Positions 1-64,000 of a stretch of DNA of 64,000 nucleotides are shown here, piece by piece. Positions within the stretch are counted from its first letter, which is position 1, and each line of letters opens with the position of its first letter. Source of the stretch: Naegleria gruberi (taxonomy: Eukaryota); the NCBI GenBank assembly GCA_000004985.1, contig GG738913.1. One strand, written 5' to 3'. The notes below the pieces were generated by a model that was not told the DNA's origin, did not search any database, and worked only from the letters and a program-made list of their open reading frames with translations. The translations under genes were made by a program, and so were the position numbers.

Positions 1-10646: not shown

Positions 10647-13101
10647 TTAAAATGAAACTTTGAAATTCTTTTCAATACTTGTATGATAGTTTGTAAAATT
10701 CAATACATCACTATCTCTATAACTTTCCAAAAATCTAGATAATCTCAATATTGCTTGATCTTTAGGATTTGTCTTTAAAACAGATTGCAAATAGTCTGAT
10801 ACAGTATCATACTGATTCTCTGTCAAAGTTCCAGAAAATAATAGTGTGAATTTTGTTGTATACTCATCAAATTTCAAGTTTGATGGTTTCTCTTCCAACT
10901 CAGAATACCATTCATCATCTTTGGCATGATTCTTCTTCACCACTTGATAAATCTCTTCAATTGTCTTATAATCCTGATTGTAGATTCTTTCAATTGGGCG
11001 TACCACAAATCTTCCCTTTGTTGCTATAAAGCACGGTGTATCAGCAACTATAGGAATGTTCATGAAGGTTGAGAATTCATTTAAGGTTTTTGCTCTTTCC
11101 AATACAGAACCAATCAGGGCAAAGTAACGAGTTTGTTTCGAACCAACGTTACCATTCACCATTTTACCAGAAGCCACACCCATGCAGATATCCAATACAG
11201 GCCTTCCTTCCTTAGTGAGATGATCATTGAAAGGAACAAACATGGATCTAATCTTTAAACAAGTTTCCAAAGCAGTATGTGCTGGATTCTTCTCAGAGTT
11301 TGAGAAGAAGATTACAAATTCATTATGACTCTTAATTTGTAAATCTCCTCTGCAAGTTCTACAAATATTCGAAATGGAAGTGAGTGCCTTTGAAATGATA
11401 GTTGCCATAAATCCTGGGTCATAGTCAAATGTTTCTTCTGTCAGATTTGAAAGTGTCAAATAAATGACAGCACATTCAGAACGACTCAGACCAACTTTGA
11501 AAATAGAATTCTTTCCACCTTCATTCATGAAGCTGTCCTTACTAGTTAATGAACCTGTGTGAATTGATTCTGAATAAGTTCCCTTACTAATACTTGAATC
11601 AACGGGTTGTTCTGAATATTTAACTGAACGCCTCCGAGCTCGCTTGCTATCTCTCAAATTTGAATTTTCCAATTGTAACAGGACAGAATCTGGAATAAAC
11701 GATTTGATTTCATTTAACCATCTTACAGTTTCAGTCAAACTAGTATAAATTGTTCTAGATTCACTAAATATGGATTTCCTTGGTCGAATATTTTCAAAAT
11801 CCAAAACTTCAATCATTTTCAAATCTTGCTGCAATGTAAAGAACGGATTTGTAATAACCCATCCAATTACAATACCCACCACAATACCACATAGTGTTAC
11901 AAACACAGTCACACCAATAATAATGTAACTGCTTTGAACTATACCAGCTGTAATCTCTGTATCTGAAATGAAAATGGTCATTCTCCATTTAATATTGTAA
12001 AATGAAAAGGTGCTGGTATCTACCATGTATTTGGTTCCATACGGGTCAATGATATATTTCAATGTATCGTTACATTCCACAAGTTGTTTTAACATTTTCC
12101 CAGCAAATCTTTCCTCTATTGTAAAAATATTTACTCTGTCGAAACGAATACCATCCACACAGAGTGAACTACCAATGAGATAGTTGGTATCATATTCTGA
12201 TAGTACAACAAAACCATGAGTCATGACTTTGACTTGGCTTAAATAATTGGAAATTGCTTCCAGGGATAAATTGATTTTAGAAAGTCCAATTCTATTTTTC
12301 ACACCTGGATATTCTGTCCTGTTGTAAATGGGTGTACTCCAATATGTTGCAACAGCTGCTCCCAGTGCTATTTCGATTGTTCAATTAAGAAATTAAATTC
12401 AAAGTATTTGAAAACTCACGTTTGTAAGGTTGTCCAAATCCACCCTCAGGATTACTCTTCAACATTTGAAGAGATTCCTTATAATAACCAGTATTTGAAA
12501 CTACATAACTCGTATTCTGTGTAATCCAATCAAATTGAGTCTTTCCAGTTTCTGGATTAGTCCAATATAAAATCATTCGCTTCTCCGCCTGTTTCTTCCT
12601 AAAGAATGACAAATTATCATATGTTGTTGTGTATCCATATGAAATGTCATTCCCTCTCTCTCCAAAACAAAAATTAAGGAGTGTGACATTGAACAGTTTC
12701 AGTCTACTAAACAGATATTCCTTAATATTATCATTCATGTCAATGTAACCATTGTAATAATCTTTGGCCATGGCATCAGCCACATATTTAGGACGCATTA
12801 ATTGCCTGTACAAGAACTCGCTTATAGTGTTTTTCATATTACTAACAATTTGGTCGGCCTGATCCAATGCAACAGTTTCATTCATGGAGTAAGATGTTGC
12901 CCAAATGGAAACTGCTGTGAAAACCACTAGCAATATAATGGTAATGATCAAAATTAGACGGATACTAAGCAGATATTTGAGAAGTATATTTCGTTTCTTT
13001 GCTGGCACGTTAGTTACGTCTGAACCATCTTCTTCATCTAACATATCGAGAGTCATTTGAGGAAGTGATGAATCCACATTCTGAGGTATTATCTTGACCA
13101 T
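10647..13101 (-). CDS. receptor-type class III nucleotidyl cyclase-like protein (TM - extracellular sensor domain - TM - cyclase homology domain), exons 12420..13101 and 10647..12367
   Basis: ATG at 13099-13101. A GTGAGT...ATAG intron (~12368..12419, 52 nt) joins the two ORFs in frame (...GQPYK|P|LGAAVATYW...). TM helices LILIITIILLVVFTAVSIWA and IIIGVTVFVTLCGIVVGIVIGWVI. The C-terminal block MGVASGKMVNGNVGSKQTRYFALIGSVLERAKTLNEFS matches the cyclase beta4-beta5 (RIGIH.G.V.AGVIG..R..YD.WGD.VN.A.R.E.). Confidence 0.7.
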
Positions 13102-14053
13102 TTTCTATCTAACTATGATGTATATTAATTATATAAGTATTATTATTGTGATGATGATGATTAATTTTCCTTAATGATGATGTTAATTGTTTTTAATTAT
13201 TTTCTATTAAGGTATGAAGGAGGACGGATATGAATTTGTTCTTGTTGGGTAGCTGCAATAATCTCTATTTGTAAAACAAACACGGAAATTACTGTTAATG
13301 TTGGTAGTGCAGCTAGTTGATGTGTTGTTCGTTGAGTTGTTTGTTATATGTGAATCCTTGAAAGAAACAAAAACGTTTTGAGCACTAAACAACCTACCGT
13401 ACATTAAACAATAAACGTTAACATAAACCAAGTTGGAAGTAGCAATCATGTTTGGCCGTGGCAGATCGTTGAAGTGCGTTTATGAGAACAATTAAGGCAA
13501 AATACAGTATTAATGACACAAACTGGATATTAGAATCCTCAATATTGAGAACATTGTTGGCTTACAGTTCTCCTTACGAAGAGTGTGTTGCTTTTTGGCG
13601 GGAAAGTCCAGAAGGAAGGGATCAGCGTATTTGAAAGGATGTTCTCTATAAGCCACACAATGGTGTTTGAGTATAATTGAATGTCCAAATCAAACACAGA
13701 CAAATTTGGTTATAGGAATAGACAGAAAGTTTTCATGTGATAGTCCATTTAAGTTGGTCTTTGTCTTGTCTACATTATATGAGACCAATCAGAGAAGCTG
13801 CATCAATTCCTTAAGAACGTTCTCAACAAGTGGAGATGAAGTATTTGAAAATAATTCCTTAAAGGAGGGTCATGGAAAACTCTTGATTTAAGGGCGGTGA
13901 ATATAGTGAAGATAGTATTTTGAATGTTACATTCAACAATTTCAAAGAACTCTCTGATCGTTAATAATAATAGATTCATAATTATAAAATCTGATTTAAA
14001 AGGTGAAAATCACACAAGTGAAGTTTGTGAATTTTAAAATTCAAACAAAAAAA

Positions 14054-14737
14054 ATGATTGAAATCTTTGCATGGATTGTTATTGTAATTGTGCTCTCTCT
14101 TGTTGCTTCCTATCATTACTACATGAATATCCGATCTGAACAACCCTATCTCAGGAAGGGCTCCGAATCACTAGAATCAAAGCCGATTAAAATTATTCTT
14201 CATGGACCTTGTGCTTCTGGAAAATCAACTCATTCTAAAGAATTATCAAAGTCGTTGAATATTCCAGTAATTGATTCCGATTTTCACAGATTTTATCCAG
14301 CTCATGAATTTGAGTGGAAGAATAAGAGTAGAGCAGAGTTTGTTGCAGCTGTTGAGAAGGATATGGATCAATATAGAGAGAAAGGTTGGGTGTTTGATGG
14401 CCGAGTGTTGCAATTACCATCTGTGGTGAGAGAGGCAAATGTTTTGATCATGATGGATTATGCACTCATTGTTACCTATTGGAGATTGTTAGTAAGGTGT
14501 GTCAGTAGATGTATTTCAAAGACCAAGTGTTGTAATGGGAATGTTGAGAGATGGACCAATCAATTGGGGAAGGACTCACTCTTTGTGTTTGAATTCAGTT
14601 GTATGGTAGATGCTAAGAAACGTGATATTGGAATGAACAAACATTTCGAGGAGAATCCTCATCTTCATATTTTCAGAGTGCTTTCGCCACGAGATATGGA
14701 AGATTTGTTAAAGAAACTTAATTTTAAAAATTTGTAA
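14054..14737 (+). CDS. membrane-anchored P-loop NTPase (adenylate-kinase / topology-modulation-protein-like)
   Basis: ATG at 14054 (the ORF track starts at a GTG at 14003). N-terminal signal anchor MIEIFAWIVIVIVLSLVA. Walker A motif ILHGPCASGKST. Confidence 0.6.
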   Translation: MIEIFAWIVIVIVLSLVASYHYYMNIRSEQPYLRKGSESLESKPIKIILHGPCASGKSTHSKELSKSLNIPVIDSDFHRFYPAHEFEWKNKSRAEFVAAVEKDMDQYREKGWVFDGRVLQLPSVVREANVLIMMDYALIVTYWRLLVRCVSRCISKTKCCNGNVERWTNQLGKDSLFVFEFSCMVDAKKRDIGMNKHFEENPHLHIFRVLSPRDMEDLLKKLNFKNL

Positions 14738-14774
14738 ATATGAATTGTAAATGGTGATACATTTATCCAAATAA

Positions 14775-16160
14775 TTATTGTTCCTTTTTGTTCAAACTAA
14801 AAGGTTGTTGGAATTGGTGCATCATTGGTTGTGGAAATAATTGATAAGGTTGTGCTGGTTGAATTATTTGATGTTGATCTTGTAAAGGTTGTAGTGGATA
14901 TTGTAATAGTGGTTGAAACTGTTGCACACTAGGTTGTGGATATACTTGATAAGGTTGCTGTACTCCAGATTGCACAAATTGTGTTGACATAAATGGAGCT
15001 AGCTGGTTCATTTCAAATGGGTGAATAAGTGTTGGCATATTGAATAGTGTTGGTTGAATAATTGGAGTTTCTTGTTGTGTTGGTTTTGGCTCAAAATCTG
15101 AAGAACCAGCCATTGAAATTGTGCAATCATATTCGTATAGCTCGCTGCAATAGTTATAACCAACATCCAGGCTAACTAACATGATAAAAGATCTTATTGC
15201 ACTCCTATCAAGTCCAATCAAAGACATTATTTGTGCTATCTGCTCGTCACTTCTTTTAACTTTAGGATCTGAGTACTCACGATAAGTTTCAAGTAAGAGG
15301 TCTGAATTTTGCCAATCGAATGAGTTCAGTACCATTTCGTAAGTGACAGACATTTCCACAGAGCTGTCACCATGATTTGGAGACATTTTAGAATAGTCAA
15401 GATGAAATTTCACAAAACCATACTCTCCAAGATTGAGCATTGAAGTCACTTTCACATTTGTTATACTATCCTTTGCAATATAATTGGAATCGTTCTCAAT
15501 ATCTAAAACAAACAGTCTTGGCTCGACAATCTTTTTGATTTTTTCATAATTTGGTTCTGCATATAACTCATAATCTCTAATCCGATATTCAGACCTTACT
15601 AATGGTTCAAAGTTAGCATGTTTCTTCTTTGCACGTTCCAAAACAAACATATTAAACAGAAAAGACTTTTGACATGCCTGAAATTGACCAACAGCGGAAA
15701 ATTCAAAGTTGCATATCTTTTGATAACGTGTTTTCCATTGACCATTAAAATCAACCATAATCCAATCATACCATGCTTTACAAACACATCTCAATATTGT
15801 AAGAATACTCTCCACATCAAACCAAGAAATAATTTCAAAAAACACATCCTTCTGATTCAACAATAATTCAATCTCTATGGGAACAAAATTTCTCTTATCG
15901 TAAACCTTTAGTTTCTTCCACTCAGAAGGAATAGTTTCTTCAGAGGAATCAATTTTCCTTTTTTTAACTCCTTGATGATTGCCACTACCACTCTTATCAT
16001 CATTATCATCTGTTGAAGTAATGACTGACAATGATTTTGGAGCATCAATTTCATAAACTTCGGGACGGACCAAATTTCCTTCTTGCACTACACAATTAAT
16101 TTGCAATCGCTTTCCTGCATGGAAGATGAAGAAAGTTGGGGGGTGATTGTTTGTTGCCAT
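14775..16160 (-). CDS. F-box protein with Q/P-rich prion-like C-terminal tail
   Basis: ATG at 16158-16160 (the ORF track starts at a TTG at 16178). F-box motif IELLLNQKDVFFEIISWFDVESILTILRCVCKAWYDWI. C-terminal (QP/QF)n repeats. Confidence 0.65.
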   Translation of the reverse strand: MATNNHPPTFFIFHAGKRLQINCVVQEGNLVRPEVYEIDAPKSLSVITSTDDNDDKSGSGNHQGVKKRKIDSSEETIPSEWKKLKVYDKRNFVPIEIELLLNQKDVFFEIISWFDVESILTILRCVCKAWYDWIMVDFNGQWKTRYQKICNFEFSAVGQFQACQKSFLFNMFVLERAKKKHANFEPLVRSEYRIRDYELYAEPNYEKIKKIVEPRLFVLDIENDSNYIAKDSITNVKVTSMLNLGEYGFVKFHLDYSKMSPNHGDSSVEMSVTYEMVLNSFDWQNSDLLLETYREYSDPKVKRSDEQIAQIMSLIGLDRSAIRSFIMLVSLDVGYNYCSELYEYDCTISMAGSSDFEPKPTQQETPIIQPTLFNMPTLIHPFEMNQLAPFMSTQFVQSGVQQPYQVYPQPSVQQFQPLLQYPLQPLQDQHQIIQPAQPYQLFPQPMMHQFQQPFSLNKKEQ

Positions 16161-16421
16161 TTTTTTTCTGATTTTCAATGGAAATTATTTTGCATATTTT
16201 ACAAAACTTAATTTAGGATGTAAATTGTTTAAGTGTTATATTGATTCACCATAGAATAAACACCAGATCCAAACCTGCACGAATTTTGCATATAATTGTG
16301 TGTTAAAACATTGGAGGGTAAGGAAAATTATTTCCCAAATCTGTAATGCAGATCATGCCATACATTGGAGGAGCATGATTATATTTCCTTAAGCCAACAC
16401 ATCTTCCCTGTTGGGCATGTT

Positions 16422-17708
16422 CTAAAAACTCCTGTTTGGTGGAGGCAATGTAAACATTCTTGGAACAAACACTGCAATATTTAACATTAACTTGAGTGGA
16501 TGGAAGTGCTGAATCATCAAAATTGATAGGACACTTGGATTTTGTAAATATTTTGAATTGTAAAATTGTAAACAAACCTTATAGATCCACTCACAATTCT
16601 CAATGAAAGGAACAGTAACAATGTTATGAGAAACAGGATATAAAGTGTCTTGATTATCTGAATTTTGATTGAGAAAGAGGGGAAGCTTATGAGGTTCGTA
16701 TAGTCTAATGTGGGCTATTCTTCTCCTCAGCGTGTGCATCCAATTTGAAATATTGAGCGCCTTATTGAATCTTGGAAAGAAGAAACAAACAAGTGGCTTC
16801 CAAATGAATTCTTGAACTTGAGAAAATGATTCATTTTCATCTTTTTGATATTCTTGTATCTGTTCCTCTAAAAGTAGCTTATTTGCTAAATCTTTTTTCG
16901 TATAATCAAAGTGAAACGAATATTTCAACATCAACAGAGATCCTGATTTGTATGAAGTTTGATTGAGGAATAATTTCAAAAGTTTGGCATTACATTGTCC
17001 AATATTCAACAAATCCTTAGCAAATAGAAAAGTTCCAATATGAATCAATATATCATAGGGGAGCTCACAGAATAGAGATTCACTACTTTTGTCACATCTT
17101 GGATCATACTCTAAAGAATCTATTTTATCAGTGCTGTCAAGTAGATCATGCCAAATGTTATGACCATTGTTGGTATTATTGGTGGTGATTGGTATTTGTG
17201 CATTTTGATCAAAGGAGAGATTTATCAATGGCATTGAATTATCTGACTTGTCTTCCACTTTTGATTTTTGATTCGATTCTTCTGTTGGTCTATCTTTCAA
17301 TTTATCCACAAGTCTTTGATGATTATCCCGTTTCAACTGTGAAGCAACGTTCAATTGAGAAGATATCAAACAAATCAAATCATCAAGAGCTCTATCTCCA
17401 CTTTCCAATTGATTAACTGAAGCCTTCGGATGATCCAAAACTTTCCTCACCTTTTCAACTTGATCTGGTAATTTATTCTCCAATGATTCGATACTCTGTG
17501 GAAATAATTTCCTAGAATTGTGTGATGATGAAGAATTAATTTTTTGCTTCTTCGGAATTGATTTTTCCTCTGCATTATGATCTACACGATTATTATTACC
17601 ATTAGAATTTGAGCCATTATTATTAATATTGGTCAAATCATGGATTAATGTTTTGAAGGATGAAAATAAAGTGTTGGATTTTTCATGGTTTTGATTGTGT
17701 TTGGACAT
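16422..17708 (-). CDS. F-box-like protein; a possible alternative 3' exon encodes a Cys/His zinc-finger-like motif (16303..16575)
   Basis: ATG at 17706-17708. F-box-like LPYDILIHIGTFLFAKDLLNIGQCNAKL. The overlapping frame 16303..16575 encodes CPINFDDSALPSTQVNVKYCSVCSKNVYIASTKQEFLEHAQQGRCVG. That frame could be joined by a putative 44-nt GTTTGT..AAG intron, which is weak. Confidence 0.5.
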   Translation of the reverse strand: MSKHNQNHEKSNTLFSSFKTLIHDLTNINNNGSNSNGNNNRVDHNAEEKSIPKKQKINSSSSHNSRKLFPQSIESLENKLPDQVEKVRKVLDHPKASVNQLESGDRALDDLICLISSQLNVASQLKRDNHQRLVDKLKDRPTEESNQKSKVEDKSDNSMPLINLSFDQNAQIPITTNNTNNGHNIWHDLLDSTDKIDSLEYDPRCDKSSESLFCELPYDILIHIGTFLFAKDLLNIGQCNAKLLKLFLNQTSYKSGSLLMLKYSFHFDYTKKDLANKLLLEEQIQEYQKDENESFSQVQEFIWKPLVCFFFPRFNKALNISNWMHTLRRRIAHIRLYEPHKLPLFLNQNSDNQDTLYPVSHNIVTVPFIENCEWIYKVCLQFYNSKYLQNPSVLSILMIQHFHPLKLMLNIAVFVPRMFTLPPPNRSF

Positions 17709-18175
17709 TTTTTATGATTTGGATTGTAATGGAAATGACATCAACACACATGCTTTGTGACCTATGTGAGATTTTTCTATTGGTCGAGTAGACATAATCA
17801 TGACATCACAATTGTTTACCATTTATTTAGTCAGTTTCGCGCTAAAAAATACAATGAAATTACTTTCAAAGATAACATTGTAAATTTGGTGTTAGTAAAT
17901 ACTGTTTCCTACCTGTTTCACCTCATATTTTGATTTGGGAAATGCTTTCAAAATAAAGATATATAATTTCTATTATTTGGATCATCTATGAAGATGTATT
18001 GTTTGTGGTAATGTTGGATACATATTTGTACTCTCCATTCTCTATTTCCTTAATAAATTCCAACCTCATTGTGATGATTCATTCGTTGATCGTCCCAATG
18101 TTGATTTGATGATGTTTTGTTGCATTCGGAGCTTCATTTCTCTTTTCTTATTAATTAATTTAATAAATATCCAAT

Positions 18176-18952
18176 TTACCTTTTTTTTCGTAAAATCTTT
18201 TTTCGTGGGATATCTTCATCTTCCTCCTCAATTGCATTGAGGCTCATAATTTCCGAATTTATTGGTGTATTGTTGGATAAAGTTGTTGTTTTTTCACGTG
18301 TTTTTCTCTTCTTTCCGAAACCTTGCTCTCGTTCAAAATCAAGTAAATTATCGATGACTGTTTTATCAATTACCAGTGCATTGACATTAGCATCTGCTTC
18401 CGACTTGGTTTTTTGTTCATTGATTTGAATCATTTGAGAAAGCCTGGACAATAACTGTTCTGCATTCTGAGATATTGCATTGTCTTTCTTAAGCAACCCA
18501 TCATATGTTCTCTTTGCATTAGATATTCTACAGTCAGGCATTAGTTGAAAGTAACTGTTTCTGAGAGGGCAATAGTATTTGCCTTGTTCTGGAAAGAATG
18601 TAACTTTGAATTGAAAGGGAATTGACTTGTTAAAAGTTTCGTTCCAGTGTTTCTCGTGTTTCGTATAACTATTAGCCAGTGTTATATTGGGATCAGTTGC
18701 TGAGCTGTTTGTGATAGATTTGGTTCTTTCTGCTTGTTTTGGCCTTTCAAGAAACATTTCTATTGCAAATTGTTTTCCCGTAGTGTCACAAATGGTTTTA
18801 ATAATGTTTGTTGAGCCAACACATTTTCTCAACAATGCAATGTTTACAATATCCATCCTAATAAAATCTTGCATGAGCTTATCACAGGTTTCGAGTTCGA
18901 ATCCTTGTTCAATCATGAATTGATGCACATCACCTAAACCTTTATAATCCAT
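18176..18952 (-). CDS. hypothetical protein (258 aa) with basic C-terminal NLS-like tail
   Basis: ATG at 18950-18952. Non-repetitive N-terminal domain. C-terminal KKRKTREK...RKKILRKKR. Confidence 0.5.
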   Translation of the reverse strand: MDYKGLGDVHQFMIEQGFELETCDKLMQDFIRMDIVNIALLRKCVGSTNIIKTICDTTGKQFAIEMFLERPKQAERTKSITNSSATDPNITLANSYTKHEKHWNETFNKSIPFQFKVTFFPEQGKYYCPLRNSYFQLMPDCRISNAKRTYDGLLKKDNAISQNAEQLLSRLSQMIQINEQKTKSEADANVNALVIDKTVIDNLLDFEREQGFGKKRKTREKTTTLSNNTPINSEIMSLNAIEEEDEDIPRKKILRKKR

Positions 18953-19046
18953 TTGTTTTGTTTTTTTTGTTTATTTTCTTCGTAATCCGTAATCCGATTT
19001 TAAATTTTGGGAATTAAAACATTGTTAAACATTTAGTTCAACTTTA

Positions 19047-20861
19047 TTAATTAAATTGGTTATTTTGGAAGAGTGCATTCAACACTTGTGAATTGGAAGG
19101 TGATGTCTTTTGGTACATCATGTTATGAAGTGGTCTGAAGGCAAAATCATATTCTCCATTTTTGAAAGTGAAATAGTCCAAAAACATGAGTCTGCCATTA
19201 ATTTTAAGGAAGAGCTTGGCTCTTATTTGTGGTAATTGACACAGCGAGAGAGGTATAACAGGTACTCTAAATACTAGGAGTTTGGAGGTTACCTCTATAA
19301 CCAAACCATTTTCAATTTGAACATCTTGAGGTTCACAAGCAATGAATAAAACAGAAATCTTATCATTTCTGGAGAAACCCTCAGGATGATTATTGATAAT
19401 TGTACAAATGCCAGCCTCGTTAAACTCACATGATAATGTTGAGCATTCAAATGGAGGAGTATTATACTGTTGCATATTGTACTGTTGGTCGAATTGGTTA
19501 GGGAAGTTAGGTGTGGATGGTGAATAGAGTGAATTTGATTGTGGTGTCGATGAGAAGGATGTTCTCAATCGTGGAGAAGGATTTGGAGAGGTATTGTTGG
19601 AATTGATTACAAACTCAGATGAATACTGATCTGATAAGTAATGTTGGCGAGGGGAACTACTGTTTCCCAATATTCTATCGTTTGAATCGAACAATAAACT
19701 TGTGGTTGATGGATGACTCAACACACTACTAGCAAAATTGCCACTTGTGCAATAACTAGTACTCGAAGAAACACTTGAATTTTTCTGTCCAAAGTTACTT
19801 GACTGATAACTTGATGGAGAGGAAAATTCAGATGGATAATTCTGTAAATAACGTGGGGTATTGACAGTACTTGAACTGTTGTTAAGTTGATTAAACCTTG
19901 GACTAATACTACCAATGGAGGTGGTAGTTGTGGATGGGCTAAGTGGCATGAGAGGAGAACCAATCATGTGCGTCGAGGAGCTATATGCATTGGTGTTCAA
20001 GAATTGGGTTGGGAATGGACTCGATCCATTTGAACCACAACTTTGAGGAGTTTGTGGATTTTGTTGGTTATCAATAATAGTTGAGGTTGAGGTAGATAAT
20101 TCTGTTAATGATTTGGATGCTGCATGAAGAGAGATGAGAGGTTTTGGAGTGGCTGCAGATCGCTTCCTTTGTTGTGGTTGAGAAGCAGATCTGTTTCTGG
20201 TTGGTCCATCGATATGTGTGGAATTCCTTGCCTCATTGGTGTTAACTGTATCAATACCATTTGGACAATCTCTAGAGACAAATTTCGAAACAAAGACACT
20301 AGTAGCAAAGACTACACTAGTCCTCATGCACTTTCTGTGTCCAAAACTAAGTACGATATAACCTAAATTTTCAATCTCGAATAAGAAGGTAATATATTTT
20401 GCAATATTTCTGGAAGTTTTCTTTGAAATCTTACTGACTACCAACTTTAAATTTTGTGAATAGACGAAAGGTTGTGGTGACTTGGCTTCAACTTCAAATA
20501 AGCCTCTTTCTAACAGTATGCAACCTGGATTAGAATCTGAACTGTTTCCAAAGTATTTAGTTGGACATTCACCAAGTTGTGTAAGAATAAATGTCGAGCC
20601 GACTAATCTCATCTTGAGACAATTGCCATACTCATCTCTCACAGTCAAATGCGTATTACTTCTCAAATTGGCACTTCCTCTCATATTCAACACTACATTC
20701 TTCATCTTATCAAACTCATCATAATAACCAACATTAAAATCCAACGAAATATGATCATTGGAAAATTGTGCCGATTGACTCGTCAAGTAGTGATAACTAT
20801 CATGATCCTGCATATAGGATTGATTATTCATCATCATTTCTTCATCATCGTCATCTTCCAT
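19047..20861 (-). CDS. putative nuclear DNA-binding protein: structured N-terminal domain, long Ser/Thr/Asn/Pro-rich linker, structured Cys-containing C-terminal (IPT/TIG-like?) domain
   Basis: ATG at 20859-20861. Acidic N-terminus MEDDDDEE. The domain organisation resembles p53-like/NDT80-type or CudA-like regulators. Family assignment is uncertain. Confidence 0.5.
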   Translation of the reverse strand: MEDDDDEEMMMNNQSYMQDHDSYHYLTSQSAQFSNDHISLDFNVGYYDEFDKMKNVVLNMRGSANLRSNTHLTVRDEYGNCLKMRLVGSTFILTQLGECPTKYFGNSSDSNPGCILLERGLFEVEAKSPQPFVYSQNLKLVVSKISKKTSRNIAKYITFLFEIENLGYIVLSFGHRKCMRTSVVFATSVFVSKFVSRDCPNGIDTVNTNEARNSTHIDGPTRNRSASQPQQRKRSAATPKPLISLHAASKSLTELSTSTSTIIDNQQNPQTPQSCGSNGSSPFPTQFLNTNAYSSSTHMIGSPLMPLSPSTTTTSIGSISPRFNQLNNSSSTVNTPRYLQNYPSEFSSPSSYQSSNFGQKNSSVSSSTSYCTSGNFASSVLSHPSTTSLLFDSNDRILGNSSSPRQHYLSDQYSSEFVINSNNTSPNPSPRLRTSFSSTPQSNSLYSPSTPNFPNQFDQQYNMQQYNTPPFECSTLSCEFNEAGICTIINNHPEGFSRNDKISVLFIACEPQDVQIENGLVIEVTSKLLVFRVPVIPLSLCQLPQIRAKLFLKINGRLMFLDYFTFKNGEYDFAFRPLHNMMYQKTSPSNSQVLNALFQNNQFN

Positions 20862-23431
20862 TCCATTGTGTTGCTTGCTGTTGTTGCGTGGTTCCTGCTA
20901 CATGATAACGTGGTGAGCCTTCAAGTTGCGTCGTCGTTGATGTCGTTGTGCTATTGTTTTGTCCCATGTTTGTTTTTTGGCGCGTGAATTGTAATAACTA
21001 GTTGTTGTTGTGCTGTTGTTGTTGATGGGTGGTGATTGCAGTTATTGTTGTTGTTAGCAAGAGTTATTGTTAGCAGATGATAATTTTGCTTTTTGGAGAT
21101 GGTATGGATTTCTATCTTTTACTACTCTTGATATTACTATATTTTGTTTGTGGTGGTGTTAAATTCACCCAGTTTCGAATAGTTTGAGTAGAAATATTTA
21201 GAATAATTATTGGAAATGATGAAAATTATTGTACTTCGGAGGAGGATGAAGAAGTCAAGATGAGCGTGTTGAGTGTTATTCTTTTTTCTATTGTTGCCAA
21301 TTAATAATTGGTCGATTCAAGAACCAATTAAAGAGTCAACTCTGCGCTCTTTGTTTAACAATATGCTTGCTTGGAAAATAAACCAACACAAGCAAGCTGA
21401 AGGCCAATGGAGAAAGCTAAAGAAAGGTTGTTTATTGGGTGTCACCTGTCCGAGTTAAGGTGCACGTCATGTAAAAAAATCAAAACCGACCCATTTCTGA
21501 ATTTTTAATGGTAAATGGTTGTTGTCAGTAACCAATTATTCGTCTGGAGTAGGTAAACCTTACTCAATAGGAAATCAAAAAGGGAAGAAACTGTTTTTGA
21601 TATCAAAAAATACGAAACAACCAAGGAAAGAAAATCTATTTTCAAACGAAAGCATTGGAAAAGGTGTGAGATTATGAATTTCATGACGTTCCAGTTTTGC
21701 TAGATAATTATTGTGTTGATTTTTAAATCGTAGAAAATTTCACATTTTACAATGAAACTCTAAAATTATTCAACACTTTACAAGATGCTTAGGAAAATTG
21801 GAATAAATTCATGCATGCGATGCAATTCAAATGTGGTTTGTAGTTGTTGGTGGTGGATACATCCAGTGAGGATTGTGTTCAACAACAATTCGATAATAAT
21901 AATCATTGATAATTGTGCTGCTCACTAAACTAATACATTTAGAATGAAGTTCAGAAAATCCATTTTGGCAATATCTTTCGATAAGTGTTGAACCCTTTGA
22001 GTTGGGTGCATTGTTTTGGAAAGTTATATTGTAAAATGTTTTTTGTGTATACGAATCATTTAACATTCGAATATGTAATCATCTACAGTTTTTTGAAAGA
22101 AAGAATTCGAATTATTGGAGAATGCATATACTTGGTTGACGGGAGTGGTTGCCAATTGTAAGTATTTACCATAATGACAATGTTTAGGATATTTTTGAAA
22201 ATAGCAATTGCCGATATTAGAAAGTTAGCTGCCAATTAATGATTGTCTTGTTTCGTCTATATTCAATAATTTTTATGATTTGAGGATTCTGCCAATTTTC
22301 CAGATTCTCTTGTTGTATTAAATTTAAAACTAGTTTACAAAATTATTCTAACTACAATGTGTTACAGAATGCATTCGAAACTGGACTAATTACTGACATT
22401 ATTTTTGAGCTCTTCCAATTTAGCTCTTTTTCCTATCAGTGATGTTTATTCGAAAGAGTCCAATTAGTTGTTTCTTCTAAATATTTACACTTTTCTTCAA
22501 TTCTTCAACAACAATTAAAGTCGAATTCTATATGGTCACGAAGGAAACATTCCATTACAATAACAACCAAGCACTTTACAGTAATTTCAGGCGGATGAGA
22601 GGAGTAATGACCGTCATGGTTTCGGCTTTTGGTTTTCTGGTAGCTGTTGAAATATCCGAAAGTGTCTCTTTATCAAACCAAAGGATACAAAGTGGAAACG
22701 TGTTGCCAGACCTTGTTAATTTTTCTAAAAATCGAAAATGGTCGAATGCTTTCCAATTCTTGCAAAGAAATTGAATTATATTTTGTAAGTGGACTGTTTT
22801 TATCAATATTCAAAATTTTGGTGCAAGAAAGGCCAGAGAATAAAATTTAGTTTGGTTGACTAGGAGTTTCCTTTCTGAAATGATTCTTAAGCTTCACTCA
22901 TCAAATATTAATTTTTCTTTAGCCAACGAGCCATTGATGATTTTCATTTCTTGATTTGTAGATGCACTTGGCATAGGGCTAAATTCTCCCAATTTTAATG
23001 TGCTTGAATAAGTTTCTAATAGAATATTAACTTGAAAGTGGAAGATTTCAATGTGAGTAATGGAGCCTATCAAAAACAGCTTACCAATACTCACAAATAT
23101 CAAATGAGCAGTCTGTCCAATAATTGAGAGGTGGTTGCAGATATTTATTATTGTAAAAGAAATACTACTCTCAATTTTTTGTAAACTATTGAGCAACCAA
23201 TCAAAATATAGGGTACACGTCCATTGAATATTGAATAATCAAGCTTCTTAATGTTCCTGCCACGTAAAACACCGAGTATTACAAAGTGTTTCGTATATTA
23301 ATTGCCCCAGTAAATTACTTTAAATACTGCACCCCAAAGTTATCCTCTCACTTTGAATCACTATTAAAAAAGAATAATCACACAACTATTCTCATAATCA
23401 ACACATTCTTCAAAAGATCTCTCATTTAAAA

Positions 23432-25801
23432 ATGTCCATCAACAAGATTTTCACACACAATTTGGGTTTCCCAAGAATTGGAGCTCGTCGTGAATTGAAA
23501 CAAGCTTTGGAATCCTACTGGTCATGTAAAATTGATTTGAATGCATTGGAATTAGTCGGTACTCAATTGAGAAAGCAACATTGGGAACAACAATTACAAG
23601 CTGGTCAATTGGATTTAATTCCAGTTGGTGATTTTGCTTGGTATGATCAAGTTTTGGAATGGACAACAACTATTGGATGTATTCCAAAACGTCATCAATC
23701 TGATTCTGCTCAAGATCAACCTTTCCACTTGGATACTTTGTTTAGAATGGCACGTGGTAGAGCTCCAACTGGTCAACCAGCAGCTGCTTGTGAAATGACC
23801 AAGTGGTTTGATACTAATTATCACTTCATCACTCCAGAAATCAAATTGAATCAAGAATTTGCTCTTTCTCGTACTTTCCTCTTTGAGCAAGTTAAGGAAG
23901 CTGAACAAGTTTTGGGAATTGATCGTGTCAAGCCAGTTATTATTGGACCATTGACTTGGTTGTACTTGGCAAAGGGTGAGGAATTTGTTGGTTCTCTTGA
24001 TTCTAAGAAATTGACTCTTTTGGAAAAGTTGTTACCAGTTTACAATCAAGTTTTACAACAATTTAGTCAACTTGGTGTTAAATGGACTCAAATTGATGAA
24101 CCTGTTCTCTGTTTGGATTTGAATGATGAATGGAGACAAGCTTTCCAAACTTTCTATCAACAATTGAATCAATCCAAGAAGCTTAACATTTTGATTGCTA
24201 CCTATTTTGGAAATTTGTTGGACAACTTGAAAACTTTGGTCAATTTGCCAGTCGAAGCCATTCACATTGATGCTGTTCGTGCTCCACAACAACTTGCACC
24301 TGTATTGGAATCTCTCAAAAATTCCTCAAAGATTTTGTCAGTTGGCTTAATTGACGGAAGAAACATTTGGAGAAGTGATTTGGATGCTTGCATTGAAACT
24401 ATTCAAAAAGTTATCATTGGAGAATTCAAATTTGATGCTTCTCGTTTGTGGCTTTCTCCTTCCTGTTCCCTTTTACATGTTCCTTTCGATTTGAAATACG
24501 AAACTAAAATCGATGCAGAATTGAAGAGCTGGTTGAGTTTTGCTGTTCAAAAGCTGGAAGAGTTATCTTTGTTGGGTTATGCAGCCCTTCTTAAAGATGG
24601 ATGCGAAGGTTCAATTCCTTCCAATATCTCTTCTCTTCTCGCCACTCAAAGATCTGCAATCGAATCTAGAAGAAACTCTGTTAGAATCCACAATCCACAA
24701 GTCAAGTCCAGAATGAATGAATCCATCTCAACAGACAGATCACATCCATTCGATGATAGAAAGAAGGCTCAACAATCCAAATTCCATCTCCCAAAGCTTT
24801 TCCCAACCACCACCATTGGATCTTTCCCACAAACTCAAGAAATTCGTTCCATTCGTTTGAAATACAAGAATGGAACTGTTTCACGTGAATTATACGAAAA
24901 GTTCATGAAGGAAGAAATTGAGAAAGTTGTTCGTCTTCAAGAGGAAATTGGTTTGGATGTTTTGGTTCACGGAGAACCTGAAAGAAATGACATGGTTGAG
25001 TATTTTGGTGAATTGATGAATGGTTATGCATTCACTGAGAATGGTTGGACTCAATCATTTGGTAGCAGATGTGTTAAGCCACCTGTTATCTTTGGAGATA
25101 TTTCACTTGATAAGCCAATGACAGTTGAATGGTCTTCATATGCTCAATCTTTGACTGATAAGCCAATGAAGGGTATGTTAACTGGTCCAGTTACTATTTT
25201 GAACTGGAGTTTCGTCAGAGATGATCAACCAAGAAGTGAAACTTGTAAGCAATTGGCTTTGGTTTTAAGAGATGAAGTGCTCAACTTGGAAAAGGCAGGA
25301 ATTAAGATTATTCAAATTGATGAACCAGCTGTAAGAGAAGGTTTGCCATTGAGAAAATCTGACTGGAATACCTATTTGAAATGGGCAGTTGACTGCTTCA
25401 AGTTGACAACATCAGGTGTTGAAATTGATACTCAAATTCACACTCACATGTGCTATTCTGAATTCAATGACATTATTGACTCAATTGGTGCAATGGATGC
25501 TGACGTGATTAGTATTGAAACTTCTAGATCTAATATGGAATTATTACAAGCTTTTGAAGATTTCAAATATCCAAATGATATTGGTCCAGGTGTTTATGAT
25601 ATTCACTCTCCAAATGTTCCAAATGTTGAATGGATGGTCAAGTTGATCAAGAATGCTATTGAAAGAATTCCAAAGGAAAATATTTGGATAAATCCTGATT
25701 GTGGTTTGAAGACTCGTGGATATCAAGAAGTTAAGCAAGCTTTAATTGCTATGGTCCAAGCAGCTCAACAATTGAGAACTGAATTTGAAACTTGTCAATA
25801 A
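23432..25801 (+). CDS. metE: cobalamin-independent methionine synthase (5-methyltetrahydropteroyltriglutamate-homocysteine S-methyltransferase, MetE)
   Basis: MSINKIFTHNLGFPRIGARRELK start. Both MetE halves are present, with the C-terminal Zn site (HxC...E...C: IHTHMCYSEF...DCGLKTR). 789 aa in a single exon. Confidence 0.95.
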   Translation: MSINKIFTHNLGFPRIGARRELKQALESYWSCKIDLNALELVGTQLRKQHWEQQLQAGQLDLIPVGDFAWYDQVLEWTTTIGCIPKRHQSDSAQDQPFHLDTLFRMARGRAPTGQPAAACEMTKWFDTNYHFITPEIKLNQEFALSRTFLFEQVKEAEQVLGIDRVKPVIIGPLTWLYLAKGEEFVGSLDSKKLTLLEKLLPVYNQVLQQFSQLGVKWTQIDEPVLCLDLNDEWRQAFQTFYQQLNQSKKLNILIATYFGNLLDNLKTLVNLPVEAIHIDAVRAPQQLAPVLESLKNSSKILSVGLIDGRNIWRSDLDACIETIQKVIIGEFKFDASRLWLSPSCSLLHVPFDLKYETKIDAELKSWLSFAVQKLEELSLLGYAALLKDGCEGSIPSNISSLLATQRSAIESRRNSVRIHNPQVKSRMNESISTDRSHPFDDRKKAQQSKFHLPKLFPTTTIGSFPQTQEIRSIRLKYKNGTVSRELYEKFMKEEIEKVVRLQEEIGLDVLVHGEPERNDMVEYFGELMNGYAFTENGWTQSFGSRCVKPPVIFGDISLDKPMTVEWSSYAQSLTDKPMKGMLTGPVTILNWSFVRDDQPRSETCKQLALVLRDEVLNLEKAGIKIIQIDEPAVREGLPLRKSDWNTYLKWAVDCFKLTTSGVEIDTQIHTHMCYSEFNDIIDSIGAMDADVISIETSRSNMELLQAFEDFKYPNDIGPGVYDIHSPNVPNVEWMVKLIKNAIERIPKENIWINPDCGLKTRGYQEVKQALIAMVQAAQQLRTEFETCQ

Positions 25802-26090
25802 ATATTTTCACAGCACTTCTCTTCTTAGTGTATTGCCAGAGTTTTAGATGTTGGAACCTTTCTCCAATGGATCAAATGTTGTTGATGTTATACATCATTA
25901 TCTTTTTTTTGCAACTCACATTTACTCCTTGCTTTCAATTCATTAGAAATTGAGACACAGATCACCAACCATTAACACAACATGTTTTACCTTACCACAG
26001 AGTTGCCAAATTTTATTTCATCATGGCAAAGAAAAGGAATGAAAGGGCTCTTGCTTATTTGAAGAATAAACTATCTGAGTATGTCCCTTT

Positions 26091-27613
26091 TTATTTACCT
26101 CTTCTTCCAGAAGAAGGTGGACGTTTGCTGGATGATGATCTAGAGGATGAAGATCTACCAGATGATGATTTAGAAGATCTGCTTCCAGATCTACCTGAGC
26201 TTGGGCTAGATCTGTTTCCAGATGATCTACTTCCAGATCTGTTTCCAGAAGATTTACTTCCAGATGATCTACCTGAGCTTGATCTACTTCCAGATGATCT
26301 GGATTTTGAGGATGAAGAACCACTCGATCTTCTTTGAGAAGAAGATCTTCCAGAGTTGTTTCTAGTATTTCTTCCTGATTGGTTGTTAGATCTCTTTTGA
26401 GTTGGCTTAGAATAGGTCTTTCTGGAGAGTCCAGTCTTGAATCCAGAGTAAGCTTTTCTAAATTCGTTAGCATTCTTCAACTTTGCAACAGTACCCATCT
26501 TCTTCCAATTCTTACCAGCAGTAGAAACTGTCTTTCTAATAGCACTCATTACTTGCTTTCTATTCTTAACAAATTTAGTGGCCTTTGTGAGTGAGGTCTT
26601 GAGTGCCTTGTAAGAGGTTGGCAATTTAATGTTTCTAACCATTCCCAATGCCTTCAAACCTCCCTTCAAACTGAGAGCTCCAGAAACAACATTTAAAGTT
26701 CTTCTTACAGCTTGGAATGTCTTGGATTTAACAACAGGGGCAATCTTTGCAGCAACCTTGGTTTCGATTGGCTTTAACTTGGTTTGAGAAAATGTGTCTA
26801 CGGAAGAACCCCATTTTTTGGCAGTTTCTGAAACACCTTTCAAACCCCATTTATCTAATTTGCTAGCAACTGGACCTGACAAGAATTTACCGACCTTTGA
26901 AATTTTGTCAGAGTAAGTTCCAATACCATCAACTATGTTCATTCCTAGTGAGGCAATAGAGATAGCTTGACCAAGCCAAAGAGATTTAGCTCCAGATGAT
27001 GACTCGAATGAAACAGGGCCAGTAACACCTTCTGGTGTTGGTTGTTGTTGTTGAGCTGGCTCTTCCTTGAGTGGTTGATTTTCATTGGCTTTTGAAATAT
27101 CAGTAAGTGATGATTGCAAGATATCAACTGATGGATGTTCTGACTTTACTGTGAAATCCTTTACAATAGCCAAGAGTTGTTGTTTCAACTCGTTGGATTC
27201 TGTTGTTTGGACTTGATCAAGTTTATCAGCAATCTATATCAAAATAACATGAAACATGCATGATGATTAGTATGTGAACAGACTATTCCACAAAAACTAT
27301 TACTTACTCCTTTGATCTTGTTAGCAAACTCAAGATATGTTTCAGCAACTTCTCTTTCTTCCTTTGATGAGAGAGCTTCTTTGAAACTAGCAACTACATT
27401 CTTTGTGGTATCATCAACTGGGAATGCTTCAGCAGACCTCTTCTTTCTATGTGGGTTGATATTTACATTGACCACAATACTAATTCCTTCATTTCCTCCT
27501 CTACTTTGCAAAGCATAGGCTCTTCTATCCTGAGCTTGAACAGTCACAATACAAGATAAGATTGTCAATGCCAAAAGCACTCCAAACAATGTGATAGAAG
27601 CACTAATTTTCAT
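26091..27613 (-). CDS. secreted low-complexity protein with C-terminal Ser/Arg/Gly-repeat tail; exons 27308..27613 and 26091..27233
   Basis: ATG at 27611-27613 gives signal peptide MKISASITLFGVLLALTILSCIVTVQA. A GTAAGT...ATAG intron at 27234..27307 (74 nt) joins ...ANKIKG|IADKLDQVQ... in frame. C-terminal (RSSGS/GNRSGS)n repeats. Confidence 0.6.
26095..26340. repeat. imperfect tandem repeats (~24-27 nt unit, ccagatgatctacttccagatct-like) encoding the SR/G repeat tail
   Basis: Visible periodicity of gatgatct / ccagatct units. A mirror acidic ORF (26023..26337, +) is its antisense shadow. Confidence 0.6.
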
Positions 27614-28228
27614 TATTTTTTTCTGAAGATGATTGTTGACCCCTGTCAGTTGATAACACACTACCCATTTCATCATCAACTGAATCGTTTGATTACAAAA
27701 ATATGTTCGACCGCACAATAAACATCTTCTTGATTTGTTAAAAGTGTAATAGAAATGATAGTCGCAATTCGCCCCTTGATGAAAAAGTTAGTGCATGTTC
27801 AAGGTTTACTTTCCTTGCTGGTGTGATGGAAAGATAATACAATATTGGTTTTTCATGTTATTGAATGATGCACTGTTATTTCATGATGAGTGTTCAACAT
27901 TCCGATCAATATTTAAATATTTTAATACACAATCAATAATATTTCATGATGCACTTCTGATAAAACTACAATGAACCCATTCCTTAAACTTGTTTTGGAT
28001 TTTTTTTTACAATTTAAAAAAATCAATTTACTAGTATTGCTAATTGTATTAAGGAACATCATGTTAACATCTACGATGTTGGACAAGTAATCATGATGAT
28101 GAAGGAACAATAATACGAGAACTGCTAAACAGATACGAGATAATATTAGAGGATGTGTGGTCTTATTCGGAGGTGGAGCTTACGTTTGATGAAGGTTGAG
28201 GGATGAACACTTAACTGGTCCAATGGCT

Positions 28229-28714
28229 TTATTGATGTTGTATGTGCTTAATTCTTTTGCTGGTGTCATTGAGTTTATCATCAAAGCTGTGTTTACGAGG
28301 TCTTCCTCTTGGTCGTTTAGGTTGTGCCTTTTTCCTTTCTTCTTCCTCCTTCATGGATTCTACGGTGTGGCAAACAAAGGGAAAACTCTCATTGTGTTTT
28401 CTCTTTTTGCTATCTTGAAGTGTGTTTGTTGTTGTTTTTTCAGCTGAAATAAAACATGTTTGTGGAGCAAATGAACTGGTATTAGGTGGAGATTCAGGAA
28501 TTGGTTGGAATGCATTATTTACAAGAATGTTATTCATGAAAGGGTGTTGGTTGAATGTGAATGTTTCATTGGTTGATGGATTGGAATAATCTGAGGTTAT
28601 TGGTTGGAAAATATTGTTGGGTTGAATCGTAACTGTTTGGTCCAACCAAATGTACAATTTCAGTAACATTATTTCTAATGAGTTGGTGTCCTGTTCAGCC
28701 AATGATAGATTCAT
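28229..28714 (-). CDS. small single-AT-hook protein, family member 1
   Basis: ATG at 28712-28714. N-terminal LEIMLLKLYIWL motif. C-terminal TVESMKEEEERKKAQPKRPRGRPRKHSF. GRP is the AT-hook core. Confidence 0.6.
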   Translation of the reverse strand: MNLSLAEQDTNSLEIMLLKLYIWLDQTVTIQPNNIFQPITSDYSNPSTNETFTFNQHPFMNNILVNNAFQPIPESPPNTSSFAPQTCFISAEKTTTNTLQDSKKRKHNESFPFVCHTVESMKEEEERKKAQPKRPRGRPRKHSFDDKLNDTSKRIKHIQHQ

Positions 28715-29087
28715 TTCTAATATATTGATTTTTTTGTACTCTCAATCTCCATTTCCAATACATCAATTTGTTGCATTGGAGAAACATGAGGAAACTGAGC
28801 ATTTTGTTGGATTCGGTAGCAATTAGATGTGTTTTGAAAGAGATGGTTATAATATGAAGAAGAAAAATCAAAATTTAGAAAGTGTACCATACCATTATGA
28901 GATGTTTGATAGAAATACTCTTTCCCATTCTCGTATTTATTGAATTAAATTACAGAAAATTGGTGGTAGGTGTTCCTTGTCGGAATAGGTGTTATCACTC
29001 ACTTTATCAATAATTTCAAACTCAAAAACATGTCAAAAACCAAAGTCTGCTACGATTAAGACAACACAACATGTTGATATCTGACAT

Positions 29088-29645
29088 TTAATTATCGTCT
29101 TTATTGACAGTCATATATTCCATTTTCAATCGTTTAGTTTCACTTTTGATTTCGAAACTGTTCTTTCTTGGTCTTCCTCTTGGTCGTTTGGGTTGAGTCT
29201 TTTTAAGCTCTTGCTCTTCTCTAATTGATTCAACTGTAGAACAAATGAAAGGAATTGGTTTCCTTATGCTTAACTGATTTGTGAAACTCGATGATTTTCT
29301 GCTTGTCTCAAAAAATGGTTCTTGTTTGATTGATAAATTTCCAAACGAAATTTGAGTTGAAGAGGTGGCAGTAGTTGATGTATTTACAGTAAGGAATGAG
29401 TTGTCAGCATTACACGGATTAGAACCAAACAACATGATGTCATTACATGTATCTACATGCTGATTTGAAGTAACTTTCAACATTTCCTTGGGGCAAGCTG
29501 AACAATTTGGTGGTTGTTGTTGAAGATTTGATGCTTGTTCTTCCTCCAACATTATATATAACCTCAATAACATTTCCAATTGATTTGTGTTCAATAAGGT
29601 CAAACCGAATATTTCAGCTTGTTCTTCATGATCATTGCTGCTCAT
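29088..29645 (-). CDS. small single-AT-hook protein, family member 2 (tandem paralog)
   Basis: ATG at 29643-29645. N-terminal LEMLLRLYIML. C-terminal STVESIREEQELKKTQPKRPRGRPRKNSF. Confidence 0.6.
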   Translation of the reverse strand: MSSNDHEEQAEIFGLTLLNTNQLEMLLRLYIMLEEEQASNLQQQPPNCSACPKEMLKVTSNQHVDTCNDIMLFGSNPCNADNSFLTVNTSTTATSSTQISFGNLSIKQEPFFETSRKSSSFTNQLSIRKPIPFICSTVESIREEQELKKTQPKRPRGRPRKNSFEIKSETKRLKMEYMTVNKDDN

Positions 29646-30379
29646 TCTTAATATACTTGAGAAAGAGGAGTTTTTTTTTGAAAGGAAATTGTTATAAACT
29701 AGTAGTTTGTAAAGTACTTAACAAACTACGTGATTCTGTCTCTTCTCAAAAAGTAATAATAAAAGATGCACGCTCACAAAATTGTTTATTTATTGGCCCT
29801 TTTTTAGTATTTGTATTGAACTTATGACGCATTATGCGTTTCTTGATTTGGGAAGTTGTGCACAACCAAATCTCAACTTCTCTGAGATTGTTATTTGAAC
29901 GTTTTTAATCTTCATACCACAGTGTTGAGATGACAAATGGTTGCATATTGGTCTAACTAGAACTTGACGAACAAACTGTAATATTTCTATTAAGGTATTA
30001 CTCAAAACCGAACTCATTTTTGAAATCTTATTTGTTGGCATCTGTTATCACCTAAGAACTCACGGAATTTTTGCCATGTATTGTTAATAGTAATTTTTTC
30101 GAATATTTTCAATGTAAATTTCTATAAAGGAAGGATGTATTAGTACGCTCAATAAATCGCTCTTTTTGTAATAATAGAGACAGTTCTCTGAATGGAAGTT
30201 TTCATTCACTATTTTATCGAATATCTCTTTCATTGCCAATCACTCACCTTCTTCAAATATAATGCCATTCCGATTTACAACAGTTGAATGTCTATTGATG
30301 TGTATAATCTTCTGTCCGTTGATATGGCAACTGTGGTTCCTTAATCACGAGATATCTTGTGTCTTTCAATACAAAAAAA

Positions 30380-32915
30380 ATGGTACAAATCCAACCAGTA
30401 AACAATCAGAAAGAATCCGCCTACCTCAATGATGACTATTCTTCTGAACAATCGTCCAGTTTAATCTCCTCCTCTGAAAAGTCCTTCAGTGTTTCCTTCA
30501 AATTTTGTATCATTGCCACTACTTCCTCACTAGTTGCATTTAGCATAATCATCTTGACAGGTATCTGGTTAGCAAGTATCACTTCCACCTCATTGGAAAT
30601 GTCAACAACTTTGAGAGAGAATGAATTCTTCAAGATTCGTCAATTTTGTCTTCAATTAATTCAAGATGTTTATACAGTTTCAAATACGGTTACTGGTCAA
30701 TTAGGTGTTCAGTTCAATTCTTCCTCAGATAATGAAAAGGCGCTGTCAATGTACCGTCTTTACAAGTCAGAAATTAGCTCATCTCACAAGTCAATTGTGG
30801 CAACTTTGTTTATTGCTGATCCACAAGCAACCCTTGTTGGTTTATACATTTTTGGAGGAAAACCAGTCAAGTTTAAGGCAACTCAGCATGTTTCCCTTGA
30901 TTTATACTATTGTAATGATGTAGAGAATTACGATTATTGTAATTCAAATTCGAAACCTGATTTATCACTTCCTGCTTTTGATAATTCGAGACCTGTTGTT
31001 GCGTGTAATGAAAATCCGAATGGAACTTTCTTTTTACCTTCATTCGCTGATGTTACTTTGCCTGATTATATGTTTCTTACATTGATTTATTGTTTTCAGG
31101 GAGATAGTGTCAGTAGAGTTTCGTCTGGTTTCAAATACTTGTTTGCTTATCAATTGTCTTCGAATACATTGTCTGAATTCTTGATTAGTAGTACCAAGTC
31201 AGTTGTTTCAAGTGTTGCTTTGGTTATGGAAATAGATACAGGTTATGTTGTGGCAAGTAAGTTGACAAATTTTCTATAGATTTTACTTTCGAATAATTAG
31301 CCAATATGGAAAACTCAAAACTGTCAGTTTTGGATAACAGTGGAAACATCAAAAGAAAGGGATTGCTCGACTTGACAGATCCTGATCAATTCGATGTTTC
31401 CTCATATGTTTACAATCAATTCAAAACAAATTACAAAAACTCAATTGAGTGCAATTCAAACATGTACTTTTCCACAAGTACAAGATACATTTCCGTATAT
31501 AGAATGTGCAAGGGAATCGACTGGTTACTCATTTACTCAGTTCCAATTTGGAATTATACAGGTAGCTTAGTAATTGCAGTTGTTTGTGCCATTTCTGGAG
31601 GTTTACTTATTTTGGTGTTTAGTGCCATTTTAGGAGTGGTCTTATCTGTGAGAATTGTAGCTCCATTTAAGAATTTAATAATGATGTTTAATAATGTTTC
31701 GAACATGGATTTGGATTCTTTAAATTTGGATTCCAGTCGTTTCAATGAAGTTCAGCAATTGCAATACCATTTCATGTCAATGGTCAGACAAATCAAACTC
31801 TACAGATCCTTCTTGCCCTCTCATTTATTAGCTCAAGTAAGTTGATTCTCTCTTCTATGTGTTGAAGAAATATAATTCAATTTCACAATATTCAGATTGA
31901 TAATAATGAAAATGATGGAAACGAAACTAATCAACCAAAAGATCAACAAGTTGAAAAACACGAAACTGCCTCCAAATCTTCCAAATCCTTCTCTAGTCAC
32001 CAATCTAGTCACCAAATTTCCAATTCCTCATCTTCCATGTTAAAACACAAAGGACACATCAATAGATTCGAATTGTATTTAGAACACAAATCTAGTACTG
32101 CACTAGCTCTCTATATCAAAGGACTTTCTCAATTATTTGCTCAACATTTAAAGACAGAAAAGGAAATCCTACATGTTCTTAAAGAGATTTTTGAAATTAC
32201 CAATTCAGTTTCCACACAATTTAACGCCCAAAGAGGAAATTTAGAAAATGACACAATTATTTTGACATTTAACACTTCCATAAATGTTAATCATCATGAA
32301 TTGAAAGCAGTTGAAGCAGCTAACGTATTACAAGGCAAATTACAAAAACTTTCTGAAAAATGGAACTCTAGTATTGATACTGAACTATTTTACAATCAAC
32401 TTAACTTTCGAATTGCAATTTGTAATGATAATACTTTTTGTGGAAATGTTGGAAGTCATGATTGTAAGAATTTTACAAGTATTTCATGTTTGAAACCTCA
32501 TTTAGTGAGCTTGTTTGCTAAATCTCAATCCATGAATGTCCAAATTATTCTTTCAGATGCAATTTATAAGAAAGTTTCGTCCAAATTCGAAACTAGATGT
32601 ATTGGAAAGATTGATTGGTTGAGTGGAAAGAATGAATTCAGTCTTTTCCCTTCAATTGACCAAACCAATGAACCACCACACCTTACTCATGTCCACGAAT
32701 TAGGAAATTCATTGACAATCCAAATGGACGAATGGTTATACGAATTGGAACAAAAAGAAAAATCAAGCAAATGGAAAGTTTACAATGCAGCAATTGATTG
32801 TTTTGAAAAGAATGAATTTGAACAGGCAAAACAATTTTTTGAGGAGTTTTTGAGTAAAAATCCGCAAGATATTCCAACTTTGCACATGATTAGAGAATGT
32901 GATTTGAAACTATAG
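30380..32915 (+). CDS. receptor-type class III cyclase-like protein, paralog of 10647..13101; exons 30380..31256, 31301..31836, 31896..32915
   Basis: ATG at 30380 (the ORF track starts at a GTG at 30359). Introns: GTAAGT..TTAG at 31257..31300 (44 nt) and GTAAGT..TCAG at 31837..31895 (59 nt). Both join in frame, and the 47 codons from 31896 to 32036 are open. TM helices FCIIATTSSLVAFSIIILTGIWLA and GSLVIAVVCAISGGLLILVFSAILGVVLSV. C-terminal FRIAICNDNTFCGNVGSHDCKNFTSISCLKPHLVSLFAKSQ resembles cyclase beta4-beta5. TPR-like tail. Confidence 0.7.
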
Positions 32916-32992
32916 TTTAGTTTCGTATGTATAAAACTAAACTTTGAGTTTACAAAGATTAACAGAAACTACCTTTGGAACTGTCAAAAAAA

Positions 32993-34669
32993 ATGTCGTC
33001 AACAATCAACAGCTTGATAATTGCGCTCACTTTCGTCTTGCTGTTAACTAATCTTGTCGAATGCACCATTAAAAAATCATTTTCACAAGATTTAACACCA
33101 ACTCTCCTAAATCCTCTCCGTGGTTTCGCCAGCTATGAAGATTCGTATAAAACCAACAAGTTTCCACAATCTTTAGAATATCGTTATTTTTCCATGAAGG
33201 AATTAATGAACGGAACACAAAGTTTTACATTTTCAGCAACTTTGGAACCATACTTGAATAATGTCAAGTCAAGAAAGAGACAAGCCATCTTTCGTATATA
33301 TCTTGATTATCCGAATTGTTGTCCTGATGGTCAATATAATACAGGAGTGCCAGATTTTCTATTGACAGGTGCTAATCCAGTTACATTTACATCTTATCCT
33401 GATTATGGTGGTGGTAAATCACCTGATTATTCGAATGAAAGATTAGTTTCGTCCATTGAACAATTAATTGCTGAACTTGCAAGAAAATATGATGGAGACA
33501 ATAGAATTGCATATGTTCAAGTTGGAATTTTAGGATATTGGGGAGAATTCCACACTTATCCAAATACTACATTGATGGCTCCATTGGCCACAAGACTCCG
33601 AGTATTGTCCGCATTTTACAATAATTTCAATATTACAAAATTATTAGTTTCACAAGATTCAATGCAATACTTTTGTCCACCACTTGCTGGAACGACTAAG
33701 AATGCAGGATGTGATGTTTCGGTTACTTCAGCTCCGTATCCAACAGTTTCGTATCCATCTATTGGATTCCACGATGATGCATTTGCGGATTCAACTTATT
33801 CAGCAACCAGTGGTAAAGATTATTACTTTTACAATAGATTACAATCTAGAATTCCAGATATTAATTCATTCTTGACTGCTTCAAATGGAGGTAAGGGAGG
33901 AGGAGTGATGGGTGGTGAATTATATCCATCCTATCAATCGAAAATATTTAAAACAACTTGGACAGGTCAGGATTTCTCACAATGTGTTAAAAAGACCAAT
34001 GCTACATGGTTGTTGAATGATTATGTATTTTCTACTTTGGCTAATTCACCAACTACTGAATGGTATGCTGCAAGAAATGCTTCATTAATGTTGGGTTATG
34101 CATTTACATTGAGAAATGTGGAAATGACAAGTATCACAAGTACTTCATTGACTTTGACATTTGGAATGGAAAATATTGGAAGTGCACCATTCCCATATTT
34201 GGATATTAATTTGGCTGTTTATTTGAAAAATGCAACAACTAAAGCATTGATTGCTTCTAATGAAGCTACTTCAATTTATCAATTGACTCCTGCAAGTGGT
34301 TCACAAAATATTAAGGTAAATTTAAAGTGGTCAACTCCAATTACAACAAGCCCATATGTTTATGTGAATTTGAAGAGTAAGCAAGTTCCATCAACCATCC
34401 CAATTGCATTTGCTGTGAGTGGTGCTCCAACAGATGGTTCAGATTTTTTAGTCATCTCAACTGTTGAGCAAATTTCAACTAATGGAACAACTCCTACCCC
34501 ATCTCCAACACCATCACCACAATCATCTGTCAAGACAAGCTCTAGTACTGGAAATAATGGTGGAATTAAAACAGGAAACTCTACTAGAACAGTTTCAGAA
34601 TCCTCCTTGAATAGTTATGTTTCATCTTGGATCATATTTGCCATTTCTTTAATTTATCTGATTTATTAA
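32993..34669 (+). CDS. secreted, GPI-anchored putative glycoside-hydrolase-like protein with Ser/Thr/Pro-rich stalk
   Basis: ATG at 32993 (the ORF track starts at a TTG at 32975). Signal peptide MSSTINSLIIALTFVLLLTNLVEC. Conserved blocks RIYLDYPN and GILGYWGEFHTYP. TPTPSPTPSP linker and hydrophobic C-terminus WIIFAISLIYLIY. Confidence 0.65.
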   Translation: MSSTINSLIIALTFVLLLTNLVECTIKKSFSQDLTPTLLNPLRGFASYEDSYKTNKFPQSLEYRYFSMKELMNGTQSFTFSATLEPYLNNVKSRKRQAIFRIYLDYPNCCPDGQYNTGVPDFLLTGANPVTFTSYPDYGGGKSPDYSNERLVSSIEQLIAELARKYDGDNRIAYVQVGILGYWGEFHTYPNTTLMAPLATRLRVLSAFYNNFNITKLLVSQDSMQYFCPPLAGTTKNAGCDVSVTSAPYPTVSYPSIGFHDDAFADSTYSATSGKDYYFYNRLQSRIPDINSFLTASNGGKGGGVMGGELYPSYQSKIFKTTWTGQDFSQCVKKTNATWLLNDYVFSTLANSPTTEWYAARNASLMLGYAFTLRNVEMTSITSTSLTLTFGMENIGSAPFPYLDINLAVYLKNATTKALIASNEATSIYQLTPASGSQNIKVNLKWSTPITTSPYVYVNLKSKQVPSTIPIAFAVSGAPTDGSDFLVISTVEQISTNGTTPTPSPTPSPQSSVKTSSSTGNNGGIKTGNSTRTVSESSLNSYVSSWIIFAISLIYLIY

Positions 34670-34693
34670 AAGATTGATTTTTAGAAATCATTT

Positions 34694-37600
34694 TTATTTG
34701 AATAAGCGAACTAGTTGATAGATTATGAAAATAACCAACATAGCATGGAGAAGGAAATGCACAATCATTGATTTGCTTATCAATGATGACTGCTTTCGTT
34801 CTACAGATTCGAATTGGACGTGTAAAATTCTCATACTTGAAGCCATCAATCCAGCAAATGGAATCCAACTTGGTGCCATGAATGGATATCTTTCTTTCAC
34901 GCCACCAATTTGTTGTCTTTCCTCCATTTGGTATTGCTCTGAAACTAGCTTTGCCTTTCTGTGAAGGGAATGCACAAATGGTTCAGCATCGACAACAAAG
35001 GATTTGAATGGACCTCCCTTATTGAGAGATTTCACAGAGCTTGGTGTGAAGAAATACGGAGCAAAGCCTGACATTTCAAAAAGAATATTACTACCTGGTA
35101 GTTTCTTTTCCAACATTTCGAATATTTGAACAAGTTGTGACTTTTCAAAGTAGAGGAATAGACCTTCTGCAATTACCAAAACTGGAATTGACTCACCAAA
35201 TGATTTTCTTATGAAAGCAAGATCTGAAAATGTTGATTCTTCTAGAATAGATCCACTTTTACATTCGTATAGTGGTTGTTTCGTATTGTCATTATTGTTA
35301 ACAATATTAAAAACTTGTCTTCTCAATTCAATGACATTTGGCAAATCAATATCAATCCAATGCACCTTCTCATTCATTCCAAATAATCTTTCATATCTAG
35401 AACACAATCCACATCCCAAATTAACAATCATTACCTTTTCATGCTTAGCCAAACTCTTACTCACAAATTCTTGTGATTTCCTATCCAAGACAATAGTTCT
35501 CCCAACAATATTAGTTCTGGTAATTCTATCATTCTGAACATCAACAGAGAGATCTTCTGGTAAGTTTTGGAAGATTTTCACAGCAATTGGATCATATAAA
35601 ATTCCATCGCTTTCAAGAGATTCGAGAGCTCTGGAAACGAGTGGAATGTAGAGAGTTCTTTCGAGAGGTGTGAGGACAGAGTTCTTATCTTGAGCAATGT
35701 CTACGTCAAAAGGAGTTGGATTATGTGATGATTGTTGTGGAGAGCCAAGAATGGAATGTGAAATAAGATTCGAATAATGTTTGTCAAGTTGATGTCCACA
35801 ATTCTTAACAGTAATAATATTCAATCCATTTCCTGCAAACTTATTCCAGTTGTTAATTGTATTTCCTGTTACTAATTTATCAAATTCGCCTCTGAGAGCA
35901 ATAACTGGACAGTCAACTTGGTATTTTCCAAAAATGTCATCGTCATAACAATGATATTTCAATAAAAAGTCAAATTGGTGTTTGAAAAGTGGAATTTCCA
36001 TCAAATCTCTAATCTTCTTTGCCTTTTCATCCAAGTTCTCAATTCCTTCTGTTACATTAGGGAACAAGTCAAGATCGACAATTCCATAAATGATCGATTG
36101 ATCTCCCAAAGTTTTAAATTTCACATAAGAATCACCATGAAGCGAATTTCCAGGAGCATTTCCACTAACAATCAATTTTACAGGTTTCTTATTGAACTTG
36201 AATTGAATAAATCTTGTAAATTCAAGAGCAACCAAAGCACCCATGCTGTGTCCATAGATTGTAACCGTATTGGAATTAAATAGTTGATGGACACAATCCC
36301 AAACTTGCATGAAATGAGCAGTCCAATCAGAATTATTTCTCAAATAATCCAAATTAATCACATAAATGGAAAATTCTTCAAGATTTAAATCTCTAAAATC
36401 ATGAACTGTTCCACCAAGTGCTGGAAAACAGAGTAAAACATTCTCTGATGATCTTTCTTGGATAGTTTCTAATAACAAGTGCTTTTCTAATGAATTGGTT
36501 TGATTTGGACTATTAGATTGTTGTGTTAATTGTTGATTGGATGATTTTCCAGAATTGGAAATCATTTCAACAAGAGTAGAAACCGAAACTCCAGATAAGA
36601 GAGTCGAAACTGTAATACTTGATGAAAATTCTCTTGATAGAATATTTCTTATTTCTACACTCATGAGAGAATCAAGACCATAGTCAACAAGTGGTTTCTC
36701 CAGTTGAATTTCACTTTCGTCCATTCCAAAAACTTTGGATACAATATCTGAAACCTTTCTAACAATTCCATCAACGTTAGAATCTGTAGTTGTTGATTTT
36801 CCTTCAATATTTGATTCCTTTCTTTGACGACCAAATGTTACATGAGGTGAAAGTGAATCCTCAGGCATTTCAAATCCAAAGAAGGTCATTGCAGGAGGAA
36901 GATCCATCTCGTGTTCAATCAAATATTCGAAATGATCAAGTAAATCATGAACATGCATAGCTCCAACCCAGAAATATTCATCAACTTCTGCCTTAGTTGC
37001 ATATCCAGCTCCTGTAATCAAACTTAGACCTAAAGATTGTCCAGCCAATCCACAACTTCTTCTATAGCTACACAAAGATTCTAAGAAATAATTTCCACTA
37101 TTATAGTTTGATTGACCGAATGCTCCAACCAAAGAACTGAAAGAGCTCAACATTAAAAAAGTGGATAGATTGCAATTGAGCTTGATTGAACATTGGTGAA
37201 GGTTGAAACCTCCGAGAATCTTTGGTCTGGCAACAGTTTCGTACTTTTCTTTTGTCATCTTATTTGCAGCACAATCGGATAAAACCATTGCTGAATGGAC
37301 AATTCCTGTAATTGGGAATTTTTGATGGATTTCTTGCATTGTTTGATAAAGAGTTGAGTAATTGCAAATATCAGTAATGTAAACATCAATAGATGCATTA
37401 GGGTTATTCAGCATAATCTTGTCAATGATCAATTTTTCAGATTTGTTTGGCATTCTTCTTGTAAGAAGGGCAATGTTTGAGACTTTCATCTTTTCAACAA
37501 GCCATTCGCACATCTTTAATCCAATTCCACCCAATCCTCCACTAATAACCCAACAACCGTTATTCAATATCTTCTTTTGAGATGTCAAAGAATTATAAAT

Positions 37601-40600
37601 AACATTGGAATAAAAGTGAACAAATCTTCCACTTTCAGAATAAACAATTTCATCATGAGTATAAACAGATTCAAGGACATCATCAACAATTTCACCAATT
37701 GAGTTTTCTGAACATTTAGGTTGCATATCAATAACCTTTAACTTCTTTTGGAATATCTCAGTTTGAATTGATCTCAAACATCCAACAATAGAAGATTGAG
37801 AAATGTTACATTCCTGATTGTAACCAAAAACTGAACTAGTTAGAGCAACGAATTTACATCTGCCAGTATTGAACTTGAGTATCTTACAAATTGAGTACAT
37901 AGATTCCACACAATTGGAAACTGTTTCAAACTCGAAAGAGCTTAAAGAAAGTGGCCAACCGAAAATAATTCCACAGATATTCAAAGTTTGATTGAATATT
38001 GATTCGAAATGTTCAAAATCTGCAGGATTAATAACGAATCCAGAATCAAGTTGTTGGAATTTTTCACCTTGAATAATTTTGACAACTTTTACACCTCTAG
38101 ATTTCAATTCTTCACACAATAAATTTTCCTTTTGTGTTTCAGAAGAGAAGAACAACCATCTCTCAACATTTTTCTCTTTCTTCTTTGCTATAATGTAATT
38201 TGCAGTACCAATTGGCAACATGACATTTGAAGGGAAATCACAATCCAATAAAACTTGTTCCCACTCATTTCCTGATAGCAAAGCAGATTGCTTTCTGAAG
38301 GAATCCTTAAAATACCACCATCCCTTCAAAGTACCAACGAAAAAGTGTAAAAATTGAGCTCCAAGAGGATCAGACTCAACTAGGACTAATTGACCATTGG
38401 AAACCAACAAGCTTGAAATGAGTGAAAAGACGGATTTCAAATCTTGAGTAGCATGAACAACATTAGCAGCGATTACCAAATCAAACGAATCCTTTTCAAT
38501 GAATTCTGAAGAAACAAATGGCTTTTCAATATCTAATAAAGAAAATTCCATAAAATATTCGAATTGTGCAAACTTTTCCTTTGCCTTCACCAAAAACAAT
38601 GGTGAAATGTCTGTGAAAACATACTTCACATCTATATAATCTCTCAATGAATCAAGAATTGGTAAAATTTGTTTGGTTGTTCCTCCAAGTCCAGCTCCAA
38701 TTTCCAAAATTCTCAAAGTCTTCTTTTTACCATTCTTTGGAATGGAGTTCAAAATAAAATCAAACAATGGTTTAGTTTGATGAGAAACTTCATCATAATA
38801 ATCATTCAATACATGTTCTTTTCTTGAAAATAGGACAGAAACAGGATCTGCCTCACCAGTTAATAATTGCTTCATGTGAATTAAACTATTTTCCACCAAA
38901 TCGATCAGATTGGAATAAAGATCAATTCTTGGAAATTCTCTCAAGGATTTGATAATATTAAATCTATTAGGAAGATCACTAACTACTGTATAAGTATCTG
39001 AATCATATTGGACAAGATTCATTTGTAAAGCCAACTCAATAGTCAATTGAGCAAGTCTCTTCAAATGTTCTGGTTGAATCCTAGAATTCAAAACAGAAAG
39101 CTCGATAGTAGAACTTTCACATAACTCTTGGAATACATTCAAACAATATTCAACACAAACCTTGGTAACAAATCTATTAAGAGATTCGTGTTCGTTTGAG
39201 TATTCATTGAGTTTGAAATTGAGAATAAACTCTTGCAATGATTCCATAGAAGGAAGAATAGATTTAGAATAGATTGGTTGTGGTGCAAAGTTTGATGATA
39301 CAATAGAAGTTTCTTGAAGTTTCTTTTCTTTGGTTTCCAAAGGTGAAACTTTGAAACCATTGAAAGAAATAAATGGCTCATTAGATTCTCCCAAAACTTG
39401 TAAATCACAAGTAATTTCTTTTGTTTGAGCATTCTTCGAATATTTAACACATCTGGTGATGGTGTGTTTCGAATTGTTTGGTTTTCTATGTGGGATGATT
39501 GTAATTTCGTCTGTGGAAATTGGAAGATAGGTTGTATCCTCTGGCATTGAACAAATCATCATTTGGAAACATGAATCAAGCAATGCAGGATGCCATGTAC
39601 AATATCTTTCGTCATTTTCCAAAGCTTTTGGATGGGAAATTTGTGCCATCAAAACTTCTCTTGTTTCGTCATGTCCAACTTGGCTGTACAAATCCAATCC
39701 TTGGAAACAAGGTCCATAATTGAGGCCACATTTGGACAGATTGAAATAGATATTCTCCTTATGAATGTTTTGTGTTTTTTCATCAAGATTTTCTGTGAAA
39801 TTTCTGAAAATATCAAAGGCTTTCAATTCTCTGTTTGTGAAATTGATGGAATCACCAGAATTAGAAGAATCTAGAGTTTTGAAAGAACCAAAGGCATGTA
39901 AAGTCCAATCACAAGGTAGCTTATTTGATAACTTGGAAGGATCTTTGGAAATTTCTGAATAATTAATAGATAACAAGTCAACCTTCTTTTTGCTGAAAAT
40001 TCTAAACTCATTAGCATACAAATTCAAATGAACTTGAACAATTCTAGGCTCTTGTTGTAAAATCATTGGATTTACCACTTTGAAATTGACTAGACGAAGC
40101 TCTTCAACATTCTTGGACGAGTTATCAAGAATTGCTGCAGAACTAATCTCAACGAAACCAGAATATGGGAAGAATACTTCATTTTCAATCTTGTGATCTC
40201 TAATATACATTTGATCAGTGTTAGAACTAATATCAATAAGACTCTCATAGATAATATCTGGAGAATTTTCCATTGGATTGAATTTTCTGTTACCCAAAAG
40301 TGGATGATTAATAGTTTCGAATTGACCAATTCTCCATCTCAAAGATTCATAAGATTCTGACCAACAAGATTGTTTCTGGAAAGGATATTTAGGAATTCCA
40401 TCCAATATCTTACTATTCTCTCCATATCTATTAATTTGTTTCCAATCAAGTTTAGAATATCCATTCACAAACAATGAGGAGACAACTTGTAACAAACTCA
40501 TTTGTTCATCCTTCTTTCTAATCAATGTTGGAATTACAGAAATAGAATCTTCATTTCCTAATGAAGAAGACGAAATATCCTTAATGTATCCATTCAAAAC

Positions 40601-43184
40601 CGGATGGGAAGATATTTCAATAACATATTTGATTGAGTTTTTGTAAGTGTGAAAAATCTCTTCCATAGCTTGTGAAAACAAAACCTTCCCTCTGACATTA
40701 TTCCACCAATATTCTGGTGTTGACATTTCTTGGAGGTTTGACTTTCTTCCAGTGACAGTAGAGAAAACGGCTTGAATATTATCATTTGGTTTGGTTCCTC
40801 TTTCCTTTTTTGAGATTCTATTAGAAAGAACTTCTAATAACTCTTTCTTGATTACTTCCATATGGCTGGTATGGAATGCAGCTTCATTTCTCAAAAAGAC
40901 ACAGTTGACTCTTGAGTTTGGTTCATTTTCCACATACTTGGTGAGATCAAGTTGCAATTGTTTCAACACATGTTCTTCACCACCAACTACAACGGAGGAA
41001 TTACTATTTACAGATGCAATCTCAACAGTATTGTTAAATCCAAGAATATCCAAAATTGAGGCCAATTTGTCCAATCCTAAATTGATAGCCATCATTTTAC
41101 CTGTTTTAGAAAATTCTTTCAAGATGGTTGCACATTTGTTTTGCAATCTTGCTCTATGATAAATCAAGAATACAGCTTCCTCTAGAGTGAGGCATCCATG
41201 CACGTATGCAGCTGTCACTTCTCCAACTGAATGTCCAACAACAATTCGAGGAGTGACTCCATATGATTTCAATACTTCATAACAACCACATTGTACTGCA
41301 AAGATACATGGTTGAGCAATGTTGGTTGAGTAAATTCTGGTGTCCTTTTCTGTTCTTGTAGTCAACTCTTCTACAATTGACCACTTGTCATTGGTTGGCA
41401 TTATCTTTTGCATTTCTGAATCAATTCTTTCAACTGTGGCAGAGAAAACATTGTTGGTTTCCAATAATTGTCTTCCCATAGCAAACCATTGAGGTCCTTG
41501 TCCAGAGAAAACAAAGCAAATATCGGATTTTTCTTCTCTCTTGCTTGAGTTACCAATGCTAGTTGATTCATTAGATGAAAAATTGGAGGACAATTGGAGG
41601 AGCTTTTCAACGAGCTCATCTTTGTTGTTGTAAATGATAGAAGCTCTGTAGTCTCTGAATTGACTCTTCTTTTCACAATAGTTGAAAAGTAAATCATCTT
41701 GATTGCATTGAGCTGAAAACTCAGCAACGCTACTAGACATCATCTTGAGTGAGTATTCACTCTTGGCAGAAAGTGGAAGAATTCTAATACCTTCTGATAT
41801 GCTATTCTTTCTTTGATGTTCTAATTGCTCAACACTTTGCAAGATGCAATGAGCATTAGTACCACCCATACCAAAGGAATTAATTCCAATAATAACAGGA
41901 TTGATATTAGAAGGGATTTCTTCTTCTTGCATGACAACTCTAATTTGTTTCTTCTCAAACTCAATGTGAGGATTGAGTGTGCTCTCAGTGCAATGAATAC
42001 TCTTAGCTATCTTCCTATGTTTCATCATGAGAATAGCTTTGATAATACTTGCAATCCCACTTGTTGCCTCTGTGTGACCAATATTACTCTTGACAGAACC
42101 AATTGGTAACTTGTCAAGTTTGTGCTTTCTTCTTTCTCTTCCAAAGAATGAATCAAGAGCTTGAGTTTCAATCTTATCTCCAATAGTAGTTCCAGTTCCA
42201 TGACTTTCAACATAATAAACATGTTGTGGAGGAATGCCACTCTTGTTGTACACTTGTTCCAATAATTCAACTTGTCCTTCCAGAGAGGGCATTGTTATTC
42301 CACTCTTTCTTTCTCCATCGTGATTGACCCAAGTTGACATGATCAAAGCATGAACTCTTTCATGTTGTGAAGAATTCGCATGCTTGTATGTGTTGATGAT
42401 GAGATGATGAATCTAATTTCTTCAAAATTAATACAGCAACACCTTCAGATTTTCCATAACCATCAACATGTGAAGAGAAGGTTTTACATCTTCCATCTGG
42501 TGCTGCTGCTCCAATAAGCTTTTGAGATACAAATTCTTGTGGAATGTAGTTTAAATTAACTCCAGCAACAATGGCCATTTCGCATTCATCTCTCTGTAAA
42601 CTTTCACATGCACAATTGAGTGCTACCAAACTTCCTGAACACATGGTATCGAGAGTGAATGACGGGCCTCTCAAATCGAAATGATACGAAATCCTGGCAG
42701 AATTGTTAGCTGGTGAAGAGTTTATCAAACTGTACGAGTTGTAAGTTTGCATGTCATGCCAGCCTTTCATGGTGAGATAATCTTGGTTCATCACAGAACA
42801 AAACACACCAATGTTTCTTCCTCTGATTTCTTCCCATTTAATTCCAGCATCCTCCAAGGCAATGTAAACTTGTTGAAGAAGGAGACGATGTTGTGGATCC
42901 ATGGAGCATGCTTCCTTCTTGGAAATTTCAAAGAATTCAAAATCAAACTCATCTAATGGTTTCTCCAAGAAGTGAGCCCTGTTGTAGGTTTGCTTATTGT
43001 TGTGGAATCTTGATGATTGTCTTTCCTTTGGTATGGTTGAGCTGGTGTCACTACCGTCAAGAAGAACTTGCCAGAATGATTCAACATCCACTGCCTGTCC
43101 AGGGAACATACAACTCATTCCAATGATGCCCATTGGTGAGTTTTCAGCAGAGTTTGATGGAGTAGTAGAATTGATAGAAATCAT
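34694..43184 (-). CDS. iterative type I polyketide synthase, KS-AT-DH-cMT-KR-ACP-TE-(TcmP/LCM-type O-methyltransferase)-TM; KS domain frameshifted at ~42363..42390 (two ORFs 42360..43184 and 34694..42346)
   Basis: ATG at 43182-43184 (MISINS...IIGMSCMFPG). KS motifs TMCSGSLVAL, HGTGT and GGTNAH. AT GHSVGE. DH HPLLGNRKF. cMT LEIGAGLGGTT. KR GGLGGIGL. ACP GLDSLMSVE. TE GHSMGALVALEF. LCM/TcmP-family VNLGCGLCSRYERL. C-terminal helix IVHFLLHAMLVIFIIYQLV. No ER domain. Confidence 0.9.
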
Positions 43185-43536
43185 TTTCTTAATTACAAAG
43201 GTATAGAGTGTTGGTCTTTTTTCTTATAAATTAAAAAACAATAATCAAACACCAAACCATTTTAAATCATGAGTGGTCATTAGCAATTTGGAATCAGCAA
43301 TAACAACAATAATTCATTATTGTCTCATACTGCTAGATAAGTCACAAGAACTTGTTACTTTCCTTTTTAAATCTGCCGCTCTCAGCCAAGTCACAAGTTC
43401 AGCCATTATGAACTAGTTTTTTTCAATGGAGTAGTTCAACTAAGAGATTCAGAAGAGTTCGCATCACTGATACTGAAGTGTTTGTTAGTATAAAAGCTTC
43501 GGGAATCACTGATTGTGATAATACAATTCAATTGTG

Positions 43537-43573
43537 GGAGTTCGGATGTTGATGTTCTTGAGATACGAACTCC
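43537..43573. promoter_or_regulatory. perfect 8-bp inverted repeat (GGAGTTCG...CGAACTCC) with 21-nt loop in the PKS / oxidoreductase intergenic region
   Basis: Seen directly in the sequence. It lies between divergently oriented genes, and aagtcacaag direct repeats lie nearby (43331..43400). Confidence 0.3.
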
Positions 43574-43705
43574 TTGTGATGAAAAAGTGTTGATGATACT
43601 AATCACCCCGGTTCCAATAACAAGTTCTGAATGAGAGTCTGGTCAGTGATACGAGCCCTTTTTATTGGCATCTTGATATGGATTGGATAACATTAAAAAA
43701 TTATC

Positions 43706-45380
43706 ATGATTATCTACATACTTGTGGCTATTCCATTTCTGTTTCTTCTCTATGTTGGCTATCTATTGTGCAAGTTGTATGTATTCAACAGATATCCAAA
43801 GAATGTTTTTCTGGCGCCGCACTATCTAACAGAGAATGTTGTCCAAACCAAAAAGTTCAACAAGAATCCTTTCAAGAAAGAAAAACTTGCAGAGCATTAT
43901 GATGCAATCATTATTGGCTCAGGTGTTAGTGGCATTATTTGGGCAAGATGATAGGTCCAGAAAGTGAGCTGATGGATCTTCTCTGTGATAGAAAATTGAG
44001 ATGTTGTCCCTTGATGAGAACTTTGATAATCTGTCCATTATTAATTCTGCTACAAATGAAAAGTTGTTAGAAATAGAAATTCCTGAAGGTCAAGACAAGT
44101 TAATCAAAAAGCTCAAAGAAGTCTTTCCAGAAGAATCCAAAGCCATTGATGAGTATGTTGAGATATCGTTTCCACCAAAGTATGAAATTATTCCAGTTAT
44201 TATTTTAAAGTGTTTCCCATTCATATTTTCCAAATTATTCAAGTATCTAGTTGCACCAAAATTTATGAATTATGTCCATACTAGTATTGGTCAAGCTCTT
44301 GACAAATTGACGTCCAATCAGCTTCTTAAGAGTGCCATTTGCTATATTGGCATAGATTATGGTTCAAATCCAAAAGCAACTCCACTCTATGAGCATTCAA
44401 TGATTCACAATATTTTCAAGAATGGTGGTCACATTCCAAAGGAAGGAGCAGACGATATTGTCGAAAGTTTGATAAAGGTCATTAGAAAAGGAGGTGGAGA
44501 TGTGATGAGCAAGGCAAATGTTGCTTCAATCCACATCAATAAGGAAGGAAAATGTGGAGGAGTGTGCGTGTTAAAGAACAAGGACTCTATCATTATTGAA
44601 TCTCCGATTGTAATTTCATCTGCTGGAGTTTACAATACTTATTCAAAGCTCATTCCTCGTCCAATAAGAGAAAAACTTGGCTACAATCACTTCAAGTACA
44701 CGCCTTCATATTCTGTTCAGGCAACCTTCCTTGGCTATGATGGCACAATAGAAGAATTAGGATTAAAGTTCCAAAACTATTTCATCATGACTAACCCTGA
44801 TTTTGATGGTCAATTTACCAGATACATGGAAAGTGATGGAGATATTGACCCAAAGAATGGCATTGATATTCCAATCTTGATAGCCAATCTCAGACCTTAT
44901 AATAACAAGGTTTCAATGACTATCCTCAGCTTTGCCAATCATGCATGGTTTCAAGAGTGGAACCATCAACGAGTTGGACAACGTAGTGTTGACTATGAAG
45001 ACTTGAAGGAGAGAATTGCCAATCGAGCCCTCGAATTATTATACATGAAACATCCACAACTTGAAAATAGACACTCTGTAATGAGTACTTCCTCACCAAT
45101 TACATTTAATCATTATCTATCCAATAATTTTGGAGATTACATGGGTTTTAAGAGAGTGGTTGGTAATGATGATGGTGTATTCCGTTGGGGAAGGCCAATG
45201 TCCAATCTGGAGAATTTGTTTTTGGTTGGGCAGGATATCTTTGCAGGAGGTGTGCAGGGAGCAATGTTGAGTGCTTTAATTACATGTGGATGCGTGTTGA
45301 GGAGGAATTTGTTTGATGACTTGGCAAAGGCCGTTGAAGAGATGAAGAAGTGGAAGGCTTTGCTATTTTGTTTTAAATAA
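43706..45380 (+). CDS. RetSat/CrtISO-like FAD-dependent oxidoreductase (phytoene-desaturase family), apparently internally deleted (ORFs 43706..43951 and 44001..45380)
   Basis: N-terminus: TM helix plus NPFKKEKLAEHYDAIIIGSGVSG (FAD GxGxxG), collinear with RetSat residues ~1-80. The second ORF is collinear with RetSat residues ~150-end (LKSAICYIGIDYGSNPKATPLYEHSMIHNIFKNGGHIPKEGADDIV... and C-terminal LFLVGQDIFAGGVQGAMLSALITCGCVLRRNLFDDL). The ~70 residues expected between them (rest of the beta-alpha-beta FAD fold) have no coding space (only 49 nt). Confidence 0.65.
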
Positions 45381-46045
45381 CTTTTATTAATTATTTTTTT
45401 TAATTGGGAATCATATTCAAAACTATTCTTACGAGGTCTTCCTCTTGGTCGTTTAGGAAGACTCTTCTTTAATTCTTGTTCTTCCTTCATGGACTCTATT
45501 GTTGATATGAAGAATGTATTATTGTTACCTTTGGTACTTATGACGGTGTTGTTATTATTGGTATTTACAGGGGTGGTAGAAGAGGAGCTGCTAGTGGAGT
45601 AAGCAAGGATCGTCCTATGATTGTTATTATTATTAATATTTACAAATGATGATAAAGATTTTGGGGTTTGTTGCTTGCATTCTTCCATGATAGCAACATT
45701 GTTATTATTAGGAACAACATAATTATTGGATAAATTCAGTGGCTGATTCAATAGTGCCTTGTTTAGATGGTGATTGTTCATTGGCCAATTGTTGTTATCT
45801 TCATCATATGATGGAAGGAAGGAATCATCCACTGTGGGAGCATAATTCTCATGGTAAGGATTATTATTGGAGCTACTTAAAAGCAGATACAACAAGAATA
45901 GTGTCTGCTCGTTTGTGATATTGAAAGGTGAATGGTTTGGAAGCATTTGTTTTGTTACTGGTACCATAACTAATAACACATTATAATAGCCATTTACTAT
46001 GGTATGTGAACCCTGCATTCCTACTCTTCTGGAAATATATCTCAT
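45137..46045 (-). CDS. single-AT-hook protein, family member 3 (3' end uncertain: ORF runs antisense into the 3' end of the neighbouring gene)
   Basis: ATG at 46043-46045. TLFLLYLLL motif. STIESMKEEQELKKSLPKRPRGRPRKNSF at ~45428..45510. The other two family members terminate 23-27 codons after PRK, so the true stop or an intron probably lies near 45380-45420. Confidence 0.5.
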   Translation of the reverse strand: MRYISRRVGMQGSHTIVNGYYNVLLVMVPVTKQMLPNHSPFNITNEQTLFLLYLLLSSSNNNPYHENYAPTVDDSFLPSYDEDNNNWPMNNHHLNKALLNQPLNLSNNYVVPNNNNVAIMEECKQQTPKSLSSFVNINNNNNHRTILAYSTSSSSSTTPVNTNNNNTVISTKGNNNTFFISTIESMKEEQELKKSLPKRPRGRPRKNSFEYDSQLKKIINKSYLKQNSKAFHFFISSTAFAKSSNKFLLNTHPHVIKALNIAPCTPPAKISCPTKNKFSRLDIGLPQRNTPSSLPTTLLKPM

Positions 46046-46151
46046 CCATTTTTAGAATATCTCTAACCGCTCAAAATAGCAATAGGTAACATATATGGCA
46101 ACAGCCAGATCACATTAATAATTCATGGCTAATACCATTCAAAAAGATTTA

Positions 46152-46496
46152 TTAGGGAGGAGAGGATTCATCCTCCTTGAAATCATGTTCCTTAAAATTC
46201 ATGGTTTGTATTAATGAAATATGATCTATGTCGCAAAACCTTTCATATTCTCGGTATAGGGCCAGGGAAATAACATTAGGAACGGTTTTTTGGTTTAATG
46301 ATGAGTATTCGTTAGAGAAATCCTCTAGATTTTCAAAGCTATAGCCCTCTTGAGCCACATCAGACAGTTTCTGATAGATGGCTCTTTCTGATGCGATTTT
46401 AAACATTTTTTTCTTTGGTGTTTGTGTGATATCTCTACAACCATTCTGTTCAAGAATACGAAGTGAAACACTAATGTGTAGTTTTCTAAAATCCAT
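46152..46496 (-). CDS. hypothetical small protein (114 aa)
   Basis: ATG at 46494-46496. Non-repetitive sequence with no family recognised. Confidence 0.4.
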   Translation of the reverse strand: MDFRKLHISVSLRILEQNGCRDITQTPKKKMFKIASERAIYQKLSDVAQEGYSFENLEDFSNEYSSLNQKTVPNVISLALYREYERFCDIDHISLIQTMNFKEHDFKEDESSPP

Positions 46497-46722
46497 AACT
46501 AGAATTTCTAATAAGTATTACCAAGTTTTTGTTTAGGAATGGTATCACCAATAGACAAATGCAAAACTTCATCTTTCATCCTTTGTAACGAATAGATAGT
46601 AGCGGTTAATTATCATTATTCATATCCAATCTCCCTCTATTCGAAATTGAAGTATGAAGTCACACTTTTCGATTCTTTGACTGATGTAAATTGAAAATTT
46701 ATAATTCGTGGTTCAACAACAT

Positions 46723-48006
46723 TTAAAAAAATCCAACCATGACAGGAAGAGCAAAACCTCCGATAGCTGGAATTCTGAAAACCTCAATTTCAGTAACTTT
46801 GAATTTTCTGCTTCCTCCCAAGTAGCTTCTTGCCTCTTCTGTTTCAAACTTGTATCCATTTGGTAAATGATAGGTTCTTCCAAGATTTGCATAAGATTCA
46901 CTTGAATTGCAATTGTTTACAATGCGAAGATCATGTCCAGCTCCAAACACACAAAGATCATTTTTGCCACATCCCATTGCATAGCTTTGACAAATTTGAT
47001 TTCTGGGTTCGAATTGCTTGAATGTGGAATTCTCAATTTTAAATAAGAAAGCTGTAGGGTCAAGTTTGTGGTCATTAATTTGCAATGCTTCCCAATGCTC
47101 TGATGTGAAACCGCCAAATATATTTCCATGCTCAGATTTGATAATTGAAAGAGTTGGTCCTTTGTAATCACATCTTGAATGGAAATCAACTGCTTGGAAA
47201 CCATCTCTACTTCCTCTATATAACAATTCAGGAGGTTCTTTACAACCAATTGCTAAATAAATTTCAGACATTAATTGATTAGTCAATATACACTCTTGTA
47301 AAATTAGAGAATCAATTTTGAAACGTGGGTCAATACTCTCAGCAAGTTCCTTTTTAAGATTTGTCAATTTGTACGAATCACAGACATGTCGCAATTCTAC
47401 TCTCTCTGAATTTGGAATATCATTTAGAACTGAATTTTGAAACCAATTGATAACATGTTTGAAAATTGTTGGATCGACATCAACGAAATAAACAGGATCT
47501 GAAAAGAGTGGTGATGGAGTTGCATGCATTGGTATCTCACCAATAAACATTTTCCCAAACAAGTTATCAGGTTCATTCTCAATAAATGGTTTCTTTGAAA
47601 TGGTCATAATAACTCCTCTTACATTCAAATGAATGGGTTTTTCAAGTTGAGATTCTTTCTTTGCAATAATGACAGGACAATGATTATCAATGTGATCGAT
47701 CAATTCACCTCTACACATCACACTTCCACACTCTTCACAGCTCACTTTCAACTTGGAAAGCATATTAGTGATACTCTTTGGTGCTGGAATTGCTGTAGAT
47801 TTGAGAGATTCTCCACCACATGTTGGACAATTCTCTGTCAATTCAATGCATTTAAAACAATACATCATGCCACACGCTGCATGAGTTAATGGATTCACAA
47901 GAGGAAGGTTGCAAATTTGACACAACAAGTTCTCGTCAATGCTGTTCAGGTCAACGTATTGGTAAACTGGTTCTATTCTCATTTTTTTGTTGCTGCTCTT
48001 TAACAT
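46723..48006 (-). CDS. RING finger / TRAF-type zinc finger / BTB-T1-like / TLDc domain protein
   Basis: ATG at 48004-48006. C3HC4 RING CQICNLPLVNPLTHAACGMMYCFKCI...CPTC. Second Zn motif CEECGSVMCRGELIDHIDNHC. FVDVDPTIFKHVINWFQN is T1/BTB-like. TLDc block ELLYRGSRDGFQAVDFHSRCDYKGPTLSIIKSEHGNIFGGFTSEHWE. Confidence 0.75.
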   Translation of the reverse strand: MLKSSNKKMRIEPVYQYVDLNSIDENLLCQICNLPLVNPLTHAACGMMYCFKCIELTENCPTCGGESLKSTAIPAPKSITNMLSKLKVSCEECGSVMCRGELIDHIDNHCPVIIAKKESQLEKPIHLNVRGVIMTISKKPFIENEPDNLFGKMFIGEIPMHATPSPLFSDPVYFVDVDPTIFKHVINWFQNSVLNDIPNSERVELRHVCDSYKLTNLKKELAESIDPRFKIDSLILQECILTNQLMSEIYLAIGCKEPPELLYRGSRDGFQAVDFHSRCDYKGPTLSIIKSEHGNIFGGFTSEHWEALQINDHKLDPTAFLFKIENSTFKQFEPRNQICQSYAMGCGKNDLCVFGAGHDLRIVNNCNSSESYANLGRTYHLPNGYKFETEEARSYLGGSRKFKVTEIEVFRIPAIGGFALPVMVGFF

Positions 48007-48457
48007 ATCAGAATGGGTATTTAAATCATCTCAGAAGGATTTTTGGCTATTGCCATTGTAACCTTCTATTGTACTGGAATCGATCGATGGATTCTCGATC
48101 CTATCAAAATCCAAAACAAAACCACTTTAGGAAGGACAGAATGAGAGTGTCCATATTGAATTAATTTCATAAAAGAAATCAAATATGCTTGTCGGCTGTT
48201 GAGGAATCTTCTACATTTCTTTTTTTCAAAGCTGCCTCTTCTGCAATAATCATCATGTTGCTTTCTGAATATCAAATTCAAAAAAAAGAAAAAATATGGA
48301 ACTACCAAGCTCAAAAAATCAGGTTTAAGTATTGTTGATTATCTTGATGAATGATGATATTGAGAATGCAAAAATTGGACTATAGATAGACATTGATGAT
48401 GGGTATATATTAATAAATTTGCATGTTGAAAATATAAGACATAAGGTAAAATATTAA

Positions 48458-48528
48458 CTCGAACGCCGGGAATTGAACCCGGGTCGCCAGAGTGACAGTC
48501 TGGAATGCTACCACTATACCACGCCCGA
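48458..48528 (-). tRNA. tRNA-Asp (anticodon GTC)
   Basis: Reverse complement is TCGGGCG-TG-GTAT-AGTGGTA-GCAT-T-CCAGA-CTGTCAC-TCTGG-CGAC-CCGGG-TTCAATT-CCCGG-CGTTCGA-G. Anticodon loop is CUGUCAC and the T-arm is canonical. Coding-strand TTTT follows the 3' end. Coordinates are ±1. Confidence 0.85.
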
Positions 48529-48709
48529 TTTCACTTTTCATTAACAATACCACAATATTACCGAAAATGCTATTAATATGCCAACAAAAAAATAAAATTA
48601 AACTTATGAAGATTAACTGGAATATTGGGTTAATTGTTACTGCCTCTTCAGACAAGCTCTGAATTTCAAACTGATATCCAAAAAAACACGTGTTTTCAAT
48701 TCAAAAAAA

Positions 48710-49597
48710 ATGGAAAATCTGCCCAATGAAATTCTCATTCACATATTTTCCTTCCACCAATTTGACTTTATTGATTTAAATCAATCTGCACCTTCTCCAC
48801 ATAATCAAACCATTTCAACTCTCTTTCAATTCTTGATGAATTTGACTGATGACAAGGCTTTGGATATATATAAAGGAGAGAATAATGTTACTTCCGATAC
48901 TAATACTAGTATTGATCAAGAACAATTTCCTGATTCCGATCGCAAATCTCTGCATAAATTATTTAATTATTATGATCCTAGTTCGTATGATAAGGAAGCC
49001 TACTTACTCTATCAGAGATACTCAAATGTTGATGTGGGTTCCATTAGAGAGGAGTGGTTTGAGAATGAGAATAGACAAAATAATATTGAAATATTGTTTT
49101 CATCATCAGAGTCTAAATGGTCGAATAATAGTGAGAGTTATAATGATCGATTGAATTTACTGCACGAATGTGTCAGAGATAAGAAGAAGTTTTTACAAAG
49201 TTTCAATATTGCCTTTATGAATTTGCTGATAGTGCATCAGACATTTGGAATTGGATTTTTGGGGCAGTTTTTAGTGAAATATATTCATCATTATCCATTG
49301 GTGTATTGTAATTTGAGTTTAGTTTCTAGGCAGTGGAAGGAAGCAGCTGATAATCAAAGTTTGTGGGAAGTTTCTACTGGCATGCTTCAACAATTATTAA
49401 GATTAAGATCTGATTTGGAATTTATTAGAAAGAAGCTGTTTTCTAGAATGGATAGTCAACTGGATATGAGTGCTGATGAAAATAATTATTATTCTTTGAA
49501 AACTCCACACGATTCAGGTCTGAAAAGATTTCAGGTAGATGAAAATTGTTCCATTAGACAAAGATTTATAATACTGTCGAGATATAATACTTTGTAA
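48710..49597 (+). CDS. F-box-like protein (LPNEILIHIFSF N-terminal motif)
   Basis: ATG at the start. LPNEILIHIF is the F-box consensus start, and the C-terminal LVSRQWKEAADNQSLWE is F-box-end-like. The stop TAA overlaps a GTAAGT hexamer (see findings). Confidence 0.55.
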   Translation: MENLPNEILIHIFSFHQFDFIDLNQSAPSPHNQTISTLFQFLMNLTDDKALDIYKGENNVTSDTNTSIDQEQFPDSDRKSLHKLFNYYDPSSYDKEAYLLYQRYSNVDVGSIREEWFENENRQNNIEILFSSSESKWSNNSESYNDRLNLLHECVRDKKKFLQSFNIAFMNLLIVHQTFGIGFLGQFLVKYIHHYPLVYCNLSLVSRQWKEAADNQSLWEVSTGMLQQLLRLRSDLEFIRKKLFSRMDSQLDMSADENNYYSLKTPHDSGLKRFQVDENCSIRQRFIILSRYNTL

Positions 49598-49632
49598 GTT
49601 TCCTTCTCACAATTTAATATTAATAAGAAAGA

Positions 49633-51135
49633 TTGGAGAAAAATATCAAAGGTATTCCTCAACTGATTGATCAAGCCAAGACTGAAATTATTGAAAACAA
49701 GCATACTGAAAATATATTCAATCATACTGTCAGCTCTTTTGTAGAATTGAAATCAATTCAAATGAAGGAAAACAAATCTAAAAGAAGAAAGCAAATTTTT
49801 AGATGGTGTGTCAATAATTTTTTGGATAGAGTTTGTTGCAATCCAATCATGAAAAAGGGATTCTTCATTGTTTTCTTTGGAGTGCTTGTGTTCTTAATGT
49901 ATGACATGATAGGAATAGTTGGTGATGGTTTAAATAACCAAATGACCCTCAATGGGACAATTGCAACAAATCAGACGATAGCTCAACAAAATAGTCGATT
50001 CAACTCTGACTCTTTTTTAAGAGATTTAACCATATCGAGTGCTTTAATATTTTCGATTCTAATGGTATTTCAAGAAATGGCTAAACCAGGAATGATACCA
50101 GTTAGTTTAACCAAGTTTTCAATCACAATCTCCACAAGTTTCATACCTCCTGGACATAGTTTTGCAATAATTTCAATGCTTAAAATAATACTAGCGATAG
50201 AATATTTCACTTATATAATATTTGGAGGAGTGGGATTGAAAAATGTGTTGGAAATTTCAATGATTTCGAACATGTTTGTGTTGTTAATGCTAGTCTTATT
50301 GTTTTCTATTGGATTGTATGACGTGCTGAAGTTGAAACAATTGGGCATATTGAAATTGTTCAGATATTTATGTAATGTACAAAAAGAATTCAAAGAAGAG
50401 GAATATTCACTTTCTATTGGAATTCTAGTGATATTTTTGAGACTTTGCATAATTCCATTATTGGGAATACTATTTTGGACTCTTTTCAGTTTAACAATAT
50501 CTTTAGAAATTCGTTCTTATTGGCCCTTAGTTGTTTCAATTTGGTTATTGCAGATAGTCGTGCAAATTATTTTCATTTATGAATATATTTGGGTAAGAAG
50601 AGAAAGGATTAACAAAATTCATCACAATGAGACAATGATTCCAGTGAATGACAGAAGACAACAAGGAGAATACGATGATCAACTAATAATTAAGAGGAGT
50701 GTTGAATACCCATACGAATCAAAGGTTATTCAATTATTGGTGTTATTGGCCAATTTGGCTCTATTTATATCTGGAGTACATCTATTGGTAACTCAACAAT
50801 TCGAAAAATGGTTATGGAGCTCTCCATTCTTTATTATTTACATTGGTATTTGCTTTTACTTTATTAGATATCTTCACTTTCTTACTGGTCATAATCACAC
50901 AATGCTGTATAAGGAATATAAGAAAATGCTCAAAACATACAATCATGAATTATTCAAAATTCACATAGAAAATGAAGGGTCTGTCTCTGAGAGAATTGTT
51001 TGTCGATTGAAAATCAAAGGTGAGGAGGAAAATTCAGATCTAAATTCAGCCATTATTCCACTGGAGGAGGAAACGGATGTAGAAATCGAAATGGATGAAA
51101 CACAAACAGATCAAGATAATGTTAACCTAATTTAA
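49633..51135 (+). CDS. multi-pass membrane protein (>=8 predicted TM helices); true start uncertain
   Basis: The ORF-track start is a TTG. The first internal ATGs give MKENK... or MKKGFFIVFFGVLVFLMY. Hydrophobic helices run throughout, and the tail is acidic. It may be a 3' exon of the upstream F-box gene. Confidence 0.5.
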   Translation: MEKNIKGIPQLIDQAKTEIIENKHTENIFNHTVSSFVELKSIQMKENKSKRRKQIFRWCVNNFLDRVCCNPIMKKGFFIVFFGVLVFLMYDMIGIVGDGLNNQMTLNGTIATNQTIAQQNSRFNSDSFLRDLTISSALIFSILMVFQEMAKPGMIPVSLTKFSITISTSFIPPGHSFAIISMLKIILAIEYFTYIIFGGVGLKNVLEISMISNMFVLLMLVLLFSIGLYDVLKLKQLGILKLFRYLCNVQKEFKEEEYSLSIGILVIFLRLCIIPLLGILFWTLFSLTISLEIRSYWPLVVSIWLLQIVVQIIFIYEYIWVRRERINKIHHNETMIPVNDRRQQGEYDDQLIIKRSVEYPYESKVIQLLVLLANLALFISGVHLLVTQQFEKWLWSSPFFIIYIGICFYFIRYLHFLTGHNHTMLYKEYKKMLKTYNHELFKIHIENEGSVSERIVCRLKIKGEEENSDLNSAIIPLEEETDVEIEMDETQTDQDNVNLI

Positions 51136-51418
51136 ATAATGTCCTCAGTTACTTATTATTCAAATCATTTGCTTAAGTGGTAAGAGGAGCCAAATCATGG
51201 AGAGTTGGTTTTTCTGTAATAAGATTATACATTTGAATTTCGATAAAAGAATGGCCTTGTTTTTCTTCCTCCTATTCTATTCGCATCATCAAATGGTATC
51301 ATCATCGGATAGAGTATTACATTAGTTATTCGGATTTATTAAATAATAAAACAAGTGATAAAGAACATTTGTTTAATACTGATACAAAATTGGTAGCTCA
51401 ATGAATTTATTTCTCATG

Positions 51419-54400
51419 TTAAGCCAAGTTAAGTTGTCCAATCAATACAATACAAATCAACACTAAATATACCAATGAAATTGCAGTTGCTGATGCTTCA
51501 GACACACGTTGACTTTTGGATGGTGTCACATTTTTGCTTCCAGAAGTTTTTGGAGTAGTGATACTCTTGCTTGGTTGAGGAATTGAGCCACCAGAAGAAG
51601 TGGATGGTGTTGGAGTAACTGTCTGTTCACACAAACCATTAACCAATGATTCTCCTTGAGAACAAGTTAAGGAAACTTTTCTAATTCTATTGTTCGAATC
51701 ATCTGAAATGTATAATTCACCTACTGAGCTCACTGCCAAACCTGTTGGAAAGTTCAATTGAGCACTTGTTGGTAAAGACCCATCTCCGCTCAATCCTGCA
51801 ATTCCATTTCCAGCACTTGTGCTAATAGTTCCATTGACATTCAATTTACGAATTCTATGGTTATACGAATCAGCAATGAACAAATCACCAGTTGAGCTAA
51901 CAACTAGGCCACTTGGATAATTCAATTGATAAAGTGATGCATTATTTCCTTCACCATTATATCCAGCTGTTCCATTTCCAGCAATTGTTGTAATTATTCC
52001 ATTCAATGAGACCTTACGAATTCTATGATTATTAGTGTCAGAAATCAGCAATTCTCCATTGGAATTGACTGCTACATAGCTTGGATTATTTAATGTGGCA
52101 CTTGTTGCAAGACCACCATCTCCACTAAAACCTGCAACTCCACTTCCAGCCACAGTGCTAATATCACCATTGGTTGCAATCTTTCTAATTCTATGATTAT
52201 TCGAATCAGCAATGAAAATTTCACCACTTTTTGAGCTAATTGCAAATGATTGAGAATTCAAATAAGAGTTAACTGCAGAAGAGCCATCGCCCAAACCACC
52301 AGCAACTGTACTAATCTTTCCACTAGAAAGTTTACGAATTCTTGAATTGAAAGAATCAATAATGAAAACGTCACCGTTCGAATTGGAAGAAACTCCACTT
52401 GGATAATTGAAACATGTACTTGTGGCTGCCAATCCATCACCATTGAAACCAATCGCTCCACTTCCAGCAATGGTTGAAATGTATCCATTCGCAGCTACCT
52501 TTCTAACTCGTTGATTGTATTGGTCAGAAATATAAATTTCTCCAGAGTTTCCAATAGAAATGCTGAATGGGAAATTGAGCTTGGCATTGGTAGCTAATCC
52601 ATTATCTCCACTGAATCCAGAAGTTCCAGTTCCTGCAACAGTTGTAATGATACCAGAGGATGAAGAAACCTTTCGAATTCTATGATTACCAGAATCGGCA
52701 ATATAAATATCATTATTAGTCAAATTGACTGCTACTGCAAATGGAACGAACAATTGAGCATTAATGGCCAACCCATTATCTCCGCTAAATGTTGCCTTAT
52801 ATGCAACTGTTCCATTACCAGCAATTGTTGAAATATAACCACTAGTAGAAACTTTACGAATTCTATTATTACGAGTATCGGTGAAAATCAATTCACCATT
52901 TGAATTCATTGCAATTCCATTTGGATAATGGATTTTGGCAGATATGGCCAGCCCACCATCTCCACTGAATCCAGATTCTCCACTTCCTGCCACAGTTGAA
53001 ATGATACCACCAGTTGAAATCTTTCTAATTCTGTGGTTTTCAGAATCGGAAAAGTAAATTTCACCACTCGAGCTCACTACCACTCCTTTTGGATTATTCA
53101 ATTTGGCACTTGTAGCAGAGGAGCCATCTCCACTGTAGCCACTTGTGCCAGTTCCAGCAATTGTTGTAATGTAACCATTCGAAAGTTTACGAATCTTGTG
53201 ATTGGAAGAATCTGAAAAGTAAGAGTCACCATTAGAAGAGATGAAAATAGAGTTTGGATTATGTAATCTTTCAGTGATTGCTAACCCATCGCCACTGTCA
53301 GCTCCAATAGCACCAGTTCCTGCTACAGCTGTCAAACTTGATTTGATTTTTGACAAATACGAACCAAGATACATGACATATACTTCATTATTATAATAAC
53401 TAACTGCAGAACCCAAAGGAGTTACTGAACTAAGAGTGGAAATTACATTAGTTGACAAATCAACTCTTCTAACTTTTCCATTATCAGTAAATAAAAGATT
53501 ATTTCCATAAATAATAGGATTTCCATTTGGAGAAACAAATGATTTGCTTGCTTGAACATCCTCTCCAAAACTTGAGGTACCAGCAAATGTTGAAATCACC
53601 CCACTTGCAGAAATCTTTCTAATTCTATGATTATACGAATCTGAAATGAAAATTTCACCTACAGAGTTGACCACAATTCCAGAAGGCAACCACAATTGAG
53701 CATTAACGGCCAAACCACCATCTCCACTCAATCCAACAGTTCCTGTTCCTGCAATTGTAATAATGGTACCATTTGTCAAAATCTTTCTAATACGATTGTT
53801 AACAGAATCTGAAATGAAAATTTCACCATTCGAATTGACTGAAATTCCACTTGGATAATTCAATTGAGCATTCTTTGCCAAGATGGAATCTCCATTAAAA
53901 CCAGCAGTTCCAGTTCCTGCAACTGTAGTGACAATACCACTATTCGAAATCTTTCTAATTCGATGATTTCTTGAATCTGCTACAAATAGTTCACCATTCG
54001 AATAGAATGCTGCTCTTGGTGCATTGAATTTGGCATTTGTGGCCTGTCCATTATCACCACTGTATCCAGCAGCTCCAGTTCCTGCAATAGTTGTGATATT
54101 TCCAATGGAGGAAACCTTTCGAATAACATTATTAGAAGTATCGACAATAATAACTTCACCACTTGAGGAATTAAGAGCTAAACCGTATGGAGAGTTTAAA
54201 AGCGCATTCGTAGCAAGACCCCCATCACCACTATAACCATAGGATGAGGCAGTTCCAGCAATGGTTGAGATTTTTCCATTTGTAGAAACCTTTCGAATAA
54301 CATGATTGGAGGTATCAGCAATGAAAGTTTCTCCCAAAGAATTAACAATTACACCATAAGGAAAGTTAATTTCGCTCTGTGTAGCCAATGCACCATCTCC

Positions 54401-54709
54401 ACTAAATGAAGAAGTACCAACGCCTGCAAAAGTTGAAACATCACTAGACGAAACCTTTCTAATACGCTGATTAAACGTATCAGCAATAAGAATTTCACTA
54501 TTCAAGCCTAATGCTATCCCATACGGATATCTCAAGAGAGCATTCCCTGTCATTCCATCACCAATTTTACTTCCACCTCCAATCAATGTTGAAATTTTGA
54601 CAGTTGGCAAGGAAGTTGAATGGACATGTGGAAAATTCATCATCACAACGATGAATGTAATGAGCAACCATATGGTAACGAGAATTTTCAATGGTTTGCG
54701 TGAAATCAT
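51419..54709 (-). CDS. secreted, GPI-anchored NHL-repeat protein (>=14 NHL repeats)
   Basis: ATG at 54707-54709 and a signal peptide. A reiterated ~50-aa unit ...G.GDG..A..A.LN.P.G.A..S.G...I.D..NHRIRK(V/I)S.NG.I.T.AG... (NHL/YD-type beta-propeller blades). S/T/P-rich stalk and hydrophobic tail LVYLVLICIVLIGQLNLA. Confidence 0.85.
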   Translation of the reverse strand: MISRKPLKILVTIWLLITFIVVMMNFPHVHSTSLPTVKISTLIGGGSKIGDGMTGNALLRYPYGIALGLNSEILIADTFNQRIRKVSSSDVSTFAGVGTSSFSGDGALATQSEINFPYGVIVNSLGETFIADTSNHVIRKVSTNGKISTIAGTASSYGYSGDGGLATNALLNSPYGLALNSSSGEVIIVDTSNNVIRKVSSIGNITTIAGTGAAGYSGDNGQATNAKFNAPRAAFYSNGELFVADSRNHRIRKISNSGIVTTVAGTGTAGFNGDSILAKNAQLNYPSGISVNSNGEIFISDSVNNRIRKILTNGTIITIAGTGTVGLSGDGGLAVNAQLWLPSGIVVNSVGEIFISDSYNHRIRKISASGVISTFAGTSSFGEDVQASKSFVSPNGNPIIYGNNLLFTDNGKVRRVDLSTNVISTLSSVTPLGSAVSYYNNEVYVMYLGSYLSKIKSSLTAVAGTGAIGADSGDGLAITERLHNPNSIFISSNGDSYFSDSSNHKIRKLSNGYITTIAGTGTSGYSGDGSSATSAKLNNPKGVVVSSSGEIYFSDSENHRIRKISTGGIISTVAGSGESGFSGDGGLAISAKIHYPNGIAMNSNGELIFTDTRNNRIRKVSTSGYISTIAGNGTVAYKATFSGDNGLAINAQLFVPFAVAVNLTNNDIYIADSGNHRIRKVSSSSGIITTVAGTGTSGFSGDNGLATNAKLNFPFSISIGNSGEIYISDQYNQRVRKVAANGYISTIAGSGAIGFNGDGLAATSTCFNYPSGVSSNSNGDVFIIDSFNSRIRKLSSGKISTVAGGLGDGSSAVNSYLNSQSFAISSKSGEIFIADSNNHRIRKIATNGDISTVAGSGVAGFSGDGGLATSATLNNPSYVAVNSNGELLISDTNNHRIRKVSLNGIITTIAGNGTAGYNGEGNNASLYQLNYPSGLVVSSTGDLFIADSYNHRIRKLNVNGTISTSAGNGIAGLSGDGSLPTSAQLNFPTGLAVSSVGELYISDDSNNRIRKVSLTCSQGESLVNGLCEQTVTPTPSTSSGGSIPQPSKSITTPKTSGSKNVTPSKSQRVSEASATAISLVYLVLICIVLIGQLNLA

Positions 54710-54907
54710 TTTTTTTATGTTTCCTAATTTGAACTATTCGAAACAATGATAGTTGACTGAGTGAAAGAGAATAAACTGTTGATGCACCTCAAATAAAGTG
54801 AATATGGACAAGCAATTGCGTAAAGTTTAACACTTTCAACAGGTTTCCAATAATCGCAAATCAACAACTAAACAAGTTTCGTCCAATTCACCCATCATTT
54901 AAAAAAA

Positions 54908-55957
54908 ATGGCAAATTGTAACAATGTTTCCCACCTCAACAGGTCAATCCTGGTGACAATTCTTCTATCCTCCCTTCTGTTCACATGTTTCGTCTCACTT
55001 TCCCACTCAACCATAACCAAGACGAAACTCTACGGTTTAAACTTTGCAGGTGCAGAATACGGATCAATGCCAGGTCGTTACGGCTACGATTATATCTATC
55101 CATCTGCCTCTGATATTAGTTTATATGTTGCCACAATGAATTTGAATGTAATTCGTCTTCCTTTCAAATGGGATAGACTTCAACCGAAACATGGTCAACC
55201 ATTAGATTCTTTGGAATTAGCAAGAATAGACGCAGTTGTTTCAGTATGTGCTACTCATGGGGTGTCTGTTCTATTGGACCCTCATAATTATGGATATTCT
55301 GTGAATGGATTGATTGGCACGTCAGATGAGCCAACTGAAAATTTCACAGATTTTTGGATTCGTCTAGCTCAGCATTATTTAGGATATGATAATGTGATTT
55401 TTGGAATTATGAATGAACCGCATACACATACACCACTTCAATGGGCAGATATTGCTCAAACAACTTTGAATGCTATTAGGTCAACTGGTGCTACTCAATT
55501 GGTTCTTGTTCCTGGAACTTTTTATACTGGAGCTCATTCTTGGACATCTAATGTTCTTGGACAATCAAATGCAGAAGCATTGAAGAATATTAAGGATTCT
55601 GCCAATAATTTCATGTTTGAAATGCATCAATATTTAGACAGTGACAATTCAGGAACTCATTCGACATGTGTCAGCTCAACAATTGGTTCGACAAGATTGA
55701 AAACTACTACTGATTGGTTACGTCAAAATGGATTTAAGGCATTTTTAGGTGAATTTGGAGCTTCTGATGATACAGTTTGCATGCAAGCTCTTTATGACAT
55801 TTTGCAATTTATGGGAAATAATACTGACGTTTGGCATGGATGGACTTATTGGAATGCTTCTCCATGGAGTACAACTTATATTTATGCTGCTTATCCCCCT
55901 GATGAGAATCAACATCCTCAAGTTTCAATCTTGAAAGAAGCAATGGGAGTAGTTTAA
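54908..55957 (+). CDS. glycoside hydrolase family 5 endoglucanase (cellulase), secreted
   Basis: Signal peptide. IRLPFKWDRLQP. Acid/base in GIMNEPH. Nucleophile FLGEFGAS. YLDSDNSGTH. GH5 subfamily-2-like spacing. Confidence 0.9.
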   Translation: MANCNNVSHLNRSILVTILLSSLLFTCFVSLSHSTITKTKLYGLNFAGAEYGSMPGRYGYDYIYPSASDISLYVATMNLNVIRLPFKWDRLQPKHGQPLDSLELARIDAVVSVCATHGVSVLLDPHNYGYSVNGLIGTSDEPTENFTDFWIRLAQHYLGYDNVIFGIMNEPHTHTPLQWADIAQTTLNAIRSTGATQLVLVPGTFYTGAHSWTSNVLGQSNAEALKNIKDSANNFMFEMHQYLDSDNSGTHSTCVSSTIGSTRLKTTTDWLRQNGFKAFLGEFGASDDTVCMQALYDILQFMGNNTDVWHGWTYWNASPWSTTYIYAAYPPDENQHPQVSILKEAMGVV

Positions 55958-56109
55958 TAATTTTAAAAATTATTAACAATAAAATTTACAATAAAAACTT
56001 GAATGTAAACTAAAATATCCATATTCGATATGAAGAACTATCAACTATTTAATGTCCACTTAAAAACATAAAGATGAATAATTCCAATAATTGTTTATTA
56101 TTTGAAGTT

Positions 56110-57402
56110 TTACAAGAGTAAAACTGCAATCATGACAAATAAAGTCATAACAGAAATGACAGATCTAACTGCAGAGCTACCTCTTGAAGTTGTTGCAATG
56201 ACCTTATCAGTATATTGAACAGAGTATTCCTTTCTGTCCATTTCAAGAGTCCATCCCTTATCGATTTCAGCCTTACCAGCTTCAACAATCCATGGCTTTA
56301 AGACATAGCTTCCTTCAGTTGGTGAGTTTTGAATCTTGACAGACATGGAGAGAGTACCAGTACCAGGAGCAACACTCTTTTGAATTGCCTTACCAAACCA
56401 AGAATAATCTGGTAATCTCAAAAAGTCAACTACAATATCCACATTGACATTGGCAGAATAATCAACATCAACTGTAACAGTTTGACTATTCAATGGAATT
56501 TTAACTGGTGGAGTCTTAATACGAATGGAATTACCAACCAATGGTGCATTATTATTATTGGTTGATCCAGAATTTGAACCAGTTGATGGAGCGGGTGTAG
56601 GAGTAACTGGGTTACCTGTAGATGTAATTTGAGCATCCCAACATGAGGTATATGGAGCACTTCCAGCATTGAATACCCATCTCCATTGGAAAGCATAACG
56701 ACCCTCAGGAGTGTTAGCTGGAATTGTGAAACAATTAGTACACAATGCCTTATCCATATTTTCACAGAATTTTGGACAATTTTGGAATCCTTTACCACCA
56801 CCATTTTCCAAAGTATTTGGAGCAACGTTATTTCCCCAATCTTGCAATAATTTCCAATCATTAGCACCTGGATCACTGGTTGGATTCAAACTAGAGTAGT
56901 AAATCTTGTTTCCATTATCTGGAATGTATTGGTTGGTGCATGAAGCAGCAACGTGATTCTTGGCTGGATATGCAAGACAAACCTTTTGTCCTGGTCTGTA
57001 TGTGGCCATTGGATATGATGATCTGTAAAAAAATCATGTGGTCAACCAGGACATGTTAAAATTGCAGAGAAACTTACGTATAGAAAGATTGATAGTTTCC
57101 ATTGGTAAGACCATATTTACAACTAGTATCTTGGTGATTGTATCCAGTATCTCCACCGAAAGCGCTGTTAATAGCTATTAGAAAGTTGAAGAAATAAATA
57201 TTCGAAATGTAAATATATTCGAATTAAATGAACTTTACGTACCAGCATGTGCAGACCAATTTCTTGGACGTGCTCTACATTTAGAAGCACTGTAATATTG
57301 ACCGTTTTCTTCAGTATAATCAGTGCAGTCAATCCATGAGTGAGCATAGACAGCAGACAGACACAAGCTCAACACGAATAATGAAAGAATAACTTTGTGC
57401 AT
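56110..57402 (-). CDS. secreted protein with His at the predicted mature N-terminus, LPMO-like candidate, with S/T/P linker and GPI-anchor-like tail; exons 57243..57402, 57078..57174, 56110..57022
   Basis: ATG at 57400-57402 gives MHKVILSLFVLSLCLSAVYA|HSWIDCTDY..., so His is the first residue after the signal peptidase site. Introns GTACGT..AATAG at 57175..57242 (68 nt) and GTAAGT..TTACAG at 57023..57077 (55 nt) join in frame (total 1170 nt). C-terminal TPTPAPS linker and hydrophobic tail VMTLFVMIAVLLL. Confidence 0.65.
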
Positions 57403-57944
57403 TTTTTTCCTTGATGATTCGTATTAAAAAGAAGCAATCGATGGATTATAATGTCACACCTTCATAATTAAATCGGGTGGCTACTTGACATCTTGTGCTC
57501 ATCAACATACCACCCGCAAGAATCCTTGCCAAACATTGTTTCAGTGTGCTTATTGATATTCACTTTTCAATTATTACAATAAAATATTTGAATTGATTTG
57601 GAAGAGACATTGTTAATTATTGTAGTTGATATAATTGATATTGAACGAAAATTATAAAGATGAAACCTGTTATCTGTTAATATCTTTGAACGGTTGGATA
57701 TTTTGGCCCATGTTTGGGTTCTCATTGTTAAATTCTAACAAACGTCTGGATAAAATAGTTGTGTGGCTAAACCCTTCGGAAATTTCAATGCTGATTTCGT
57801 GATTTGAAAGCACTTAATCTAGAGTTGAATATCCAGAAATTAATAATGGAATGGTATGTAGATTCCATTTATTCCATTGTATAAGATTTACAGTAGTAGC
57901 AGATGATGAAGGTGTGAAATCTTATTGTGTGTTTAATCCATCAT

Positions 57945-59255
57945 TCATAGAGACTCAATGAAACTGTCCATTGTTTCAGAGAGTGGAAGTACAATAGTGT
58001 TGCTTGACTTGTTTTGAATCCAATCCTTCAAAACAGGTGGTAAATTAGAATCATTATAGAGTTGGAGGAAAATGTCTGGAATGATGAATAGGATTGGAGT
58101 GTTCTTCTTGATATCATTCAAGAGTTTGTTCATTGGGAATCTTGAGAGTGGGACACCTAACACGACAACCAGATCACAATTTTCAAAATCACTTCTCTTA
58201 TTATCTGAAATGGAGGATGGATAGCTCTCTCCCAACATGAGAATATTTGGTTTCAGACTGCAATCCTTCTTGGCCATTTGTTCACATTTTCCCTTCTTAT
58301 TGGTTGGAACATCCTTGTTAGGGAACATGGCAGCTCCTGTTTTGAAATCAAAAGTCTTTTCACAAGTTGAGCAAGTAAAACTATCAAGTGTTCCCAAGCA
58401 ATTAATAACTTTTTCATCTTCAAATGGTAATTTTTCAATACTTTCACTGTAAATCCTTTGAATTTTCTCTTGTTCATCGAGACTCATTAAAAACTTCAAT
58501 ACCTTGCTTGGCTTTTTATAAATTCTACTCCATCCATATGTTAATTTCTCCAAATAATTCAATAATGGTCTTGGATTTTCCACAAATCGATCAAAATTAA
58601 ATAAATCATCAGTACTTCCTTCATTAACTTCCAAATCCTGTTTCATATCTTGCTTTCTAGTCTTGATTTGTTCAAGTTGAAAATTCTGAATTTCCTCAAC
58701 GGATGCATATTCAATTCCCTCAACAACTTTCTCAGCCTTATGCTCAATATTATAGAGAATGTGTAAATCACCAAAAACATGACTCGAATGCACAGCATTT
58801 GTCTGTTGATAATACTTGATTGTTGCCTTTTCAAAAACATCCTTCGGAAGCACAGCTTGTGTCGTTATCGTCGGTCCAGTCACTACAATAATCTTCTCCT
58901 TTTCCTTTAGTAGATTTCTAGCCTTTTCCAAGAGAGTAGAAGAAGAAGACTTTTCCTCTTGAATTTTCCTCTTTAATTGATCCGTTAGTGATTGTTTTTG
59001 TATTCTTTTCTGAGAAGTTGTTGTATAATAGCCTTCTTCATTATTCTCTTCTTCTATTGTTGTTGTTGCTTCTAATTCTTCTTTGAAAGTTGTTCTTGTT
59101 CTTGTGGAGGAAAAAGCCTTCACTGATGAGTGAGAGAAAAATCTCGTTTGTTGAATTAATGATGATGATGAAGAAGAAAATAATGTTCTTGTTCTTCTTG
59201 TGGATTTGATGATGATTTTATTGTTGGATAAAATTGAGGATGGAATTTTGAACAT
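57945..59255 (-). CDS. divergent sirtuin-fold (Sir2-like) protein with N-terminal mitochondrial-targeting-like presequence
   Basis: ATG at 59253-59255. Sirtuin Zn ribbon CSTC...(24)...CEQMAKKDC followed by LKPNILMLGE (sirtuin LKPDIVFFGE) and DLVVVLGVPLSRFP (sirtuin DLLLVIGTSL.V.P). The NAD motif GAGIS is replaced by GPTIT. Catalytic-His position reads NCLGT. Confidence 0.55.
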   Translation of the reverse strand: MFKIPSSILSNNKIIIKSTRRTRTLFSSSSSSLIQQTRFFSHSSVKAFSSTRTRTTFKEELEATTTIEEENNEEGYYTTTSQKRIQKQSLTDQLKRKIQEEKSSSSTLLEKARNLLKEKEKIIVVTGPTITTQAVLPKDVFEKATIKYYQQTNAVHSSHVFGDLHILYNIEHKAEKVVEGIEYASVEEIQNFQLEQIKTRKQDMKQDLEVNEGSTDDLFNFDRFVENPRPLLNYLEKLTYGWSRIYKKPSKVLKFLMSLDEQEKIQRIYSESIEKLPFEDEKVINCLGTLDSFTCSTCEKTFDFKTGAAMFPNKDVPTNKKGKCEQMAKKDCSLKPNILMLGESYPSSISDNKRSDFENCDLVVVLGVPLSRFPMNKLLNDIKKNTPILFIIPDIFLQLYNDSNLPPVLKDWIQNKSSNTIVLPLSETMDSFIESL

Positions 59256-59305
59256 TTTTTGTGTTTTATTATAATTTCATAAATAATAATATTTATTATT
59301 AATAT

Positions 59306-60379
59306 TTATTCGTAAATATCAATTTTCTTATCTACAAGTGTGTAATACAAATAAGGTCCATCCAAAGCTAGTGAATTTGGTTTACTTCCCAAAACTTTAA
59401 TTTCCTTTACTGATCTTTCTACATCAATTATGAGTAAGCCAAGTGCAGTTGAGCATAGGATCTTATTCGAATCTCTATCACAGGTCAAATACAAGCATTC
59501 GGTATTATCAAAGCTCTTGATGCATCTCCAATCTCTTCTTCTGTCCTTCTCCAAAATAAGTATTTTATCGAATAGAGAAACAACTAAATGTCTGTCATTG
59601 AGAAAATCAACCGATTGTAAAATTCCATTAAAACTAAACTCAATCATGGTTAATGGTTCTCCTGTAGAAGCTTCCAAAATTGCAATACAATCACTTTCTC
59701 TATCACAAACATATAGAGTATTCTCAGAGAAATGATACTTTTCATTGAATGATTTAGATCCATACGAAACAGCTGTAGAATAGGGACTATCAAAATTATC
59801 TTGTACCCAAACTTGACATTCACGTATATTTGCATCTGGTGCACAAAGTTTTTCCAAATCGTATTTAATTAATTTTCCATAACTTCCATAAGCAATATAT
59901 AAGGCATCCGTTCTACTATCACAATATTCTAATTCCAAGGCAAGTGAATCTCCTTCTCGTTCAGTTTCTACACATGAACAGAATTCCAAAGAATTTACAT
60001 CAAAAATTAGTAATCTTTCCAATATATTATCCAAGACAATGATAGCTTGGTGAGTATGTGAAATTTTCACATCATATGGATTAGTAAATAGACAATCACC
60101 AATAATTCCTTCAACTTCTATAGATCCATCAATCGAATCGACACAATTAAACTGATACTTGAATGTACTCAATTTCCTCTTCTCCCAATGTCTTTTCAAT
60201 TTCACCATGGAATTTAATAATTCCTCCCTTTCATTAAAATTCCACAAATTAACTTTTACACAATCTTCATTAACTTTCTGATCAGCATTCTTCTTGATTT
60301 TTTTCTGTGATGATTCTCCACCCGATGATGAAACTCGTTTTCCTGATGATGAAATTTTCACCCCACCAATTTTTTTCAT
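59306..60379 (-). CDS. beta-propeller-like repeat protein, tandem paralog Y
   Basis: ATG at 60377-60379. Shares blocks with 60538..61453 (ALYIAYGSYGKLIKYDLEKL vs NIILVGSEKMLYKYDLKKIL). Repeated hydrophobic-blade pattern. Confidence 0.5.
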   Translation of the reverse strand: MKKIGGVKISSSGKRVSSSGGESSQKKIKKNADQKVNEDCVKVNLWNFNEREELLNSMVKLKRHWEKRKLSTFKYQFNCVDSIDGSIEVEGIIGDCLFTNPYDVKISHTHQAIIVLDNILERLLIFDVNSLEFCSCVETEREGDSLALELEYCDSRTDALYIAYGSYGKLIKYDLEKLCAPDANIRECQVWVQDNFDSPYSTAVSYGSKSFNEKYHFSENTLYVCDRESDCIAILEASTGEPLTMIEFSFNGILQSVDFLNDRHLVVSLFDKILILEKDRRRDWRCIKSFDNTECLYLTCDRDSNKILCSTALGLLIIDVERSVKEIKVLGSKPNSLALDGPYLYYTLVDKKIDIYE

Positions 60380-60537
60380 TTTTTTAAATTGGGAATTGTC
60401 TATTTTTAAATTCCCTTGTTTGGTTCTATTTAGAATCTATGGTTGTATTGGAATTACAACATTAGTATTGGATCCTGATGGCTTTATTAATAAATGAAAC
60501 TGATCTATCTTGTTTACAATCATGAAGAACAACTAGT

Positions 60538-61453
60538 TTAATAAAGGACAACTAGATTTCTCTTACCAATGTTTGAAATTATCATTCTTCCATTCCTTTC
60601 ATTAATGACCAGGCAACGATTATTACTAAATTCTTCAAACTTATGTTGTGAAATAGGTTCTAAATCTTTTGTAAACACAAAAATGGCACCAATTGCATCA
60701 CTCACATATACCTTTTCTGATTTTTCTTCATAAAATATTGAAAAACATCGACTAATTTCCAGTTCACTTGTTGGTCTTACTTCTTTGTGGGCATTCCAAT
60801 ATCCATTCTCGTCTTTCCTAAATAGTCCAATAAAATTATTTCCACAAGCTATCAAATCACCGTTTGGTAAGCACTTTACATCTGCTAAATTTTTTATAAT
60901 CTAAAATACTCGTAATGTATTCACCACTTTTTGAATCAAAAATTTGAATAGTATCATTATAGTCAACCACAAATAATTGATTGTCCATTGAGTCAAATCC
61001 CACAAGAAGTGAGCATGTAGTTTGCTGTTCCCAAATAAGAGCTGTGTAAAGGGATTCATTGGTTAGTTTTTCATCCAATATTTTCTTTAAATCATACTTG
61101 TAGAGCATCTTTTCTGAACCTACAAGAATGATGTTTAATTCAGAAGGTGTTCTTTCCAAATTCACAAAATCCAATTCATTTCCAAAAAGAAGAGAATACA
61201 CCACATTATACGAATCCAAATCCAAAAATTTAACTCCATTTACAACAACAACCAACAATAAATTGTATTCTCTAACAATTACGAAACTAAACGAACAACA
61301 ACCCAAATCAATTACCCTTTCAATAGCAAATCGACCAGAAAATTCCACCATTGTAGGTTCTTTAAATTTTCCTTTTAAATAATTTTGTAATGTTGAATTG
61401 GCTTCCGGTGTATCAATCAAGTCAAACACCACACAACACTCATCTTGTGCCAT
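60538..61453 (-). CDS. beta-propeller-like repeat protein, tandem paralog X (two ORFs 60857..61453 and 60538..60855 separated by a frameshift or a 25-nt GT..AG segment)
   Basis: ATG at 61451-61453. The frame changes at ~60870-60895. Removing GTATTTTAGATTATAAAAAATTTAG restores the frame (...YITS|T|DVKCLPNGDLIACG...). Confidence 0.4.
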
Positions 61454-61711
61454 TTTTTTGTGGATTCTTTTGAAAAAACACCAAAATAATAACTTGGAAC
61501 TTGAAAAACATGGAAAAGAATGCAGATGGTGAACCTTGTCTTCAAGACCAACCGCTTAAAGAGTAGAAAGGGATAGGTACAAGTGAATTGTAAAGTTCAA
61601 GTACCATTACAGTAAACCAATTATTCTTTCCAAAGTTTACTATTTATCTGAATTTATTTCTTTCCATTTTTAGGCTAGACAGTACTTGCTTAATCGAAAA
61701 TCTTAAAAGGT

Positions 61712-61795
61712 TCCGATGAGACGGAATTGAACCGCCGACCATAGGATGACAGAGCTAACTACAGTCCCATGCTCTACCAACTGAGCTATCATCGG
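61712..61795 (-). tRNA. tRNA-Tyr (anticodon GTA) with 11-nt intron
   Basis: Reverse complement is CCGATGA-TA-GCTC-AGTTGGTA-GAGC-A-TGGGA-CTGTAG[TTAGCTCTGTC]A-TCCTA-TGG-TCGGCGG-TTCAATT-CCGTCTC-ATCGG... The canonical intron lies 3' of position 37. Total length 84 nt. Confidence 0.9.
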
Positions 61796-61922
61796 ATATG
61801 ATTGGAAAGTCGAAATAACTTTTTATAAATACTTGTCATCAAGTCTCCTTTTAATCAGACATTGCTGCAAAAGCATGCTTTTTGGTGTTAGGCCTAACAA
61901 TTCATTAAAATTCTTGAGAAAA

Positions 61923-63137
61923 CTAAATCACCATTGCCTGGCAAAGTTTTGGAGGCAATCTTGATACTGTCTCGCTATCATAAAAGAGTTTTTTTCTATT
62001 TTGAATTCCAAATTTTAACAACTCTTTGAAAAAACTTTCAAAAAATTCCAAATCAATATAATTTTCACATATTGAAACAATGTCAAAATAATTATCAATT
62101 GTAATTCTAAAGTTATTCTTGCAATATATTACTAAATATTTAACTTCATATTTCATTGCCATATCTAGGAGGCTAATAATCTTTTCAGATTTATTGAGAT
62201 CAGCAAATGTTGATCCACAGTCAAACATAGCGTTAAATAATGAACTTGTTGAGCTTAAAATCGTTTTGTGGCAGTACAAGTAATTATTTTCATCCATTTG
62301 AATTTTTAAATCACTTGTTTTCTTATCATTGTATAATTGATTAATTTTCAAAGGTTCTATTTCAATTATTTCATTTAAAATTATTGGATTTGGTTGAGAT
62401 AATACAATTTTAGAGAAAATATTAACACAATATCTAGTCATGATTGGAAGAGTTGGTAAATATTTCGAACCTTCTTCGGTTTTCGTTTGAATGGCAGCAA
62501 ATTCAACACAGTAATTATGCAAATATTCAAGAATATAATTTTTTAAGTGCAATTCATTTGTGCATTGAGATAAATAAAGTTCAATTTCTTCCCATTTCTT
62601 GGAAAGATTTTGAATGGTCAGAGATTGAATAAATTGGAATACACACAACTTTTTCAATTCTATAAATTCATTATTCTGGAATAATCCTAAAATGAATAAT
62701 ACATTCAAAATTTCGTCATCATTAAATTTCAATTTAATCTCATTATAAAGTTGCGAGTCAATTAGGTTTTGAATAATTTGCTGTTGAGTTGAATTCAGAG
62801 ATGAAATTAGTGGCTCGTTCTTTAAAATCAATTTAGAAAATAATGGTGATAATATTTCAATGAGAGGAATGAATGCATAAATTGAGGTTTTGAATAGTAA
62901 ATCTCTTGAATGTTTTTTTAACTTGATTTCAAGTTTTTGTGGATATTTAAATCCACCAATATGAGGATTTTTTGATATATCAAAAGTAGAATCACCTCCA
63001 TGTCCTCGTTTTCCATTTCCAGCAATTGTTATAATATTTCCATTCTTCAATATTTTTCTAATTTTATGATTGTTAAAGTCTGTCGGCAATGTATACTTCA
63101 TTATTTGTTGCTGAAACGAAAACGCATTGTGGATCAT
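61923..63137 (-). CDS. protein with a single N-terminal NHL repeat and a C-terminal BTB/POZ domain
   Basis: ATG at 63135-63137 (the ORF track starts at a TTG). NHKIRKILKNGNIITIAGNGKRGHGGD matches one NHL blade. C-terminal YLYCHKTILSSTSSLFNAMFDCG...ISLLDMAMKYEVKYL is BTB. Confidence 0.6.
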   Translation of the reverse strand: MIHNAFSFQQQIMKYTLPTDFNNHKIRKILKNGNIITIAGNGKRGHGGDSTFDISKNPHIGGFKYPQKLEIKLKKHSRDLLFKTSIYAFIPLIEILSPLFSKLILKNEPLISSLNSTQQQIIQNLIDSQLYNEIKLKFNDDEILNVLFILGLFQNNEFIELKKLCVFQFIQSLTIQNLSKKWEEIELYLSQCTNELHLKNYILEYLHNYCVEFAAIQTKTEEGSKYLPTLPIMTRYCVNIFSKIVLSQPNPIILNEIIEIEPLKINQLYNDKKTSDLKIQMDENNYLYCHKTILSSTSSLFNAMFDCGSTFADLNKSEKIISLLDMAMKYEVKYLVIYCKNNFRITIDNYFDIVSICENYIDLEFFESFFKELLKFGIQNRKKLFYDSETVSRLPPKLCQAMVI

Positions 63138-63476
63138 CAAGTTGTGAGGTTGTCATGGATTTGTGTGTTTCGCTTATTTTTTTAGAAATTGTTTATTATT
63201 AACATGCAAAGTTCTTGTTTGGAGATGAACCATAATACTAGATTGAAAATTTTAAATTGGCAGTGTGGATTTATTTCCACAAAAGTAATGATTAACTAAT
63301 ACATATTGGAGCAAAATAGCCACAAACTTGTGCTTCAAAAAGTTTTGCTTTCCAGCAAGTAAACTATTAATAAATCTCATAACTTTTTGCTCTGCACTAT
63401 TAATACCATTGGTGAACGTGTTTAGAAAAAAATCAAAACAAAAAAAAACAATTAAATAACCCACAACATATCATAA

Positions 63477-64000
63477 TGATCAGAAAATCCATTATTCCAG
63501 CAATCTTTTTTAAAGAAGGTCAATTCGAAGAATTTATCATGCCATCCCCAAAGACATTTAAAATCCACACTCCAGCAATTAACCATAGAAAGAAATTAGT
63601 TATTGGTCCACTTTCAGCATTTCTCCCATTAGAAATAATTGAATGTGTACTTTCATTCATATCTCATCAAGATTTCATTCAAGCTCTTTCAGGTTGTTTG
63701 TATTCTCTTGAGGGAGGAAAGAAATTTGCATTAAATCCACCAAACGAAACTGAATTTGATGAAGATTTGAATGTCACTCGATTGGAATTACTTCAATTAG
63801 TGAAGAGAAGAGGAGGTGTCATTGCCTCAAGTATTAAGGATGTTGAGGTTTTGAGTGCAATTTTCTCGATTCGTATACCAGTTGATGATTCGTTTAAACT
63901 CAAGATTCATTTGATGAATATCGACAATTTGAGTAACAAGCTGATCGATTTACTTGAACAGTTTCACACTGTAGAATTGGATAACATTAATCTGAAATTT
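63477..64000 (+). CDS. F-box-like protein, 5' portion (continues past window end)
   Basis: ATG at 63477. The frame is open to nt 64000 and absent from the ORF track because there is no stop in the window. PLSAFLPLEIIECVLSFISHQDF is F-box-like. Confidence 0.45.

Follow-up and report, generated by a model that had tools for sequence, protein, structure and literature searches.

Two Naegleria gruberi receptors whose cyclase homology domains have probably lost their catalytic function

Does a receptor that carries a class III cyclase domain have to be a cyclase? The genome papers on Naegleria, that of the brain-eating N. fowleri included, treat the many membrane cyclases of these organisms as evidence for elaborate environmental sensing through cAMP and cGMP (PMC9928731). 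The 'adenylate/guanylate cyclase' expansion described in the genome papers runs from 81 to more than 100 genes. Two cyclase-like receptor genes, here called A and B, lie in the stretch of 64,000 nucleotides analyzed here (the window), part of contig GG738913.1 of the N. gruberi assembly GCA_000004985.1. A preliminary description of the window had suggested that their catalytic residues might be degenerate.

Gene A is NAEGRDRAFT_53402 (13101..10647, minus strand), encoding 800 amino acids with one intron of 52 nt, and gene B is NAEGRDRAFT_74351 (30380..32915, plus strand), encoding 810 amino acids with two introns. The introns are short and of the GT..AG type, both genes are eukaryotic, and the reading frames of 800 and 810 codons are unbroken with proper splice sites. 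The NCBI model of gene A has a longer intron, so that 57 conserved amino acids are missing; our model of gene B is identical to XP_002670620.1. BLASTP aligns the two proteins with 20% identity across 485 amino acids (E = 2e-12). The preliminary description had given two paralogous genes at these coordinates; the coordinates are right, and by sequence comparison A and B are true but distant paralogues. A tblastn search found no third copy within the window.

Both genes are under purifying selection. Exon 2 of gene A differs at 18 positions from L002, a 98%-identical strain variant; 16 of these fall inside 525 residues that are matched 100% by P0001, which makes them silent, and the remaining two each change a third codon position. 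For gene B there are 19 synonymous and seven non-synonymous differences between strains (pN/pS 0.09), with a divergence of 7.8% in the introns against 1.35% in the exons. The higher divergence of the introns confirms their positions. We also considered whether the serine-rich linker of A could be an overlooked intron. This was rejected, as its strain divergence is exon-like, with two differences in 162 nt, both silent.

The two proteins share a common order of elements: a transmembrane (TM) helix, an ectodomain of about 300 amino acids, a second TM helix, HAMP-like helices, a serine-rich linker, the cyclase homology domain (CHD), a D-E-W-x-Y-E-L-E helix and a TPR-like tail. The coordinates are collected in Table 1. 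The simpler layout of two TM helices around an ectodomain of about 300 amino acids, followed by a cytoplasmic CHD, had been noted before and is borne out by two strong hydrophobic helices in each protein and by profile searches for the CHD.

Table 1. Positions in the window of the elements of genes A and B.
Feature	Position	Strand	Content	Basis
A exon 1	12420..13101	-	aa 1-227 and first base of codon 228; cytoplasmic N-terminal tail, TM1, membrane-distal portion of ectodomain	ORF and splice reading; hydropathy
A intron	12368..12419	-	52 nt, GTGAGT...AAATAG	splicing makes frame colinear with paralogues P0002/P0004
A exon 2	10647..12367	-	aa 228-800 and stop	ORF and splice reading
A TM1	12898..12966	-	aa ~46-68	hydropathy
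A ectodomain	11934..12897	-	aa 69-372 (intron included); double-Cache (dCache_1-like) sensor	profile and paralogue model
A TM2	11856..11933	-	aa ~373-398	hydropathy; long helix in paralogue AF2 model
A HAMP-like segment	11667..11855	-	aa 399-461; helix-connector-helix and conserved F-I-P-D-S-V-L-L-Q-L helix	model, conservation
A linker	11505..11666	-	aa 462-515; Ser/charge-rich, family-specific insert	pLDDT <50
A degenerate class III CHD	10935..11504	-	aa 516-705	profiles, alignment, AF2 model
A catalytic columns 1-3	11454-11456; 11334-11336; 11322-11324	-	T532; I572; N576	
A catalytic columns 4-6	11118-11120; 11097-11099; 11085-11087	-	A644; E651; T655	
A C-terminal module	10650..10934	-	aa 706-800; D712-E713-W714-Y-S-E-L-E helix and TPR-like helices	conservation, model
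B exon 1	30380..31256	+	aa 1-292; tail, TM1, most of ectodomain	ORF, splicing, hydropathy
B TM1	30497..30577	+	aa ~40-66	hydropathy
B intron 1	31257..31300	+	44 nt	3 strain differences in 44 nt
B exon 2	31301..31836	+	aa 293-471; remainder of ectodomain, TM2, HAMP-like part	splicing, hydropathy, family conservation
B ectodomain end	to 31563	+	within exon 2	
B TM2	31564..31638	+	aa ~381-405	hydropathy
B HAMP-like segment	31639..31836	+	includes F-L-P-S-H-L-L helix	
B intron 2	31837..31895	+	59 nt	5 strain differences in 59 nt
B exon 3	31896..32915	+	aa 472-810 and stop; Ser-rich linker, degenerate CHD, DEW/TPR-like module	
B linker	31896..32063	+	Ser-rich	
B degenerate CHD	32064..32708	+		profiles, alignment
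B catalytic columns 1-3	32112-32114; 32238-32240; 32250-32252	+	Y544; N586; D590	
B catalytic columns 4-6	32475-32477; 32496-32501; 32508-32513	+	T665; P672/H673; S676/L677	
B DEW/TPR-like module	32709..32912	+	W751 at 32733-32735	weak TPR_2 match, E = 0.038

A and B are not an isolated pair: each represents a separate subfamily within a large family of the Heterolobosea. At E ≤ 1e-30 this comprises 105 representative sequences from at least four species, and every named member of the 107 relatives analyzed comes from Naegleria or Willaertia. Each of the two proteins has full-length relatives of about 30–45% identity in several species. A word-indexed protein search with B gave no match; an exhaustive HMMER search then found its subfamily.

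The class III domain is not recognized by Pfam in the single proteins. Against the PF00211 profile, proposed earlier as a check on the domain, A scores 12.8 bits (E = 0.092) where the cut-off is 21.9 bits, B gives no match, and single-sequence Pfam and PDB searches with either protein returned cyclase matches that were sub-threshold at best. Profiles were therefore needed to establish the homology. PF00211 matches 30 of 58 relatives at E ≤ 0.01, these 58 being the part of the 107-member alignment covered by the Pfam scan. A profile of all 107 members matches solved class III cyclases with E values of 3.5e-18 to 1e-10, including CyaB (3r5g, 3.5e-18) and Cya2 (2w01, 3.2e-15), and the profile of the B subfamily alone matches CyaB at 2.2e-8. 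An AF2 model of A residues 400–800, built from a shallow alignment of 16 sequences with bacterial cyclases among them, superimposes on CyaB with a TM score of 0.83 and an rmsd of 2.6 Å (Foldseek); its CHD blocks mostly have pLDDT values of 82–95. The class III cyclase homology domain of A and B is thus established by the profile searches, and in A also by the model.

What has become of the active site? The six catalytic columns were defined by seven bacterial cyclases that match PF00211 and were included in the MAFFT alignment; these read D, K, D, T/S, N and R. At these positions A has T, I, N, A, E and T, none of them canonical, and B has Y, N, D, T, P and S, of which D590 and T665 are canonical. 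The pair of metal-binding aspartates (F-x-D of β1 and G-D of β2–3) is replaced by T532 and N576 in A, and corresponds to Y544 and D590 in B. The substrate-defining lysine and its partner, Asp or Thr/Ser, become I572 (adjoined by K573) and A644 in A, and N586 and T665 in B. For the transition-state Asn and Arg of helix α4 we find E651 and T655 in A; in B these are P672 or H673 and S676 or L677 according to the alignment, with MAFFT and HMMER one residue apart. Most of the B-like paralogues have an asparagine adjoining the canonical column, where B itself has histidine. The G633-N634-x-G636 motif is kept in A.

Three independent alignments (HMMER profiles against CyaB and Cya2, and MAFFT with the seven bacterial cyclases) place the first metal column alike. 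The preliminary description had an Asp-to-Leu change there in A; the region was correctly chosen, but the aligned residue is Thr532, in the sequence L-T-L. It had read the second Asp region as SHNEFVIFF, and the formal alignment agrees, with the column at Asn576 within S-H-N-E-F. No canonical metal-binding aspartate is thus found in A, and B lacks the first, the second being D590.

The same is seen through the family. The first metal column is Asp in none of the 107 members, even at ±1 residue, and is K, R or H in 57; the second is Asp in 32, and the T/S column of the substrate pocket is kept in 61. Even if every residue may be one position out in either direction, not one of the 107 completes the metal half-site or the Lys/Asn/Arg half-site, and B retains one residue of each. 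Given this, and the loss of all six residues in A, no pairing would rebuild a canonical active site. A and B are therefore probably genuine pseudo-cyclase receptors, predicted to be inactive on the basis of residues known from other class III cyclases to be indispensable; the earlier suggestion of pseudo-cyclases or sensor proteins is in this respect upheld. One idea was that the metal had given way to a salt bridge between a basic first metal column and an acidic second one; we rejected it, as the columns do not covary (Fisher p = 0.44).

The ectodomain of A matches Pfam dCache_1 weakly (E = 0.0018, score 18.3 against a threshold of 45), while the family profile matches dCache ligand-binding domains, with E values of 1.8e-10 for 6mni and 1e-7 to 1e-8 for PctB, Mlp37 and Tlp3. 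For an AF2 model of the paralogue P0002, 43% identical to A and standing in for it, every top structural match listed is to a dCache ligand-binding domain (TMt ≤ 0.72). No CHASE match was found in Pfam scans of A, B and 58 relatives. Thus the ectodomain of the A subfamily is a dCache domain and not CHASE, on the strength of the profile matches and the P0002 model; this settles for A's subfamily a choice that had been posed earlier. The ectodomain of B has no dCache match in Pfam or PDB. Aligned with the A-ectodomain profile by hhalign, its profile gives a probability of 86.6% and E = 4.4e-6 over 273 columns, and it appears to be a divergent homologue.

The HAMP-like segment is seen in the AF2 model of A as helices 2–15 and 26–52, with a further helix 55–75 (model numbering), and P402, F451 and P453 are conserved within the family. 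A HAMP profile search gave weak matches to Af1503-HAMP (E 0.6–1.1), in register across 49 residues; Pfam PF00672 (HAMP) has no match in A, B or the 58 relatives. At the C-terminus the model of A has helices 314–338, 345–361 and 366–380. Evidence for TPR is weak, with single relatives among the 58 scanned by Pfam matching Fis1_TPR_C (2.4e-4) and TPR_21 (3.7e-3). A match to DUF7809 in A (E about 0.001) is present in one of the 58 members and was judged to be due to chance. Trp714 is invariant in all 107 members, and the DEW-x-YEL positions are 75–89% conserved. The separation between the conserved proline and the first metal column is 61–110 residues in the family (median 78; 79 in A), compared with 28–32 in canonical relatives. 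The invariant D-E-W-x-Y-E-L-E helix, a disordered serine-rich insert that separates the signalling helix from the CHD, and retention of the G-N-x-G hairpin are traits specific to this family.

The closest relationship, in both sequence and structure, is to the bacterial class IIIb receptor cyclases, i.e. CyaB of P. aeruginosa, Cya2 of Synechocystis and the dCache/CHASE2-HAMP-CHD proteins P0156–P0163. The G-N-[IVM]-G-S hairpin and the Thr/Ser substrate column characteristic of this subclass are common to these and the A/B family, and so is the order of sensor (periplasmic or extracellular), TM helix, HAMP or HAMP-like segment and CHD. The bacterial enzymes have all six canonical catalytic residues, which are lost in A and reduced to two in B, and they lack both the serine-rich insert and the DEW-x-YELE motif. 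Two metagenome sequences of eukaryotic appearance, P0082 and P0141, have the dCache-TM-CHD layout of A, with HAMP and TPR segments as read by eye. They are colinear with A and its relatives over the full length at 20–23% identity, and a C-terminal TPR-like Y-N-x-x-F-x-E-A helix pair is common to them and the A family, again by eye. Yet they retain D, K, D, T, N and R at the six columns, have 32 residues from the proline to the first Asp in place of 79, and lack the insert and the DEW helix.

The proteins had been called ACG-style. ACG of Dictyostelium, an osmosensing adenylyl cyclase, is active and its sensor is of the CHASE type. In topology (Saran & Schaap 2004, cited in PMC9928731) it has an extracellular sensor flanked by two TM helices and, after these, one cytoplasmic class III domain. 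The comparison is good for topology but goes no further, since the sensor of A is dCache, the CHD is degenerate, and A and B have the extra HAMP-like, linker and DEW/TPR modules. Passages of Ebenezer et al. (2019; PMC6366073) ascribe to Euglena gracilis and N. gruberi a Cache1-HAMP-NCIII subfamily of nucleotidyl cyclases, which appears to have the domain architecture of A and B, in the same group of organisms. Those passages call the proteins cyclases and say nothing about catalytic residues, whereas the Naegleria/Willaertia branch studied here is without them. We found no explicit mention of pseudo-cyclases in Naegleria in the literature searched.

We consider it the most probable explanation, at roughly 0.6, that A and B are receptors derived from a bacterial-type receptor cyclase, in which the CHD is now a pseudo-enzyme and signalling occurs without synthesis of cAMP or cGMP. 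The ancestor would have had a dCache sensor, TM helix, HAMP, class IIIb cyclase domain and TPR, and A and B would be single-subunit transmembrane receptors. A small extracellular ligand may bind the dCache domain, with the dead CHD retained as a dimerization or conformational module. The signal would then leave by protein–protein interaction through the DEW/TPR-like tail, and the serine-rich linker is perhaps phosphorylated during output.

Class III domains act as dimers, and degenerate partners are known from mammalian C1/C2 and sGC α/β. A and B might therefore be regulatory subunits that heterodimerize with active receptor-cyclase paralogues, tuning them or acting as dominant negatives, so that cyclic nucleotide is the indirect output. 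They keep a dimer-forming fold and the G-N-x-G hairpin, and canonical cousins of like architecture exist in P0082 and P0141, but these are metagenome contigs that are not tied to Naegleria. The mammalian AC C2 domain, the pseudo-sites of sGC β and the second domain of Dictyostelium AcrA have kept the fold for dimerization or regulation; there a complementary half-site works with an active partner domain, whereas A and B are single-CHD receptors with no usable half-site, and no member of the family carries a complementary one. Both chains contribute residues to each site, so that pairing with a complete enzyme would leave two incomplete sites, and could only inhibit. The family is very large and has an invariant C-terminal motif of its own, which a pure inhibitor could do without. 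We regard this explanation as unlikely, and the need for a heterodimer partner that had been proposed is not supported.

The pocket might still bind ATP, GTP or a cyclic nucleotide, making the CHD an intracellular allosteric sensor integrated with the extracellular signal. The fold, the β4–β5 hairpin and, in the majority of members, the T/S pocket column are consistent with this, but the residues for triphosphate and metal (both Asp and the Arg) and the base-recognizing Lys are lost without being conserved as anything else, and we think it highly improbable. That A and B are active cyclases with non-canonical residues, or that the alignment misplaces those residues, is scarcely credible. K573 and E577 of A adjoin the Lys and second metal columns, B keeps D590 and T665, and some members have the second aspartate. 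However, two-metal catalysis in the class III fold requires both aspartates, and the first column, on which the alignments concur, is often basic. Decaying pseudogenes or prediction artefacts might explain the sub-threshold Pfam scores of single sequences and the failure of the word-indexed search with B. This is already refuted by the patterns of strain divergence, with no non-synonymous change across 525 residues of A, a low pN/pS in B and introns that diverge faster, and the intact frames, proper splice sites and full-length relatives also stand against it.

How far might this extend? If the A/B family cannot make cyclic nucleotides, the inference of cAMP/cGMP sensing from the number of cyclases needs to be revised, and the automatic name 'Guanylate cyclase domain-containing protein' is no guide to enzyme function in this family. 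It would also amount to the large-scale conversion of a bacterial-type sensor-enzyme into a eukaryotic receptor that is not an enzyme. More tentatively, much of the Naegleria 'adenylate/guanylate cyclase' expansion could consist of non-enzymatic chemoreceptors, independent of cyclic nucleotides, with the invariant DEW helix and a TPR-like hairpin as a new output module and with a phosphorylatable serine-rich tether; we would not put this at better than a reasonable conjecture. Such receptors would be specific to the Heterolobosea and assembled from bacterial parts, a sensor such as dCache or NIT being joined to a HAMP-like segment and an inactive CHD. The invariant tryptophan, the serine-rich insert and the dCache pocket provide handles for experiment.

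The paired receptor genes A and B encode a class III cyclase homology domain (CHD) that retains the fold and has lost the catalytic residues. The genes share two strongly hydrophobic helices around ~300 residues, as the preliminary description proposed, and are indeed paralogues, of a distant kind (20% identity across 485 aa, E=2e-12); tblastn found no third copy within the window. The proposed PF00211 test failed on single sequences, where A scores 12.8 bits against a cut-off of 21.9 bits and B has no match. With phmmer, single sequences give weak matches in the PDB (E~0.01-0.2), nearly all of which are cyclases. A 107-sequence family profile matches CyaB (3r5g, E=3.5e-18) and Cya2 (2w01, E=3.2e-15), together with photoactivated cyclases (PACs), soluble AC, CyaC, Rv1625c and mammalian ACs; a profile from the B subfamily alone matches CyaB at 2.2e-8 and Cya2 at 7e-8. 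The AlphaFold2 model of A residues 400-800, based on an alignment of only 16 sequences with bacterial cyclases among them, has a mean pLDDT of 75, and 82-95 over most of the CHD. It superimposes on CyaB with a target-normalised TM of 0.83 and an rmsd of 2.6 Å, and all 50 structure matches listed are class III cyclases.

The catalytic columns were taken from an alignment of the family with seven PF00211-positive bacterial cyclases, every one of which has all six canonical residues in the motifs F-[ST]-D, D-K-[FY]-x-G-D, Y-[TS] and V-N-x-A-x-R. This alignment bears out the suspicion that both genes are degenerate.

Residues of genes A and B at the six catalytic columns
Column	Bacterial cyclases	Gene A	Gene B
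Metal Asp 1	D	T532	Y544
Substrate Lys	K	I572	N586
Metal Asp 2	D	N576	D590
Substrate Thr/Ser	T/S	A644	T665
Transition-state Asn	N	E651	P672
Transition-state Arg	R	T655	S676

When CyaB and Cya2 are aligned by HMMER, both Asp, Lys and Thr fall in identical columns. For the B subfamily HMMER places the Asn and Arg columns one residue away, at H673 and L677, and under either alignment the transition-state columns of B lack Asn and Arg. Most B-like members have an Asn one residue past the canonical column, the position of His673 in gene B itself. Throughout the family, Asp is absent from the first metal column and from the residues on either side of it (0/107 members), the column being occupied by K, R or H in 57. 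No member of the 107 has both metal Asp together, and none has the complete Lys/Asn/Arg set, allowing a tolerance of one residue. The best-preserved member has four of the six catalytic residues.

In the class III active site two Asp come from one chain, and Lys, Thr/Asp, Asn and Arg from the other; the site is reportedly always composite in this way. Because each site needs residues of both chains, no homo- or heterodimer among the family proteins should be able to form a canonical site. A need for a heterodimer partner had been suggested, and this falls with the lack of a complete half-site among the 107 members. A and B are very probably unable to make cNMP by the canonical mechanism. They are homologous to class III cyclases and fail their defining catalytic features, and on this sequence evidence should not be filed as cyclases.

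Has the loss been followed by decay? Contigs at 98% identity to the window are present in metagenome ERZ929261. Two of them, L001 (3400 nt) and L002 (1973 nt), are 98-99% identical over the regions tabulated below, and thus a second N. gruberi-like strain was present in the sample; it served for dN/dS estimates and intron checks. Exon 2 of gene A differs from the strain at 18 positions, of which 16 fall within 525 residues that are 100% identical as protein, the other two being at third codon positions. Gene B has 19 synonymous and seven non-synonymous differences (pN/pS 0.09). Both genes are under purifying selection, and the comparison refutes a reading of A and B as pseudogenes. The two introns of gene B carry 8 differences in 103 nt as against 1.35% in the exons, a higher divergence that confirms their positions.

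In an exhaustive HMMER search, for which A exon 2 and B exon 3 were combined with two relatives into one profile, the number of proteins matched (representatives at 50% identity) was 8325 at E<=1e-3, falling to 1064 at E<=1e-10 and to 105 at E<=1e-30. Full-length relatives at ~30-45% identity exist for both A and B, in a separate set for each. All organism-named members come from N. gruberi, N. lovaniensis, N. fowleri or Willaertia magna, and the others from metagenomes; those of N. lovaniensis and N. fowleri are named 'Guanylate cyclase domain-containing protein' in UniProt. Among 58 members scanned with Pfam (E<=0.01), PF00211 was found in 30, dCache_1 in 11, NIT in three, and EGF-type domains and a periplasmic-binding-protein-like domain in one each. 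The sensor part thus varies, and the cytoplasmic part is constant.

The choice left between CHASE and dCache is settled as dCache for the subfamily of A. The family profile matches dCache ligand-binding domains (6mni, 1.8e-10; more weakly PctB, Mlp37 and Tlp3), and an AF2 model of aa 1-438 of P0002, a relative 43% identical to A, shows a long helix and two alpha/beta modules (pLDDT 73.5). The top Foldseek matches listed for it are all dCache domains or chemoreceptors containing them, including PctA, TlpC, Mlp24/37 and Tlp3. For the B ectodomain there is no direct match; hhalign pairs it with the A ectodomain profile at a probability of 86.6% (E=4.4e-6, 273 columns). TM2 is followed by a helix-connector-helix with a conserved Pro, which is HAMP-like, yet matches Af1503 HAMP structures only weakly (E~0.6-1), and then by a signalling helix with the conserved motif F-[IL]-P-x-x-[VIL]-L-x-Q-L. 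Its counterpart in canonical relatives is the [FY]-V-P-x-x-V motif ahead of the catalytic domain. From this Pro to the first metal Asp the family has 61-110 residues (median 78), compared with 28-32 in canonical relatives, owing to a low-confidence, Ser-rich insert (20% Ser). The CHD is followed by a D-E-W-x-Y-E-L-E (DEW) helix, whose Trp is invariant in 107/107 members, and then two to three TPR-like helices, for which TPR matches are weak.

P0082 and P0141, both encoded in metagenomes, run colinear with the family (dCache, TM, HAMP-like, CHD, TPR-like). Their six catalytic residues are all intact, and neither protein has the insert or the DEW motif. For this reason the most likely origin of the family is an active class IIIb-type receptor cyclase, and the Thr/Ser substrate column and G-N-x-G-S hairpin, which are shared, agree with that origin. 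P0082 lies on a contig of 35% G+C beside ABCG-transporter, RCC1-repeat and hybrid histidine-kinase genes, and is likely a protist relative standing for the active ancestral state.

The explanation we favour for A and B, with a probability of about 0.62, is that of a receptor whose dCache domain would bind an extracellular small molecule and whose dead CHD would act as a dimerisation or conformational scaffold. Its output may then run through binding of other proteins by the DEW/TPR-like tail, with phosphorylation of the Ser-rich tether as a possible modulator; this specific route is put forward tentatively. In the main rival, A and B would partner active paralogues and inhibit or regulate them. 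A dimer of a family protein with a complete enzyme would be expected to hold two incomplete sites; we consider this rival unlikely. Non-canonical catalysis is less likely, as is nucleotide sensing.

Pseudo-enzymes and degenerate cyclase domains are already familiar. The present case, in which a whole family of the receptor-type class III cyclase kind is pseudo-enzymatic and has conserved modules of its own, is real and well supported; it merits notice for its scale, for how well it is conserved, and for what it means to the 'cyclase-rich Naegleria' narrative. At least 81 cyclases are counted in Naegleria genome papers (PMC9928731), and a Cache1-HAMP-NCIII architecture has already been described for Euglena and N. 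gruberi (PMC6366073). A search of the accessible literature returned no statement of catalytic-residue loss in these domains. The comparison with Dictyostelium ACG holds for topology and goes no further.

The window has ~34% G+C and short GT..AG introns, and is eukaryotic; exact sequence matches assign it to Naegleria gruberi. Our three-exon model of gene B is identical to NAEGRDRAFT_74351 (XP_002670620.1, D2VZ42). Gene A is NAEGRDRAFT_53402 (XP_002670665.1, D2VZ34), annotated by NCBI at 743 aa versus 800 aa here, with 57 codons (aa 228-284) spliced out. The annotation has probably made this intron too long: the residues are in frame, both paralogues P0002 and P0004 conserve them, and the second strain differs within them solely at third positions. 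Another family member that looks mis-modelled is P0003, an annotated paralogue of gene A (N. gruberi predicted protein, 686 aa), which lacks most of the CHD present in its ORF-level version P0002 (837 aa).

The MetE, GTPase, kinase and NHL/teneurin-like neighbours are ordinary eukaryotic genes, and nothing ties them functionally to A or B. The very large polyketide/fatty-acid-synthase-like gene, a 2550-aa ORF with an upstream 274-aa ORF, has KS, AT, DH, methyltransferase, KR, ACP, thioesterase and C-terminal leucine carboxyl methyltransferase-like domains. The gene 60 nt downstream of gene B encodes 564 aa with a signal-like helix at the N-terminus, DUF4832 (E=2.8e-7), a stalk rich in Ser/Thr/Pro and, at the C-terminus, a hydrophobic tail. 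The probable product is a glycoprotein of the cell surface or a glycosidase-like protein.

Coordinates of the genes and contigs discussed (in the window, except P0082)
Feature	Coordinates	Strand	Remarks
Gene A model	13101..12420 + 12367..10647	-	800 aa, one intron
Gene A region affected by annotation difference	12197..12419	-	true intron 12368..12419 (52 nt)
Gene B	30380..32915	+	810 aa
Region matched by L001	30893..34266		
Region matched by L002	10450..12435		
eEF1A-family GTPase	5463..7004	-	
Ser/Thr protein kinase	7966..9759	-	
Cobalamin-independent methionine synthase (MetE)	23432..25801	+	
DUF4832 gene	32975..34669	+	
Type I polyketide/fatty-acid-synthase-like gene	34694..43184	-	
NHL/teneurin-like repeat protein	51419..54709	-	1096 aa
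P0082	L003 6001..8259		metagenome contig

Follow-up and report, generated by a model that had tools for sequence, protein, structure and literature searches.

A family of small single-AT-hook proteins in Naegleria, with three N. gruberi members on both sides of a polyketide synthase gene

In the 64-kb stretch of Naegleria gruberi DNA analysed here (the window), three small minus-strand genes, two of them in tandem and the third 16 kb away beyond a polyketide synthase (PKS) gene, raise the question of whether they form a family of genuine genes, what kind of protein they encode, and whether their position around the PKS bears on what they do. This arrangement had been proposed from the sequence alone, and the corresponding open reading frames (ORFs) are present:

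28229..28714, minus strand: copy 1 coding sequence, an ORF of 161 aa from Met1
29088..29645, minus strand: copy 2 coding sequence, an ORF of 185 aa
45137..46045, minus strand: copy 3, maximal ORF of 302 aa

ORFs of 161–302 codons are far longer than expected by chance in DNA of ∼34% GC, as estimated from the composition of the window, and pairwise BLASTP comparisons among the three window copies (E = 4e-13 to 4e-20) bear out the suggestion that they are paralogous. Copies 1 and 2 are separated by 373 nt. Copy 2 is identical over 185/185 aa to the N. gruberi 'predicted protein' XP_002670670.1 (EFC37926.1; NAEGRDRAFT_74350), encoded on a 236-kb scaffold, and copy 1 has been deposited as the 146-aa N. 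gruberi predicted protein P0003, which corresponds to residues 16–161 and begins at Met16 (MLLKLY). These exact matches make the window heterolobosean and dispose of a dictyostelid (social amoeba) origin, which its GC content of ∼34% had suggested. Because homology between copies 1 and 2 continues in the alignment upstream of Met16 (DTNSLEI versus NTNQLE), Met1 of copy 1 (28714) is the better start, and the N. gruberi gene model should be shifted upstream. The start of the P0003 model (28670-28714, minus strand) sits inside the conserved N-terminal motif of copy 1. Copy 3 is missing from the protein collections, in which neither an exact sequence nor a profile match was found (the N. gruberi matches were P0001–P0003 only), and represents one gene, or one decaying gene, absent from the current annotation.

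The three proteins share a C-terminal block of ∼32 residues that aligns without gaps as F.x[SH]T[VI]ES[IM][KR]EE[EQ]E.KK..PKRPRGRPRK[NH]SF:

28283..28378, minus strand: copy 1 C-terminal block, F113–F144, with the AT-hook PKRPRGRPRK at 28292-28321
29154..29249, minus strand: copy 2 C-terminal block, F133–F164, containing helix 138–149 and the AT-hook at 29163-29192
45419..45514, minus strand: copy 3 C-terminal block, with the AT-hook at 45428-45457

The sequence PKRPRGRPRK, invariant in all three window copies, comprises the RGRP core with flanking basic residues and prolines. That it is a canonical AT-hook within a shared block, as the sequence-only reading had it, is confirmed by the ungapped alignment and by scores against Pfam AT_hook (PF02178), which for copies 1 and 2 (18.6 and 18.0 bits) exceed the gathering cut-off of 17.4 bits and for copy 3 (17.3 bits) fall 0.1 below it; 7/8 family members match this model at E <= 0.1. 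The 23-nt DNA core CGAGGTCTTCCTCTTGGTCGTTT, also previously noted at three sites, was indeed located at 28296-28318 (0 mismatches), 29167-29189 (2 mismatches) and 45432-45454 (0 mismatches), with no further sites and 0 matches expected from shuffled sequence. A six-frame regular-expression scan of the 64-kb window detected no AT-hooks besides those of the three copies, one per protein. Following the hook is a tail in which K and R make up 31% of residues and which carries a K[RK][IL]K patch. In Pfam searches AT_hook was the sole family detected in the proteins, with no second family even at E <= 1. In a profile search of the PDB, the only structure with similarity was that of HMGA1 hook 2 solved on DNA (2ezd), to which PKRPRGRP is identical; the other match, the VHS domain of STAM2 (E = 0.08), was non-significant. 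The earlier statement that no other domain is recognisable is thus upheld by both searches, neither of which placed the block in a larger known family.

The family had been thought to be three-membered and specific to this locus, a description that wider searches overturned. A fourth N. gruberi member, P0002 (NAEGRDRAFT_72974, 182 aa), is encoded on a separate 309-kb scaffold; of all the members it is nearest to copy 3, with which it shares 44% of residues over 178 aa (tblastn against the window, E = 1.5e-32). The Naegleria fowleri and Naegleria lovaniensis members lie at loci devoid of a PKS and with no gene in common with the window. A full HMMER search of 1.84 billion representative proteins with a four-protein profile (threshold E <= 1e-3) returned six matches, namely three from N. 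gruberi, one from N. fowleri (FDP41_002022; P0005, with a longer variant P0007), one from N. lovaniensis (C9374_013011; P0006) and P0004, a 213-aa ORF on a 1.1-kb contig (L003 1-1084) from Logan run SRR32051689. Profile E-values of family members against these 1.84 billion proteins ranged from 1e-4 to 6e-76. The block, in the more relaxed form F.x[SH]T.[EK]S[IMF].[EA]E...K...PKR[PG]RGRPR, is present in copies 1–3, P0002, P0004, P0005/P0007 and P0006. N. gruberi thus has at least four members, and four 'predicted/hypothetical proteins' from three species can be joined as one family with a defined motif. A further four sequences, P0008–P0011, obtained in a word-index search with a wider eight-sequence profile, have the hook alone in common with the family and were rejected as relatives. 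No relatives were detected among the IMG/VR viral contigs and JGI metagenomes scanned. As far as searchable public data were covered, the family appears limited to Naegleria, plus the SRR32051689 contig. No paper was found to carry the locus tags and, to go by title and abstract, none that mentions both Naegleria and AT-hook deals with this family. On this coverage it is a previously undescribed, genus-restricted group of small, disordered proteins with an AT-hook, whose deposited members are labelled 'predicted/hypothetical proteins'.

The N. fowleri (L001 10001-10522) and N. lovaniensis (L002 315-962) members are only about 30% identical and have no flanking genes in common. The two are probably paralogous, not orthologous, and this in turn would suggest that those genomes contain further unannotated copies.

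Whether the similarity extends to the N-terminus was addressed by local alignment of the region upstream of the C-terminal block, compared with shuffled sequences, and by ungapped 16-mer probes. The segments concerned are:

28637..28687, minus strand: copy 1 Leu-rich motif, residues 10–26 (TNSLEIMLLKLYIWLDQ), from the shuffle and 16-mer tests
29529..29588, minus strand: copy 2 N-terminal helix, residues 20–39 (TNQLEMLLRLYIMLEEEQAS), from an AlphaFold pLDDT of ∼80 and the motif tests
45872..45913, minus strand: copy 3 Leu-rich motif (NEQTLFLLYLLLSS), from alignment, 16-mer and profile-profile comparison

Copies 1 and 2 are significantly similar upstream of the block (z = 5.0, 1/1000 shuffles; 16-mer 0–1/3000), as are copy 3 and P0002 (z = 11) and copy 3 and P0004 (z = 4.6), whereas copy 3 against copies 1 and 2 was no different from shuffles (z = -0.5 to 0.9). 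The 16-mer motif of copies 1 and 2 matches P0004 strongly (3–4/3000); in copy 3 and P0002 its best match falls at the expected N-terminal position and is individually non-significant (copy 3: 184–672/3000), and in the N. fowleri and N. lovaniensis members these probes found no match. Profile-profile comparison of the N-termini of the two subfamilies placed MLL[KR]LYI.L in register with LLF.L[YH]LLL (P = 0.011 over 14 columns). Taken as a family criterion, the N-terminal pattern ..L[LF].L[YH][IL].L.. (first ∼35 residues) was significant between copies 1 and 2, between copy 3 and both P0002 and P0004, and between P0004 and copies 1 and 2, but not directly between copy 3 and copies 1 and 2, with no match in the N. 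fowleri and N. lovaniensis members. Of the N-terminal motif ascribed earlier to all three window copies, what stood under formal alignment is thus the part concerning copies 1 and 2, to which it is clearly common; a direct link of copy 3 to these did not, and its connection is only marginal or transitive, since copy 3 and copies 1 and 2 each match P0004. Through its own N-terminal motif (EQLIQLLFQLYLLLDNEQ), P0004 (L003 1-1084) bridges the two N. gruberi subfamilies. A possible second, acidic/hydrophobic motif was also noticed, reading DDSFLP(S/C)..E(N/D) in copy 3 (residues ∼40–52 from Met34) and P0002 (25–38), and CFL(S/T)LDYDS(V/L).. in the N. fowleri (P0007, 73–86) and N. lovaniensis (P0006, ∼63–75) members; when aligned with MAFFT it was non-significant (z = 0.8 against shuffles).

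The shared block could in principle mark the boundary of a recent segmental duplication, or it could belong to a transposon relic or to spurious ORFs rather than to functional genes, as might be suspected from the identical 23-mer in copies 1 and 3 and from copy 3 being unannotated and overlapping its neighbour. Nei-Gojobori analysis of a 31-codon block, taken from the window copies and from three loci of other origin, gives a different picture. Across the six sequences synonymous differences are saturated (pS 0.47–0.96) and non-synonymous differences low (pN 0.15–0.37), with dN/dS of 0.15–0.62 where computable; among the window copies alone pS is 0.65–0.87 against a pN of just 0.15–0.20. At the DNA level the window copies are 73–80% identical over 82–90 nt of the block (self-blastn, tblastx), and neither these searches nor a repeat finder detected any similarity in the flanks beyond ∼100 nt. 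The block (103 nt, 71% identity) is the only notable repeat family between 26.5 and 47 kb, and no terminal direct or inverted repeats are present around the copies. The earlier idea of a segmental duplication boundary therefore falls away, as similarity stops at a ∼100-nt block in which synonymous sites are saturated, and the whole set of non-functional explanations, which would also have to account for full-length ORFs of the same architecture in three Naegleria species, is extremely unlikely. The pS and pN values, together with the intact ORFs, rule out not only a segmental duplication or gene conversion of recent date but also a transposon relic and ORFs arising by chance. With pS saturated, pN low and full-length ORFs intact in three species, the window copies are real genes, duplicated long ago and kept under purifying selection for their protein sequence.

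Codon usage within the hook was also uneven. Its first Arg (28313-28315, 29184-29186 and 45449-45451 in the window, and the corresponding codons in L001 and L002) is encoded by CGA in 5/6 sequences from three species, CGA being rare (6% of Arg codons) in the long ORFs of the window, and the hook codons AGA-GGA-AGA are invariant in 6/6 sequences against a background of saturated synonymous sites in the rest of the block. This conservation could reflect a constraint at the nucleotide level or chance in a small sample.

Copy 3 differs from the other members at both ends, and its maximal ORF can be divided as follows:

45356..45946, minus strand: part homologous to the family, from tblastn with P0002 and alignment
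45137..45395, minus strand: read-through tail without family homology, antisense to the 3′ end of the flavoprotein gene

Its start is most likely Met34 (45946; MLPNHSPFNITNEQTLFLLYLLL, MLPNHS...) rather than 46045, because P0002 begins in the same manner (MLPTNTIHEQTLLFLLHLLL, MLPTNT...). Copy 3 retains all the invariant residues of the block and, still in frame, the K-K-I of the K[RK][IL]K patch. At the point where family members usually terminate it lacks a stop, and the frame remains open for ∼85 codons more. This tail is antisense to the conserved 3′ portion of the convergent flavoprotein gene (44001-45380, plus strand), whose homology to phytoene dehydrogenase extends to about residue 434, near 45303. 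Within a run of eight A residues (45394-45401) in the KK codons of copy 3, removal of one A would give QLKK followed by a stop, and addition of one A would give QLKKNN followed by a stop, either change bringing termination within 1–3 codons. The missing stop could mean that a stop codon was lost and the antisense ORF is fortuitous, that a 3′ intron has escaped recognition, or that the gene is starting to decay; lacking the usual stop and running antisense into its neighbour, copy 3 may be decaying.

Proteins of the family are 160–215 aa long and made up of four parts. The first, clear in N. gruberi-type members, is a short, very hydrophobic N-terminal helix with acidic flanks (..LEMLLRLYIMLEEE..), in which 9/11 residues are hydrophobic and in which, by reading of the sequences, an LxxLL motif occurs in 4/5 N. 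gruberi-type members. It is followed by a low-complexity, disordered linker rich in N, S, T, Q and P (51–55% of residues) that varies in length between members, then by a conserved charged helix (ST.ES[IM][KR]EE.ELKK) and, directly after this, by one optimal AT-hook, PKRPRGRPRK, with the basic K[RK][IL]K tail. AlphaFold2 together with the family alignment predicts for copy 2 a mostly disordered protein with two short helices, at residues 20–39 (the Leu-rich motif and then EEE) and at 138–149 (the charged helix just before the hook), each with pLDDT ∼80; residues 54–126 have pLDDT < 50, and the model as a whole is poor (mean pLDDT 55.8, pTM 0.18).

In AT-hooks generally, the RGRP core enters the minor groove of AT-rich DNA, and a hook with its basic tail can serve as a nuclear localisation signal, as in HMGA; such behaviour is reportedly covered in the Aravind–Landsman survey of AT-hook proteins, the basis for the mechanism proposed here. 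The basic hook and tail would direct nuclear entry, and the RGRP core would bind AT-rich DNA, plentiful in this genome of ∼34% GC, through its minor groove; such binding is predicted by analogy, from the identity to HMGA1 hook 2 in 2ezd. DNA binding by an isolated AT-hook is weak, as HMGA peptides show. The N-terminal hydrophobic/acidic helix, an obvious candidate for self-association or partner recruitment, would bind either a second copy of itself, giving a dimer with two hooks, or a co-regulator, so that the proteins would work as small DNA-tethering adaptors or transcriptional regulators. Casein kinase 2 recognises Ser/Thr-x-x-Glu spacing, and the fit of ST.ES..EE to this consensus suggests phospho-regulation beside the hook. 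That these old, Naegleria-only paralogues combine a tether to the minor groove of AT-rich DNA with a hydrophobic interaction helix is, on balance, somewhat probable. AT-hooks are widespread, and lineage-specific disordered proteins bearing them are common; to our knowledge, very few transcription regulators have been characterised in the Naegleria lineage. If the mechanism is right, these proteins would be genus-specific minimal DNA-tethering regulators in a lineage that includes the pathogen N. fowleri.

Another possibility is that the main role of the hook is to localise the protein to the nucleus or nucleolus, or to provide a patch that binds RNA, in fast-evolving, lineage-specific disordered proteins whose DNA binding is not sequence- or structure-selective. 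The presence of one hook only, the disorder that AlphaFold predicts for the rest of the protein and the strong divergence outside the short motifs (28–43% identity even inside one genome) are all compatible with such a role. The hook itself, however, corresponds to the optimal consensus over its whole length, flanking P, K and R residues included, and across species with saturated synonymous sites in the block it is invariant or varies at P/G and the final K alone, a degree of conservation that exceeds the need of a generic basic localisation signal, and we consider this explanation unlikely.

Among known systems, the architectural chromatin proteins HMGA1 and HMGA2 (HMG-I/Y) are likewise small and intrinsically disordered, and the hook core of HMGA1 hook 2 is the same PKRPRGRP. 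The hook variant of the N. fowleri and N. lovaniensis members, KRGRGRPRK, we take to resemble HMGA1 hook 1. HMGA proteins, however, have three AT-hooks in ∼100 aa and an acidic C-terminal tail, whereas the Naegleria proteins have exactly one hook and a basic tail, together with two helices that HMGA lacks, one Leu-rich and N-terminal, the other conserved and just ahead of the hook; outside the ∼10-residue hook no similarity to HMGA was detected in the Pfam and PDB profile searches. In plant AHL proteins one or two AT-hooks serve as a DNA tether beside a separate interaction module, a logic like that proposed here, but this module is a folded PPC/DUF296 domain C-terminal to the hook, which was not detected in the Naegleria family (Pfam, E <= 1), where the equivalent would be a helix of ∼15 residues. 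By domain content, then, the family members are neither HMGA nor AHL proteins.

With the tethering reading in mind, the neighbourhood of the window copies can be considered. The features between and beside them are:

23432-25801, plus strand: MetE, a complete cobalamin-independent methionine synthase (Meth_synt_1 and Meth_synt_2, E = 3e-162)
30359-32915, plus strand: three ORFs with no significant Pfam domain, and a sub-threshold TPR in 32037-32915
32975-34669: DUF4832/DUF4874 protein (Pfam)
34694-43184, minus strand: type I highly reducing PKS, KS-AT-DH-MT-KR-ACP-TE with a C-terminal leucine-carboxyl-methyltransferase (LCM)-like domain
44001-45380, plus strand: weak phytoene-dehydrogenase-like flavoprotein, by homology

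The label 'cyclase-B' previously given to the ORFs at 30.4–32.9 kb is not supported by Pfam. Of the four N. gruberi members known, three fall within a 17-kb stretch, on both sides of the PKS and its neighbours, which invites the view that the window copies are cluster-situated regulators of the flanked DUF4832/PKS/flavoprotein block, comparable to the pathway-specific transcription factors of fungal biosynthetic gene clusters. Their likeness to fungal cluster-specific regulators (Zn2Cys6 proteins such as AflR) is one of position only, a putative DNA-binding protein beside a PKS, with no domain in common, and tandem or local duplication alone would yield such clustering. P0002 is encoded on a different scaffold, and at the loci examined in N. 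fowleri and N. lovaniensis the association is not conserved. The first of these (±10 kb around the N. fowleri gene) contains DAO, ferric reductase, Fcf1, SET-TPR, RasGEF and other genes and no PKS. Neither this N. fowleri locus nor that of N. lovaniensis (10 kb on one side, the gene lying 315 nt from the contig end) gave a tblastx match to the window at E <= 1e-8, the PKS included, and no synteny was found between the two loci. A functional link of the AT-hook family to the neighbouring PKS is accordingly unsupported. A regulatory role of the fungal type is very unlikely, and the more specific proposal that the tandem pair and copy 3, at the cluster borders, are dedicated chromatin-level regulators of the PKS/flavoprotein/DUF4832 block is a shade more doubtful again; were it true, this would be a protist biosynthetic gene cluster carrying its own lineage-specific minimal AT-hook transcription factors.

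Two further points concern the surrounding genes. The MetE gene is located upstream of the tandem pair. In the PKS, the N-terminal half of the KS domain is found in a separate ORF in another frame (42360-43184), and the gene therefore probably contains one short intron near 42350.

Follow-up and report, generated by a model that had tools for sequence, protein, structure and literature searches.

A Naegleria reducing polyketide synthase ending in a thioesterase, an LCM-family methyltransferase domain and a putative membrane anchor, apparently disabled in N. gruberi

Introduction

The strobilurin synthase StPKS1 of Strobilurus is a highly reducing iterative polyketide synthase (PKS) without a working ER domain (PMC6158276). 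Like the Naegleria PKS described here, it carries, after the ACP, a hydrolase-like segment and then a methyltransferase on the same chain (PMC6158276). However, the StPKS1 hydrolase is partial, with only the Ser present, and is followed by ~300 residues without an assigned role (PMC6158276), whereas the Naegleria thioesterase (TE) has the full Ser-Asp-His set. The terminal methyltransferase also differs: that of StPKS1 is a CurJ-like C-methyltransferase replacing an inactive internal cMT, on a chain with neither an LCM family domain nor a membrane tail (PMC6158276), whereas the Naegleria chain combines an intact cMT with an LCM-type methyltransferase (MT).

Among the 120 best matches to the PKS, the closest named proteins with its domain order are cyanobacterial single-module KS-AT-DH-cMT-ER-KR-ACP-TE synthases of ~2,800 aa (Nostoc, Scytonema, Tolypothrix and others), which are 28-30% identical over ~62% of the ORF. 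Unlike the Naegleria enzyme, these synthases contain an ER, and their chain stops at the TE, with neither LCM nor tail. The best whole-length matches beyond the eukaryotic clade are metagenome contigs (P0154, P0157 and P0158; ~30-31% identity) and multimodular actinobacterial and myxobacterial PKSs. A previous reading of the sequence alone (the sequence-only reading) had taken dictyostelid PKSs, including the Steely type, as its frame of reference. Those enzymes resemble the Naegleria PKS in being large FAS-like type I PKSs of a soil amoeba, and they carry optional methylation, reduction and release domains (PMC3188802). That frame does not fit, however: the host here is the heterolobosean Naegleria gruberi, a type III PKS domain is absent, and no named dictyostelid protein was found among the 120 best matches.

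For the MT domain, the best PDB matches in sequence and structure are members of PF04072 (IPR007213), a family that includes yeast PPM1, human LCMT1, TYW4/PPM2, Streptomyces TcmP and mycobacterial ML2640c and Rv0731c. The Naegleria domain shares with them the same class I fold with an N-terminal helical cap and the motifs NLGxG..R, D.D.P and (A/S)E(G/C)L. It differs from them in being fused directly after a TE at the end of a 2,800-residue PKS, in having Cys for Asp in motif I, and in its extra conserved C-terminal extension and transmembrane tail; identity to the solved members is 12-18% in structural alignments.

Results

The PKS gene lies on the minus strand (43184..34694) of the window, a stretch of 64,000 nt of N. 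gruberi contig GG738913.1, and its public counterpart is XP_002670671.1. It consists of a long ORF of 2550 aa (34694..42346) and an upstream ORF of 274 aa (42360..43184) that begins with the ATG at 43184. Pfam searches matched KS_C, KAsynt_C_assoc, AT, DH, cMT, KR, ACP, TE and LCM in the long ORF and the N-terminal ketoacyl-synt domain in the upstream ORF, so that the 2550-aa ORF and the KS-to-TE domain set proposed in the sequence-only reading are both confirmed by the ORF list and Pfam. The KS is split over two reading frames, with its N-terminal half in the first (42363..43184; PF00109, 224 bits, profile positions 3-250 of 252) and its C-terminal half in the second (41990..42412; PF02801, 122 bits), in which the HGTGT and NIGHTEA His motifs are conserved. 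The AT (aa 278-627, 40466..41515; PF00698, 169 bits; GHSVGE, AFHTSHM), DH (aa 681-1007, 39326..40306; PF21089 and PF14765; HKIENEVFFP), cMT (aa 1194-1350, 38297..38767; PF08242, 56 bits; LEIGAGLGG), KR (aa 1597-1777, 37016..37558; PF08659, 147 bits; GGLGGIG, SNYNSGN) and ACP (aa 1856-1943, 36518..36781; PF00550 and PF23297; GLDSLMS) follow, and the cMT is 71% identical to its orthologues. The Pfam search of the ORFs found no ER family match in the PKS, and the cMT-KR gap of 246 residues is too short for an ER; we therefore conclude, in agreement with the earlier reading, that an ER is absent.

The domain order had been called non-canonical. For KS-AT-DH-cMT-KR-ACP-TE this does not hold, as it is the usual order for reducing PKS/FAS-type enzymes; the TE-LCM-TM ending alone is unusual, and on a PKS chain it is undescribed in the literature that we searched.

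The TE (35747..36436; PF00975, aa 1971-2067) scores 27.1 bits, barely over the cutoff of 26.4, and contains Ser (GHSMG), Asp (GEFDKLV) and His (NCGHQL). When it was aligned with the two Naegleria orthologues and the metagenomic eukaryotic PKS P0004, the Ser (GHSMG/GHSIG) and Asp were in register throughout the four sequences. The three Naegleria proteins also agree in the position of the His, and P0004 has a His a few residues upstream (APHVF), out of register. The best solved relatives of the TE are 5ugz, RedJ (3qmv/3qmw), YbtT and RifR, and the domain resembles the hydrolytic type II thioesterases RedJ, YbtT and RifR.

The TE is followed by the LCM/TcmP class I MT with its C-terminal extension (34811..35692; PF04072, aa 2237-2411; NLGCGLCSR, WIDIDLP, VIAEGLFLYF). 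With a cutoff of 22.3 bits, PF04072 scored 38.3 when the whole ORF was searched and 42.9 when only the C-terminal piece was used, so that, as for PF00975, the family assignment made by eye is borne out by the profile. An AF2 model of the LCM piece (pLDDT 87.6, pTM 0.88) has the complete 7-stranded class I fold, and its top Foldseek matches are TYW4, PPM1, ML2640c, Rv0731c and LCMT1, the best solved ones all being of the LCM family. Going by their entry names, PPM1 and LCMT1 are enzymes of carboxyl methylation; TYW4 and TcmP are likewise carboxyl-methylating. Orthologue identity is 52% in the LCM core and 69% in the C-terminal extension, which is thus the more conserved part.

It is improbable, in our estimate, that the LCM-like domain is catalytically dead and serves as a structural, membrane-proximal scaffold between the PKS and its anchor. 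Where most family members have an Asp after the glycine loop (motif I, GxGxD), the PKS domain does indeed have a Cys (GCGLCSR), and it falls short of the TIGR00027 subfamily cutoff (38 bits versus 93.6). However, the Cys variant also occurs in ~20 of 173 bacterial relatives, free-standing enzymes among them, and is therefore a subfamily trait. Moreover, the family-invariant residues R81, G111, R118, S164, A191 and G193 and the nearly invariant D86, R115, D132 and E192 are all kept, the fold is complete, and between species the domain equals the TE, DH and ACP in conservation. The bacterial relatives of the MT lie outside PKS contexts and so lend no support as to function.

The last feature of the chain is a hydrophobic helix, IVHFLLHAMLVIFIIYQLV, which is a putative tail anchor (34709..34765; stop codon 34694-34696). 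As had been claimed for this helix, the tail is strongly hydrophobic: no other 19-mer of the protein is as hydrophobic (Kyte-Doolittle mean 2.31; runner-up 1.67), 4 residues separate its end from the stop, and it is helical in the AF2 model (residues 323-347). All five clade members have an equivalent tail, with scores of 2.4-2.9, and scores above 1.6 were found in only 2 of 132 bacterial homologues.

A further possibility is that two separate genes have been joined artefactually in the long ORF, the first for a PKS that stops at the TE and the second for a tail-anchored methyltransferase. A free-standing 356-aa protein (P0003) has the same LCM and hydrophobic tail, and the public model is broken in the TE-MT region. 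That model (XP_002670671.1; P0002) carries three mini-introns that we consider spurious, as judged by its alignment with the window. One of 56 nt inside the MT (35259..35314; tblastn and global alignment) shifts the frame, truncating and hiding the MT, so that PF04072 finds no match in the public model; a second of 36 nt is in frame (39125..39160) and takes out VCVEYCLNVFQE, a segment that the orthologues conserve; the third lies in the KS and is treated below. Read without splicing, the MT frame past the 56-nt intron is 52-69% identical to the orthologues over 230 further residues, which contradicts that intron. GHSMGALVALEF, VNLGCGLCSRYERL and IVHFLLHAMLVIFIIYQLV share one frame, the TE-to-MT stretch has no stop, its linker is merely ~35 residues, and the same continuous frame is present in N. 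fowleri, N. lovaniensis and the metagenomic PKS. We therefore regard an artefactual fusion as very improbable, and the in-frame succession of TE and MT, as originally proposed, stands.

The orthologues of N. lovaniensis (2882 aa) and N. fowleri (2907 aa), the latter being the brain-eating Naegleria, align over the full length of the ORF (100%) with 55-56% identity, and each contains PF04072. Both keep the entire architecture, the tail and every catalytic motif (KS, AT, DH, cMT, KR, ACP, TE and LCM). Thus, we conclude that the N. gruberi locus is a conserved Naegleria single-module iterative-type reducing PKS, KS-AT-DH-cMT-KR-ACP followed by TE-LCM-TM. P0004 (JGI 3300062347, Ga0606064_0013), from a eukaryotic metagenome, has the order KS-AT-DH-ER-KR-ACP-TE-LCM-TM-P450. 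It shares with the Naegleria PKS the TE-LCM pair, the GCGLC(T/S)R motif (39% MT identity), a hydrophobic segment that directly follows the MT, and CrtI-like flavoenzyme genes in divergent orientation. In contrast, it has an ER, its cMT motif is degenerate (LEIGEGIIG), its chain continues beyond the hydrophobic segment into a fused cytochrome P450, and its flavoenzyme genes are two in tandem. We read the TE-LCM-P450 chain of P0004 as tailoring enzymes fused in 'Rosetta stone' fashion.

In N. gruberi, N. fowleri, N. lovaniensis and the metagenomic eukaryote, the PKS is divergent (head-to-head) from a gene for a membrane-anchored flavoenzyme, and in all three Naegleria species the shared intergenic region (43185..43705 here) is ~410-520 nt. 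This arrangement in four genomes indicates a conserved two-gene cluster; no other flanking synteny shared with N. gruberi was found. The FAD oxidoreductase that had been noted next door is thus a genuine member of the locus, but the copy here (43706..45380, plus strand) is disrupted and has lost its FAD-binding core, which had gone unnoticed. When the N. fowleri and N. lovaniensis proteins were searched by tblastn and compared in a five-way alignment, the N-terminal TM and GSGVSG were placed in 43706-43936 and the remainder in 43995-45380, and 43937-43994 stands in for 45 residues of the Rossmann core, the FAD-binding beta-alpha-beta unit, with two frame changes needed within these 58 nt. The N. 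gruberi ORF itself has no Pfam match at E<=1e-3; the assignment as CrtI/carotenoid-isomerase-like was made on the intact orthologues.

The KS is also interrupted in N. gruberi. Its first frame includes the active-site Cys (DTMCSGS) and the strand GVAVLILKKL and then meets a stop at 42360-42362. Protein and DNA alignments show 31 extra nt relative to both orthologues (~42385-42418; 166 versus 135 nt), that is, 10 codons plus 1, which results in a +1 shift, so that the first frame halts after 274 aa. The public model bridges this break with a 52-nt GT..AG intron (42383..42434), which we rejected as a real KS intron: it would delete the conserved VLILKK strand, and the orthologue intron sits elsewhere. 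As this is the sole GT..AG bridge, no convincing candidate was found for an intron joining the two KS halves. The sequence-only reading had overlooked the KS frame break.

Discussion

The architecture, the fold, the conservation of motifs and tail, and the conserved gene pair are the observed basis for the following scheme. The PKS would build an ACP-bound, C-methylated, unsaturated or partly reduced chain; the TE may then cleave the thioester to give the free carboxylic acid, and the adjacent LCM-type domain, using SAM, could convert this carboxylate to its methyl ester. The tail, if inserted, would keep the megasynthase at the membrane, and this placement would deliver the hydrophobic ester into the bilayer, where the divergent, N-terminally anchored CrtI-like flavoenzyme might saturate, desaturate or isomerise a double bond of the ester. 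The methyl-ester product suggested earlier thus fits the chemistry of the family and the type-II-like, hydrolytic TE, and we put it forward as a prediction. As a whole, the account of a genus-wide PKS with a type-II-like TE, LCM and anchor, turning its acid into a methyl ester at the membrane, with the N. gruberi copy apparently disabled, seems to us somewhat probable.

The LCM domain might instead be active on something other than the released acid, O-methylating a beta-hydroxyl or enol, or, in a BioC-like manner, the carboxyl of malonyl-ACP to give a methyl-ester starter. Modular PKSs do contain cis O-MT domains whose substrates are ACP-bound intermediates, and a bacterial KS...KR-LCM protein in which a TE was undetected (P0024) indicates that an LCM domain can occupy a PKS without a preceding hydrolase. 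However, the cis O-MT domains known to us belong to another family (PF08242-like), the substrates of PPM1 and LCMT1 are, by their entry names, free carboxylates, and the LCM directly follows a hydrolytic-type TE in all four eukaryotic PKSs. We therefore consider these other substrates unlikely and prefer esterification of the released acid.

With the KS frame interrupted and the partner gene broken, the pathway may yield no product in this strain, and the N. gruberi locus may have been recently inactivated or mis-assembled. Whether the pair are recent pseudogenes, so that the architecture is real in the genus and this copy yields no polyketide, is in our judgment evenly balanced. The 31 surplus nt in the KS, the cost of the VLILKK strand to the only available splice, and the flavoenzyme's missing residues speak for it. 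In contrast, the 2550-codon frame remains open at 34% GC, and the PKS has 142 N. gruberi-specific substitutions at otherwise conserved sites versus ~150 expected from the sister lineage, with 28 versus ~40 expected for the flavoenzyme. From these substitution counts, any inactivation would be very recent, confined to a single allele, or an assembly error.

Domain architecture of the N. gruberi PKS

The PKS is encoded on the minus strand by two open reading frames, ORF 1 (42360..43184; 274 aa, with its ATG at 43184), which carries the N-terminal half of the ketosynthase (KS), and ORF 2 (34694..42346; 2550 aa). Pfam searches of ORF 2 identified, in order, KS_C, the KS-AT linker, AT, DH, a C-methyltransferase (cMT), KR, ACP, a PF00975 thioesterase (TE) and a PF04072 LCM methyltransferase. 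As expected for a type I PKS, the Pfam and motif searches found the KS Cys-His-His residues, the AT GHSxG and the ACP DSL, and alignment showed that the motifs DTMCSGS, HGTGT, NIGHTEA, GHSVGE and GLDSLMS were kept in the orthologues. The reducing set consisted of DH and KR; no enoyl-reductase (ER) family match was found by Pfam in the PKS ORFs, in which the cMT-KR spacing is only 246 residues. We conclude that this enzyme is an ER-less subtype, as are some fungal HR-PKSs.

The motifs on which the sequence-only reading had relied were all recovered in a single frame that passes from the TE into the methyltransferase without a stop, and its observation of a PKS with an appended terminus was confirmed by the ORFs, Pfam domains, motifs and hydrophobic tail. 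Its description of the domain order as non-canonical was not upheld, since KS-AT-DH-cMT-KR-ACP-TE is the usual order of FAS-like PKSs; what is unusual is confined to the TE-methyltransferase-helix terminus.

The public gene model conceals the LCM domain

An exhaustive protein search with the methyltransferase and tail as query returned a 2614-aa N. gruberi protein (XP_002670671.1/D2VZ44, labelled 'predicted protein') with 99% identity, in which only the first 176 query residues aligned. The sole differences between the translation of the window and this protein were three mini-introns removed by the model, all on the minus strand: one of 52 nt in the KS (42383-42434), an in-frame one of 36 nt that deletes VCVEYCLNVFQE (39125-39160), and one of 56 nt inside the methyltransferase (35259-35314). 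The residues cut by all three are conserved in the orthologues. The 56-nt intron causes a frameshift, and the protein terminates 20 residues later, so that the LCM domain and tail are hidden; because of this truncation Pfam found no PF04072 match in the public protein. Because the sequence removed by the 36-nt intron, VCV(Q/E)YCL(S/N)VF(R/Q)E, is conserved across orthologues, and the unspliced frame at the 56-nt intron retains 52% identity to them in the methyltransferase core and 69% in the C-terminal extension up to the tail, we take the second and third model introns to be artefacts. Surveys of domains in the public N. gruberi proteome will miss an LCM domain that the public model conceals behind three spurious introns.

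A frame break in the ketosynthase

The KS reading frame of N. gruberi is interrupted by a +1 shift within a species-specific insertion of 31 nt. Between fixed anchors the spacing was 166 nt in N. gruberi and 135 nt in both the N. fowleri and N. lovaniensis orthologues; the 31 extra nucleotides are of low complexity and amount to ten codons plus one, which is why the first frame stops after 274 aa. One explanation for the break is a real intron that bridges the two KS halves. The sole GT..AG candidate was the public 52-nt intron, which has a weak GTATTA donor and cuts out the GVAVLILKK strand, including the conserved VLILKK; all relatives keep this strand, to which the Pfam KS profile also aligns, and we rejected the candidate. 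The genuine KS introns of the orthologues are 81 and 129 nt long, begin with GTAAGT and GTACGT, and lie ~50 codons downstream, between EAHQ and TGT (N. lovaniensis, 81 nt, locus L004 ~10985-11065; N. fowleri, 129 nt, locus L003 ~11006-11134). Comparison with both orthologues showed that this intron is not present in the N. gruberi KS, and therefore it was gained or lost inside the genus. At this motif the orthologues read HQTGT and N. gruberi HGTGT. Alternatively, the frameshift may have arisen in assembly; looking up the 274-aa product and the public model turned up no independent assembly covering it.

The terminal methyltransferase is a member of the LCM family

PF04072 matched at 38.3 bits with the whole ORF and 42.9 bits with the C-terminal piece (cutoff 22.3), spanning profile positions 6-185 of 187. 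An AlphaFold (AF2) model built from 45 sequences (pLDDT 87.6, pTM 0.88) adopts a class I fold of seven strands and then runs into a long helix at its C-terminus (residues 323-347), and its top 23 Foldseek matches in the PDB were all TYW4, PPM1, LCMT1, ML2640c or Rv0731c (E 6e-12 to 3e-8). A profile search of PDB sequences also recovered PPM1 and LCMT1. The original LCM/TcmP-family call thus holds at the level of both profile and fold. The curated cutoff of the NCBIfam subfamily TIGR00027 (93.55) was not reached, with a score of 38.2 bits.

In motif I, GxGxD(T/S)R, the Asp is replaced by Cys; the other conserved LCM-family residues are present. Because this Cys is common to all five clade members and recurs in ~20 of 173 bacterial relatives, notably the closest, it reads as a subfamily trait rather than as a sign of decay. 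So far as is known, characterised members of the PF04072 family all methylate a carboxyl group, that of the C-terminal leucine of PP2A for PPM1/LCMT1, the alpha-carboxyl of a wybutosine precursor for TYW4 and the C-9 carboxyl of tetracenomycin E for TcmP. By analogy with these characterised members, the N. gruberi domain would be expected to carry out carboxyl O-methylation.

Thioesterase and hydrophobic tail

The TE passed the PF00975 gathering cutoff marginally (27.1 vs 26.4 bits), and the homologous domain of P0004, a metagenomic eukaryotic PKS with the same TE-LCM arrangement, scored 44.4 bits. A complete Ser-Asp-His triad (GHSMG, (G)EFD and CGH) aligned in the three Naegleria proteins; in P0004 the Ser (GHSIG) and Asp aligned and the candidate His (APHVF) was out of register. 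The nearest relatives of solved structure are free-standing type II thioesterases (5ugz, RedJ 3qmv/3qmw, YbtT and RifR), which are hydrolytic enzymes. This likeness is consistent with the product leaving as a free acid, the form that a carboxyl methyltransferase would need as substrate.

The C-terminal hydrophobic helix of the sequence-only reading was found as well. The tail IVHFLLHAMLVIFIIYQLV is, by a wide margin, the protein's most hydrophobic 19-mer (Kyte-Doolittle mean 2.31; next best 1.67), occupies residues 2528-2546 of 2550 and ends four residues ahead of the stop. This helix, inside the final ~30 residues, is the protein's only TM candidate, and both its position and character are kept in the orthologues (Kyte-Doolittle means 2.7-2.9). 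On these sequence features the tail is a putative membrane anchor.

Orthologues and relatives of the terminus

N. lovaniensis C9374_005736 (2882 aa) and N. fowleri FDP41_005497 (2907 aa) each align along the entire long ORF (100% coverage, 55-56% identity) and contain PF04072. Conserved between the Naegleria proteins are the KS Cys and both His motifs, AT GHSVGE, the DH His motif, cMT GAGLGG, KR GGLGGIG and its Tyr motif, ACP DSL, the Ser, Asp and His of the TE, and the NLGCGLCSR, D.DL and AEGLF motifs of the methyltransferase. A gene for a Tc5/DDE-type transposase directly follows the N. lovaniensis PKS (L004 18764-20074) and is absent from this place in N. fowleri.

Outside these orthologues, the exhaustive protein search for further TE-LCM-TM members gave just three proteins: P0003, a free-standing protein of 356 aa with the same LCM domain and a hydrophobic tail (36% identity); P0004; and P0024, a bacterial KS...KR-LCM protein with no TE detected. 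P0004 (3528 aa) is encoded at 10001-20587 of region L002, on a 155-kb eukaryote-like metagenome contig, and has the order KS-AT-DH-ER-KR-ACP-TE-LCM, followed by hydrophobic segments and then a cytochrome P450. It possesses an ER, and its cMT motif is degenerate (LEIGEGIIG); L002 has 35% GC and contains SMC and ricin-lectin neighbours. A profile word search returned just P0003 and proteins of ~270 aa, mostly unnamed and with the few named ones bacterial, and a scan of metagenome DNA just relatives at 25-32% identity. The distant LCM relatives are mostly ~270 aa, with a few longer ones that include tandem duplications, and only 2 of 132 have a hydrophobic C-terminus. Since the tail is nearly absent from these distant relatives, we conclude that the LCM domain plus membrane tail is a unit of a small eukaryotic clade, fused to a PKS at least in Naegleria and one other lineage. 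In the genomic neighbourhoods examined, no bacterial GLCTR-type homologue had a PKS or lipid context. Three PF04072 paralogues stand in tandem in one bacterial genome (L015 7044-9725), outside any PKS context; among them is a GLCTR-type protein closely related to the Naegleria domain.

A conserved PKS-flavoenzyme gene pair

The PKS gene and a gene for a flavoenzyme of 606-626 aa are divergently transcribed neighbours in N. fowleri, N. lovaniensis and the metagenomic contig, with an intergenic gap of ~410-420 nt in the two Naegleria species and two tandem flavoenzyme copies upstream of the PKS on the contig (L002 5630-9485). This flavoenzyme combines a hydrophobic segment at the N-terminus with a GSGxSG dinucleotide fold, and its best resemblance, below threshold, is to carotenoid isomerase and the CrtI family. 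Within ±10 kb of the N. fowleri PKS, nothing besides the pair was similar to the N. gruberi window. That the adjacency outlives general synteny supports a functional two-gene cluster, as judged from gene order, and the head-to-head pair in two further Naegleria species and a metagenomic eukaryote bears out the earlier idea of a small biosynthetic locus.

The FAD oxidoreductase described as lying next door in N. gruberi (43706..45380, plus strand) is indeed the copy of this conserved partner, but it is not intact. It lacks 45 residues (…LSCGSVLSKAGKKVLILEQHKIAGG…) that form the second strand of the Rossmann unit together with its acidic residue, part of the FAD-/dinucleotide-binding core. Two frame changes are required to read through the gene, and residual homology is scattered across three frames within 58 nt (43937-43994). 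From its sequence the N. gruberi flavoenzyme gene looks pseudogene-like. The sequence-only reading, whose domain call, tail and cluster idea stand, had overlooked both this apparently dead partner gene and the KS frame break, and its taxonomic frame has to be replaced.

One explanation for the lesions in both genes is prolonged pseudogene decay. Relative-rate counts rule this out, with 142 lineage-specific changes in the PKS compared with ~150 in the sister lineage, and 28 compared with ~40 in the flavoenzyme. The PKS also retains an open frame of 2550 codons at 34% GC. Given these sister-like rates and the long open frame, we conclude that the lesions are recent, allele-specific or artefactual. 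This copy of the PKS may possibly be inactive, and with such apparent lesions the N. gruberi laboratory reference strain may be the wrong place to seek the product.

Comparison with known systems and proposed pathway

Few reducing PKSs carry tailoring domains beyond the ACP. Among published architectures the closest is that of the strobilurin synthase StPKS1 (PMC6158276), an HR-PKS in which the ACP is followed by a partial hydrolase and, at the terminus, a CurJ-like C-methyltransferase. Both proteins have a post-ACP hydrolase and a terminal methyltransferase; however, the Naegleria TE has a full triad and its terminal methyltransferase is of the PF04072 type, whereas the StPKS1 methyltransferase is CurJ-like and without an anchor, and the Naegleria enzyme is therefore not of the StPKS1 type. 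The dictyostelid, Steely-type comparison suggested earlier does not apply: the source is the heterolobosean N. gruberi, and Pfam found no chalcone-synthase family match, and thus no type III PKS domain, in the PKS ORFs. The open-access PMC and bioRxiv literature yielded no description of an LCM/TcmP-type domain in a PKS or of the architecture of any Naegleria PKS. Naegleria PKSs have only been counted there (16 in the pangenome), and KS/AT/TE/ER/KR domains have been noted in a PKS of Willaertia.

The best-supported reading, we infer, is hydrolysis, methyl-esterification and hand-over at a membrane. An ER-less, C-methylating iterative PKS would have its product hydrolysed by the TEII-like domain in cis, and the released acid would then be methyl-esterified by the LCM-type domain, also in cis. 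With the synthase tail-anchored, these reactions would take place at a membrane, where the product could be passed to the membrane-anchored CrtI-like flavoenzyme. The P450 fused behind the TE-LCM of P0004 provides independent 'Rosetta stone' support for tailoring enzymes joining this terminus. A more specific proposal, to which we give rather low credence, is that Naegleria, including the pathogen N. fowleri, uses a membrane-tethered, self-releasing and self-esterifying megasynthase to produce a methyl-branched polyene or partly reduced fatty-acid methyl ester, and that the CrtI/RetSat-like flavoenzyme then processes this isoprenoid-mimicking polyketide. If true, heteroloboseans would possess a lipid or signal pathway that was unknown until now, and the enzyme would be the first PKS to combine a built-in 'hydrolyse-then-methyl-esterify' terminus with a tail anchor. 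A TE, a cis-acting carboxyl-type methyltransferase and an anchor would form a compact release-and-protect terminus that could serve methyl-ester engineering. To our knowledge, no polyketide is known from N. fowleri; the architecture and flavoenzyme partner are conserved in this species, and the pair marks a candidate genus-wide metabolite.

Other genes in the window

A cobalamin-independent methionine synthase, MetE, is encoded ~9 kb from the PKS (23432-25801, plus strand; both Pfam domains, E ~1e-162) and, though it feeds the SAM cycle, probably has nothing to do with the cluster. A 564-aa ORF (32975-34669, plus strand), in which DUF4832/DUF4874 matched weakly, is convergent with the PKS, ends 25 nt from its stop and is absent beside the orthologous PKSs. 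A 302-aa Asn-rich ORF with an AT-hook-like KRPRGRPRK and no Pfam match (45137-46045, minus strand) lies opposite the flavoenzyme ORF and overlaps its 3′ end. Further away, 51419-54709 (minus strand) encodes a 1096-aa protein rich in NHL/teneurin-NHL repeats.

Follow-up and report, generated by a model that had tools for sequence, protein, structure and literature searches.

An apparent 2-nt deletion in a native loop, rather than a foreign insertion, splits the ketosynthase frame of a Naegleria gruberi polyketide synthase gene

A polyketide synthase (PKS) gene in a 64,000-nt stretch of Naegleria gruberi DNA (contig GG738913.1; hereafter the window) is interrupted within its ketosynthase (KS) domain, which raises the question of what interrupts it. 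The original prediction, made from the letters of the window, took 28 nt carrying adjacent SphI and EcoRI sites for a frameshifting insertion and offered a recent pseudogenizing event, a cloning or assembly artefact, or an engineered disruption scar as explanations. The window is nuclear DNA of N. gruberi strain NEG-M. Its G+C content of ∼34% and densely packed ORFs that are nearly free of introns are consistent with this organism, and exact-sequence look-up matched individual ORFs to the N. gruberi proteins EFC37878/XP_002670622, EFC37875, EFC37923, EFC37920, EFC37926, and EFC37879, which share a single scaffold of 236,320 nt; five window ORFs were counted as exact N. gruberi matches, four of them with NCBI accessions. 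Neither of the two PKS ORFs had an exact-sequence match in the protein collection searched; judged from accession order only, the annotated gene model is probably EFC37927 / D2VZ44. The literature searched on N. gruberi and polyketide synthases includes statements, in broad terms, that PKSs are encoded by Naegleria genomes, and does not discuss the locus.

The division of the KS domain between two minus-strand ORFs (Table 1) was verified by the ORF listing and by Pfam. The upstream ORF matches PF00109 (ketoacyl-synt N) over profile positions 3-250 of 252 with 224 bits (cut-off 20.8), and the downstream ORF opens with PF02801 (Ketoacyl-synt_C) from profile position 4 with 122 bits (cut-off 20.8). 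Translation also reproduced the sequences that had been quoted at the junction: the first ORF ends ...LKKLDSSSHHQHIQACEFFTT before its stop codon (at greater length, ...GYGKSEGVAVLILKKLDSSSHHQHIQACEFFTT), and the second frame continues with the conserved KS block ERVHALIMSTWVNHDG (at greater length, ...TYKHANSSQHERVHALIMSTWVNHDG...). In alignments with two solved PKS KS domains, their catalytic Cys/His/His motifs (typically DTACSSS, HGTGT, and GH) lie opposite DTMCSGS, ESHGTGT, and SNIGHTE. The domain has both the N and C subdomains and the Cys-His-His triad of a type I PKS ketosynthase. The triad is split, with the cysteine encoded by the upstream ORF and both histidines by the downstream ORF. 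Pfam matches following KS-C in the downstream ORF are AT, DH, C-MT, KR, ACP, a weak TE-like domain, and an LCM-type methyltransferase; no ER domain was detected in the Pfam scan, and the 2550 codons of the 3' part contain no further stop or frameshift. Read from its domains, the gene is a single-module type I PKS of the order KS-AT-DH-MT-KR-ACP-TE-LCM, intronless and running on the minus strand from 43184 to 34694. The stub translated from the interrupted gene would keep the active-site cysteine (DTMCSGS) and lose both catalytic histidines and all downstream domains, and KS enzymology predicts that the allele is null because such a stub has neither the histidines nor any downstream domain. Re-initiation at the methionine at 42340 would, on the same grounds, yield a protein without the KS cysteine. 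At the C-terminus (34694..35500, minus), the weak thioesterase match is followed by a PF04072 leucine-carboxyl-methyltransferase-type domain and a hydrophobic tail (...FLLHAMLVIFIIYQLVRLFK), an order of TE-like and LCM-type domains that is unusual among type I PKSs.

Table 1. Features at and around the interrupted ketosynthase domain (window coordinates).
Feature	Position	Strand	Basis or remark
PKS 5' part (KS N-terminal subdomain)	42360..43184	minus	ORF listing, 274 aa; Pfam
PKS 3' part in the -2 frame	34694..42412	minus	ORF 34694..42346, 2550 aa; Pfam
Lesion: AT, centre of the palindrome GAAATTTC, missing relative to L001; -2 frameshift	42374..42375	minus	Pairwise alignments
Premature TGA in the shifted frame	42360..42362	minus	Closes the 274-aa product
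28-mer ATACAAGCATGCGAATTCTTCACAACAT	42362..42389	minus	Single occurrence in the window
EcoRI site GAATTC	42372..42377		Product of the 2-nt deletion; intact allele lacks it
SphI site GCATGC	42378..42383		Native codons GCA TGC (Ala-Cys), in the window and in L001
CAT (His) codon of L001 missing; 3 nt, frame kept	42393..42394	minus	Pairwise alignments
FAD/NAD(P)-binding oxidoreductase, divergent neighbour	43706..45380	plus	Alignment to L001; broken into two ORFs

The nature of the interruption is given by a sister sequence. A 7,554-nt contig (L001) from an unrelated ENA metagenome assembly, ERZ929261 (run ERR1078381, project PRJEB11402), encodes a protein that falls into the same 90% cluster as the neighbouring gene's product (P0122) and aligns with window positions 38003..45401 at 98.5-99.5% identity (98.5% over 5.5 kb). 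Its PKS is a single open ORF of 1734 codons that continues past the contig end, and the translation across the site reads ...DSSSHHHQHIQACEISSQHERVHALIMSTWVNHDG (at greater length, ...LKKLDSSSHHHQHIQACEISSQHERVHALIMSTWVNHDG...). At the DNA level L001 has GCATGCGAAATTTCTTC where the window has GCATGCGAA--TTCTTC, or, over a longer stretch, GCATGCGAAATTTCTTCACAACATGAAAGA against GCATGCGAA--TTCTTCACAACATGAAAGA. This 2-nt gap is the only frame-changing difference between the two within 5.2 kb of PKS coding sequence; a single continuous frame through the KS domain exists in L001 and is lost in the window at 42374/42375. A foreign insertion is a segment absent from unmodified relatives, whereas L001 carries all 28 nt of the supposed insert plus 2 more, in frame. 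That another strain would contain the segment as a lineage-specific in-frame loop is the outcome the original prediction had itself named as counting against an insertion, and it is the outcome found. We conclude with near certainty that the lesion is a 2-nt difference, that the loop around it and the SphI site are native, and that the gene is intact in the sister strain.

Further relatives were sought in several ways. Non-reference cluster members were traced for three window proteins and all came from one metagenome. Among JGI metagenomes, a DNA pattern scan across the site returned 0 matches and a protein-seeded scan found no relatives. Project PRJEB11402 was not mentioned in the literature searched.

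The claim that the 28 nt, or about 9-10 codons, have no counterpart in KS domains was correct as far as the family consensus goes. Three candidate reconstructions of the KS domain were aligned with 60 homologues from a protein search, and in 60/60 homologues the LK.L strand is followed by a 10-11-residue gap before the D.I.A.I.G strand begins. Residue-by-residue alignments to two solved KS structures, 7zma (bacterial PKS) and 9nju (Dictyostelium Pks16), show this gap too. The homologues are distant. In a word-index search with the 28-nt-deleted KS as query, the best identity among the matches listed was about 40%, none exceeded 42%, and all were shorter than 850 aa; no Naegleria self-match was among them. 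A HMMER scan of cluster representatives with the 274-aa ORF gave matches dominated by multi-KS bacterial megasynthases. In Naegleria the corresponding residues are SSHH(H)QHIQACEISSQ, to which the 28-mer contributes HIQACE(I)SSQH, and they form a native, lineage-specific, low-complexity surface loop at the junction of the N- and C-terminal subdomains. With L001 taken into account, the 28-mer is native coding sequence for most of that 10-11-residue loop and not an insertion. Deleting the 28 nt does restore the frame, as had been stated; the resulting spacing, however, is one residue too long against the 60 homologues, and the product is not the native sequence. The loop is prone to indels, as the in-frame CAT-codon difference indicates; it falls in a TCATCATC... 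repeat and precedes the frameshift by 16-19 nt. A segment that resembles an insertion against a distant family consensus can thus be a native lineage-specific loop.

The 28-mer was quoted correctly, its position (42363-42390) one nucleotide off, and the two sites are indeed adjacent, forming the 12-mer GCATGCGAATTC, which is unique in the window (42372..42383). Their improbability is another matter. The window contains 39 copies of GAATTC, where shuffles predict 38, and 7 of GCATGC, and the EcoRI hexamer at the lesion is present because the central AT of the palindrome GAAATTTC was lost. With one half native and the other half, on the alignment to L001, a by-product of the deletion, the juxtaposition appears coincidental. 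The restriction site that aroused suspicion here was made by the indel itself.

The account that we favour would start with loss of the central AT of the palindrome inside the native low-complexity KS loop, creating GAATTC; the frameshift would send the ribosome into a TGA nine codons on and leave a 274-aa KS stub. The lesion would then be a genuine and very recent loss of function in the NEG-M lineage, or in one haplotype of it, and would belong to the decay of two divergently transcribed genes, the PKS and a flavin oxidoreductase. We infer the biological nature and the cause of the lesion, and hold the full account (a 2-nt PKS deletion in a native loop as a genuine recent loss of function in NEG-M) to be probable, with moderate confidence. 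Its main competitor, which we consider unlikely though by a good way the strongest of the alternatives, is a mistake of base calling or consensus building in the NEG-M Sanger draft of 2010, in which case NEG-M would truly read GAAATTTC and the gene would be intact.

Selection on the PKS is relevant to both. The 1726 codons that align between the window and L001 contain 36 synonymous and 20 non-synonymous differences, giving a dS of 0.035 and an overall dN/dS of 0.14 (0.086 upstream and 0.154 downstream of the shift). Neither a dN/dS near 1 nor further lesions, the marks of relaxed constraint in a pseudogene, were found in the PKS. A dN/dS of 0.14 implies purifying selection on the gene during virtually the whole period after the strains diverged, and together with the lack of a second stop it means that the lesion must be either very recent or spurious. 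Strong constraint on either side of the shift (dN/dS 0.14-0.15) and a solitary lesion in an otherwise open 8.5-kb gene count in favour of a draft error, from which they are expected equally. The adjacent A3 and T3 runs of the palindrome could, moreover, give two one-base undercalls. Against this, a multi-fold Sanger consensus rarely undercalls two bases, and a short AT-rich palindrome is atypical as a compression site. Control comparisons also weigh against error: in two further contigs of the L001 metagenome (L003 and L005, ∼5 kb), every indel relative to the window falls outside ORFs, although these controls, having been chosen by way of exact protein matches, are biased towards clean regions.

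A further argument against a draft error comes from the partner gene, which has two more frame-disrupting differences within 1.6 kb. The divergent oxidoreductase lies ∼520 nt upstream of the PKS start. In L001 (5704..7470) it is intact, encodes 588 aa, and has its Rossmann motif at residues 60-130, and two assemblies of the metagenome reads, L001 and L002, contain this longer form. The window has instead an 81-aa N-terminal ORF and a 459-aa ORF annotated as predicted protein EFC37878, the latter having no exact match in the contig index. Relative to L001, 136 nt are missing at 43931/43932, exactly between GGTTTG direct repeats (6 nt), which takes out the GxGxxG Rossmann motif, and a further nucleotide (A) is deleted at 43989. 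EFC37878 is an N-terminally truncated oxidoreductase, the ORF left downstream of these lesions. The repeat-flanked 136-nt deletion bears a signature of slippage or microhomology; such an event is impossible as a base-calling error. The 136-nt and 1-nt lesions favour a genuine recent decay of the gene pair. The stronger statement, that the PKS shift and both oxidoreductase lesions are all real and amount to a recent two-gene inactivation of secondary metabolism in NEG-M, with wild N. gruberi keeping both genes under purifying selection, is one we put forward tentatively, rating it somewhat short of even. In the intergenic region between the two genes, a shared promoter region, the window has a 37-nt segment (43478..43514) that L001 lacks, and the two also differ by a 1-nt indel at 43582.

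NEG-M was obtained by adaptation to axenic medium. As a conjecture, relaxed selection in long-term axenic culture may lie behind the decay, since an axenic history would relax selection on a metabolite presumably aimed at other microbes. NEG-M (ATCC 30224) is the sole N. gruberi genome in a recent Naegleria pangenome study (PMC9928731), where Naegleria is described as a mostly heterozygous diploid; NEG-M may therefore have a second PKS allele that is intact.

Much further down in probability is the idea that the interruption is bypassed, be it through a very short or non-canonical intron, through programmed ribosomal frameshifting (+1/-2), or because a split KS functions; we consider it very improbable. 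It draws some plausibility from the downstream frame, which is open from 42412, next to a TAG at 42413..42415, and overlaps the upstream frame by ∼50 nt, and from GT..AG intervals that would formally restore the frame. All such intervals, however, are at least 88 nt long (the shortest being 42442..42355) and lose the conserved strand GVAVLILKKL or more, and no GT..AG candidate spanning the stop both restores the frame and keeps the conserved residues. The judgement that an intron is unlikely because the 28 nt contain no GT..AG thus holds, and extends to the longer candidates, which delete conserved KS sequence. Inspection of the sequence at ACA ACA TGA A revealed no slippery heptamer. Since L001 differs by a simple 2-nt indel, there would have been no time for a recoding signal to evolve, and since it reads straight through, processing or a programmed frameshift would be superfluous; programmed frameshifting was rejected because the sister allele differs by no more than this plain indel. 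A functional split KS is contradicted by a 274-aa stub that lacks the catalytic histidines.

A 28-nt foreign insertion (a linker, a vector fragment, or a REMI/knock-out scar with SphI and EcoRI sites) is the least credible reading and can be given almost no weight: two adjacent 6-cutter sites and a frame restored with near-consensus spacing upon removal of the 28 nt are in its favour, but the environmental L001 has the same segment as in-frame coding sequence with the SphI site included, EcoRI sites occur at chance level, the spacing left is not that of the homologues, a 48-nt query against 72,556 PLSDB plasmid records produced chance matches only (E = 10), and an origin of L001 from the same engineered clone is implausible because L001 and the window diverge by 1.5% and differ by 2 nt at the lesion. 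The vector search that had been proposed for the 28-mer was made here among plasmids and gave no sign of such a source, and a vector, linker, or engineered scar was rejected because L001 carries the segment natively and the plasmid records show chance similarity only. From the original set of explanations, a recent pseudogenizing event and a sequence artefact survive. With scars of restriction-site cloning or REMI the locus shares only the adjacent SphI and EcoRI hexamers; unlike them, it has a segment that is native and occurs in an environmental relative, and one of its two sites was made by the deletion.

The favoured reading, a recent 2-nt deletion, places the locus among known phenomena. 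A 2-nt frameshifting deletion is an ordinary and already known kind of feature. Strain-specific frameshift null alleles (unitary pseudogenes) of secondary-metabolite synthases, as among the many Dictyostelium PKS genes and domesticated microbial strains, share with it a small indel in a low-complexity coding stretch that truncates a multidomain synthase. The window PKS is likewise otherwise intact, shows recent purifying selection, and has a damaged partner tailoring gene. Unlike in the established null alleles, the lesion in the window is only probably biological, a draft error being the less likely alternative. The synthase itself resembles iterative type I PKSs of the order KS-AT-DH-MT-KR-ACP, such as the fungal highly-reducing LovB (PDB 7cpx) and Dictyostelium Pks16 (PDB 9nju), in domain order and in the KS Cys/His/His motifs, and its KS matches solved KS domains with E-values of 1e-61 to 1e-145. 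It differs from LovB/Pks16-type PKSs in the extra 10-11-residue KS loop, in the lack of a detected ER domain, and in the TE-like plus LCM-type C-terminus.

The reference N. gruberi PKS model is broken at this site and deserves to be flagged, whether as an allele with a frameshift or as a potential error in the sequence, and for polyketide mining in Naegleria the intact sequence is better taken from wild strains. If the two-gene inactivation is true, the NEG-M reference strain would be a natural knock-out for an amoebal polyketide, and a wild relative would have been identified as the source of the intact pathway.

Additional length differences were observed in the comparisons with the metagenome contigs. 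In the C-methyltransferase region of the PKS, window position 38599 (minus) and L001 ∼598..612 differ by 15 nt in frame, with extra residues TYISP in L001 (TDISPTYISPLFLV versus TDISPLFLV in the window); one strain has apparently acquired a short tandem duplication, or the other has undergone a deletion. Elsewhere, window 2659..2979 (∼320 nt) and L003 1710..1885 (175 nt) do not align, and ∼260 nt at window 57415..57677, opposite L005 position 802, are present only in the window; these segments may represent length polymorphisms of introns or intergenic DNA, or else small mobile insertions.

Two other genes of the window were noted. At 23432..25801 (plus) lies an intact ORF for a 789-aa cobalamin-independent methionine synthase (MetE-type, by the UniRef name for D2VZ38); the axenic medium of NEG-M reportedly requires methionine. 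At 51419..54709 (minus), a 1096-aa protein has very strong Pfam scores for NHL / teneurin-type beta-propeller repeats, which make up most of its length.

Follow-up and report, generated by a model that had tools for sequence, protein, structure and literature searches.

Background

The vertebrate retinol saturase RetSat (all-trans-retinol 13,14-reductase) and CrtISO of plants and cyanobacteria are members of the same superfamily and have the same layout, with an N-terminal hydrophobic segment, a FAD-binding Rossmann fold of the pattern GxGxxG...E...GG and a CrtI-type substrate domain. In fungi, LovC works with LovB as the trans-acting enoyl reductase for a polyketide synthase (PKS) that has no enoyl reductase (ER) of its own. 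The sfp frameshift in Bacillus subtilis 168 is a secondary-metabolite knockout of a laboratory strain. The locus described here holds a RetSat/CrtISO-like oxidoreductase gene head to head with an ER-less type I PKS gene, and both are interrupted in the window, by which we mean the whole stretch of 64,000 nucleotides of Naegleria gruberi DNA that was analysed (G+C about 34% throughout).

The only published N. gruberi genome is a Sanger assembly of strain NEG-M (PMC9928731, Table 1), Naegleria is described as a heterozygous diploid, and PKSs in Naegleria are only counted in that paper (PMC9928731). Our literature search found no paper tying Naegleria to retinol saturase and none on the metagenome sample PRJEB11402.

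The oxidoreductase gene is split over three frames

The window was compared with L002, an environmental contig of 7554 nt (k127_311790; ENA ERZ929261, run ERR1078381, metagenome assembly). The features of the locus are:

34694..43184, - strand: type I PKS, KS-AT-DH-cMT-KR-ACP-TE-LCM methyltransferase, no ER; ORFs 42360..43184 and 34694..42346
42372..42377, - strand: frame of the PKS shifted by the loss of 2 nt (AT), with the N-terminal half of KS on one side and the C-terminal half on the other
43185..43705, no strand: shared 5' intergenic region of the divergent pair; relative to L002 a 37-nt indel (43478-43514), a 1-nt indel (43582) and 4 substitutions
43706..43932, + strand: 5' remnant of the oxidoreductase, frame +2, with the N-terminal hydrophobic anchor, the conserved KFNKNPFKKEKL motif, β1 and GSGVSG (GxGxxG)
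43931..43933, + strand: junction of the 136-nt deletion, frame shifted, placement ambiguous by one G
43933..43989, + strand: middle remnant, frame +1, encoding HYLGKMIGPESELMDLLCD, collinear with the orthologues
43989..43991, + strand: loss of a single A, the second lesion, by which GATAAGAAA of L002 becomes GATAGAAA in the window; a Lys codon is broken and the frame goes from +1 to +3
43992..45380, + strand: 3' remnant, frame +3, with the substrate-binding part and the C-terminal part that binds FAD; the annotated protein starts at the ATG at 44001

In the reference sequence the oxidoreductase is an internally deleted gene for a RetSat/CrtISO-like FAD enzyme, which lies in three frames (+2, +1 and +3) split by two lesions. 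When the N. fowleri protein was used in tblastn, residues 5-105 matched 43709-43936 in frame +2, residues 152-178 matched 43933-44013 in frame +1 (HYLGKMIGPESELMDLLCD...), and residues 173-611 matched 43995-45323 in frame +3 (E 4e-167), and for residues 106-151 nothing credible was found anywhere in the 64-kb window by tblastn at E <= 10. The ORF 43706..43951 translates as MIIYILVAIPF...YDAIIIGSGVSGIIWAR, its start and end being also given as MIIYILVAIPFLFLLYVGYLLCKLYVF...KFNKNPFKKEKLAEHYDAIIIGSGVSGIIWAR; its frame ends in IIWAR* at a premature TGA (43949-43951), such that translation from the native ATG (43706) stops after 81 residues, which comprise the anchor, β1 and GxGxxG. The ORF 44001..45380 begins 49 nt further on and is 100% identical to the 459-aa N. 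gruberi protein XP_002670622 / NAEGRDRAFT_81787 ("predicted protein"), retains the conserved GQD...G..G tail and is collinear with the 626-aa N. fowleri protein from about residue 173 to the C-terminus.

The first-pass annotation, made from the letters of the window, had placed two ORFs over a single gap of about 70 codons with an empty 49-nt spacer between them. It was right that a segment of the FAD fold is missing between the two ORFs, as shown by tblastn and by the 136 nt absent relative to L002, and right that the 3' ORF runs collinear with the family to the C-terminus, for which it had given a start at about residue 150 of RetSat. The loss is, however, 45 codons plus 1 nt (L002 5913-6048) and not about 70 codons; the spacer, taken with the bases upstream of it, codes for the middle remnant in a third frame; and the second, 1-nt frameshift had been missed. 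Tblastn, which it had proposed with a RetSat/CrtISO protein, was run on the window with the N. fowleri and N. lovaniensis orthologues and returned three collinear pieces in three frames.

L002 is 98.0% identical to the window over 38003..43932 and 99.5% identical over 43932..45401, and its source is N. gruberi itself or a very close species. Its oxidoreductase is a single open frame of 594 codons from the ATG equivalent to 43706, and the first 1734 codons of its PKS are open. The protein P0138 (588 aa), the second member of the 90% cluster of the annotated protein, is encoded on L002 and is carried also by L003, an independent Logan assembly of run ERR1078381 in which both genes are likewise open. 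Relative to L002 the window is without 136 nt at 43931-43933 and without one A at 43989/43990, the DNA of the middle remnant between the two being identical in both. The interruption of the oxidoreductase is more than chance, as in a 99%-identical contig this DNA forms an uninterrupted ORF. In the PKS the window lacks AT between 42375 and 42374 (GAAATTTC in L002, GAATTC in the window) and differs by two indels that keep the frame, one of 3 nt at 42393 and one of 15 nt at 38599; an indel of 1 nt (45352) alters only the last residues of the oxidoreductase, and scattered substitutions also separate the two sequences.

In the intact allele the 7-nt repeat TGGTTTG stands at both ends of the lost segment, 132 nt apart. 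Collapse or slippage between these repeats was rejected as the cause of the deletion since it would remove 132 nt and leave an in-frame VSGLHY, whereas at the observed junction (TGG/CAT) 4 nt more are lost; no long repeat was found at this junction. The earlier proposal of a pseudogene or an assembly collapse holds as far as a deleted gene or an assembly problem goes, but collapse is not supported. A second copy of the NEG-M allele was sought elsewhere: no contig was found with the exact protein of the 459-aa or the 81-aa ORF, a search with the N-terminal 201 aa for other N. gruberi-like copies gave distant matches only, and neither of two JGI metagenome scans (one by DNA pattern, one with P0138) gave an N. 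gruberi-like copy. Rfam had no match in 42000..46500.

The deletion removes the core of the FAD-binding fold

The 45 deleted residues, equivalent to residues 97-142 of the N. lovaniensis orthologue P0003, contain most of αA, β2, the invariant Glu, the GG motif and the β-hairpin of the FAD-binding fold. In the AlphaFold (AF2) model of P0003 (mean pLDDT 85.3) the helices are the N-terminal one at 2-30, which is the membrane anchor, and αA at 94-105, and the strands are β1 at 87-90, β2 at 110-113 and the β-hairpin at 124-129 and 135-140. Among 20 aligned homologues the invariant columns lost with the deletion are V110, E114, G120, G121, H124 and G141 (P0003 numbering), of which E114 is the acidic residue that in dinucleotide-binding folds makes contact with the ribose. 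The alignment and the model thus agree with the earlier statement that the missing part includes β2 and the ribose-binding region. The intact proteins P0138, P0003 and P0002 (N. fowleri) match Pfam NAD_binding_8 (PF13450) with E values of 2e-12 to 1e-10, the match spanning IIGSG...HYM (P0003 89-145), and of the 57 residues that this match comprises in the orthologue the deletion covers 46. Pfam found no Rossmann domain in either ORF of the window, where only β1 and GSGVSG remain, and the N-terminal βαβ dinucleotide-binding unit (GxGxxG, the acidic residue of β2 and GG) is therefore incomplete in both. HYLG, the equivalent of DTGIHYIG, and the next 17 residues are still encoded in another frame of the window. 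A product made from the ATG at 44001 would lack both the anchor and β1, and αA-β2-Glu-GG, the elements that hold the ADP-ribose of FAD, are encoded nowhere in this sequence, so that it could not be a flavoenzyme.

The earlier statement that no intron arrangement can supply the missing segment was confirmed: the orthologues are single-exon, and the 136 nt, which are present in the intact relative, are absent from the window. Excision of the deleted block as a cryptic intron was likewise rejected, as the block starts with GT but its end is not AG.

The gene is a PKS-linked member of the CrtI/CrtISO/RetSat superfamily

The intact relatives belong to the CrtI/CrtISO/RetSat superfamily, with membership at the level of the superfamily only. 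The best NCBIfam models were carot_isom (TIGR02730, equivalog) and crtI_fam (TIGR02734, subfamily), for which even the intact P0138 scored 88 bits and 82 bits against curated cut-offs of 587 and 238, respectively, well under what would carry the name of either model. The 3' ORF of the window covers positions 93-489 of the 504 of crtI_fam (E 3e-16) and 96-480 of the 493 of carot_isom, and has the CrtI-type substrate domain and the C-terminal FAD-binding segment in collinear order. Foldseek with the model of P0003 gave 4rep as the best match (E 2.5e-23, TMt 0.79), followed by 3ka7 and 4dgk, which is a CrtI-like three-dimensional fold for the orthologue model only. Identity to animal/vertebrate RetSat is 29-31% over the full length. 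A second Naegleria paralogue (P0004, P0005 and, in N. gruberi, P0021) is nearer to animal RetSat at 33-39%, from which it would follow that the copy studied here is the PKS-linked paralogue and not the RetSat-like "housekeeping" one. The N. gruberi paralogue P0021 (XP_002674608) is intact, its gene model being fused to calreticulin.

The neighbouring PKS is frameshifted and the pair is conserved

The first-pass annotation had called the adjacent PKS disrupted, and a 2-nt frameshift in KS was indeed found. Pfam placed PF00109 in the upstream PKS ORF and PF02801 in the downstream one. The split is a true frameshift because the shifted interval has no GT, the two halves of KS flank the site, and L002 reads through. 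A GT..AG intron as the cause of the disruption is rejected on the first of these grounds, and the intron of the N. lovaniensis PKS is rejected too, as it sits at another site (EAHQ/TGT) and is absent in N. gruberi.

An intact head-to-head pair is present in N. lovaniensis (PKS 2882 aa, oxidoreductase 614 aa) and in N. fowleri (PKS 2907 aa, oxidoreductase 626 aa), and the head-to-head arrangement is found also on L002 and in the window. The oxidoreductase orthologues of both species are single-exon genes with 54% identity to the 3' ORF. By tblastx only the PKS and the oxidoreductase were common to the window and the N. lovaniensis locus, and the genes that flank the pair in the N. lovaniensis and N. 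fowleri loci were not present in the window. As the same pair is kept while the flanks differ, it is conserved as a unit across species. This conserved adjacency, together with the missing ER in the PKS, suggests that the flavoenzyme may act on the double bonds of the PKS product and reduce or isomerise them.

Both genes appear constrained outside the lesions

Between the window and L002, 35 synonymous and 21 nonsynonymous differences were counted in the PKS (pS 0.033, pN/pS 0.15), and those of the oxidoreductase, 5 in number, are all synonymous. The dN/dS against N. fowleri and N. lovaniensis was set aside since 54% amino-acid identity means that the synonymous sites are saturated. There are 63 columns that are invariant in ten other homologues, and N. 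gruberi keeps 53 of these, with 9 lost to the deletion and 1 changed. Outside the deletion it thus keeps 53/54, and its changes are within the range of 0-4 seen in intact proteins. The five open pieces, 10.2 kb in total, have no nonsense codon, and with an expectation of 543 × d nonsense mutations this bounds the age of the lesions at d < ~0.0055, i.e., about 0.55% neutral divergence. Of the marks of a recent, lineage-specific pseudogene, the lesions that disrupt the frame relative to intact orthologues are there, and relaxed constraint, as pN/pS near 1 and accumulated stops, is not. Apart from the lesions both genes look fully constrained, with no sign of decay, and the earlier description of a "decaying biosynthetic locus" was overstated given a pN/pS of 0.15, the 0 nonsynonymous against 5 synonymous differences and no stop in 10.2 kb. 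Since both genes look constrained outside three frame-breaking deletions, the event is either extremely recent or an artefact of the reference; the pattern of constraint leaves room only for a pseudogene of very young age or for an artefact.

Discussion

It may be asked whether the locus is broken in function at all. The 459-aa product (ATG 44001) could be functional, either independent of FAD or complemented in trans, with the 81-aa ORF as a separate small membrane protein. Its 1380-nt ORF is open, shows 0 nonsynonymous differences from the intact relative and is the annotated gene model; this conservation is, however, equally explained by recency, the product would be without the anchor, β1, GxGxxG, the Glu of β2 and GG, which are invariant in 19/19 aligned homologues, the partner PKS is broken too, and the closest relative has the complete gene. 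We hold a functional truncated product to be very improbable. Even less credit is due to a rescue by splicing, for which inspection of the sequence does show an in-frame GT..AG interval at 43925..43991 (67 nt, GTTAGT...GATAG) that would join ...IIGSG to KIEMLSL... and skip both lesions. The protein so made would be short of 67 residues of the Rossmann fold, half of GxGxxG among them, which is more than the deletion itself takes, neither the orthologues nor the intact relative have an intron at this site, in the intact allele this GT and this AG simply form part of codons, and the PKS, with no GT in its shifted interval, would stay broken.

The explanation that we favour, and which we think probable though by no means assured, is a very recent, lineage-specific double inactivation in which the lesions are genuine in the sequenced strain on at least one haplotype. 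The enzyme is a Naegleria-conserved, membrane-anchored FAD oxidoreductase that would normally act on double bonds of the polyketide of the neighbouring PKS, and small deletions clustered around the shared 5' region would have knocked out both genes, the oxidoreductase by the 136-nt and 1-nt deletions and the PKS by the 2-nt deletion in its KS domain. The lesions in the sequence, what they take away, the intact state of near and distant relatives and the lack of other decay are shown; that the lesions are genuine mutations of the strain and very recent is what we infer. As Naegleria is described as a heterozygous diploid, NEG-M may carry an intact second allele. Of the 10.2 kb of concatenated coding sequence, a stretch of 1.1 kb holds all three frame-breaking lesions (p ~0.03), and the lesions come in tight pairs with other indels, the 2 nt with a 3-nt indel 19 nt apart and the 136 nt with the 1 nt 57 nt apart. 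Such clustering suits poor local sequence as well as a local mutational event, e.g., a single error-prone repair near the promoter.

The main competitor to a genuine double inactivation is an artefact of the reference, in which NEG-M would be intact and the 136-, 1- and 2-nt deletions would have come from cloning in E. coli, from base-calling at low Sanger coverage or from assembly. We consider this possible but the less probable of the two. All the lesions are deletions and are clustered in 1.6 kb around the shared 5' region, a pattern that clones of poor quality or single coverage would account for; in two cases a single base is gone from a short run of A or T; the ORFs are otherwise perfectly conserved under strong purifying selection, which is how an error in a functional gene would look; and a scan for oddities enriches for the rare bad spots of an assembly. 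On the other hand, the assembly was made by Sanger sequencing (PMC9928731, Table 1) and no N occurs in the window, a clean deletion of 136 nt does not resemble a base-calling error, there is no long repeat to cause a collapse, and four independent errors in 1.6 kb would require a very poor local region. Three other genes of the window that are present on contigs of the same metagenome (L005, L008) served as a control and showed no indel from the same relative in 3.9 kb of ORF and synonymous changes only, although the search for these contigs relied on identical proteins, which biases them toward no difference; the contrast of 4 lesions in 6.9 kb with 0 in the 3.9 kb is not significant alone (p ~0.17). 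A more specific reading, that a clustered burst of deletions around the shared promoter inactivated both genes together in the NEG-M laboratory lineage, the loss of the polyketide being tolerated or favoured in axenic culture, is rather unlikely in our estimate; error-prone repair of one break or transcription-associated mutagenesis would be candidate causes of such a burst.

Either a young pseudogene pair or a local error of the reference is ordinary in kind, and both are common. What the reference annotation lists as a 459-aa NAEGRDRAFT_81787 and as a split PKS are pieces of broken genes, and therefore pangenome and orthology work that uses NEG-M will mis-score the oxidoreductase and the PKS. 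The adjacency in three species and the lesions in both partners in NEG-M are modest evidence for cooperation between an ER-less PKS and a flavoenzyme of the RetSat/CrtISO type, and the product should be sought in wild N. gruberi rather than in NEG-M. Were the deletion burst true, NEG-M would be a double knockout that arose by itself, and the first Naegleria polyketide and a role of a RetSat-like enzyme in polyketide tailoring could be identified with the help of wild isolates.

Among the described systems, vertebrate RetSat and plant and cyanobacterial CrtISO are alike to the intact form of this gene in superfamily and in layout. The copy studied here differs in that it would belong to a separate, PKS-linked clade with scores far under the cut-offs even in the intact relative, and in that the copy of the window is frameshifted and has lost 45 codons of the FAD fold. 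The pairing of LovC with the highly reducing PKS LovB is alike in having an ER-less type I PKS and a separate enzyme, encoded adjacent to it, from a family whose members saturate or isomerise C=C bonds, and in Naegleria the adjacency is kept across species; LovC-type enzymes are, however, NADPH-dependent and have the MDR fold, whereas the Naegleria enzyme is predicted to be a membrane-anchored FAD enzyme of the CrtI fold, and the analogy is a tentative one. To strain-specific laboratory knockouts such as the sfp frameshift of B. subtilis 168 the likeness is in the small frame-breaking lesions in biosynthetic genes that are otherwise intact, in a long-cultured reference strain whose close wild relatives are intact. 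Unlike in the sfp case, two adjacent genes and three lesions are involved here; the presence of these lesions in the DNA of the strain is probable, and an origin in culture would be conjecture.

Comparison with an environmental Naegleria

The Naegleria found in the public metagenome PRJEB11402 (ERZ929261 / ERR1078381) differs from NEG-M at the DNA level by only 0.3-1% and is represented here by contigs of 2-7.5 kb (L002, L005 and L008). This close relative is a possible wild-type comparator for further NEG-M genes. At window 2660..2978 the 319 nt of NEG-M are replaced in L005 (1711..1884) by an unrelated 174 nt; the two flanking genes encode proteins with 100% identity between NEG-M and the environmental relative. 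The difference is an insertion or a replacement restricted to this intergenic stretch. In the promoter region shared by the PKS and the oxidoreductase, 37 nt (window 43478..43514) are missing in the environmental relative; the stretch has short repeats at its edges (ATCACTGAT and TGAAGTG/TGATTGTG), and the indel looks like an ordinary slippage polymorphism.

The oxidoreductase 3' end and the RetSat-like paralogue

Close to the 3' end of the oxidoreductase gene there is a 1-nt indel (window 45352, corresponding to 7470 of L002, the contig with the intact gene), and the C-terminus reads ...EEMKKWKALLFCFK in the window and ...EEMKK in the environmental relative. The tails are not conserved in N. 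fowleri and N. lovaniensis, and either state of this indel may be ancestral. An ORF on the opposite strand overlaps the oxidoreductase ORF over its final 244 nt:

45137..46045, minus strand, Asn-rich ORF of 302 aa

The real 3' end of this ORF probably differs, through an intron or because the gene is shorter. Outside the window, N. gruberi encodes an intact RetSat-like paralogue, P0021 (XP_002674608), annotated as 1118 aa. A complete calreticulin domain lies at residues 631-994 of the annotated protein, and the model is probably two genes merged.

The PKS gene

34694..43184, minus strand, type I PKS (KS-AT-DH-cMT-KR-ACP-TE, followed by a C-terminal LCM-type methyltransferase)

The ER domain is absent from this PKS. 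It was also observed that the 2-nt deletion in the gene converts GAAATTTC into GAATTC, an EcoRI site, at window 42372..42377; this is probably a coincidence, but could be relevant were a cloning artefact suspected. In N. lovaniensis the KS domain of the orthologue is interrupted at EAHQ|TGT by an intron of 81 nt, which is absent from the N. gruberi PKS.

Follow-up and report, generated by a model that had tools for sequence, protein, structure and literature searches.

NHL β-propellers are found in several well-described settings that differ in cellular compartment and in the domains that accompany the propeller. Bacterial multi-NHL surface proteins from Acidobacteriota, Bacteroidota, and Actinomycetota are extracellular and carry long tandem arrays of blades with the shared consensus GDGG.AT.A.L..P.GVAVD..GN.YIAD..N.RIRKV...G.I.TVAG, combined with Ig-like, PKD, RICIN, or T9SS domains. 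The teneurins and the bacterial teneurin-like proteins (9ifo, 6fb3) are likewise extracellular and contain a six-bladed NHL propeller. In SOQ1, where the NHL domain is lumenal, and in NHLRC2, a single propeller is fused to thioredoxin-like domains, and the compartments are different again. TRIM-NHL proteins are cytosolic, with a RING, a B-box, and a coiled coil placed N-terminal to a single NHL propeller. Outside the NHL family, several six-bladed propellers are strung on one extracellular chain in LRP4, LRP6, and LRP2/megalin, which belong to another repeat family (YWTD/LDL-receptor class B) and have EGF modules between the propellers, a transmembrane helix, and a cytoplasmic signaling tail. 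BTB-Kelch adaptors of Cul3, finally, join a BTB domain to a six-bladed β-propeller and have no signal peptide.

Here, we compare with these systems two genes from a 64,000-nucleotide stretch of DNA of the free-living amoeba Naegleria gruberi, referred to as the window. At a probability of roughly 60% for the statement as a whole, we propose that NAEGRDRAFT_53411 encodes a GPI-anchored triple-NHL receptor of the cell surface, that its blade array is stable, and that the neighboring BTB gene is a relic of separate origin. The protein belongs to the known kind of NHL propeller and leaves the view of these propellers unchanged.

The gene lies on the minus strand (51419..54709) and has a complete coding sequence without introns, for 1,096 amino acids plus stop, as had been noted in an earlier reading of the window made from the sequence only. 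It matches N. gruberi NAEGRDRAFT_53411 (XP_002670673.1, D2VZ49) at 100%, and its public name is "predicted protein". The public model XP_002670673.1 is 1,074 residues long and starts at Met23, which cuts off the signal peptide. The earliest in-frame ATG is at 54709, with an upstream stop 8 codons before it, and gene calling on an independent metagenome contig arrived at the same start. The gene is native, with an RSCU correlation of 0.93 with neighboring genes and a GC3 of 0.225. Contamination or a recent transfer was rejected on the grounds of this codon usage and of the eukaryotic neighbors, which are Sir2, GH5 cellulase, kinase, eEF1A-like, MetE, and PKS genes. The ORFs 59306..60379 and 60538..61453 contain no NHL detectable by the blade HMM or Pfam (E <= 1), and a PDB sequence search with the former returned no NHL match; the two are weak paralogues of one another only. 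A literature search for Naegleria and NHL found no relevant paper.

NAEGRDRAFT_53411 matches Pfam NHL (PF01436) over 11 stretches with an E-value of 3.8e-95 and 308 bits (cut-off 20), and TEN_NHL with 6.7e-94 and 315 bits; in this HMM check, which had been suggested together with YVTN and SMP-30 as other propeller families, NHL came out best, and neither of the other two did. Matches in the PDB by sequence are also NHL domains, led by the bacterial teneurin-like protein 9ifo (1.4e-83) and including SOQ1, teneurins, NHLRC2, and TRIM71. The motif ...D..N[HNQ]RIRK[VIL]..G.I.T.AG occurs in 16 canonical copies and one degenerate copy (VRRV), an HMM built from the protein's own blades gives 18 envelopes, including a very weak one, and the AF2 model (mean pLDDT 82) contains 18 four-strand units. 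The total is thus 18 blades of ~56 residues each, 16 canonical and two degenerate, so that the earlier estimate of at least 14 was right as a lower bound and an undercount by both blade HMM and AF2. Some Pfam matches suggest a secreted six-bladed propeller hydrolase or lyase (SMP-30/gluconolactonase, Vgb lyase, strictosidine-synthase-like, or PAL-like), namely Vgb_lyase (62.7 bits, cut-off 50), SGL (39.5 bits), and Phytase-like (36 bits), and many bacterial homologues are automatically named "sugar lactone lactonase YvrE". We nevertheless regard an enzyme as improbable, because these matches span ~80–100 residues of profiles with 246–290 positions (Vgb_lyase positions 56–132 of 290; SGL 86–176 of 246), which amounts to similarity over a blade or two among members of one clan, and because the NHL and TEN_NHL scores are five times higher. 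Moreover, His accounts for 1.2% of all residues and, as read from the blade sequences, lies mostly within the structural NH[RK]IRK motif, and the top structural matches are non-enzymatic NHL domains.

Scores and predicted secondary structure support a 6+6+6 division of the blades into three closed six-bladed propellers. Propeller 1 (aa 36–377; 53579..54604, minus strand) would comprise blades 1–6, corresponding to HMM envelopes 1–6, together with an additional N-terminal strand (KISTLIGGG); AF2 predicts six four-strand units with pLDDT mostly >90. Propeller 2 (aa 388–692; 52634..53548, minus strand) would hold blades 7–12. Its first two blades (53276..53548, minus strand) are degenerate, with the motifs VRRV and LSKIK and 17–40% identity to the remaining blades. 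When aa 368–700 were modeled alone, six four-strand units were again obtained (pTM 0.82), and the isolated propeller superposed in Foldseek on the six-bladed SOQ1 NHL domain 7djj with a TMq of 0.81 and an rmsd of 2.8 Å. At the level of models, blades 7 and 8 have therefore lost the sequence motif and kept the fold. Propeller 3 (aa 693–1015; 51665..52633, minus strand) would contain blades 13–18, the last of which has no closing G.I.T.AG strand. A region of ~340 residues in the full-length model superposes on the complete six-bladed NHL domains 7djj and 6g7w (Foldseek TMt 0.83, rmsd 2.1–2.3 Å), and an alignment places the three propeller segments in register with one another and with the six-blade domain of P0123. 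The geometry between propellers in the full-length AF2 model is to be read with its pTM of 0.49.

The propellers are preceded by a predicted signal peptide (aa 1–31; 54617..54709, minus strand) and followed by a predicted membrane anchor, both assigned by sequence rules. In the leader, a basic n-region (MISRKPLK) precedes a 16-residue hydrophobic core with a Kyte-Doolittle peak of 2.96 (aa 6–23), after which comes a V-H-S|T cleavage motif that, judged by eye, obeys the -3/-1 rule. AF2 models it as a helix (residues 7–24) followed by a low-confidence segment, and an analogous leader, ending in THVST, is present in the N. lovaniensis homologue P0094. Directly after propeller 3, a short β-hairpin (51623..51664, minus strand; CSQGESLVNGLC; AF2 strands 1020–1023 and 1026–1029) contains Cys1016 and Cys1027, which probably form a disulfide; both are conserved in a second strain, where Cys766 is replaced by Ser. 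The hairpin leads into a disordered Ser/Thr/Pro-rich stalk (aa 1030–1070; 51500..51622, minus strand), which is probably O-glycosylated: Ser, Thr, and Pro account for 56% of aa 1037–1070, and AF2 gives pLDDT <50 for aa 1033–1076.

A classical GPI signal consists of small residues at the omega, omega+1, and omega+2 positions, a short polar spacer, and a hydrophobic end of 15–20 residues with no cytoplasmic residues after it. The C-terminal end of NAEGRDRAFT_53411 (aa 1071–1096; 51422..51499, minus strand) looks like such a signal, with S1070 as the candidate omega site, followed by E and A, the short spacer SATA, and the hydrophobic AISLVYLVLICIVLIGQLNLA. The hydrophobic stretch (18–21 residues, Kyte-Doolittle up to 3.2) reaches the final residue and has no charged tail. 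It could instead remain in the bilayer as the helix of a single-pass type I membrane protein with practically no cytoplasmic tail. AF2 predicts a 23-residue helix (1073–1095) that could span a membrane, a short spacer separates the candidate omega site from the hydrophobic stretch, and P0094, which has EGF repeats, is anchored by a true transmembrane helix that continues into a cytoplasmic tail, so that the GPI-type end is not universal within this protein family. Nonetheless, the type I arrangement seems unlikely to us, given that the hydrophobic stretch ends at the last residue without basic stop-transfer residues and that the small residues directly upstream (S, A, S, A, T, A) have the classical GPI layout. 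A literature search for Naegleria and GPI yielded a passing remark on GPI-anchored proteins only.

The signal peptide, the Ser/Thr/Pro stalk, and the GPI-type hydrophobic end listed in the sequence-only reading are hence all present as sequence features, and its description of a secreted multi-propeller NHL protein is supported by Pfam, the PDB search, and the structural matches. In the GPI-anchored arrangement that we favor, a cleavable signal peptide would direct the chain into the secretory pathway, and the mature protein would fold, according to the models, into three consecutive six-bladed NHL β-propellers with 18 blades. The two-Cys hairpin and the ~40-residue disordered stalk, the latter probably O-glycosylated, would space the propellers from the membrane, while the C-terminal hydrophobic segment would most likely be exchanged for a GPI anchor, an assignment for which sequence rules are the basis. 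By analogy with bacterial surface NHL proteins, PknD, and teneurins, the faces of the propellers may bind ligands, in which case the protein would serve as a receptor for adhesion or recognition and not as an enzyme. A surface role in binding or adhesion is a reasonable proposal on this analogy.

Among the described systems, the bacterial multi-NHL proteins show 32–50% identity to the protein among the alignments listed and 39–55% per propeller. However, they are anchored or sorted by bacterial modules and combined with different partner domains, whereas NAEGRDRAFT_53411 has native codons, a predicted signal peptide of eukaryotic type, a stalk resembling mucin, and a C-terminal end of the GPI type. 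Teneurins and teneurin-like proteins provide the best PDB sequence match, but they have one propeller where this protein has three, and a type II orientation instead of the predicted signal peptide and anchor at the C-terminus; their YD/RHS shell, FN-plug, TTR domain, toxin domain, and EGF repeats are absent here. As regards the teneurin "superfold", which is the YD/RHS shell with its FN-plug (PMC13018210), Pfam gives NHL-clan families only, and the 18 blades fill the span from signal peptide to stalk. Among structures of single domains, the NHL domains of SOQ1 and NHLRC2 match best (TM 0.81–0.83, rmsd 2.1–2.8 Å), at only 19–26% identity. YWTD receptors of the LRP type appear among the Foldseek matches to the full-length model at 10–13% identity. 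Nor is the protein a TRIM-NHL member, since it has none of their N-terminal domains according to Pfam, and instead combines a predicted signal peptide with three propellers.

The sequence-only reading had taken the array to be nearly periodic at the DNA level, with a repeat of ~150 nt, and capable of expanding or contracting. Autocorrelation instead gives a period of 168 nt, or 56 residues (z = 5.7), and no lag-6 signal in the DNA of the array. Near-periodicity was an overstatement: nucleotide identity between blades averages 57% and peaks at 70%, blades 5 and 6 being the most alike pair, exact internal repeats reach at most 23 nt, and Tandem Repeats Finder reports a sole array of 2.3 copies (53610..54003, 73% matches), which covers blades 4–6. 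A recent triplication of a whole propeller was rejected, as blades at equivalent positions in different propellers do not resemble each other more than other blades do (0.51 vs 0.50, p = 0.27). The proposed comparison of blade copy number was made with one second, independent strain, which is 98% identical (nucleotide divergence 1.5%, dN/dS 0.18); it has the same 18 blades and differs in length by a single 3-nt indel only. The array is therefore ancient, diverged, and under purifying selection, and its stability follows from the age and divergence of the blades and from the retention of all 18 units in the second strain. A dynamic tandem repeat, with blade number differing between strains, would fit the periodicity and the one short array found by Tandem Repeats Finder. 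It is nonetheless highly improbable in view of the low identity between blades, the shortness of their exact repeats, the lack of any indication of recent duplication in either blade position or lag structure, and the unchanged number of units.

About 7 kb away and on the same strand lies the BTB gene NAEGRDRAFT_74363 (XP_002670676.1; 392 residues; 61923..63101, minus strand), a degenerate member of a Naegleria NHL-BTB family. The ORF 61923..63140 has a Pfam BTB match (1.1e-6) and one NHL-like blade; the fusion of a single blade to a BTB domain described in the sequence-only reading thus holds as far as these two elements are concerned, but the blade is not intact. It is a relic (62988..63156, minus strand) split by a 1-nt frameshift, with its first half MTTSQLDDPQCVFVSATNNEVYIAD in a frame of its own (ATG 63156, stop 63073) and its second half ...NHKIRKILKNGNIITIAGNGKRGHGGDSTFD in the frame of the main ORF. 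The part of the BTB domain recognized by Pfam (aa 267–307; 62220..62342, minus strand) corresponds to profile positions 2–42 of 110, and alignment with paralogues shows that ~31 residues of the BTB core are gone after it. The linker and BTB part are ~50–55% identical to P0122–P0126 over 73–95% of the query. Profile searches found members of the family in N. gruberi and N. lovaniensis, including full-length paralogues elsewhere in both. Like BTB-Kelch proteins, the family combines a BTB domain with a six-bladed β-propeller and has no signal peptide; unlike them, it has NHL in place of Kelch, with the propeller N-terminal to the BTB domain, and no BACK domain was detected in it. The window's copy differs further in its one broken blade and truncated BTB domain.

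Exon shuffling or partial duplication from NAEGRDRAFT_53411 had been put forward as the source of this blade. The proximity and common strand of the two genes would agree with that, as would blastn matches of 59–66 nt at 71–78% to several blades of the large gene, plus shorter fragments. The nucleotide matches anticipated from that idea were thus obtained, but at the protein level the relic blade is only 38–52% identical to any NAEGRDRAFT_53411 blade, compared with 62–67% to the last blade of N. gruberi P0122, P0123, and P0126, in an alignment that runs through the junction between blade and linker. Together with the full-length NHL-BTB paralogues elsewhere in the two species, this leaves a copied blade with almost no credence. 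The first half of the relic resembles the N-terminus of the paralogues (MSSLATSAQLNRPNNVFVSSNNEVYIAD), and the second half with the linker resembles their last blade; the relic is a remnant of the family's own N-terminal propeller. Between the BTB gene and the next gene upstream, where a plus-strand ORF starts at 63416, the blade HMM and ORF frames reveal no further blades. The reduction from a six-blade array to one blade is a putative internal collapse or, alternatively, a 5' truncation. Within one protein of the family, blades are 72–79% identical, and blade numbers are 6, about 5, 3, and, in the window, 1. NAEGRDRAFT_74363 is a decayed copy from this Naegleria-specific, cytosolic family and is unrelated in origin to NAEGRDRAFT_53411.

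Compatible with these conclusions is an ancient horizontal transfer of the NHL propeller of both families from bacteria, followed by diversification, which we consider possible but on balance somewhat doubtful. Best matches to single propellers are 39–55% identical, those with a named source being bacterial, and many carry bacterial partner domains (T9SS sorting, RICIN, PKD); in Foldseek, identity is 38% to a Bacillus teneurin-like NHL domain and only 19–27% to plant SOQ1, human NHLRC2, and animal teneurins, with 20–26% to SOQ1 and NHLRC2 in the search with the full-length model. However, any two arrays of consensus-like repeats will show inflated identity, bacteria and metagenomes dominate the databases searched, and the codon usage of NAEGRDRAFT_53411 is fully native. 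Still more speculatively, and with little probability, an acquired bacterial-type NHL propeller might have been put to use on both sides of the membrane, outside as the GPI-anchored triple propeller and inside as NHL-BTB proteins with changing blade number. If this dual use were true, NHL-BTB members with short arrays might rebuild a propeller by BTB-mediated oligomerization; designed "Pizza" fragments reportedly do so by oligomerizing.

NAEGRDRAFT_53411 shows that a periodic-looking repeat array can be old and stable, real variation in blade number being found in the separate cytosolic NHL-BTB family. A Naegleria "predicted protein" thereby gains a structural and topological annotation, and the corrected start codon restores its signal peptide. 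For a bacterivorous amoeba with few well-characterized surface proteins, it is a candidate molecule of adhesion or recognition at the cell surface.

The ORF at 51419..54709 (minus strand) encodes 1,096 aa and is 100% identical to Naegleria gruberi XP_002670673.1 (NAEGRDRAFT_53411, D2VZ49; 'predicted protein'). The public model, 1,074 aa in length, begins at Met23, downstream of an in-frame ATG at 54709 that has A-rich surroundings and a stop codon eight codons before it. Starting at this earlier ATG restores 22 N-terminal codons absent from the public model (54644..54709, minus strand) and adds MISRKPLKILVTIWLLITFIVV, which, as read from its residues, completes a predicted signal peptide of textbook form, with a basic n-region ahead of a hydrophobic core of 16 residues and the motif V-H-S|T. 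The gene call on an independent metagenome contig has the identical start, and the leader of P0094, the N. lovaniensis homologue, is analogous. Because the model start removes the predicted signal peptide, automated localisation predictions for XP_002670673 would be wrong. A gene for a secreted GH5 cellulase with its own signal peptide (54908..55957, plus strand; Pfam 3.2e-56) is divergently transcribed from the NHL gene across 198 intergenic nt; a second strain shows 99% conservation over the 246 nt that precede the NHL start, the intergenic region included.

Pfam assigns the repeats to NHL (3.8e-95) and TEN_NHL (6.7e-94). Since the matches to SGL, Vgb_lyase, Phytase-like, and Str_synth are partial and at blade level only, the repeat name proposed by the sequence-only reading stands. 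That reading was largely correct, and its count of at least 14 blades can be refined to 18, arranged in three predicted propellers. Scanning for the motif identifies 16 canonical blades and a degenerate one (VRRV), an HMM built from the protein's own blades returns 18 envelopes (one very weak), and the full-length AlphaFold2 model (30-sequence alignment, mean pLDDT 82) contains 18 four-strand units, including the two at aa 388-478 that are poor in motif. A ~340-residue stretch of this model superposes on the complete six-bladed NHL domains of SOQ1 (7djj) and NHLRC2 (6g7w) with a TM score of 0.83 and an rmsd of 2.1-2.3 Å. When only the middle six units are modelled, the pTM is 0.82 and the TMq against 7djj is 0.81, and the three propeller segments mutually align in register. 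An extra strand resembling G.I.T.AG opens the chain and the last blade lacks that strand, consistent with an integral number of closed rings. Model scores and alignment thus support a predicted grouping into three six-bladed propellers; the full-model pTM, which concerns the inter-propeller geometry, is 0.49.

Blade 18 is followed by a two-cysteine hairpin (C1016, C1027), a disordered stalk (pLDDT <50) that is 56% Ser/Thr/Pro, the segment SEASAT, and 21 hydrophobic residues reaching the terminus. A small-residue segment followed by a hydrophobic stretch to the terminus is the classical layout of GPI signals, and judged by this rule, SEASAT and the hydrophobic end would constitute a GPI-type signal with S1070 as the candidate omega site. 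As this assessment follows sequence rules only, the chief alternative to the GPI anchor is a transmembrane anchor that lacks a tail. The mature protein carries nine N-x-S/T sequons. A stalk and GPI-like tail are also found in a multi-exon gene at 56110..57410 (minus strand), whose main ORF (56110..57009) matches DUF7492 weakly and includes both a Ser/Thr/Pro linker and a hydrophobic end at its C-terminus. Exon 1 of this gene encodes a signal peptide (MHKVILSLFVLSLCLSAVYA) with His immediately after it (HSWIDC...), an arrangement reminiscent of the N-terminal histidine brace in LPMO/X325-type copper proteins.

The blade array had been read as nearly periodic at ~150 nt and able to expand or contract, neither of which is borne out. 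DNA autocorrelation peaks at 168 nt (56 aa), blades share on average 45% identity in protein and 57% in DNA (DNA maximum 70%), the longest exact repeat is 23 nt, and TRF reports a single 2.3-copy array over blades 4-6 with 73% matches. Neither autocorrelation nor blade comparisons within the gene show any sign of recent blade or whole-propeller duplication. In the second strain, represented by a metagenome contig (L001; ENA ERZ929261, PRJEB11402, 3,642 bp), the number of units is unchanged at 18, with 1.49% nucleotide difference and one 3-nt indel; the dN/dS of 0.18 between the two alleles indicates purifying selection. The contig allele (98% identical, 1,097 aa) has Ser at Cys766 and regains a Gly in blade 1 (SSSGDV), so a close relative of N. 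gruberi is present in the PRJEB11402 metagenome.

The ORF at 61923..63140 (minus strand; NAEGRDRAFT_74363, 392-aa model), which joins a single NHL blade to a BTB domain, had been suspected to derive from the large NHL gene by exon shuffling or partial duplication, an origin that the comparisons below do not support. Its relatives lie elsewhere: P0122 (699 aa, five blades found) and P0123 (679 aa, six blades found) have an N-terminal NHL array, then a linker, then the BTB domain, an order that is the reverse of that in BTB-Kelch proteins. Blades of these paralogues share 62-67% identity with the single blade, in an alignment that continues across the blade-to-linker junction (GDSPFDI..YPHIG); identity to the blades of the large NHL protein is just 38-52%, with main DNA matches of 59-66 nt at 71-78%. 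The single blade is broken by a frame shift of one nucleotide between MTTSQLDDPQCVFVSATNNEVYIAD (ATG at 63156) and NHKIRKILKNGNIITIAG...; its first half resembles the paralogues' N-terminus and the second their last blade. This arrangement suggests that a six-blade array may have collapsed to one hybrid unit before a frameshift. The BTB core has also lost ~31 residues. Further NHL-BTB proteins from both N. gruberi and N. lovaniensis were recovered by a profile search, and the family includes P0122, P0123, P0126, P0247, and P0248, proteins of these two species encoded outside the window. Within close paralogues, blades are on average 72-79% identical (maximum 82-98%). Since blade counts vary among these genes (6, about 5, 3, and, in the BTB gene studied here, 1, although some may reflect imperfect gene models), blade-number change is a property of this cytosolic family and not of the secreted NHL protein.

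Contamination and recent transfer of the NHL gene are excluded because its codon usage is native (RSCU against neighbouring genes, r = 0.93; GC3 0.225) and the flanking genes are eukaryotic. The blades are of the bacterial consensus type. In single-propeller searches, the best matches have 39-55% identity, and those with a named source are bacterial, many with bacterial partner domains. Foldseek alignments give 38% identity to the NHL domain of a Bacillus teneurin-like protein (described in PMC13018210), compared with just 19-27% for SOQ1, NHLRC2, and animal teneurins. Ancient horizontal acquisition of the propeller is possible, although the similarities may equally reflect repeat consensus effects and database bias.

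Elsewhere in the window, a large type I polyketide synthase (34694..43184, minus strand) has a 2,550-aa ORF with KS (C-terminal part), AT, DH, methyltransferase, KR, ACP, thioesterase, and C-terminal LCM-type methyltransferase domains; the KS N-terminus may lie in the adjacent ORF 42360..43184. Two adjacent minus-strand genes without family assignment, 59306..60379 and 60538..61453, are weak paralogues (24% identity, E = 2e-4), the latter being broken into two ORFs (60857..61453 and 60538..60855).

Our searches found no literature on Naegleria NHL proteins, and Pfam, PDB-sequence, and structure searches gave no full-domain enzyme match in the large NHL protein. Given the lack of such a match and the analogy to other extracellular NHL propellers, its most likely predicted role lies in adhesion or recognition, directed at prey, substrate, or other cells, in which a probably glycosylated, membrane-tethered triple propeller would bind ligands via the propeller faces.

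Follow-up and report, generated by a model that had tools for sequence, protein, structure and literature searches.

A predicted cell-surface LPMO-like protein encoded next to a GH5 endoglucanase in Naegleria gruberi, a candidate for a new LPMO family

Results

Organisation of the locus

We analysed a window of 64,000 nt of Naegleria gruberi DNA (GCA_000004985.1, contig GG738913.1), in which a gene for a GH5 endo-beta-1,4-glucanase and a three-exon gene on the opposite strand converge at positions 54908-57402. A search with MetE pointed to N. gruberi as the source and spoke against a dictyostelid origin, which A+T richness and a DUF1229 hit had suggested. The features of this locus, in window coordinates, are the following.

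54908..55957, plus strand: GH5 endo-beta-1,4-glucanase gene, a single ORF of 349 aa; the convergent neighbour
55958..56109, no strand: A+T-rich spacer of 152 bp between the convergent stop codons
56110..57402, minus strand: LPMO-like protein gene, three exons (57402..57243, 57174..57078 and 57022..56110), 389 aa
57343..57402, minus strand: signal peptide, residues 1-20, with predicted cleavage VYA↓H according to family-wide (-3,-1) statistics
56620..57342, minus strand: LPMO-like domain, residues 21-220, spanning both introns, assigned from conservation and the predicted fold of an orthologue
57342..57340, minus strand: His21, in the LPMO-like domain
56955..56953, minus strand: His109, in the LPMO-like domain
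56652..56650, minus strand: Tyr210, in the LPMO-like domain
56542..56619, minus strand: Ser/Thr/Pro/Asn-rich linker, residues 221-246, read from the sequence
56194..56541, minus strand: beta-sandwich CBM-like domain (Pfam PF27624, Porph_assoc), residues 247-362
56113..56193, minus strand: GPI-anchor-type C-terminal signal, residues 363-389, read from the sequence

The plus-strand ORF matched the Pfam Cellulase model PF00150 with an E-value of 3e-56 and, on reading, shows both catalytic motifs, NEP and GEFG (as MNEPH and LGEFG), with a hydrophobic, signal- or anchor-like segment at its N terminus. Its best solved relatives were 5hpc and 4w7u, both entitled 'Cellulase' (E 1e-83), followed by Thermoascus EGI (1h1n, E 6e-59) and EG-II (3qr3). 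Judged by the Pfam match, the catalytic motifs and the solved relatives, the neighbour is a bona fide GH5 endoglucanase, and from the identity of the matching PDB entries we take it to belong to subfamily 5. No second copy of the GH5 gene or of the LPMO-like gene was found within the 64-kb window.

The minus-strand gene runs from an ATG at 57402 to a stop codon at 56112..56110, and both its introns (57242..57175 and 57077..57023) have GT..AG borders. The first intron offers two in-frame splice options, of which the one giving 387 aa (57239/57164) differs in one loop only. We dropped this shorter model, as NCBI uses the 389-aa model and the intron phase of the latter also matches that of a relative (L004). 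An exact look-up showed the 389-aa product to be identical to NCBI XP_002670674.1 (NAEGRDRAFT_81788), which is annotated merely as 'predicted protein [Naegleria gruberi]'.

XP_002670674.1 is laid out as a signal peptide, a domain of 200 aa starting at His21, the S/T/P linker, a beta-sandwich domain and the GPI-type tail. This tail has a small G-S-S stretch, a short spacer and 16 hydrophobic residues that reach the end of the protein with no cytoplasmic extension; relatives that share this architecture have at their C terminus either a comparable tail or a TM segment followed by a short cytoplasmic tail. An earlier, sequence-only reading of this DNA had described two genes converging at a distance of about 150 bp, the minus-strand product carrying an S/T/P linker and a GPI-type tail, and all of this is borne out by the coordinates given above. 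The same reading made no mention of the C-terminal CBM-like domain, which is most similar to the porphyran-binding (galactan) CBM of a beta-agarase (PDB 8WAE; PF27624). However, in 8WAE the module belongs to a bacterial agarase, whereas the N. gruberi domain lies in a eukaryotic surface protein, flanked by the LPMO-like domain and the membrane anchor.

Predicted mature N terminus and conserved residues

The product starts with MHKVILSLFVLSLCLSAVYA, followed by HSWIDCTDY. In 161 full-length relatives the corresponding H-[STA]-W motif is found at a median of 18 residues from Met1, preceded by A, S, G, C or T at position -1 in 156 of them and by V, A, T, I, S, G or C at position -3 in 158, so that about 97% have a canonical signal-peptidase site before the His. 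The VYA↓HSW site of XP_002670674.1 fits the (-3,-1) rule, and the predicted mature protein thus starts at His21, at a textbook signal-peptidase site that recurs across the family. In one protein alone, a His at mature position 1 might be due to chance, but all 110 representatives that cover this column have the post-signal His, which chance does not explain.

The family of the N-terminal domain comprises at least 588 clusters at 50% identity, with named members in Heterolobosea, Amoebozoa, oomycetes and an ochrophyte alga. Several of the oomycete members carry the UniRef label 'Chitin-binding type-4 domain'. Residue conservation was counted over 132 representatives at 50% identity. A second His (His109, in a K-N-H motif) was present in 131 of the 132, and in the predicted model of the Acrasis orthologue it directly follows a core strand. 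The Tyr of a Y-x-x-C motif (Tyr210) was found in 123 of 126 representatives, with Phe in two more, and the Gln of GFQNCP (Gln166) in 125 of 132. The domain of the N. gruberi protein also contains Phe203 and ten Cys. At the classical second-sphere position (N/Q/E-x-Y/F) the family is not conserved, most members having Asp and XP_002670674.1 having Ala. Both hmmsearch (E 5e-5) and hhalign (probability 83%) place the family Tyr opposite residue 140 of AoAA11, a Tyr reported as the axial copper ligand in the AoAA11 structure paper.

Fold and relation to known families

The fold class was assigned from a predicted model of the Acrasis orthologue, which is 56% identical to the N. gruberi protein. 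The model has an immunoglobulin/fibronectin-III-like beta-sandwich core, as is common to AA9-11 and AA13-17, and its nearest structural matches are AA11, AA15 and many AA10 proteins. The model thus supports a predicted LPMO fold, and not merely a cupredoxin-like one.

At the sequence level, AA11 was the only LPMO family matched when the family profile was run against all PDB chains at E-values up to 10, and the match was restricted to a short C-terminal motif. Similarity to characterised AA11 proteins did not extend across the whole catalytic module. Compared with AoAA11 (4MAH/4MAI) and AfAA11B (9EXJ), about 36 columns could be aligned (hhalign probability 83%), with an identity of 16% in the structural alignment. 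The second His lies in K-N-H-V-A-A in the family but in S-A-x-H-G-G-G-S-C-Q in AA11, and the mature N terminus reads H-S-W-x-x-C-x-D-Y as against H-M-x-M-x-Q-P; the family does not conserve the Glu that AA11 has two positions ahead of the Tyr, and the Cys pattern also differs. Structural TM-scores to AA10 and AA15 (ScLPMO10C 4OY7, CBP21 2BEM and TdAA15A 5MSZ from Thermobia) were below 0.5, and in the PDB the family profile hit neither AA10 nor AA15 chains. The Pfam models LPMO_10 and AA9 remained unmatched at E-values up to 1 or 10, and searches of PDB chains and Pfam gave no significant match to AA9, AA10, AA13, AA14, AA15, AA16 or AA17, an AA17 structure presumably being among the chains searched. 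Nor was there a sequence match to the X325 structure 6ibh by the family profile in the PDB.

The sequence-only reading had suggested that the protein is LPMO-like, starts with His once mature and does not match the AA signatures known to it, so that it may be a new family or a non-LPMO cupredoxin-like fold; a second His and a Tyr or Phe at a copper site were named there as features to look for. The cleavage-site statistics, the near-invariance of the His and Tyr residues, the predicted fold and the profile searches all agree with an LPMO-like protein outside the known AA families.

The only Pfam-A model matching the LPMO-like domain was DUF7492 (PF24320), a family without an assigned function, with a score of 29.0 bits where the cut-off is 27. 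Residues 19-138, from the last residues of the signal peptide to the K-N-H region, aligned with profile positions 2-128 of 265, which is only the N-terminal half of the profile, and with scores at the threshold. Weak matches to DUF7492 were obtained in 13 of 26 and in 45 of 132 relatives. From these profile matches the family of XP_002670674.1 looks like a sister group of DUF7492, with marginal membership, rather than a core member.

We presume that AA18, for which Santos et al. 2025 is cited, is CelOCE. PMC11946906 presents CelOCE as a metagenomic cellulose oxidase, and PMC13353379 describes it as a bacterial metalloenzyme; on the basis of these literature descriptions we rejected an identity with AA18. 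The family profile matched no CelOCE chain among the PDB chains searched, which may or may not include such a structure. The families in Voshol 2017 (LPMO14, now AA16, and a Drosophila family) also differ from the N. gruberi family. Literature searches found no paper combining Naegleria and LPMO, only unrelated papers for LPMO and Dictyostelium, and nothing relevant for DUF7492, 8WAE, Porph_assoc or AA19-21.

Fusion partners and gene neighbourhood

Relatives of the LPMO-like domain are fused to carbohydrate-active modules. CBM1 is carried by 10 of the 132 representatives, GH5 is fused in two relatives (P0171 and P0077) and GH45 together with two CBM1 modules in another (P0193), while CBM2 and CBM49 fusions also occur. 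Within P0171, the GH5 portion shares 39% identity with the window's GH5 (E 1e-73). All identifiable carbohydrate modules fused to the family target cellulose or beta-1,4-glucan, and the chitin-related modules CBM14, CBM18, CBM5/12 and GH18 were not found among the fusion partners. A link to cellulose is supported because of these fusions to GH5, GH45, CBM1, CBM2 and CBM49. The two N. gruberi genes had also been read as a cellulolytic pair; the natural fusions speak for such a pairing of functions, but the adjacency itself is absent at both loci of Acrasis, the one informative related species.

Discussion

Our analysis points to an LPMO-type copper protein on the cell surface as the product of the minus-strand gene, from a family outside the current LPMO families; we give this reading a probability of about 0.62. 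The family is accordingly a candidate new LPMO family. Removal of the signal peptide after Ala20 would expose His21 as residue 1, and its amino group and side chain could, together with His109, bind a single copper ion as a histidine brace. Tyr210 would occupy the axial copper position, with Gln166 as a candidate second-sphere residue. With H2O2 or O2, the reduced copper would then oxidise a glycosidic carbon in a crystalline polysaccharide. The most likely substrate is cellulose or some other beta-1,4-glucan, in which the resulting chain breaks may offer new sites of attack to the neighbouring secreted GH5 endoglucanase. The CBM-type beta-sandwich and the GPI anchor would keep the enzyme on the surface of the amoeba.

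The most serious alternative is a histidine-brace copper protein that does not cleave polysaccharides and serves copper acquisition, buffering or redox signalling, in the manner of the fungal X325 and Bim1 proteins. GPI-anchored X325 LPMO-like proteins (LaX325, 6IBH; Cryptococcus Bim1) bind copper without polysaccharide cleavage, and XP_002670674.1 has a GPI-type tail. However, X325 proteins carry an additional Asp ligand and lack CBMs (PMC13353379), whereas our family keeps a Tyr where catalytic LPMOs have their axial Tyr and its relatives are fused to CBMs and cellulases. Such repeated fusions would make little sense for a copper carrier, and XP_002670674.1 itself bears a CBM-type domain, which makes this alternative improbable. 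We consider it far less probable still that the protein has no catalytic role and is a structural or adhesive glycoprotein of the cell surface, having only the Ig-like beta-sandwich in common with LPMOs and using its conserved His and Tyr as structural residues.

A true LPMO could also act on a substrate other than cellulose, such as chitin, galactan or another polymer that occurs in the cyst wall or glycocalyx of the amoeba itself or in its prey, with the GH5 gene as a coincidental neighbour. AA11 is known as a fungal, chitin-active family, and AA11, AA15 and many AA10 proteins, the structural neighbours of the model, are mostly chitin-active, in part by their PDB titles. The chitin-binding label on the oomycete members, the likeness of the C-terminal domain to a galactan-binding CBM and the missing GH5 adjacency in Acrasis point in the same direction. 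Against this stand the cellulose or beta-1,4-glucan targets of every identifiable fused module, the lack of chitin modules among the fusion partners and the shared type of the fused and the neighbouring GH5, and we hold a non-cellulose substrate to be unlikely, more so than the copper carrier. The composition of the Naegleria cyst wall was sought in the literature and was not established.

Returning to the LPMO-type reading, its fullest form would make XP_002670674.1 the first member of a ninth LPMO family of the histidine-brace type across Discoba, Amoebozoa and stramenopiles, whose members would be tethered by a CBM-like stalk and a GPI or TM anchor and would cut or remodel cellulose of their own walls, of cyst walls or of prey. 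In Acrasis, a neighbouring NADPH-oxidase-type enzyme might supply H2O2 to the LPMO-like protein. We put this forward tentatively, at somewhat below even odds.

To our knowledge, each of the recently recognised LPMO families, from AA14 to AA17, has altered views of how recalcitrant polysaccharides are attacked. The present family is centred on free-living amoebae, oomycetes and algae and not on fungi, bacteria or arthropods. If the LPMO-type reading is true, oxidative polysaccharide cleavage would extend to further microbial eukaryotes, which, as far as we know, are not regarded as biomass degraders. The membrane tethering and the natural fusions to GH5 and GH45 provide a directly testable hypothesis on substrate and synergy. 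Should the protein instead be a copper-handling factor, it would be relevant to the metal biology of amoebae. If it is an LPMO, an uncharacterised gene of Naegleria would acquire a function, as would, by extension, the Pfam DUF family that it weakly matches.

Results

The window, from Naegleria gruberi, holds a GH5 cellulase gene and a three-exon LPMO-like gene that are convergent, with 152 bp between the GH5 stop and the end of the LPMO-like gene:

54908..55957 (+), GH5 ORF, intron-less, 349 aa; Pfam Cellulase (GH5), E 3e-56
57402..56110 (-), LPMO-like gene, ATG at 57402, stop at 56112..56110, GT..AG introns at 57242..57175 and 57077..57023
residues 1-20 of the LPMO-like product, signal peptide
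residues 21-220, Cys-rich domain, starting HSWIDCTDY
residues 221-246, S/T/P/N linker
residues 247-362, second domain
C-terminal end, GPI-type tail (small residues, a spacer, 16 hydrophobic residues and nothing beyond)

The sequence-only reading had described a GH5 endoglucanase next to a secreted, GPI-anchored protein with His at its mature N-terminus. This description was correct throughout, as the coordinates, convergence, introns, His start, linker and GPI-type tail were all found. The GH5 product carries the catalytic motifs MNEPH and LGEFG and matched solved endo-1,4-glucanases (5hpc and 4w7u, E 1e-83; Thermoascus EGI 1h1n, 6e-59; EG-II 3qr3, 3e-44). No exact copy of the 349-aa product was present in a collection of 15 billion proteins in which the NCBI models of neighbouring genes were found, and the reference annotation probably has a different start or gene model for it, or none.

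The 389-aa splice version of the LPMO-like product is exactly XP_002670674.1 (NAEGRDRAFT_81788, D2VZ51_NAEGR), named there only "predicted protein". Intron 1 has two in-frame donor/acceptor pairs (57239..57243 / 57164..57174), giving either HAAINSAFGG (389 aa, NCBI) or HAGTAFGG (387 aa). The 387-aa version has the length of the Acrasis orthologue, and the 389-aa version has the intron phase of a protist relative, about 50% identical, on an ENA metagenome contig (L004, 1744..2990, +). The second intron of this relative lies elsewhere and splits the K-N|H motif, so intron positions are not conserved in the family.

The other flanking genes are unrelated and encode an NHL-repeat surface protein and Sir2-like, F-box, BTB and TLDc proteins. 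The NHL-repeat ORF (51419..54709, -; 1096 aa), immediately upstream of the GH5 gene, is full of NHL or teneurin-type NHL repeats; its product, with a signal-like N-terminus, a stalk rich in S/T/P and a hydrophobic tail at the C-terminus, is a probable second surface-anchored protein near the pair. Further away, a large type I highly-reducing polyketide synthase (34694..43184, -) with KS, AT, DH, C-methyltransferase, KR, ACP and TE domains and an unusual C-terminal leucine-carboxyl-methyltransferase-like domain spans two ORFs, presumably split by an intron. ORFs at 59306..60379 (-) and 1080..2156 (+) gave weak matches to DUF1229 and the GlfB-like C-terminal domain, families associated with dictyostelids. 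The cobalamin-independent methionine synthase MetE (23432..25801, +; 789 aa) matches an NCBI protein of N. gruberi at 100% identity and one of Willaertia magna at 83%, followed by one ENA metagenome protein (64%) and then Bordetella, Alcaligenaceae and other metagenome MetE (61-65% identity). No eukaryotes beyond N. gruberi and Willaertia were among its best 120 matches, and the sequence comparison suggests that MetE of heteroloboseans is a gene of bacterial origin.

A word-index search with the N-terminal domain of the LPMO-like protein retrieved 73 relatives, and an HMM search through all of 1.84 billion cluster representatives gave 588 at E ≤ 1e-3, 358 at ≤ 1e-10 and 176 at ≤ 1e-30, with the domain almost always starting at residue 15-30 of the protein. 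Named members include Acrasis kona (Heterolobosea), Gocevia fonbrunei (Amoebozoa), the oomycetes Saprolegnia, Aphanomyces, Achlya, Thraustotheca and Globisporangium, and the ochrophyte alga Phaeothamnion. The H-[STA]-W motif was located in 161 full-length members at a median distance of 18 residues from Met1, with A/S/G/C/T at position -1 in 156 and V/A/T/I/S/G/C at position -3 in 158. From this distance and these signal-peptidase-site residues, His is the predicted mature N-terminus family-wide, as had been proposed for the Naegleria protein. Among 132 representatives at 50% identity, His1 was present in all 110 that cover the column, the His of K-N-H in 131/132, the Tyr of Y-x-x-C in 123/126 (plus two Phe) and the Gln of G-F-Q-N-C-P in 125/132.

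Residues 247-362 matched PDB 8wae by sequence (E 2e-6) and carry the precomputed label Pfam PF27624 Porph_assoc. This domain is common to about 25 of 220 collected family proteins; in nearly all of these, counting those with a complete C-terminus, it follows the LPMO-like domain, and the protein then ends in a GPI-type tail or in a TM helix plus a short cytoplasmic tail. It may serve in glycan binding or as a membrane-proximal stalk.

Against every sequence in the PDB copy used (E up to 10), the family profile matched only AA11 chains (4mah, 5e-5; 9exj; 7p3u), limited to the C-terminal block, and none of the solved chains of other LPMO or LPMO-like families. With hhalign, 36 columns aligned to the Aspergillus oryzae enzyme AoAA11 (83% probability), the family Tyr falling on position 140; in the published AoAA11 structure, Tyr140 is reported to be the axial copper ligand. 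LPMO models were not matched in a Pfam search; the sole Pfam match of the N-terminal domain was DUF7492 (29 bits, cut-off 27), covering only the N-terminal half of the profile.

The same domain of the Acrasis orthologue (56% identical to the Naegleria protein) was modelled from a 32-row alignment, with pLDDT 87.6 and pTM 0.87. Fold comparison gave 11.4 for AA11, 10.9 and 10.5 for AA10, 10.4 for AA15, 9.8 for both AA13 and AA9, 9.1 for X325, 8.4 for AA16 and 7.8 for AA14. Foldseek agreed, its best 26 matches all being LPMO or LPMO-like chains (TM 0.46-0.49), led by the cellulose-active ScLPMO10C (E 5.5e-6). In the model the second His directly follows a core strand and the Tyr starts the last strand, a placement that fits LPMO topology.

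CBM1 occurs in 10 of the 132 representatives, and CBM2 and CBM49 in one each. Two proteins (P0171, P0077) join the family domain to a GH5 cellulase in a single polypeptide, and a third (P0193) to two CBM1 and a GH45. In its GH5 module, P0171 shares 39% identity with the GH5 of the window (E 1e-73), so that the tail-to-tail gene pair is literally joined elsewhere. No chitin-specific modules were seen among the 132 representatives.

Discussion

Papers of July 2026 list AA9-11 and AA13-18 as LPMO families, with AA18 credited to Santos et al. 2025. No mention of DUF7492, or of Naegleria with LPMOs, was found in the open-access papers searched, which is not proof of novelty. The protein would be filed as having a modelled LPMO fold and predicted LPMO-type ligands, outside every established family and closest to AA11, with AA18, presumably the metagenomic cellulose oxidase CelOCE and a different enzyme, set apart by description. 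Both earlier proposals, an LPMO-like protein and a position outside the known AA families, are supported, the former by the fold matches of the Acrasis model and the conserved His/His/Tyr and the latter by the PDB and Pfam profile searches.

We favour, at a probability of about 0.6, a copper LPMO that belongs to a new family and is tethered to the cell surface; it would oxidise cellulose chains using His21 (mature His1), His109 (of K-N-H) and Tyr210 (of Y-x-x-C) and thereby open them to the secreted GH5. The main rival, to which we give a modest chance, is an X325-like protein that binds copper without cleaving glycans. The predicted GPI anchor and the absence of Q/E at Tyr-2 would suit such a protein, whereas the family's fusions to cellulases and CBMs, like the Tyr that it retains, argue against it. 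That the protein is only a structural sandwich is unlikely, because every member keeps His at the signal-peptidase site.

A real LPMO acting on another substrate, e.g. chitin or galactan, has a slim chance. As evidence on substrate, the domain fusions are much stronger than neighbourhood alone, which is weak. The candidate target with the best support is cellulose or a beta-1,4-glucan related to it, since the fusions are to cellulases and CBMs and no chitin-specific module was seen, and cooperation of the putative LPMO with the neighbouring GH5 enzyme is plausible. In Acrasis kona, a ferric-reductase/NADPH-oxidase-type gene with SH3 domains (locus L002, 9386..11305, +; locus L003, 4123..6042, +) lies about 230 bp downstream of the LPMO-like orthologue on the same strand; it might supply an LPMO with superoxide or H2O2, or its position may be a coincidence.

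Naegleria is a bacterivore, and possible uses of such an enzyme include the digestion of bacterial cellulose or of prey with cellulose walls, and the remodelling of the amoeba's own cyst wall. The initial observation is confirmed and its interpretation as a candidate enzyme supported, and as a candidate for a new LPMO family the protein is credible and brings its own substrate hypothesis.
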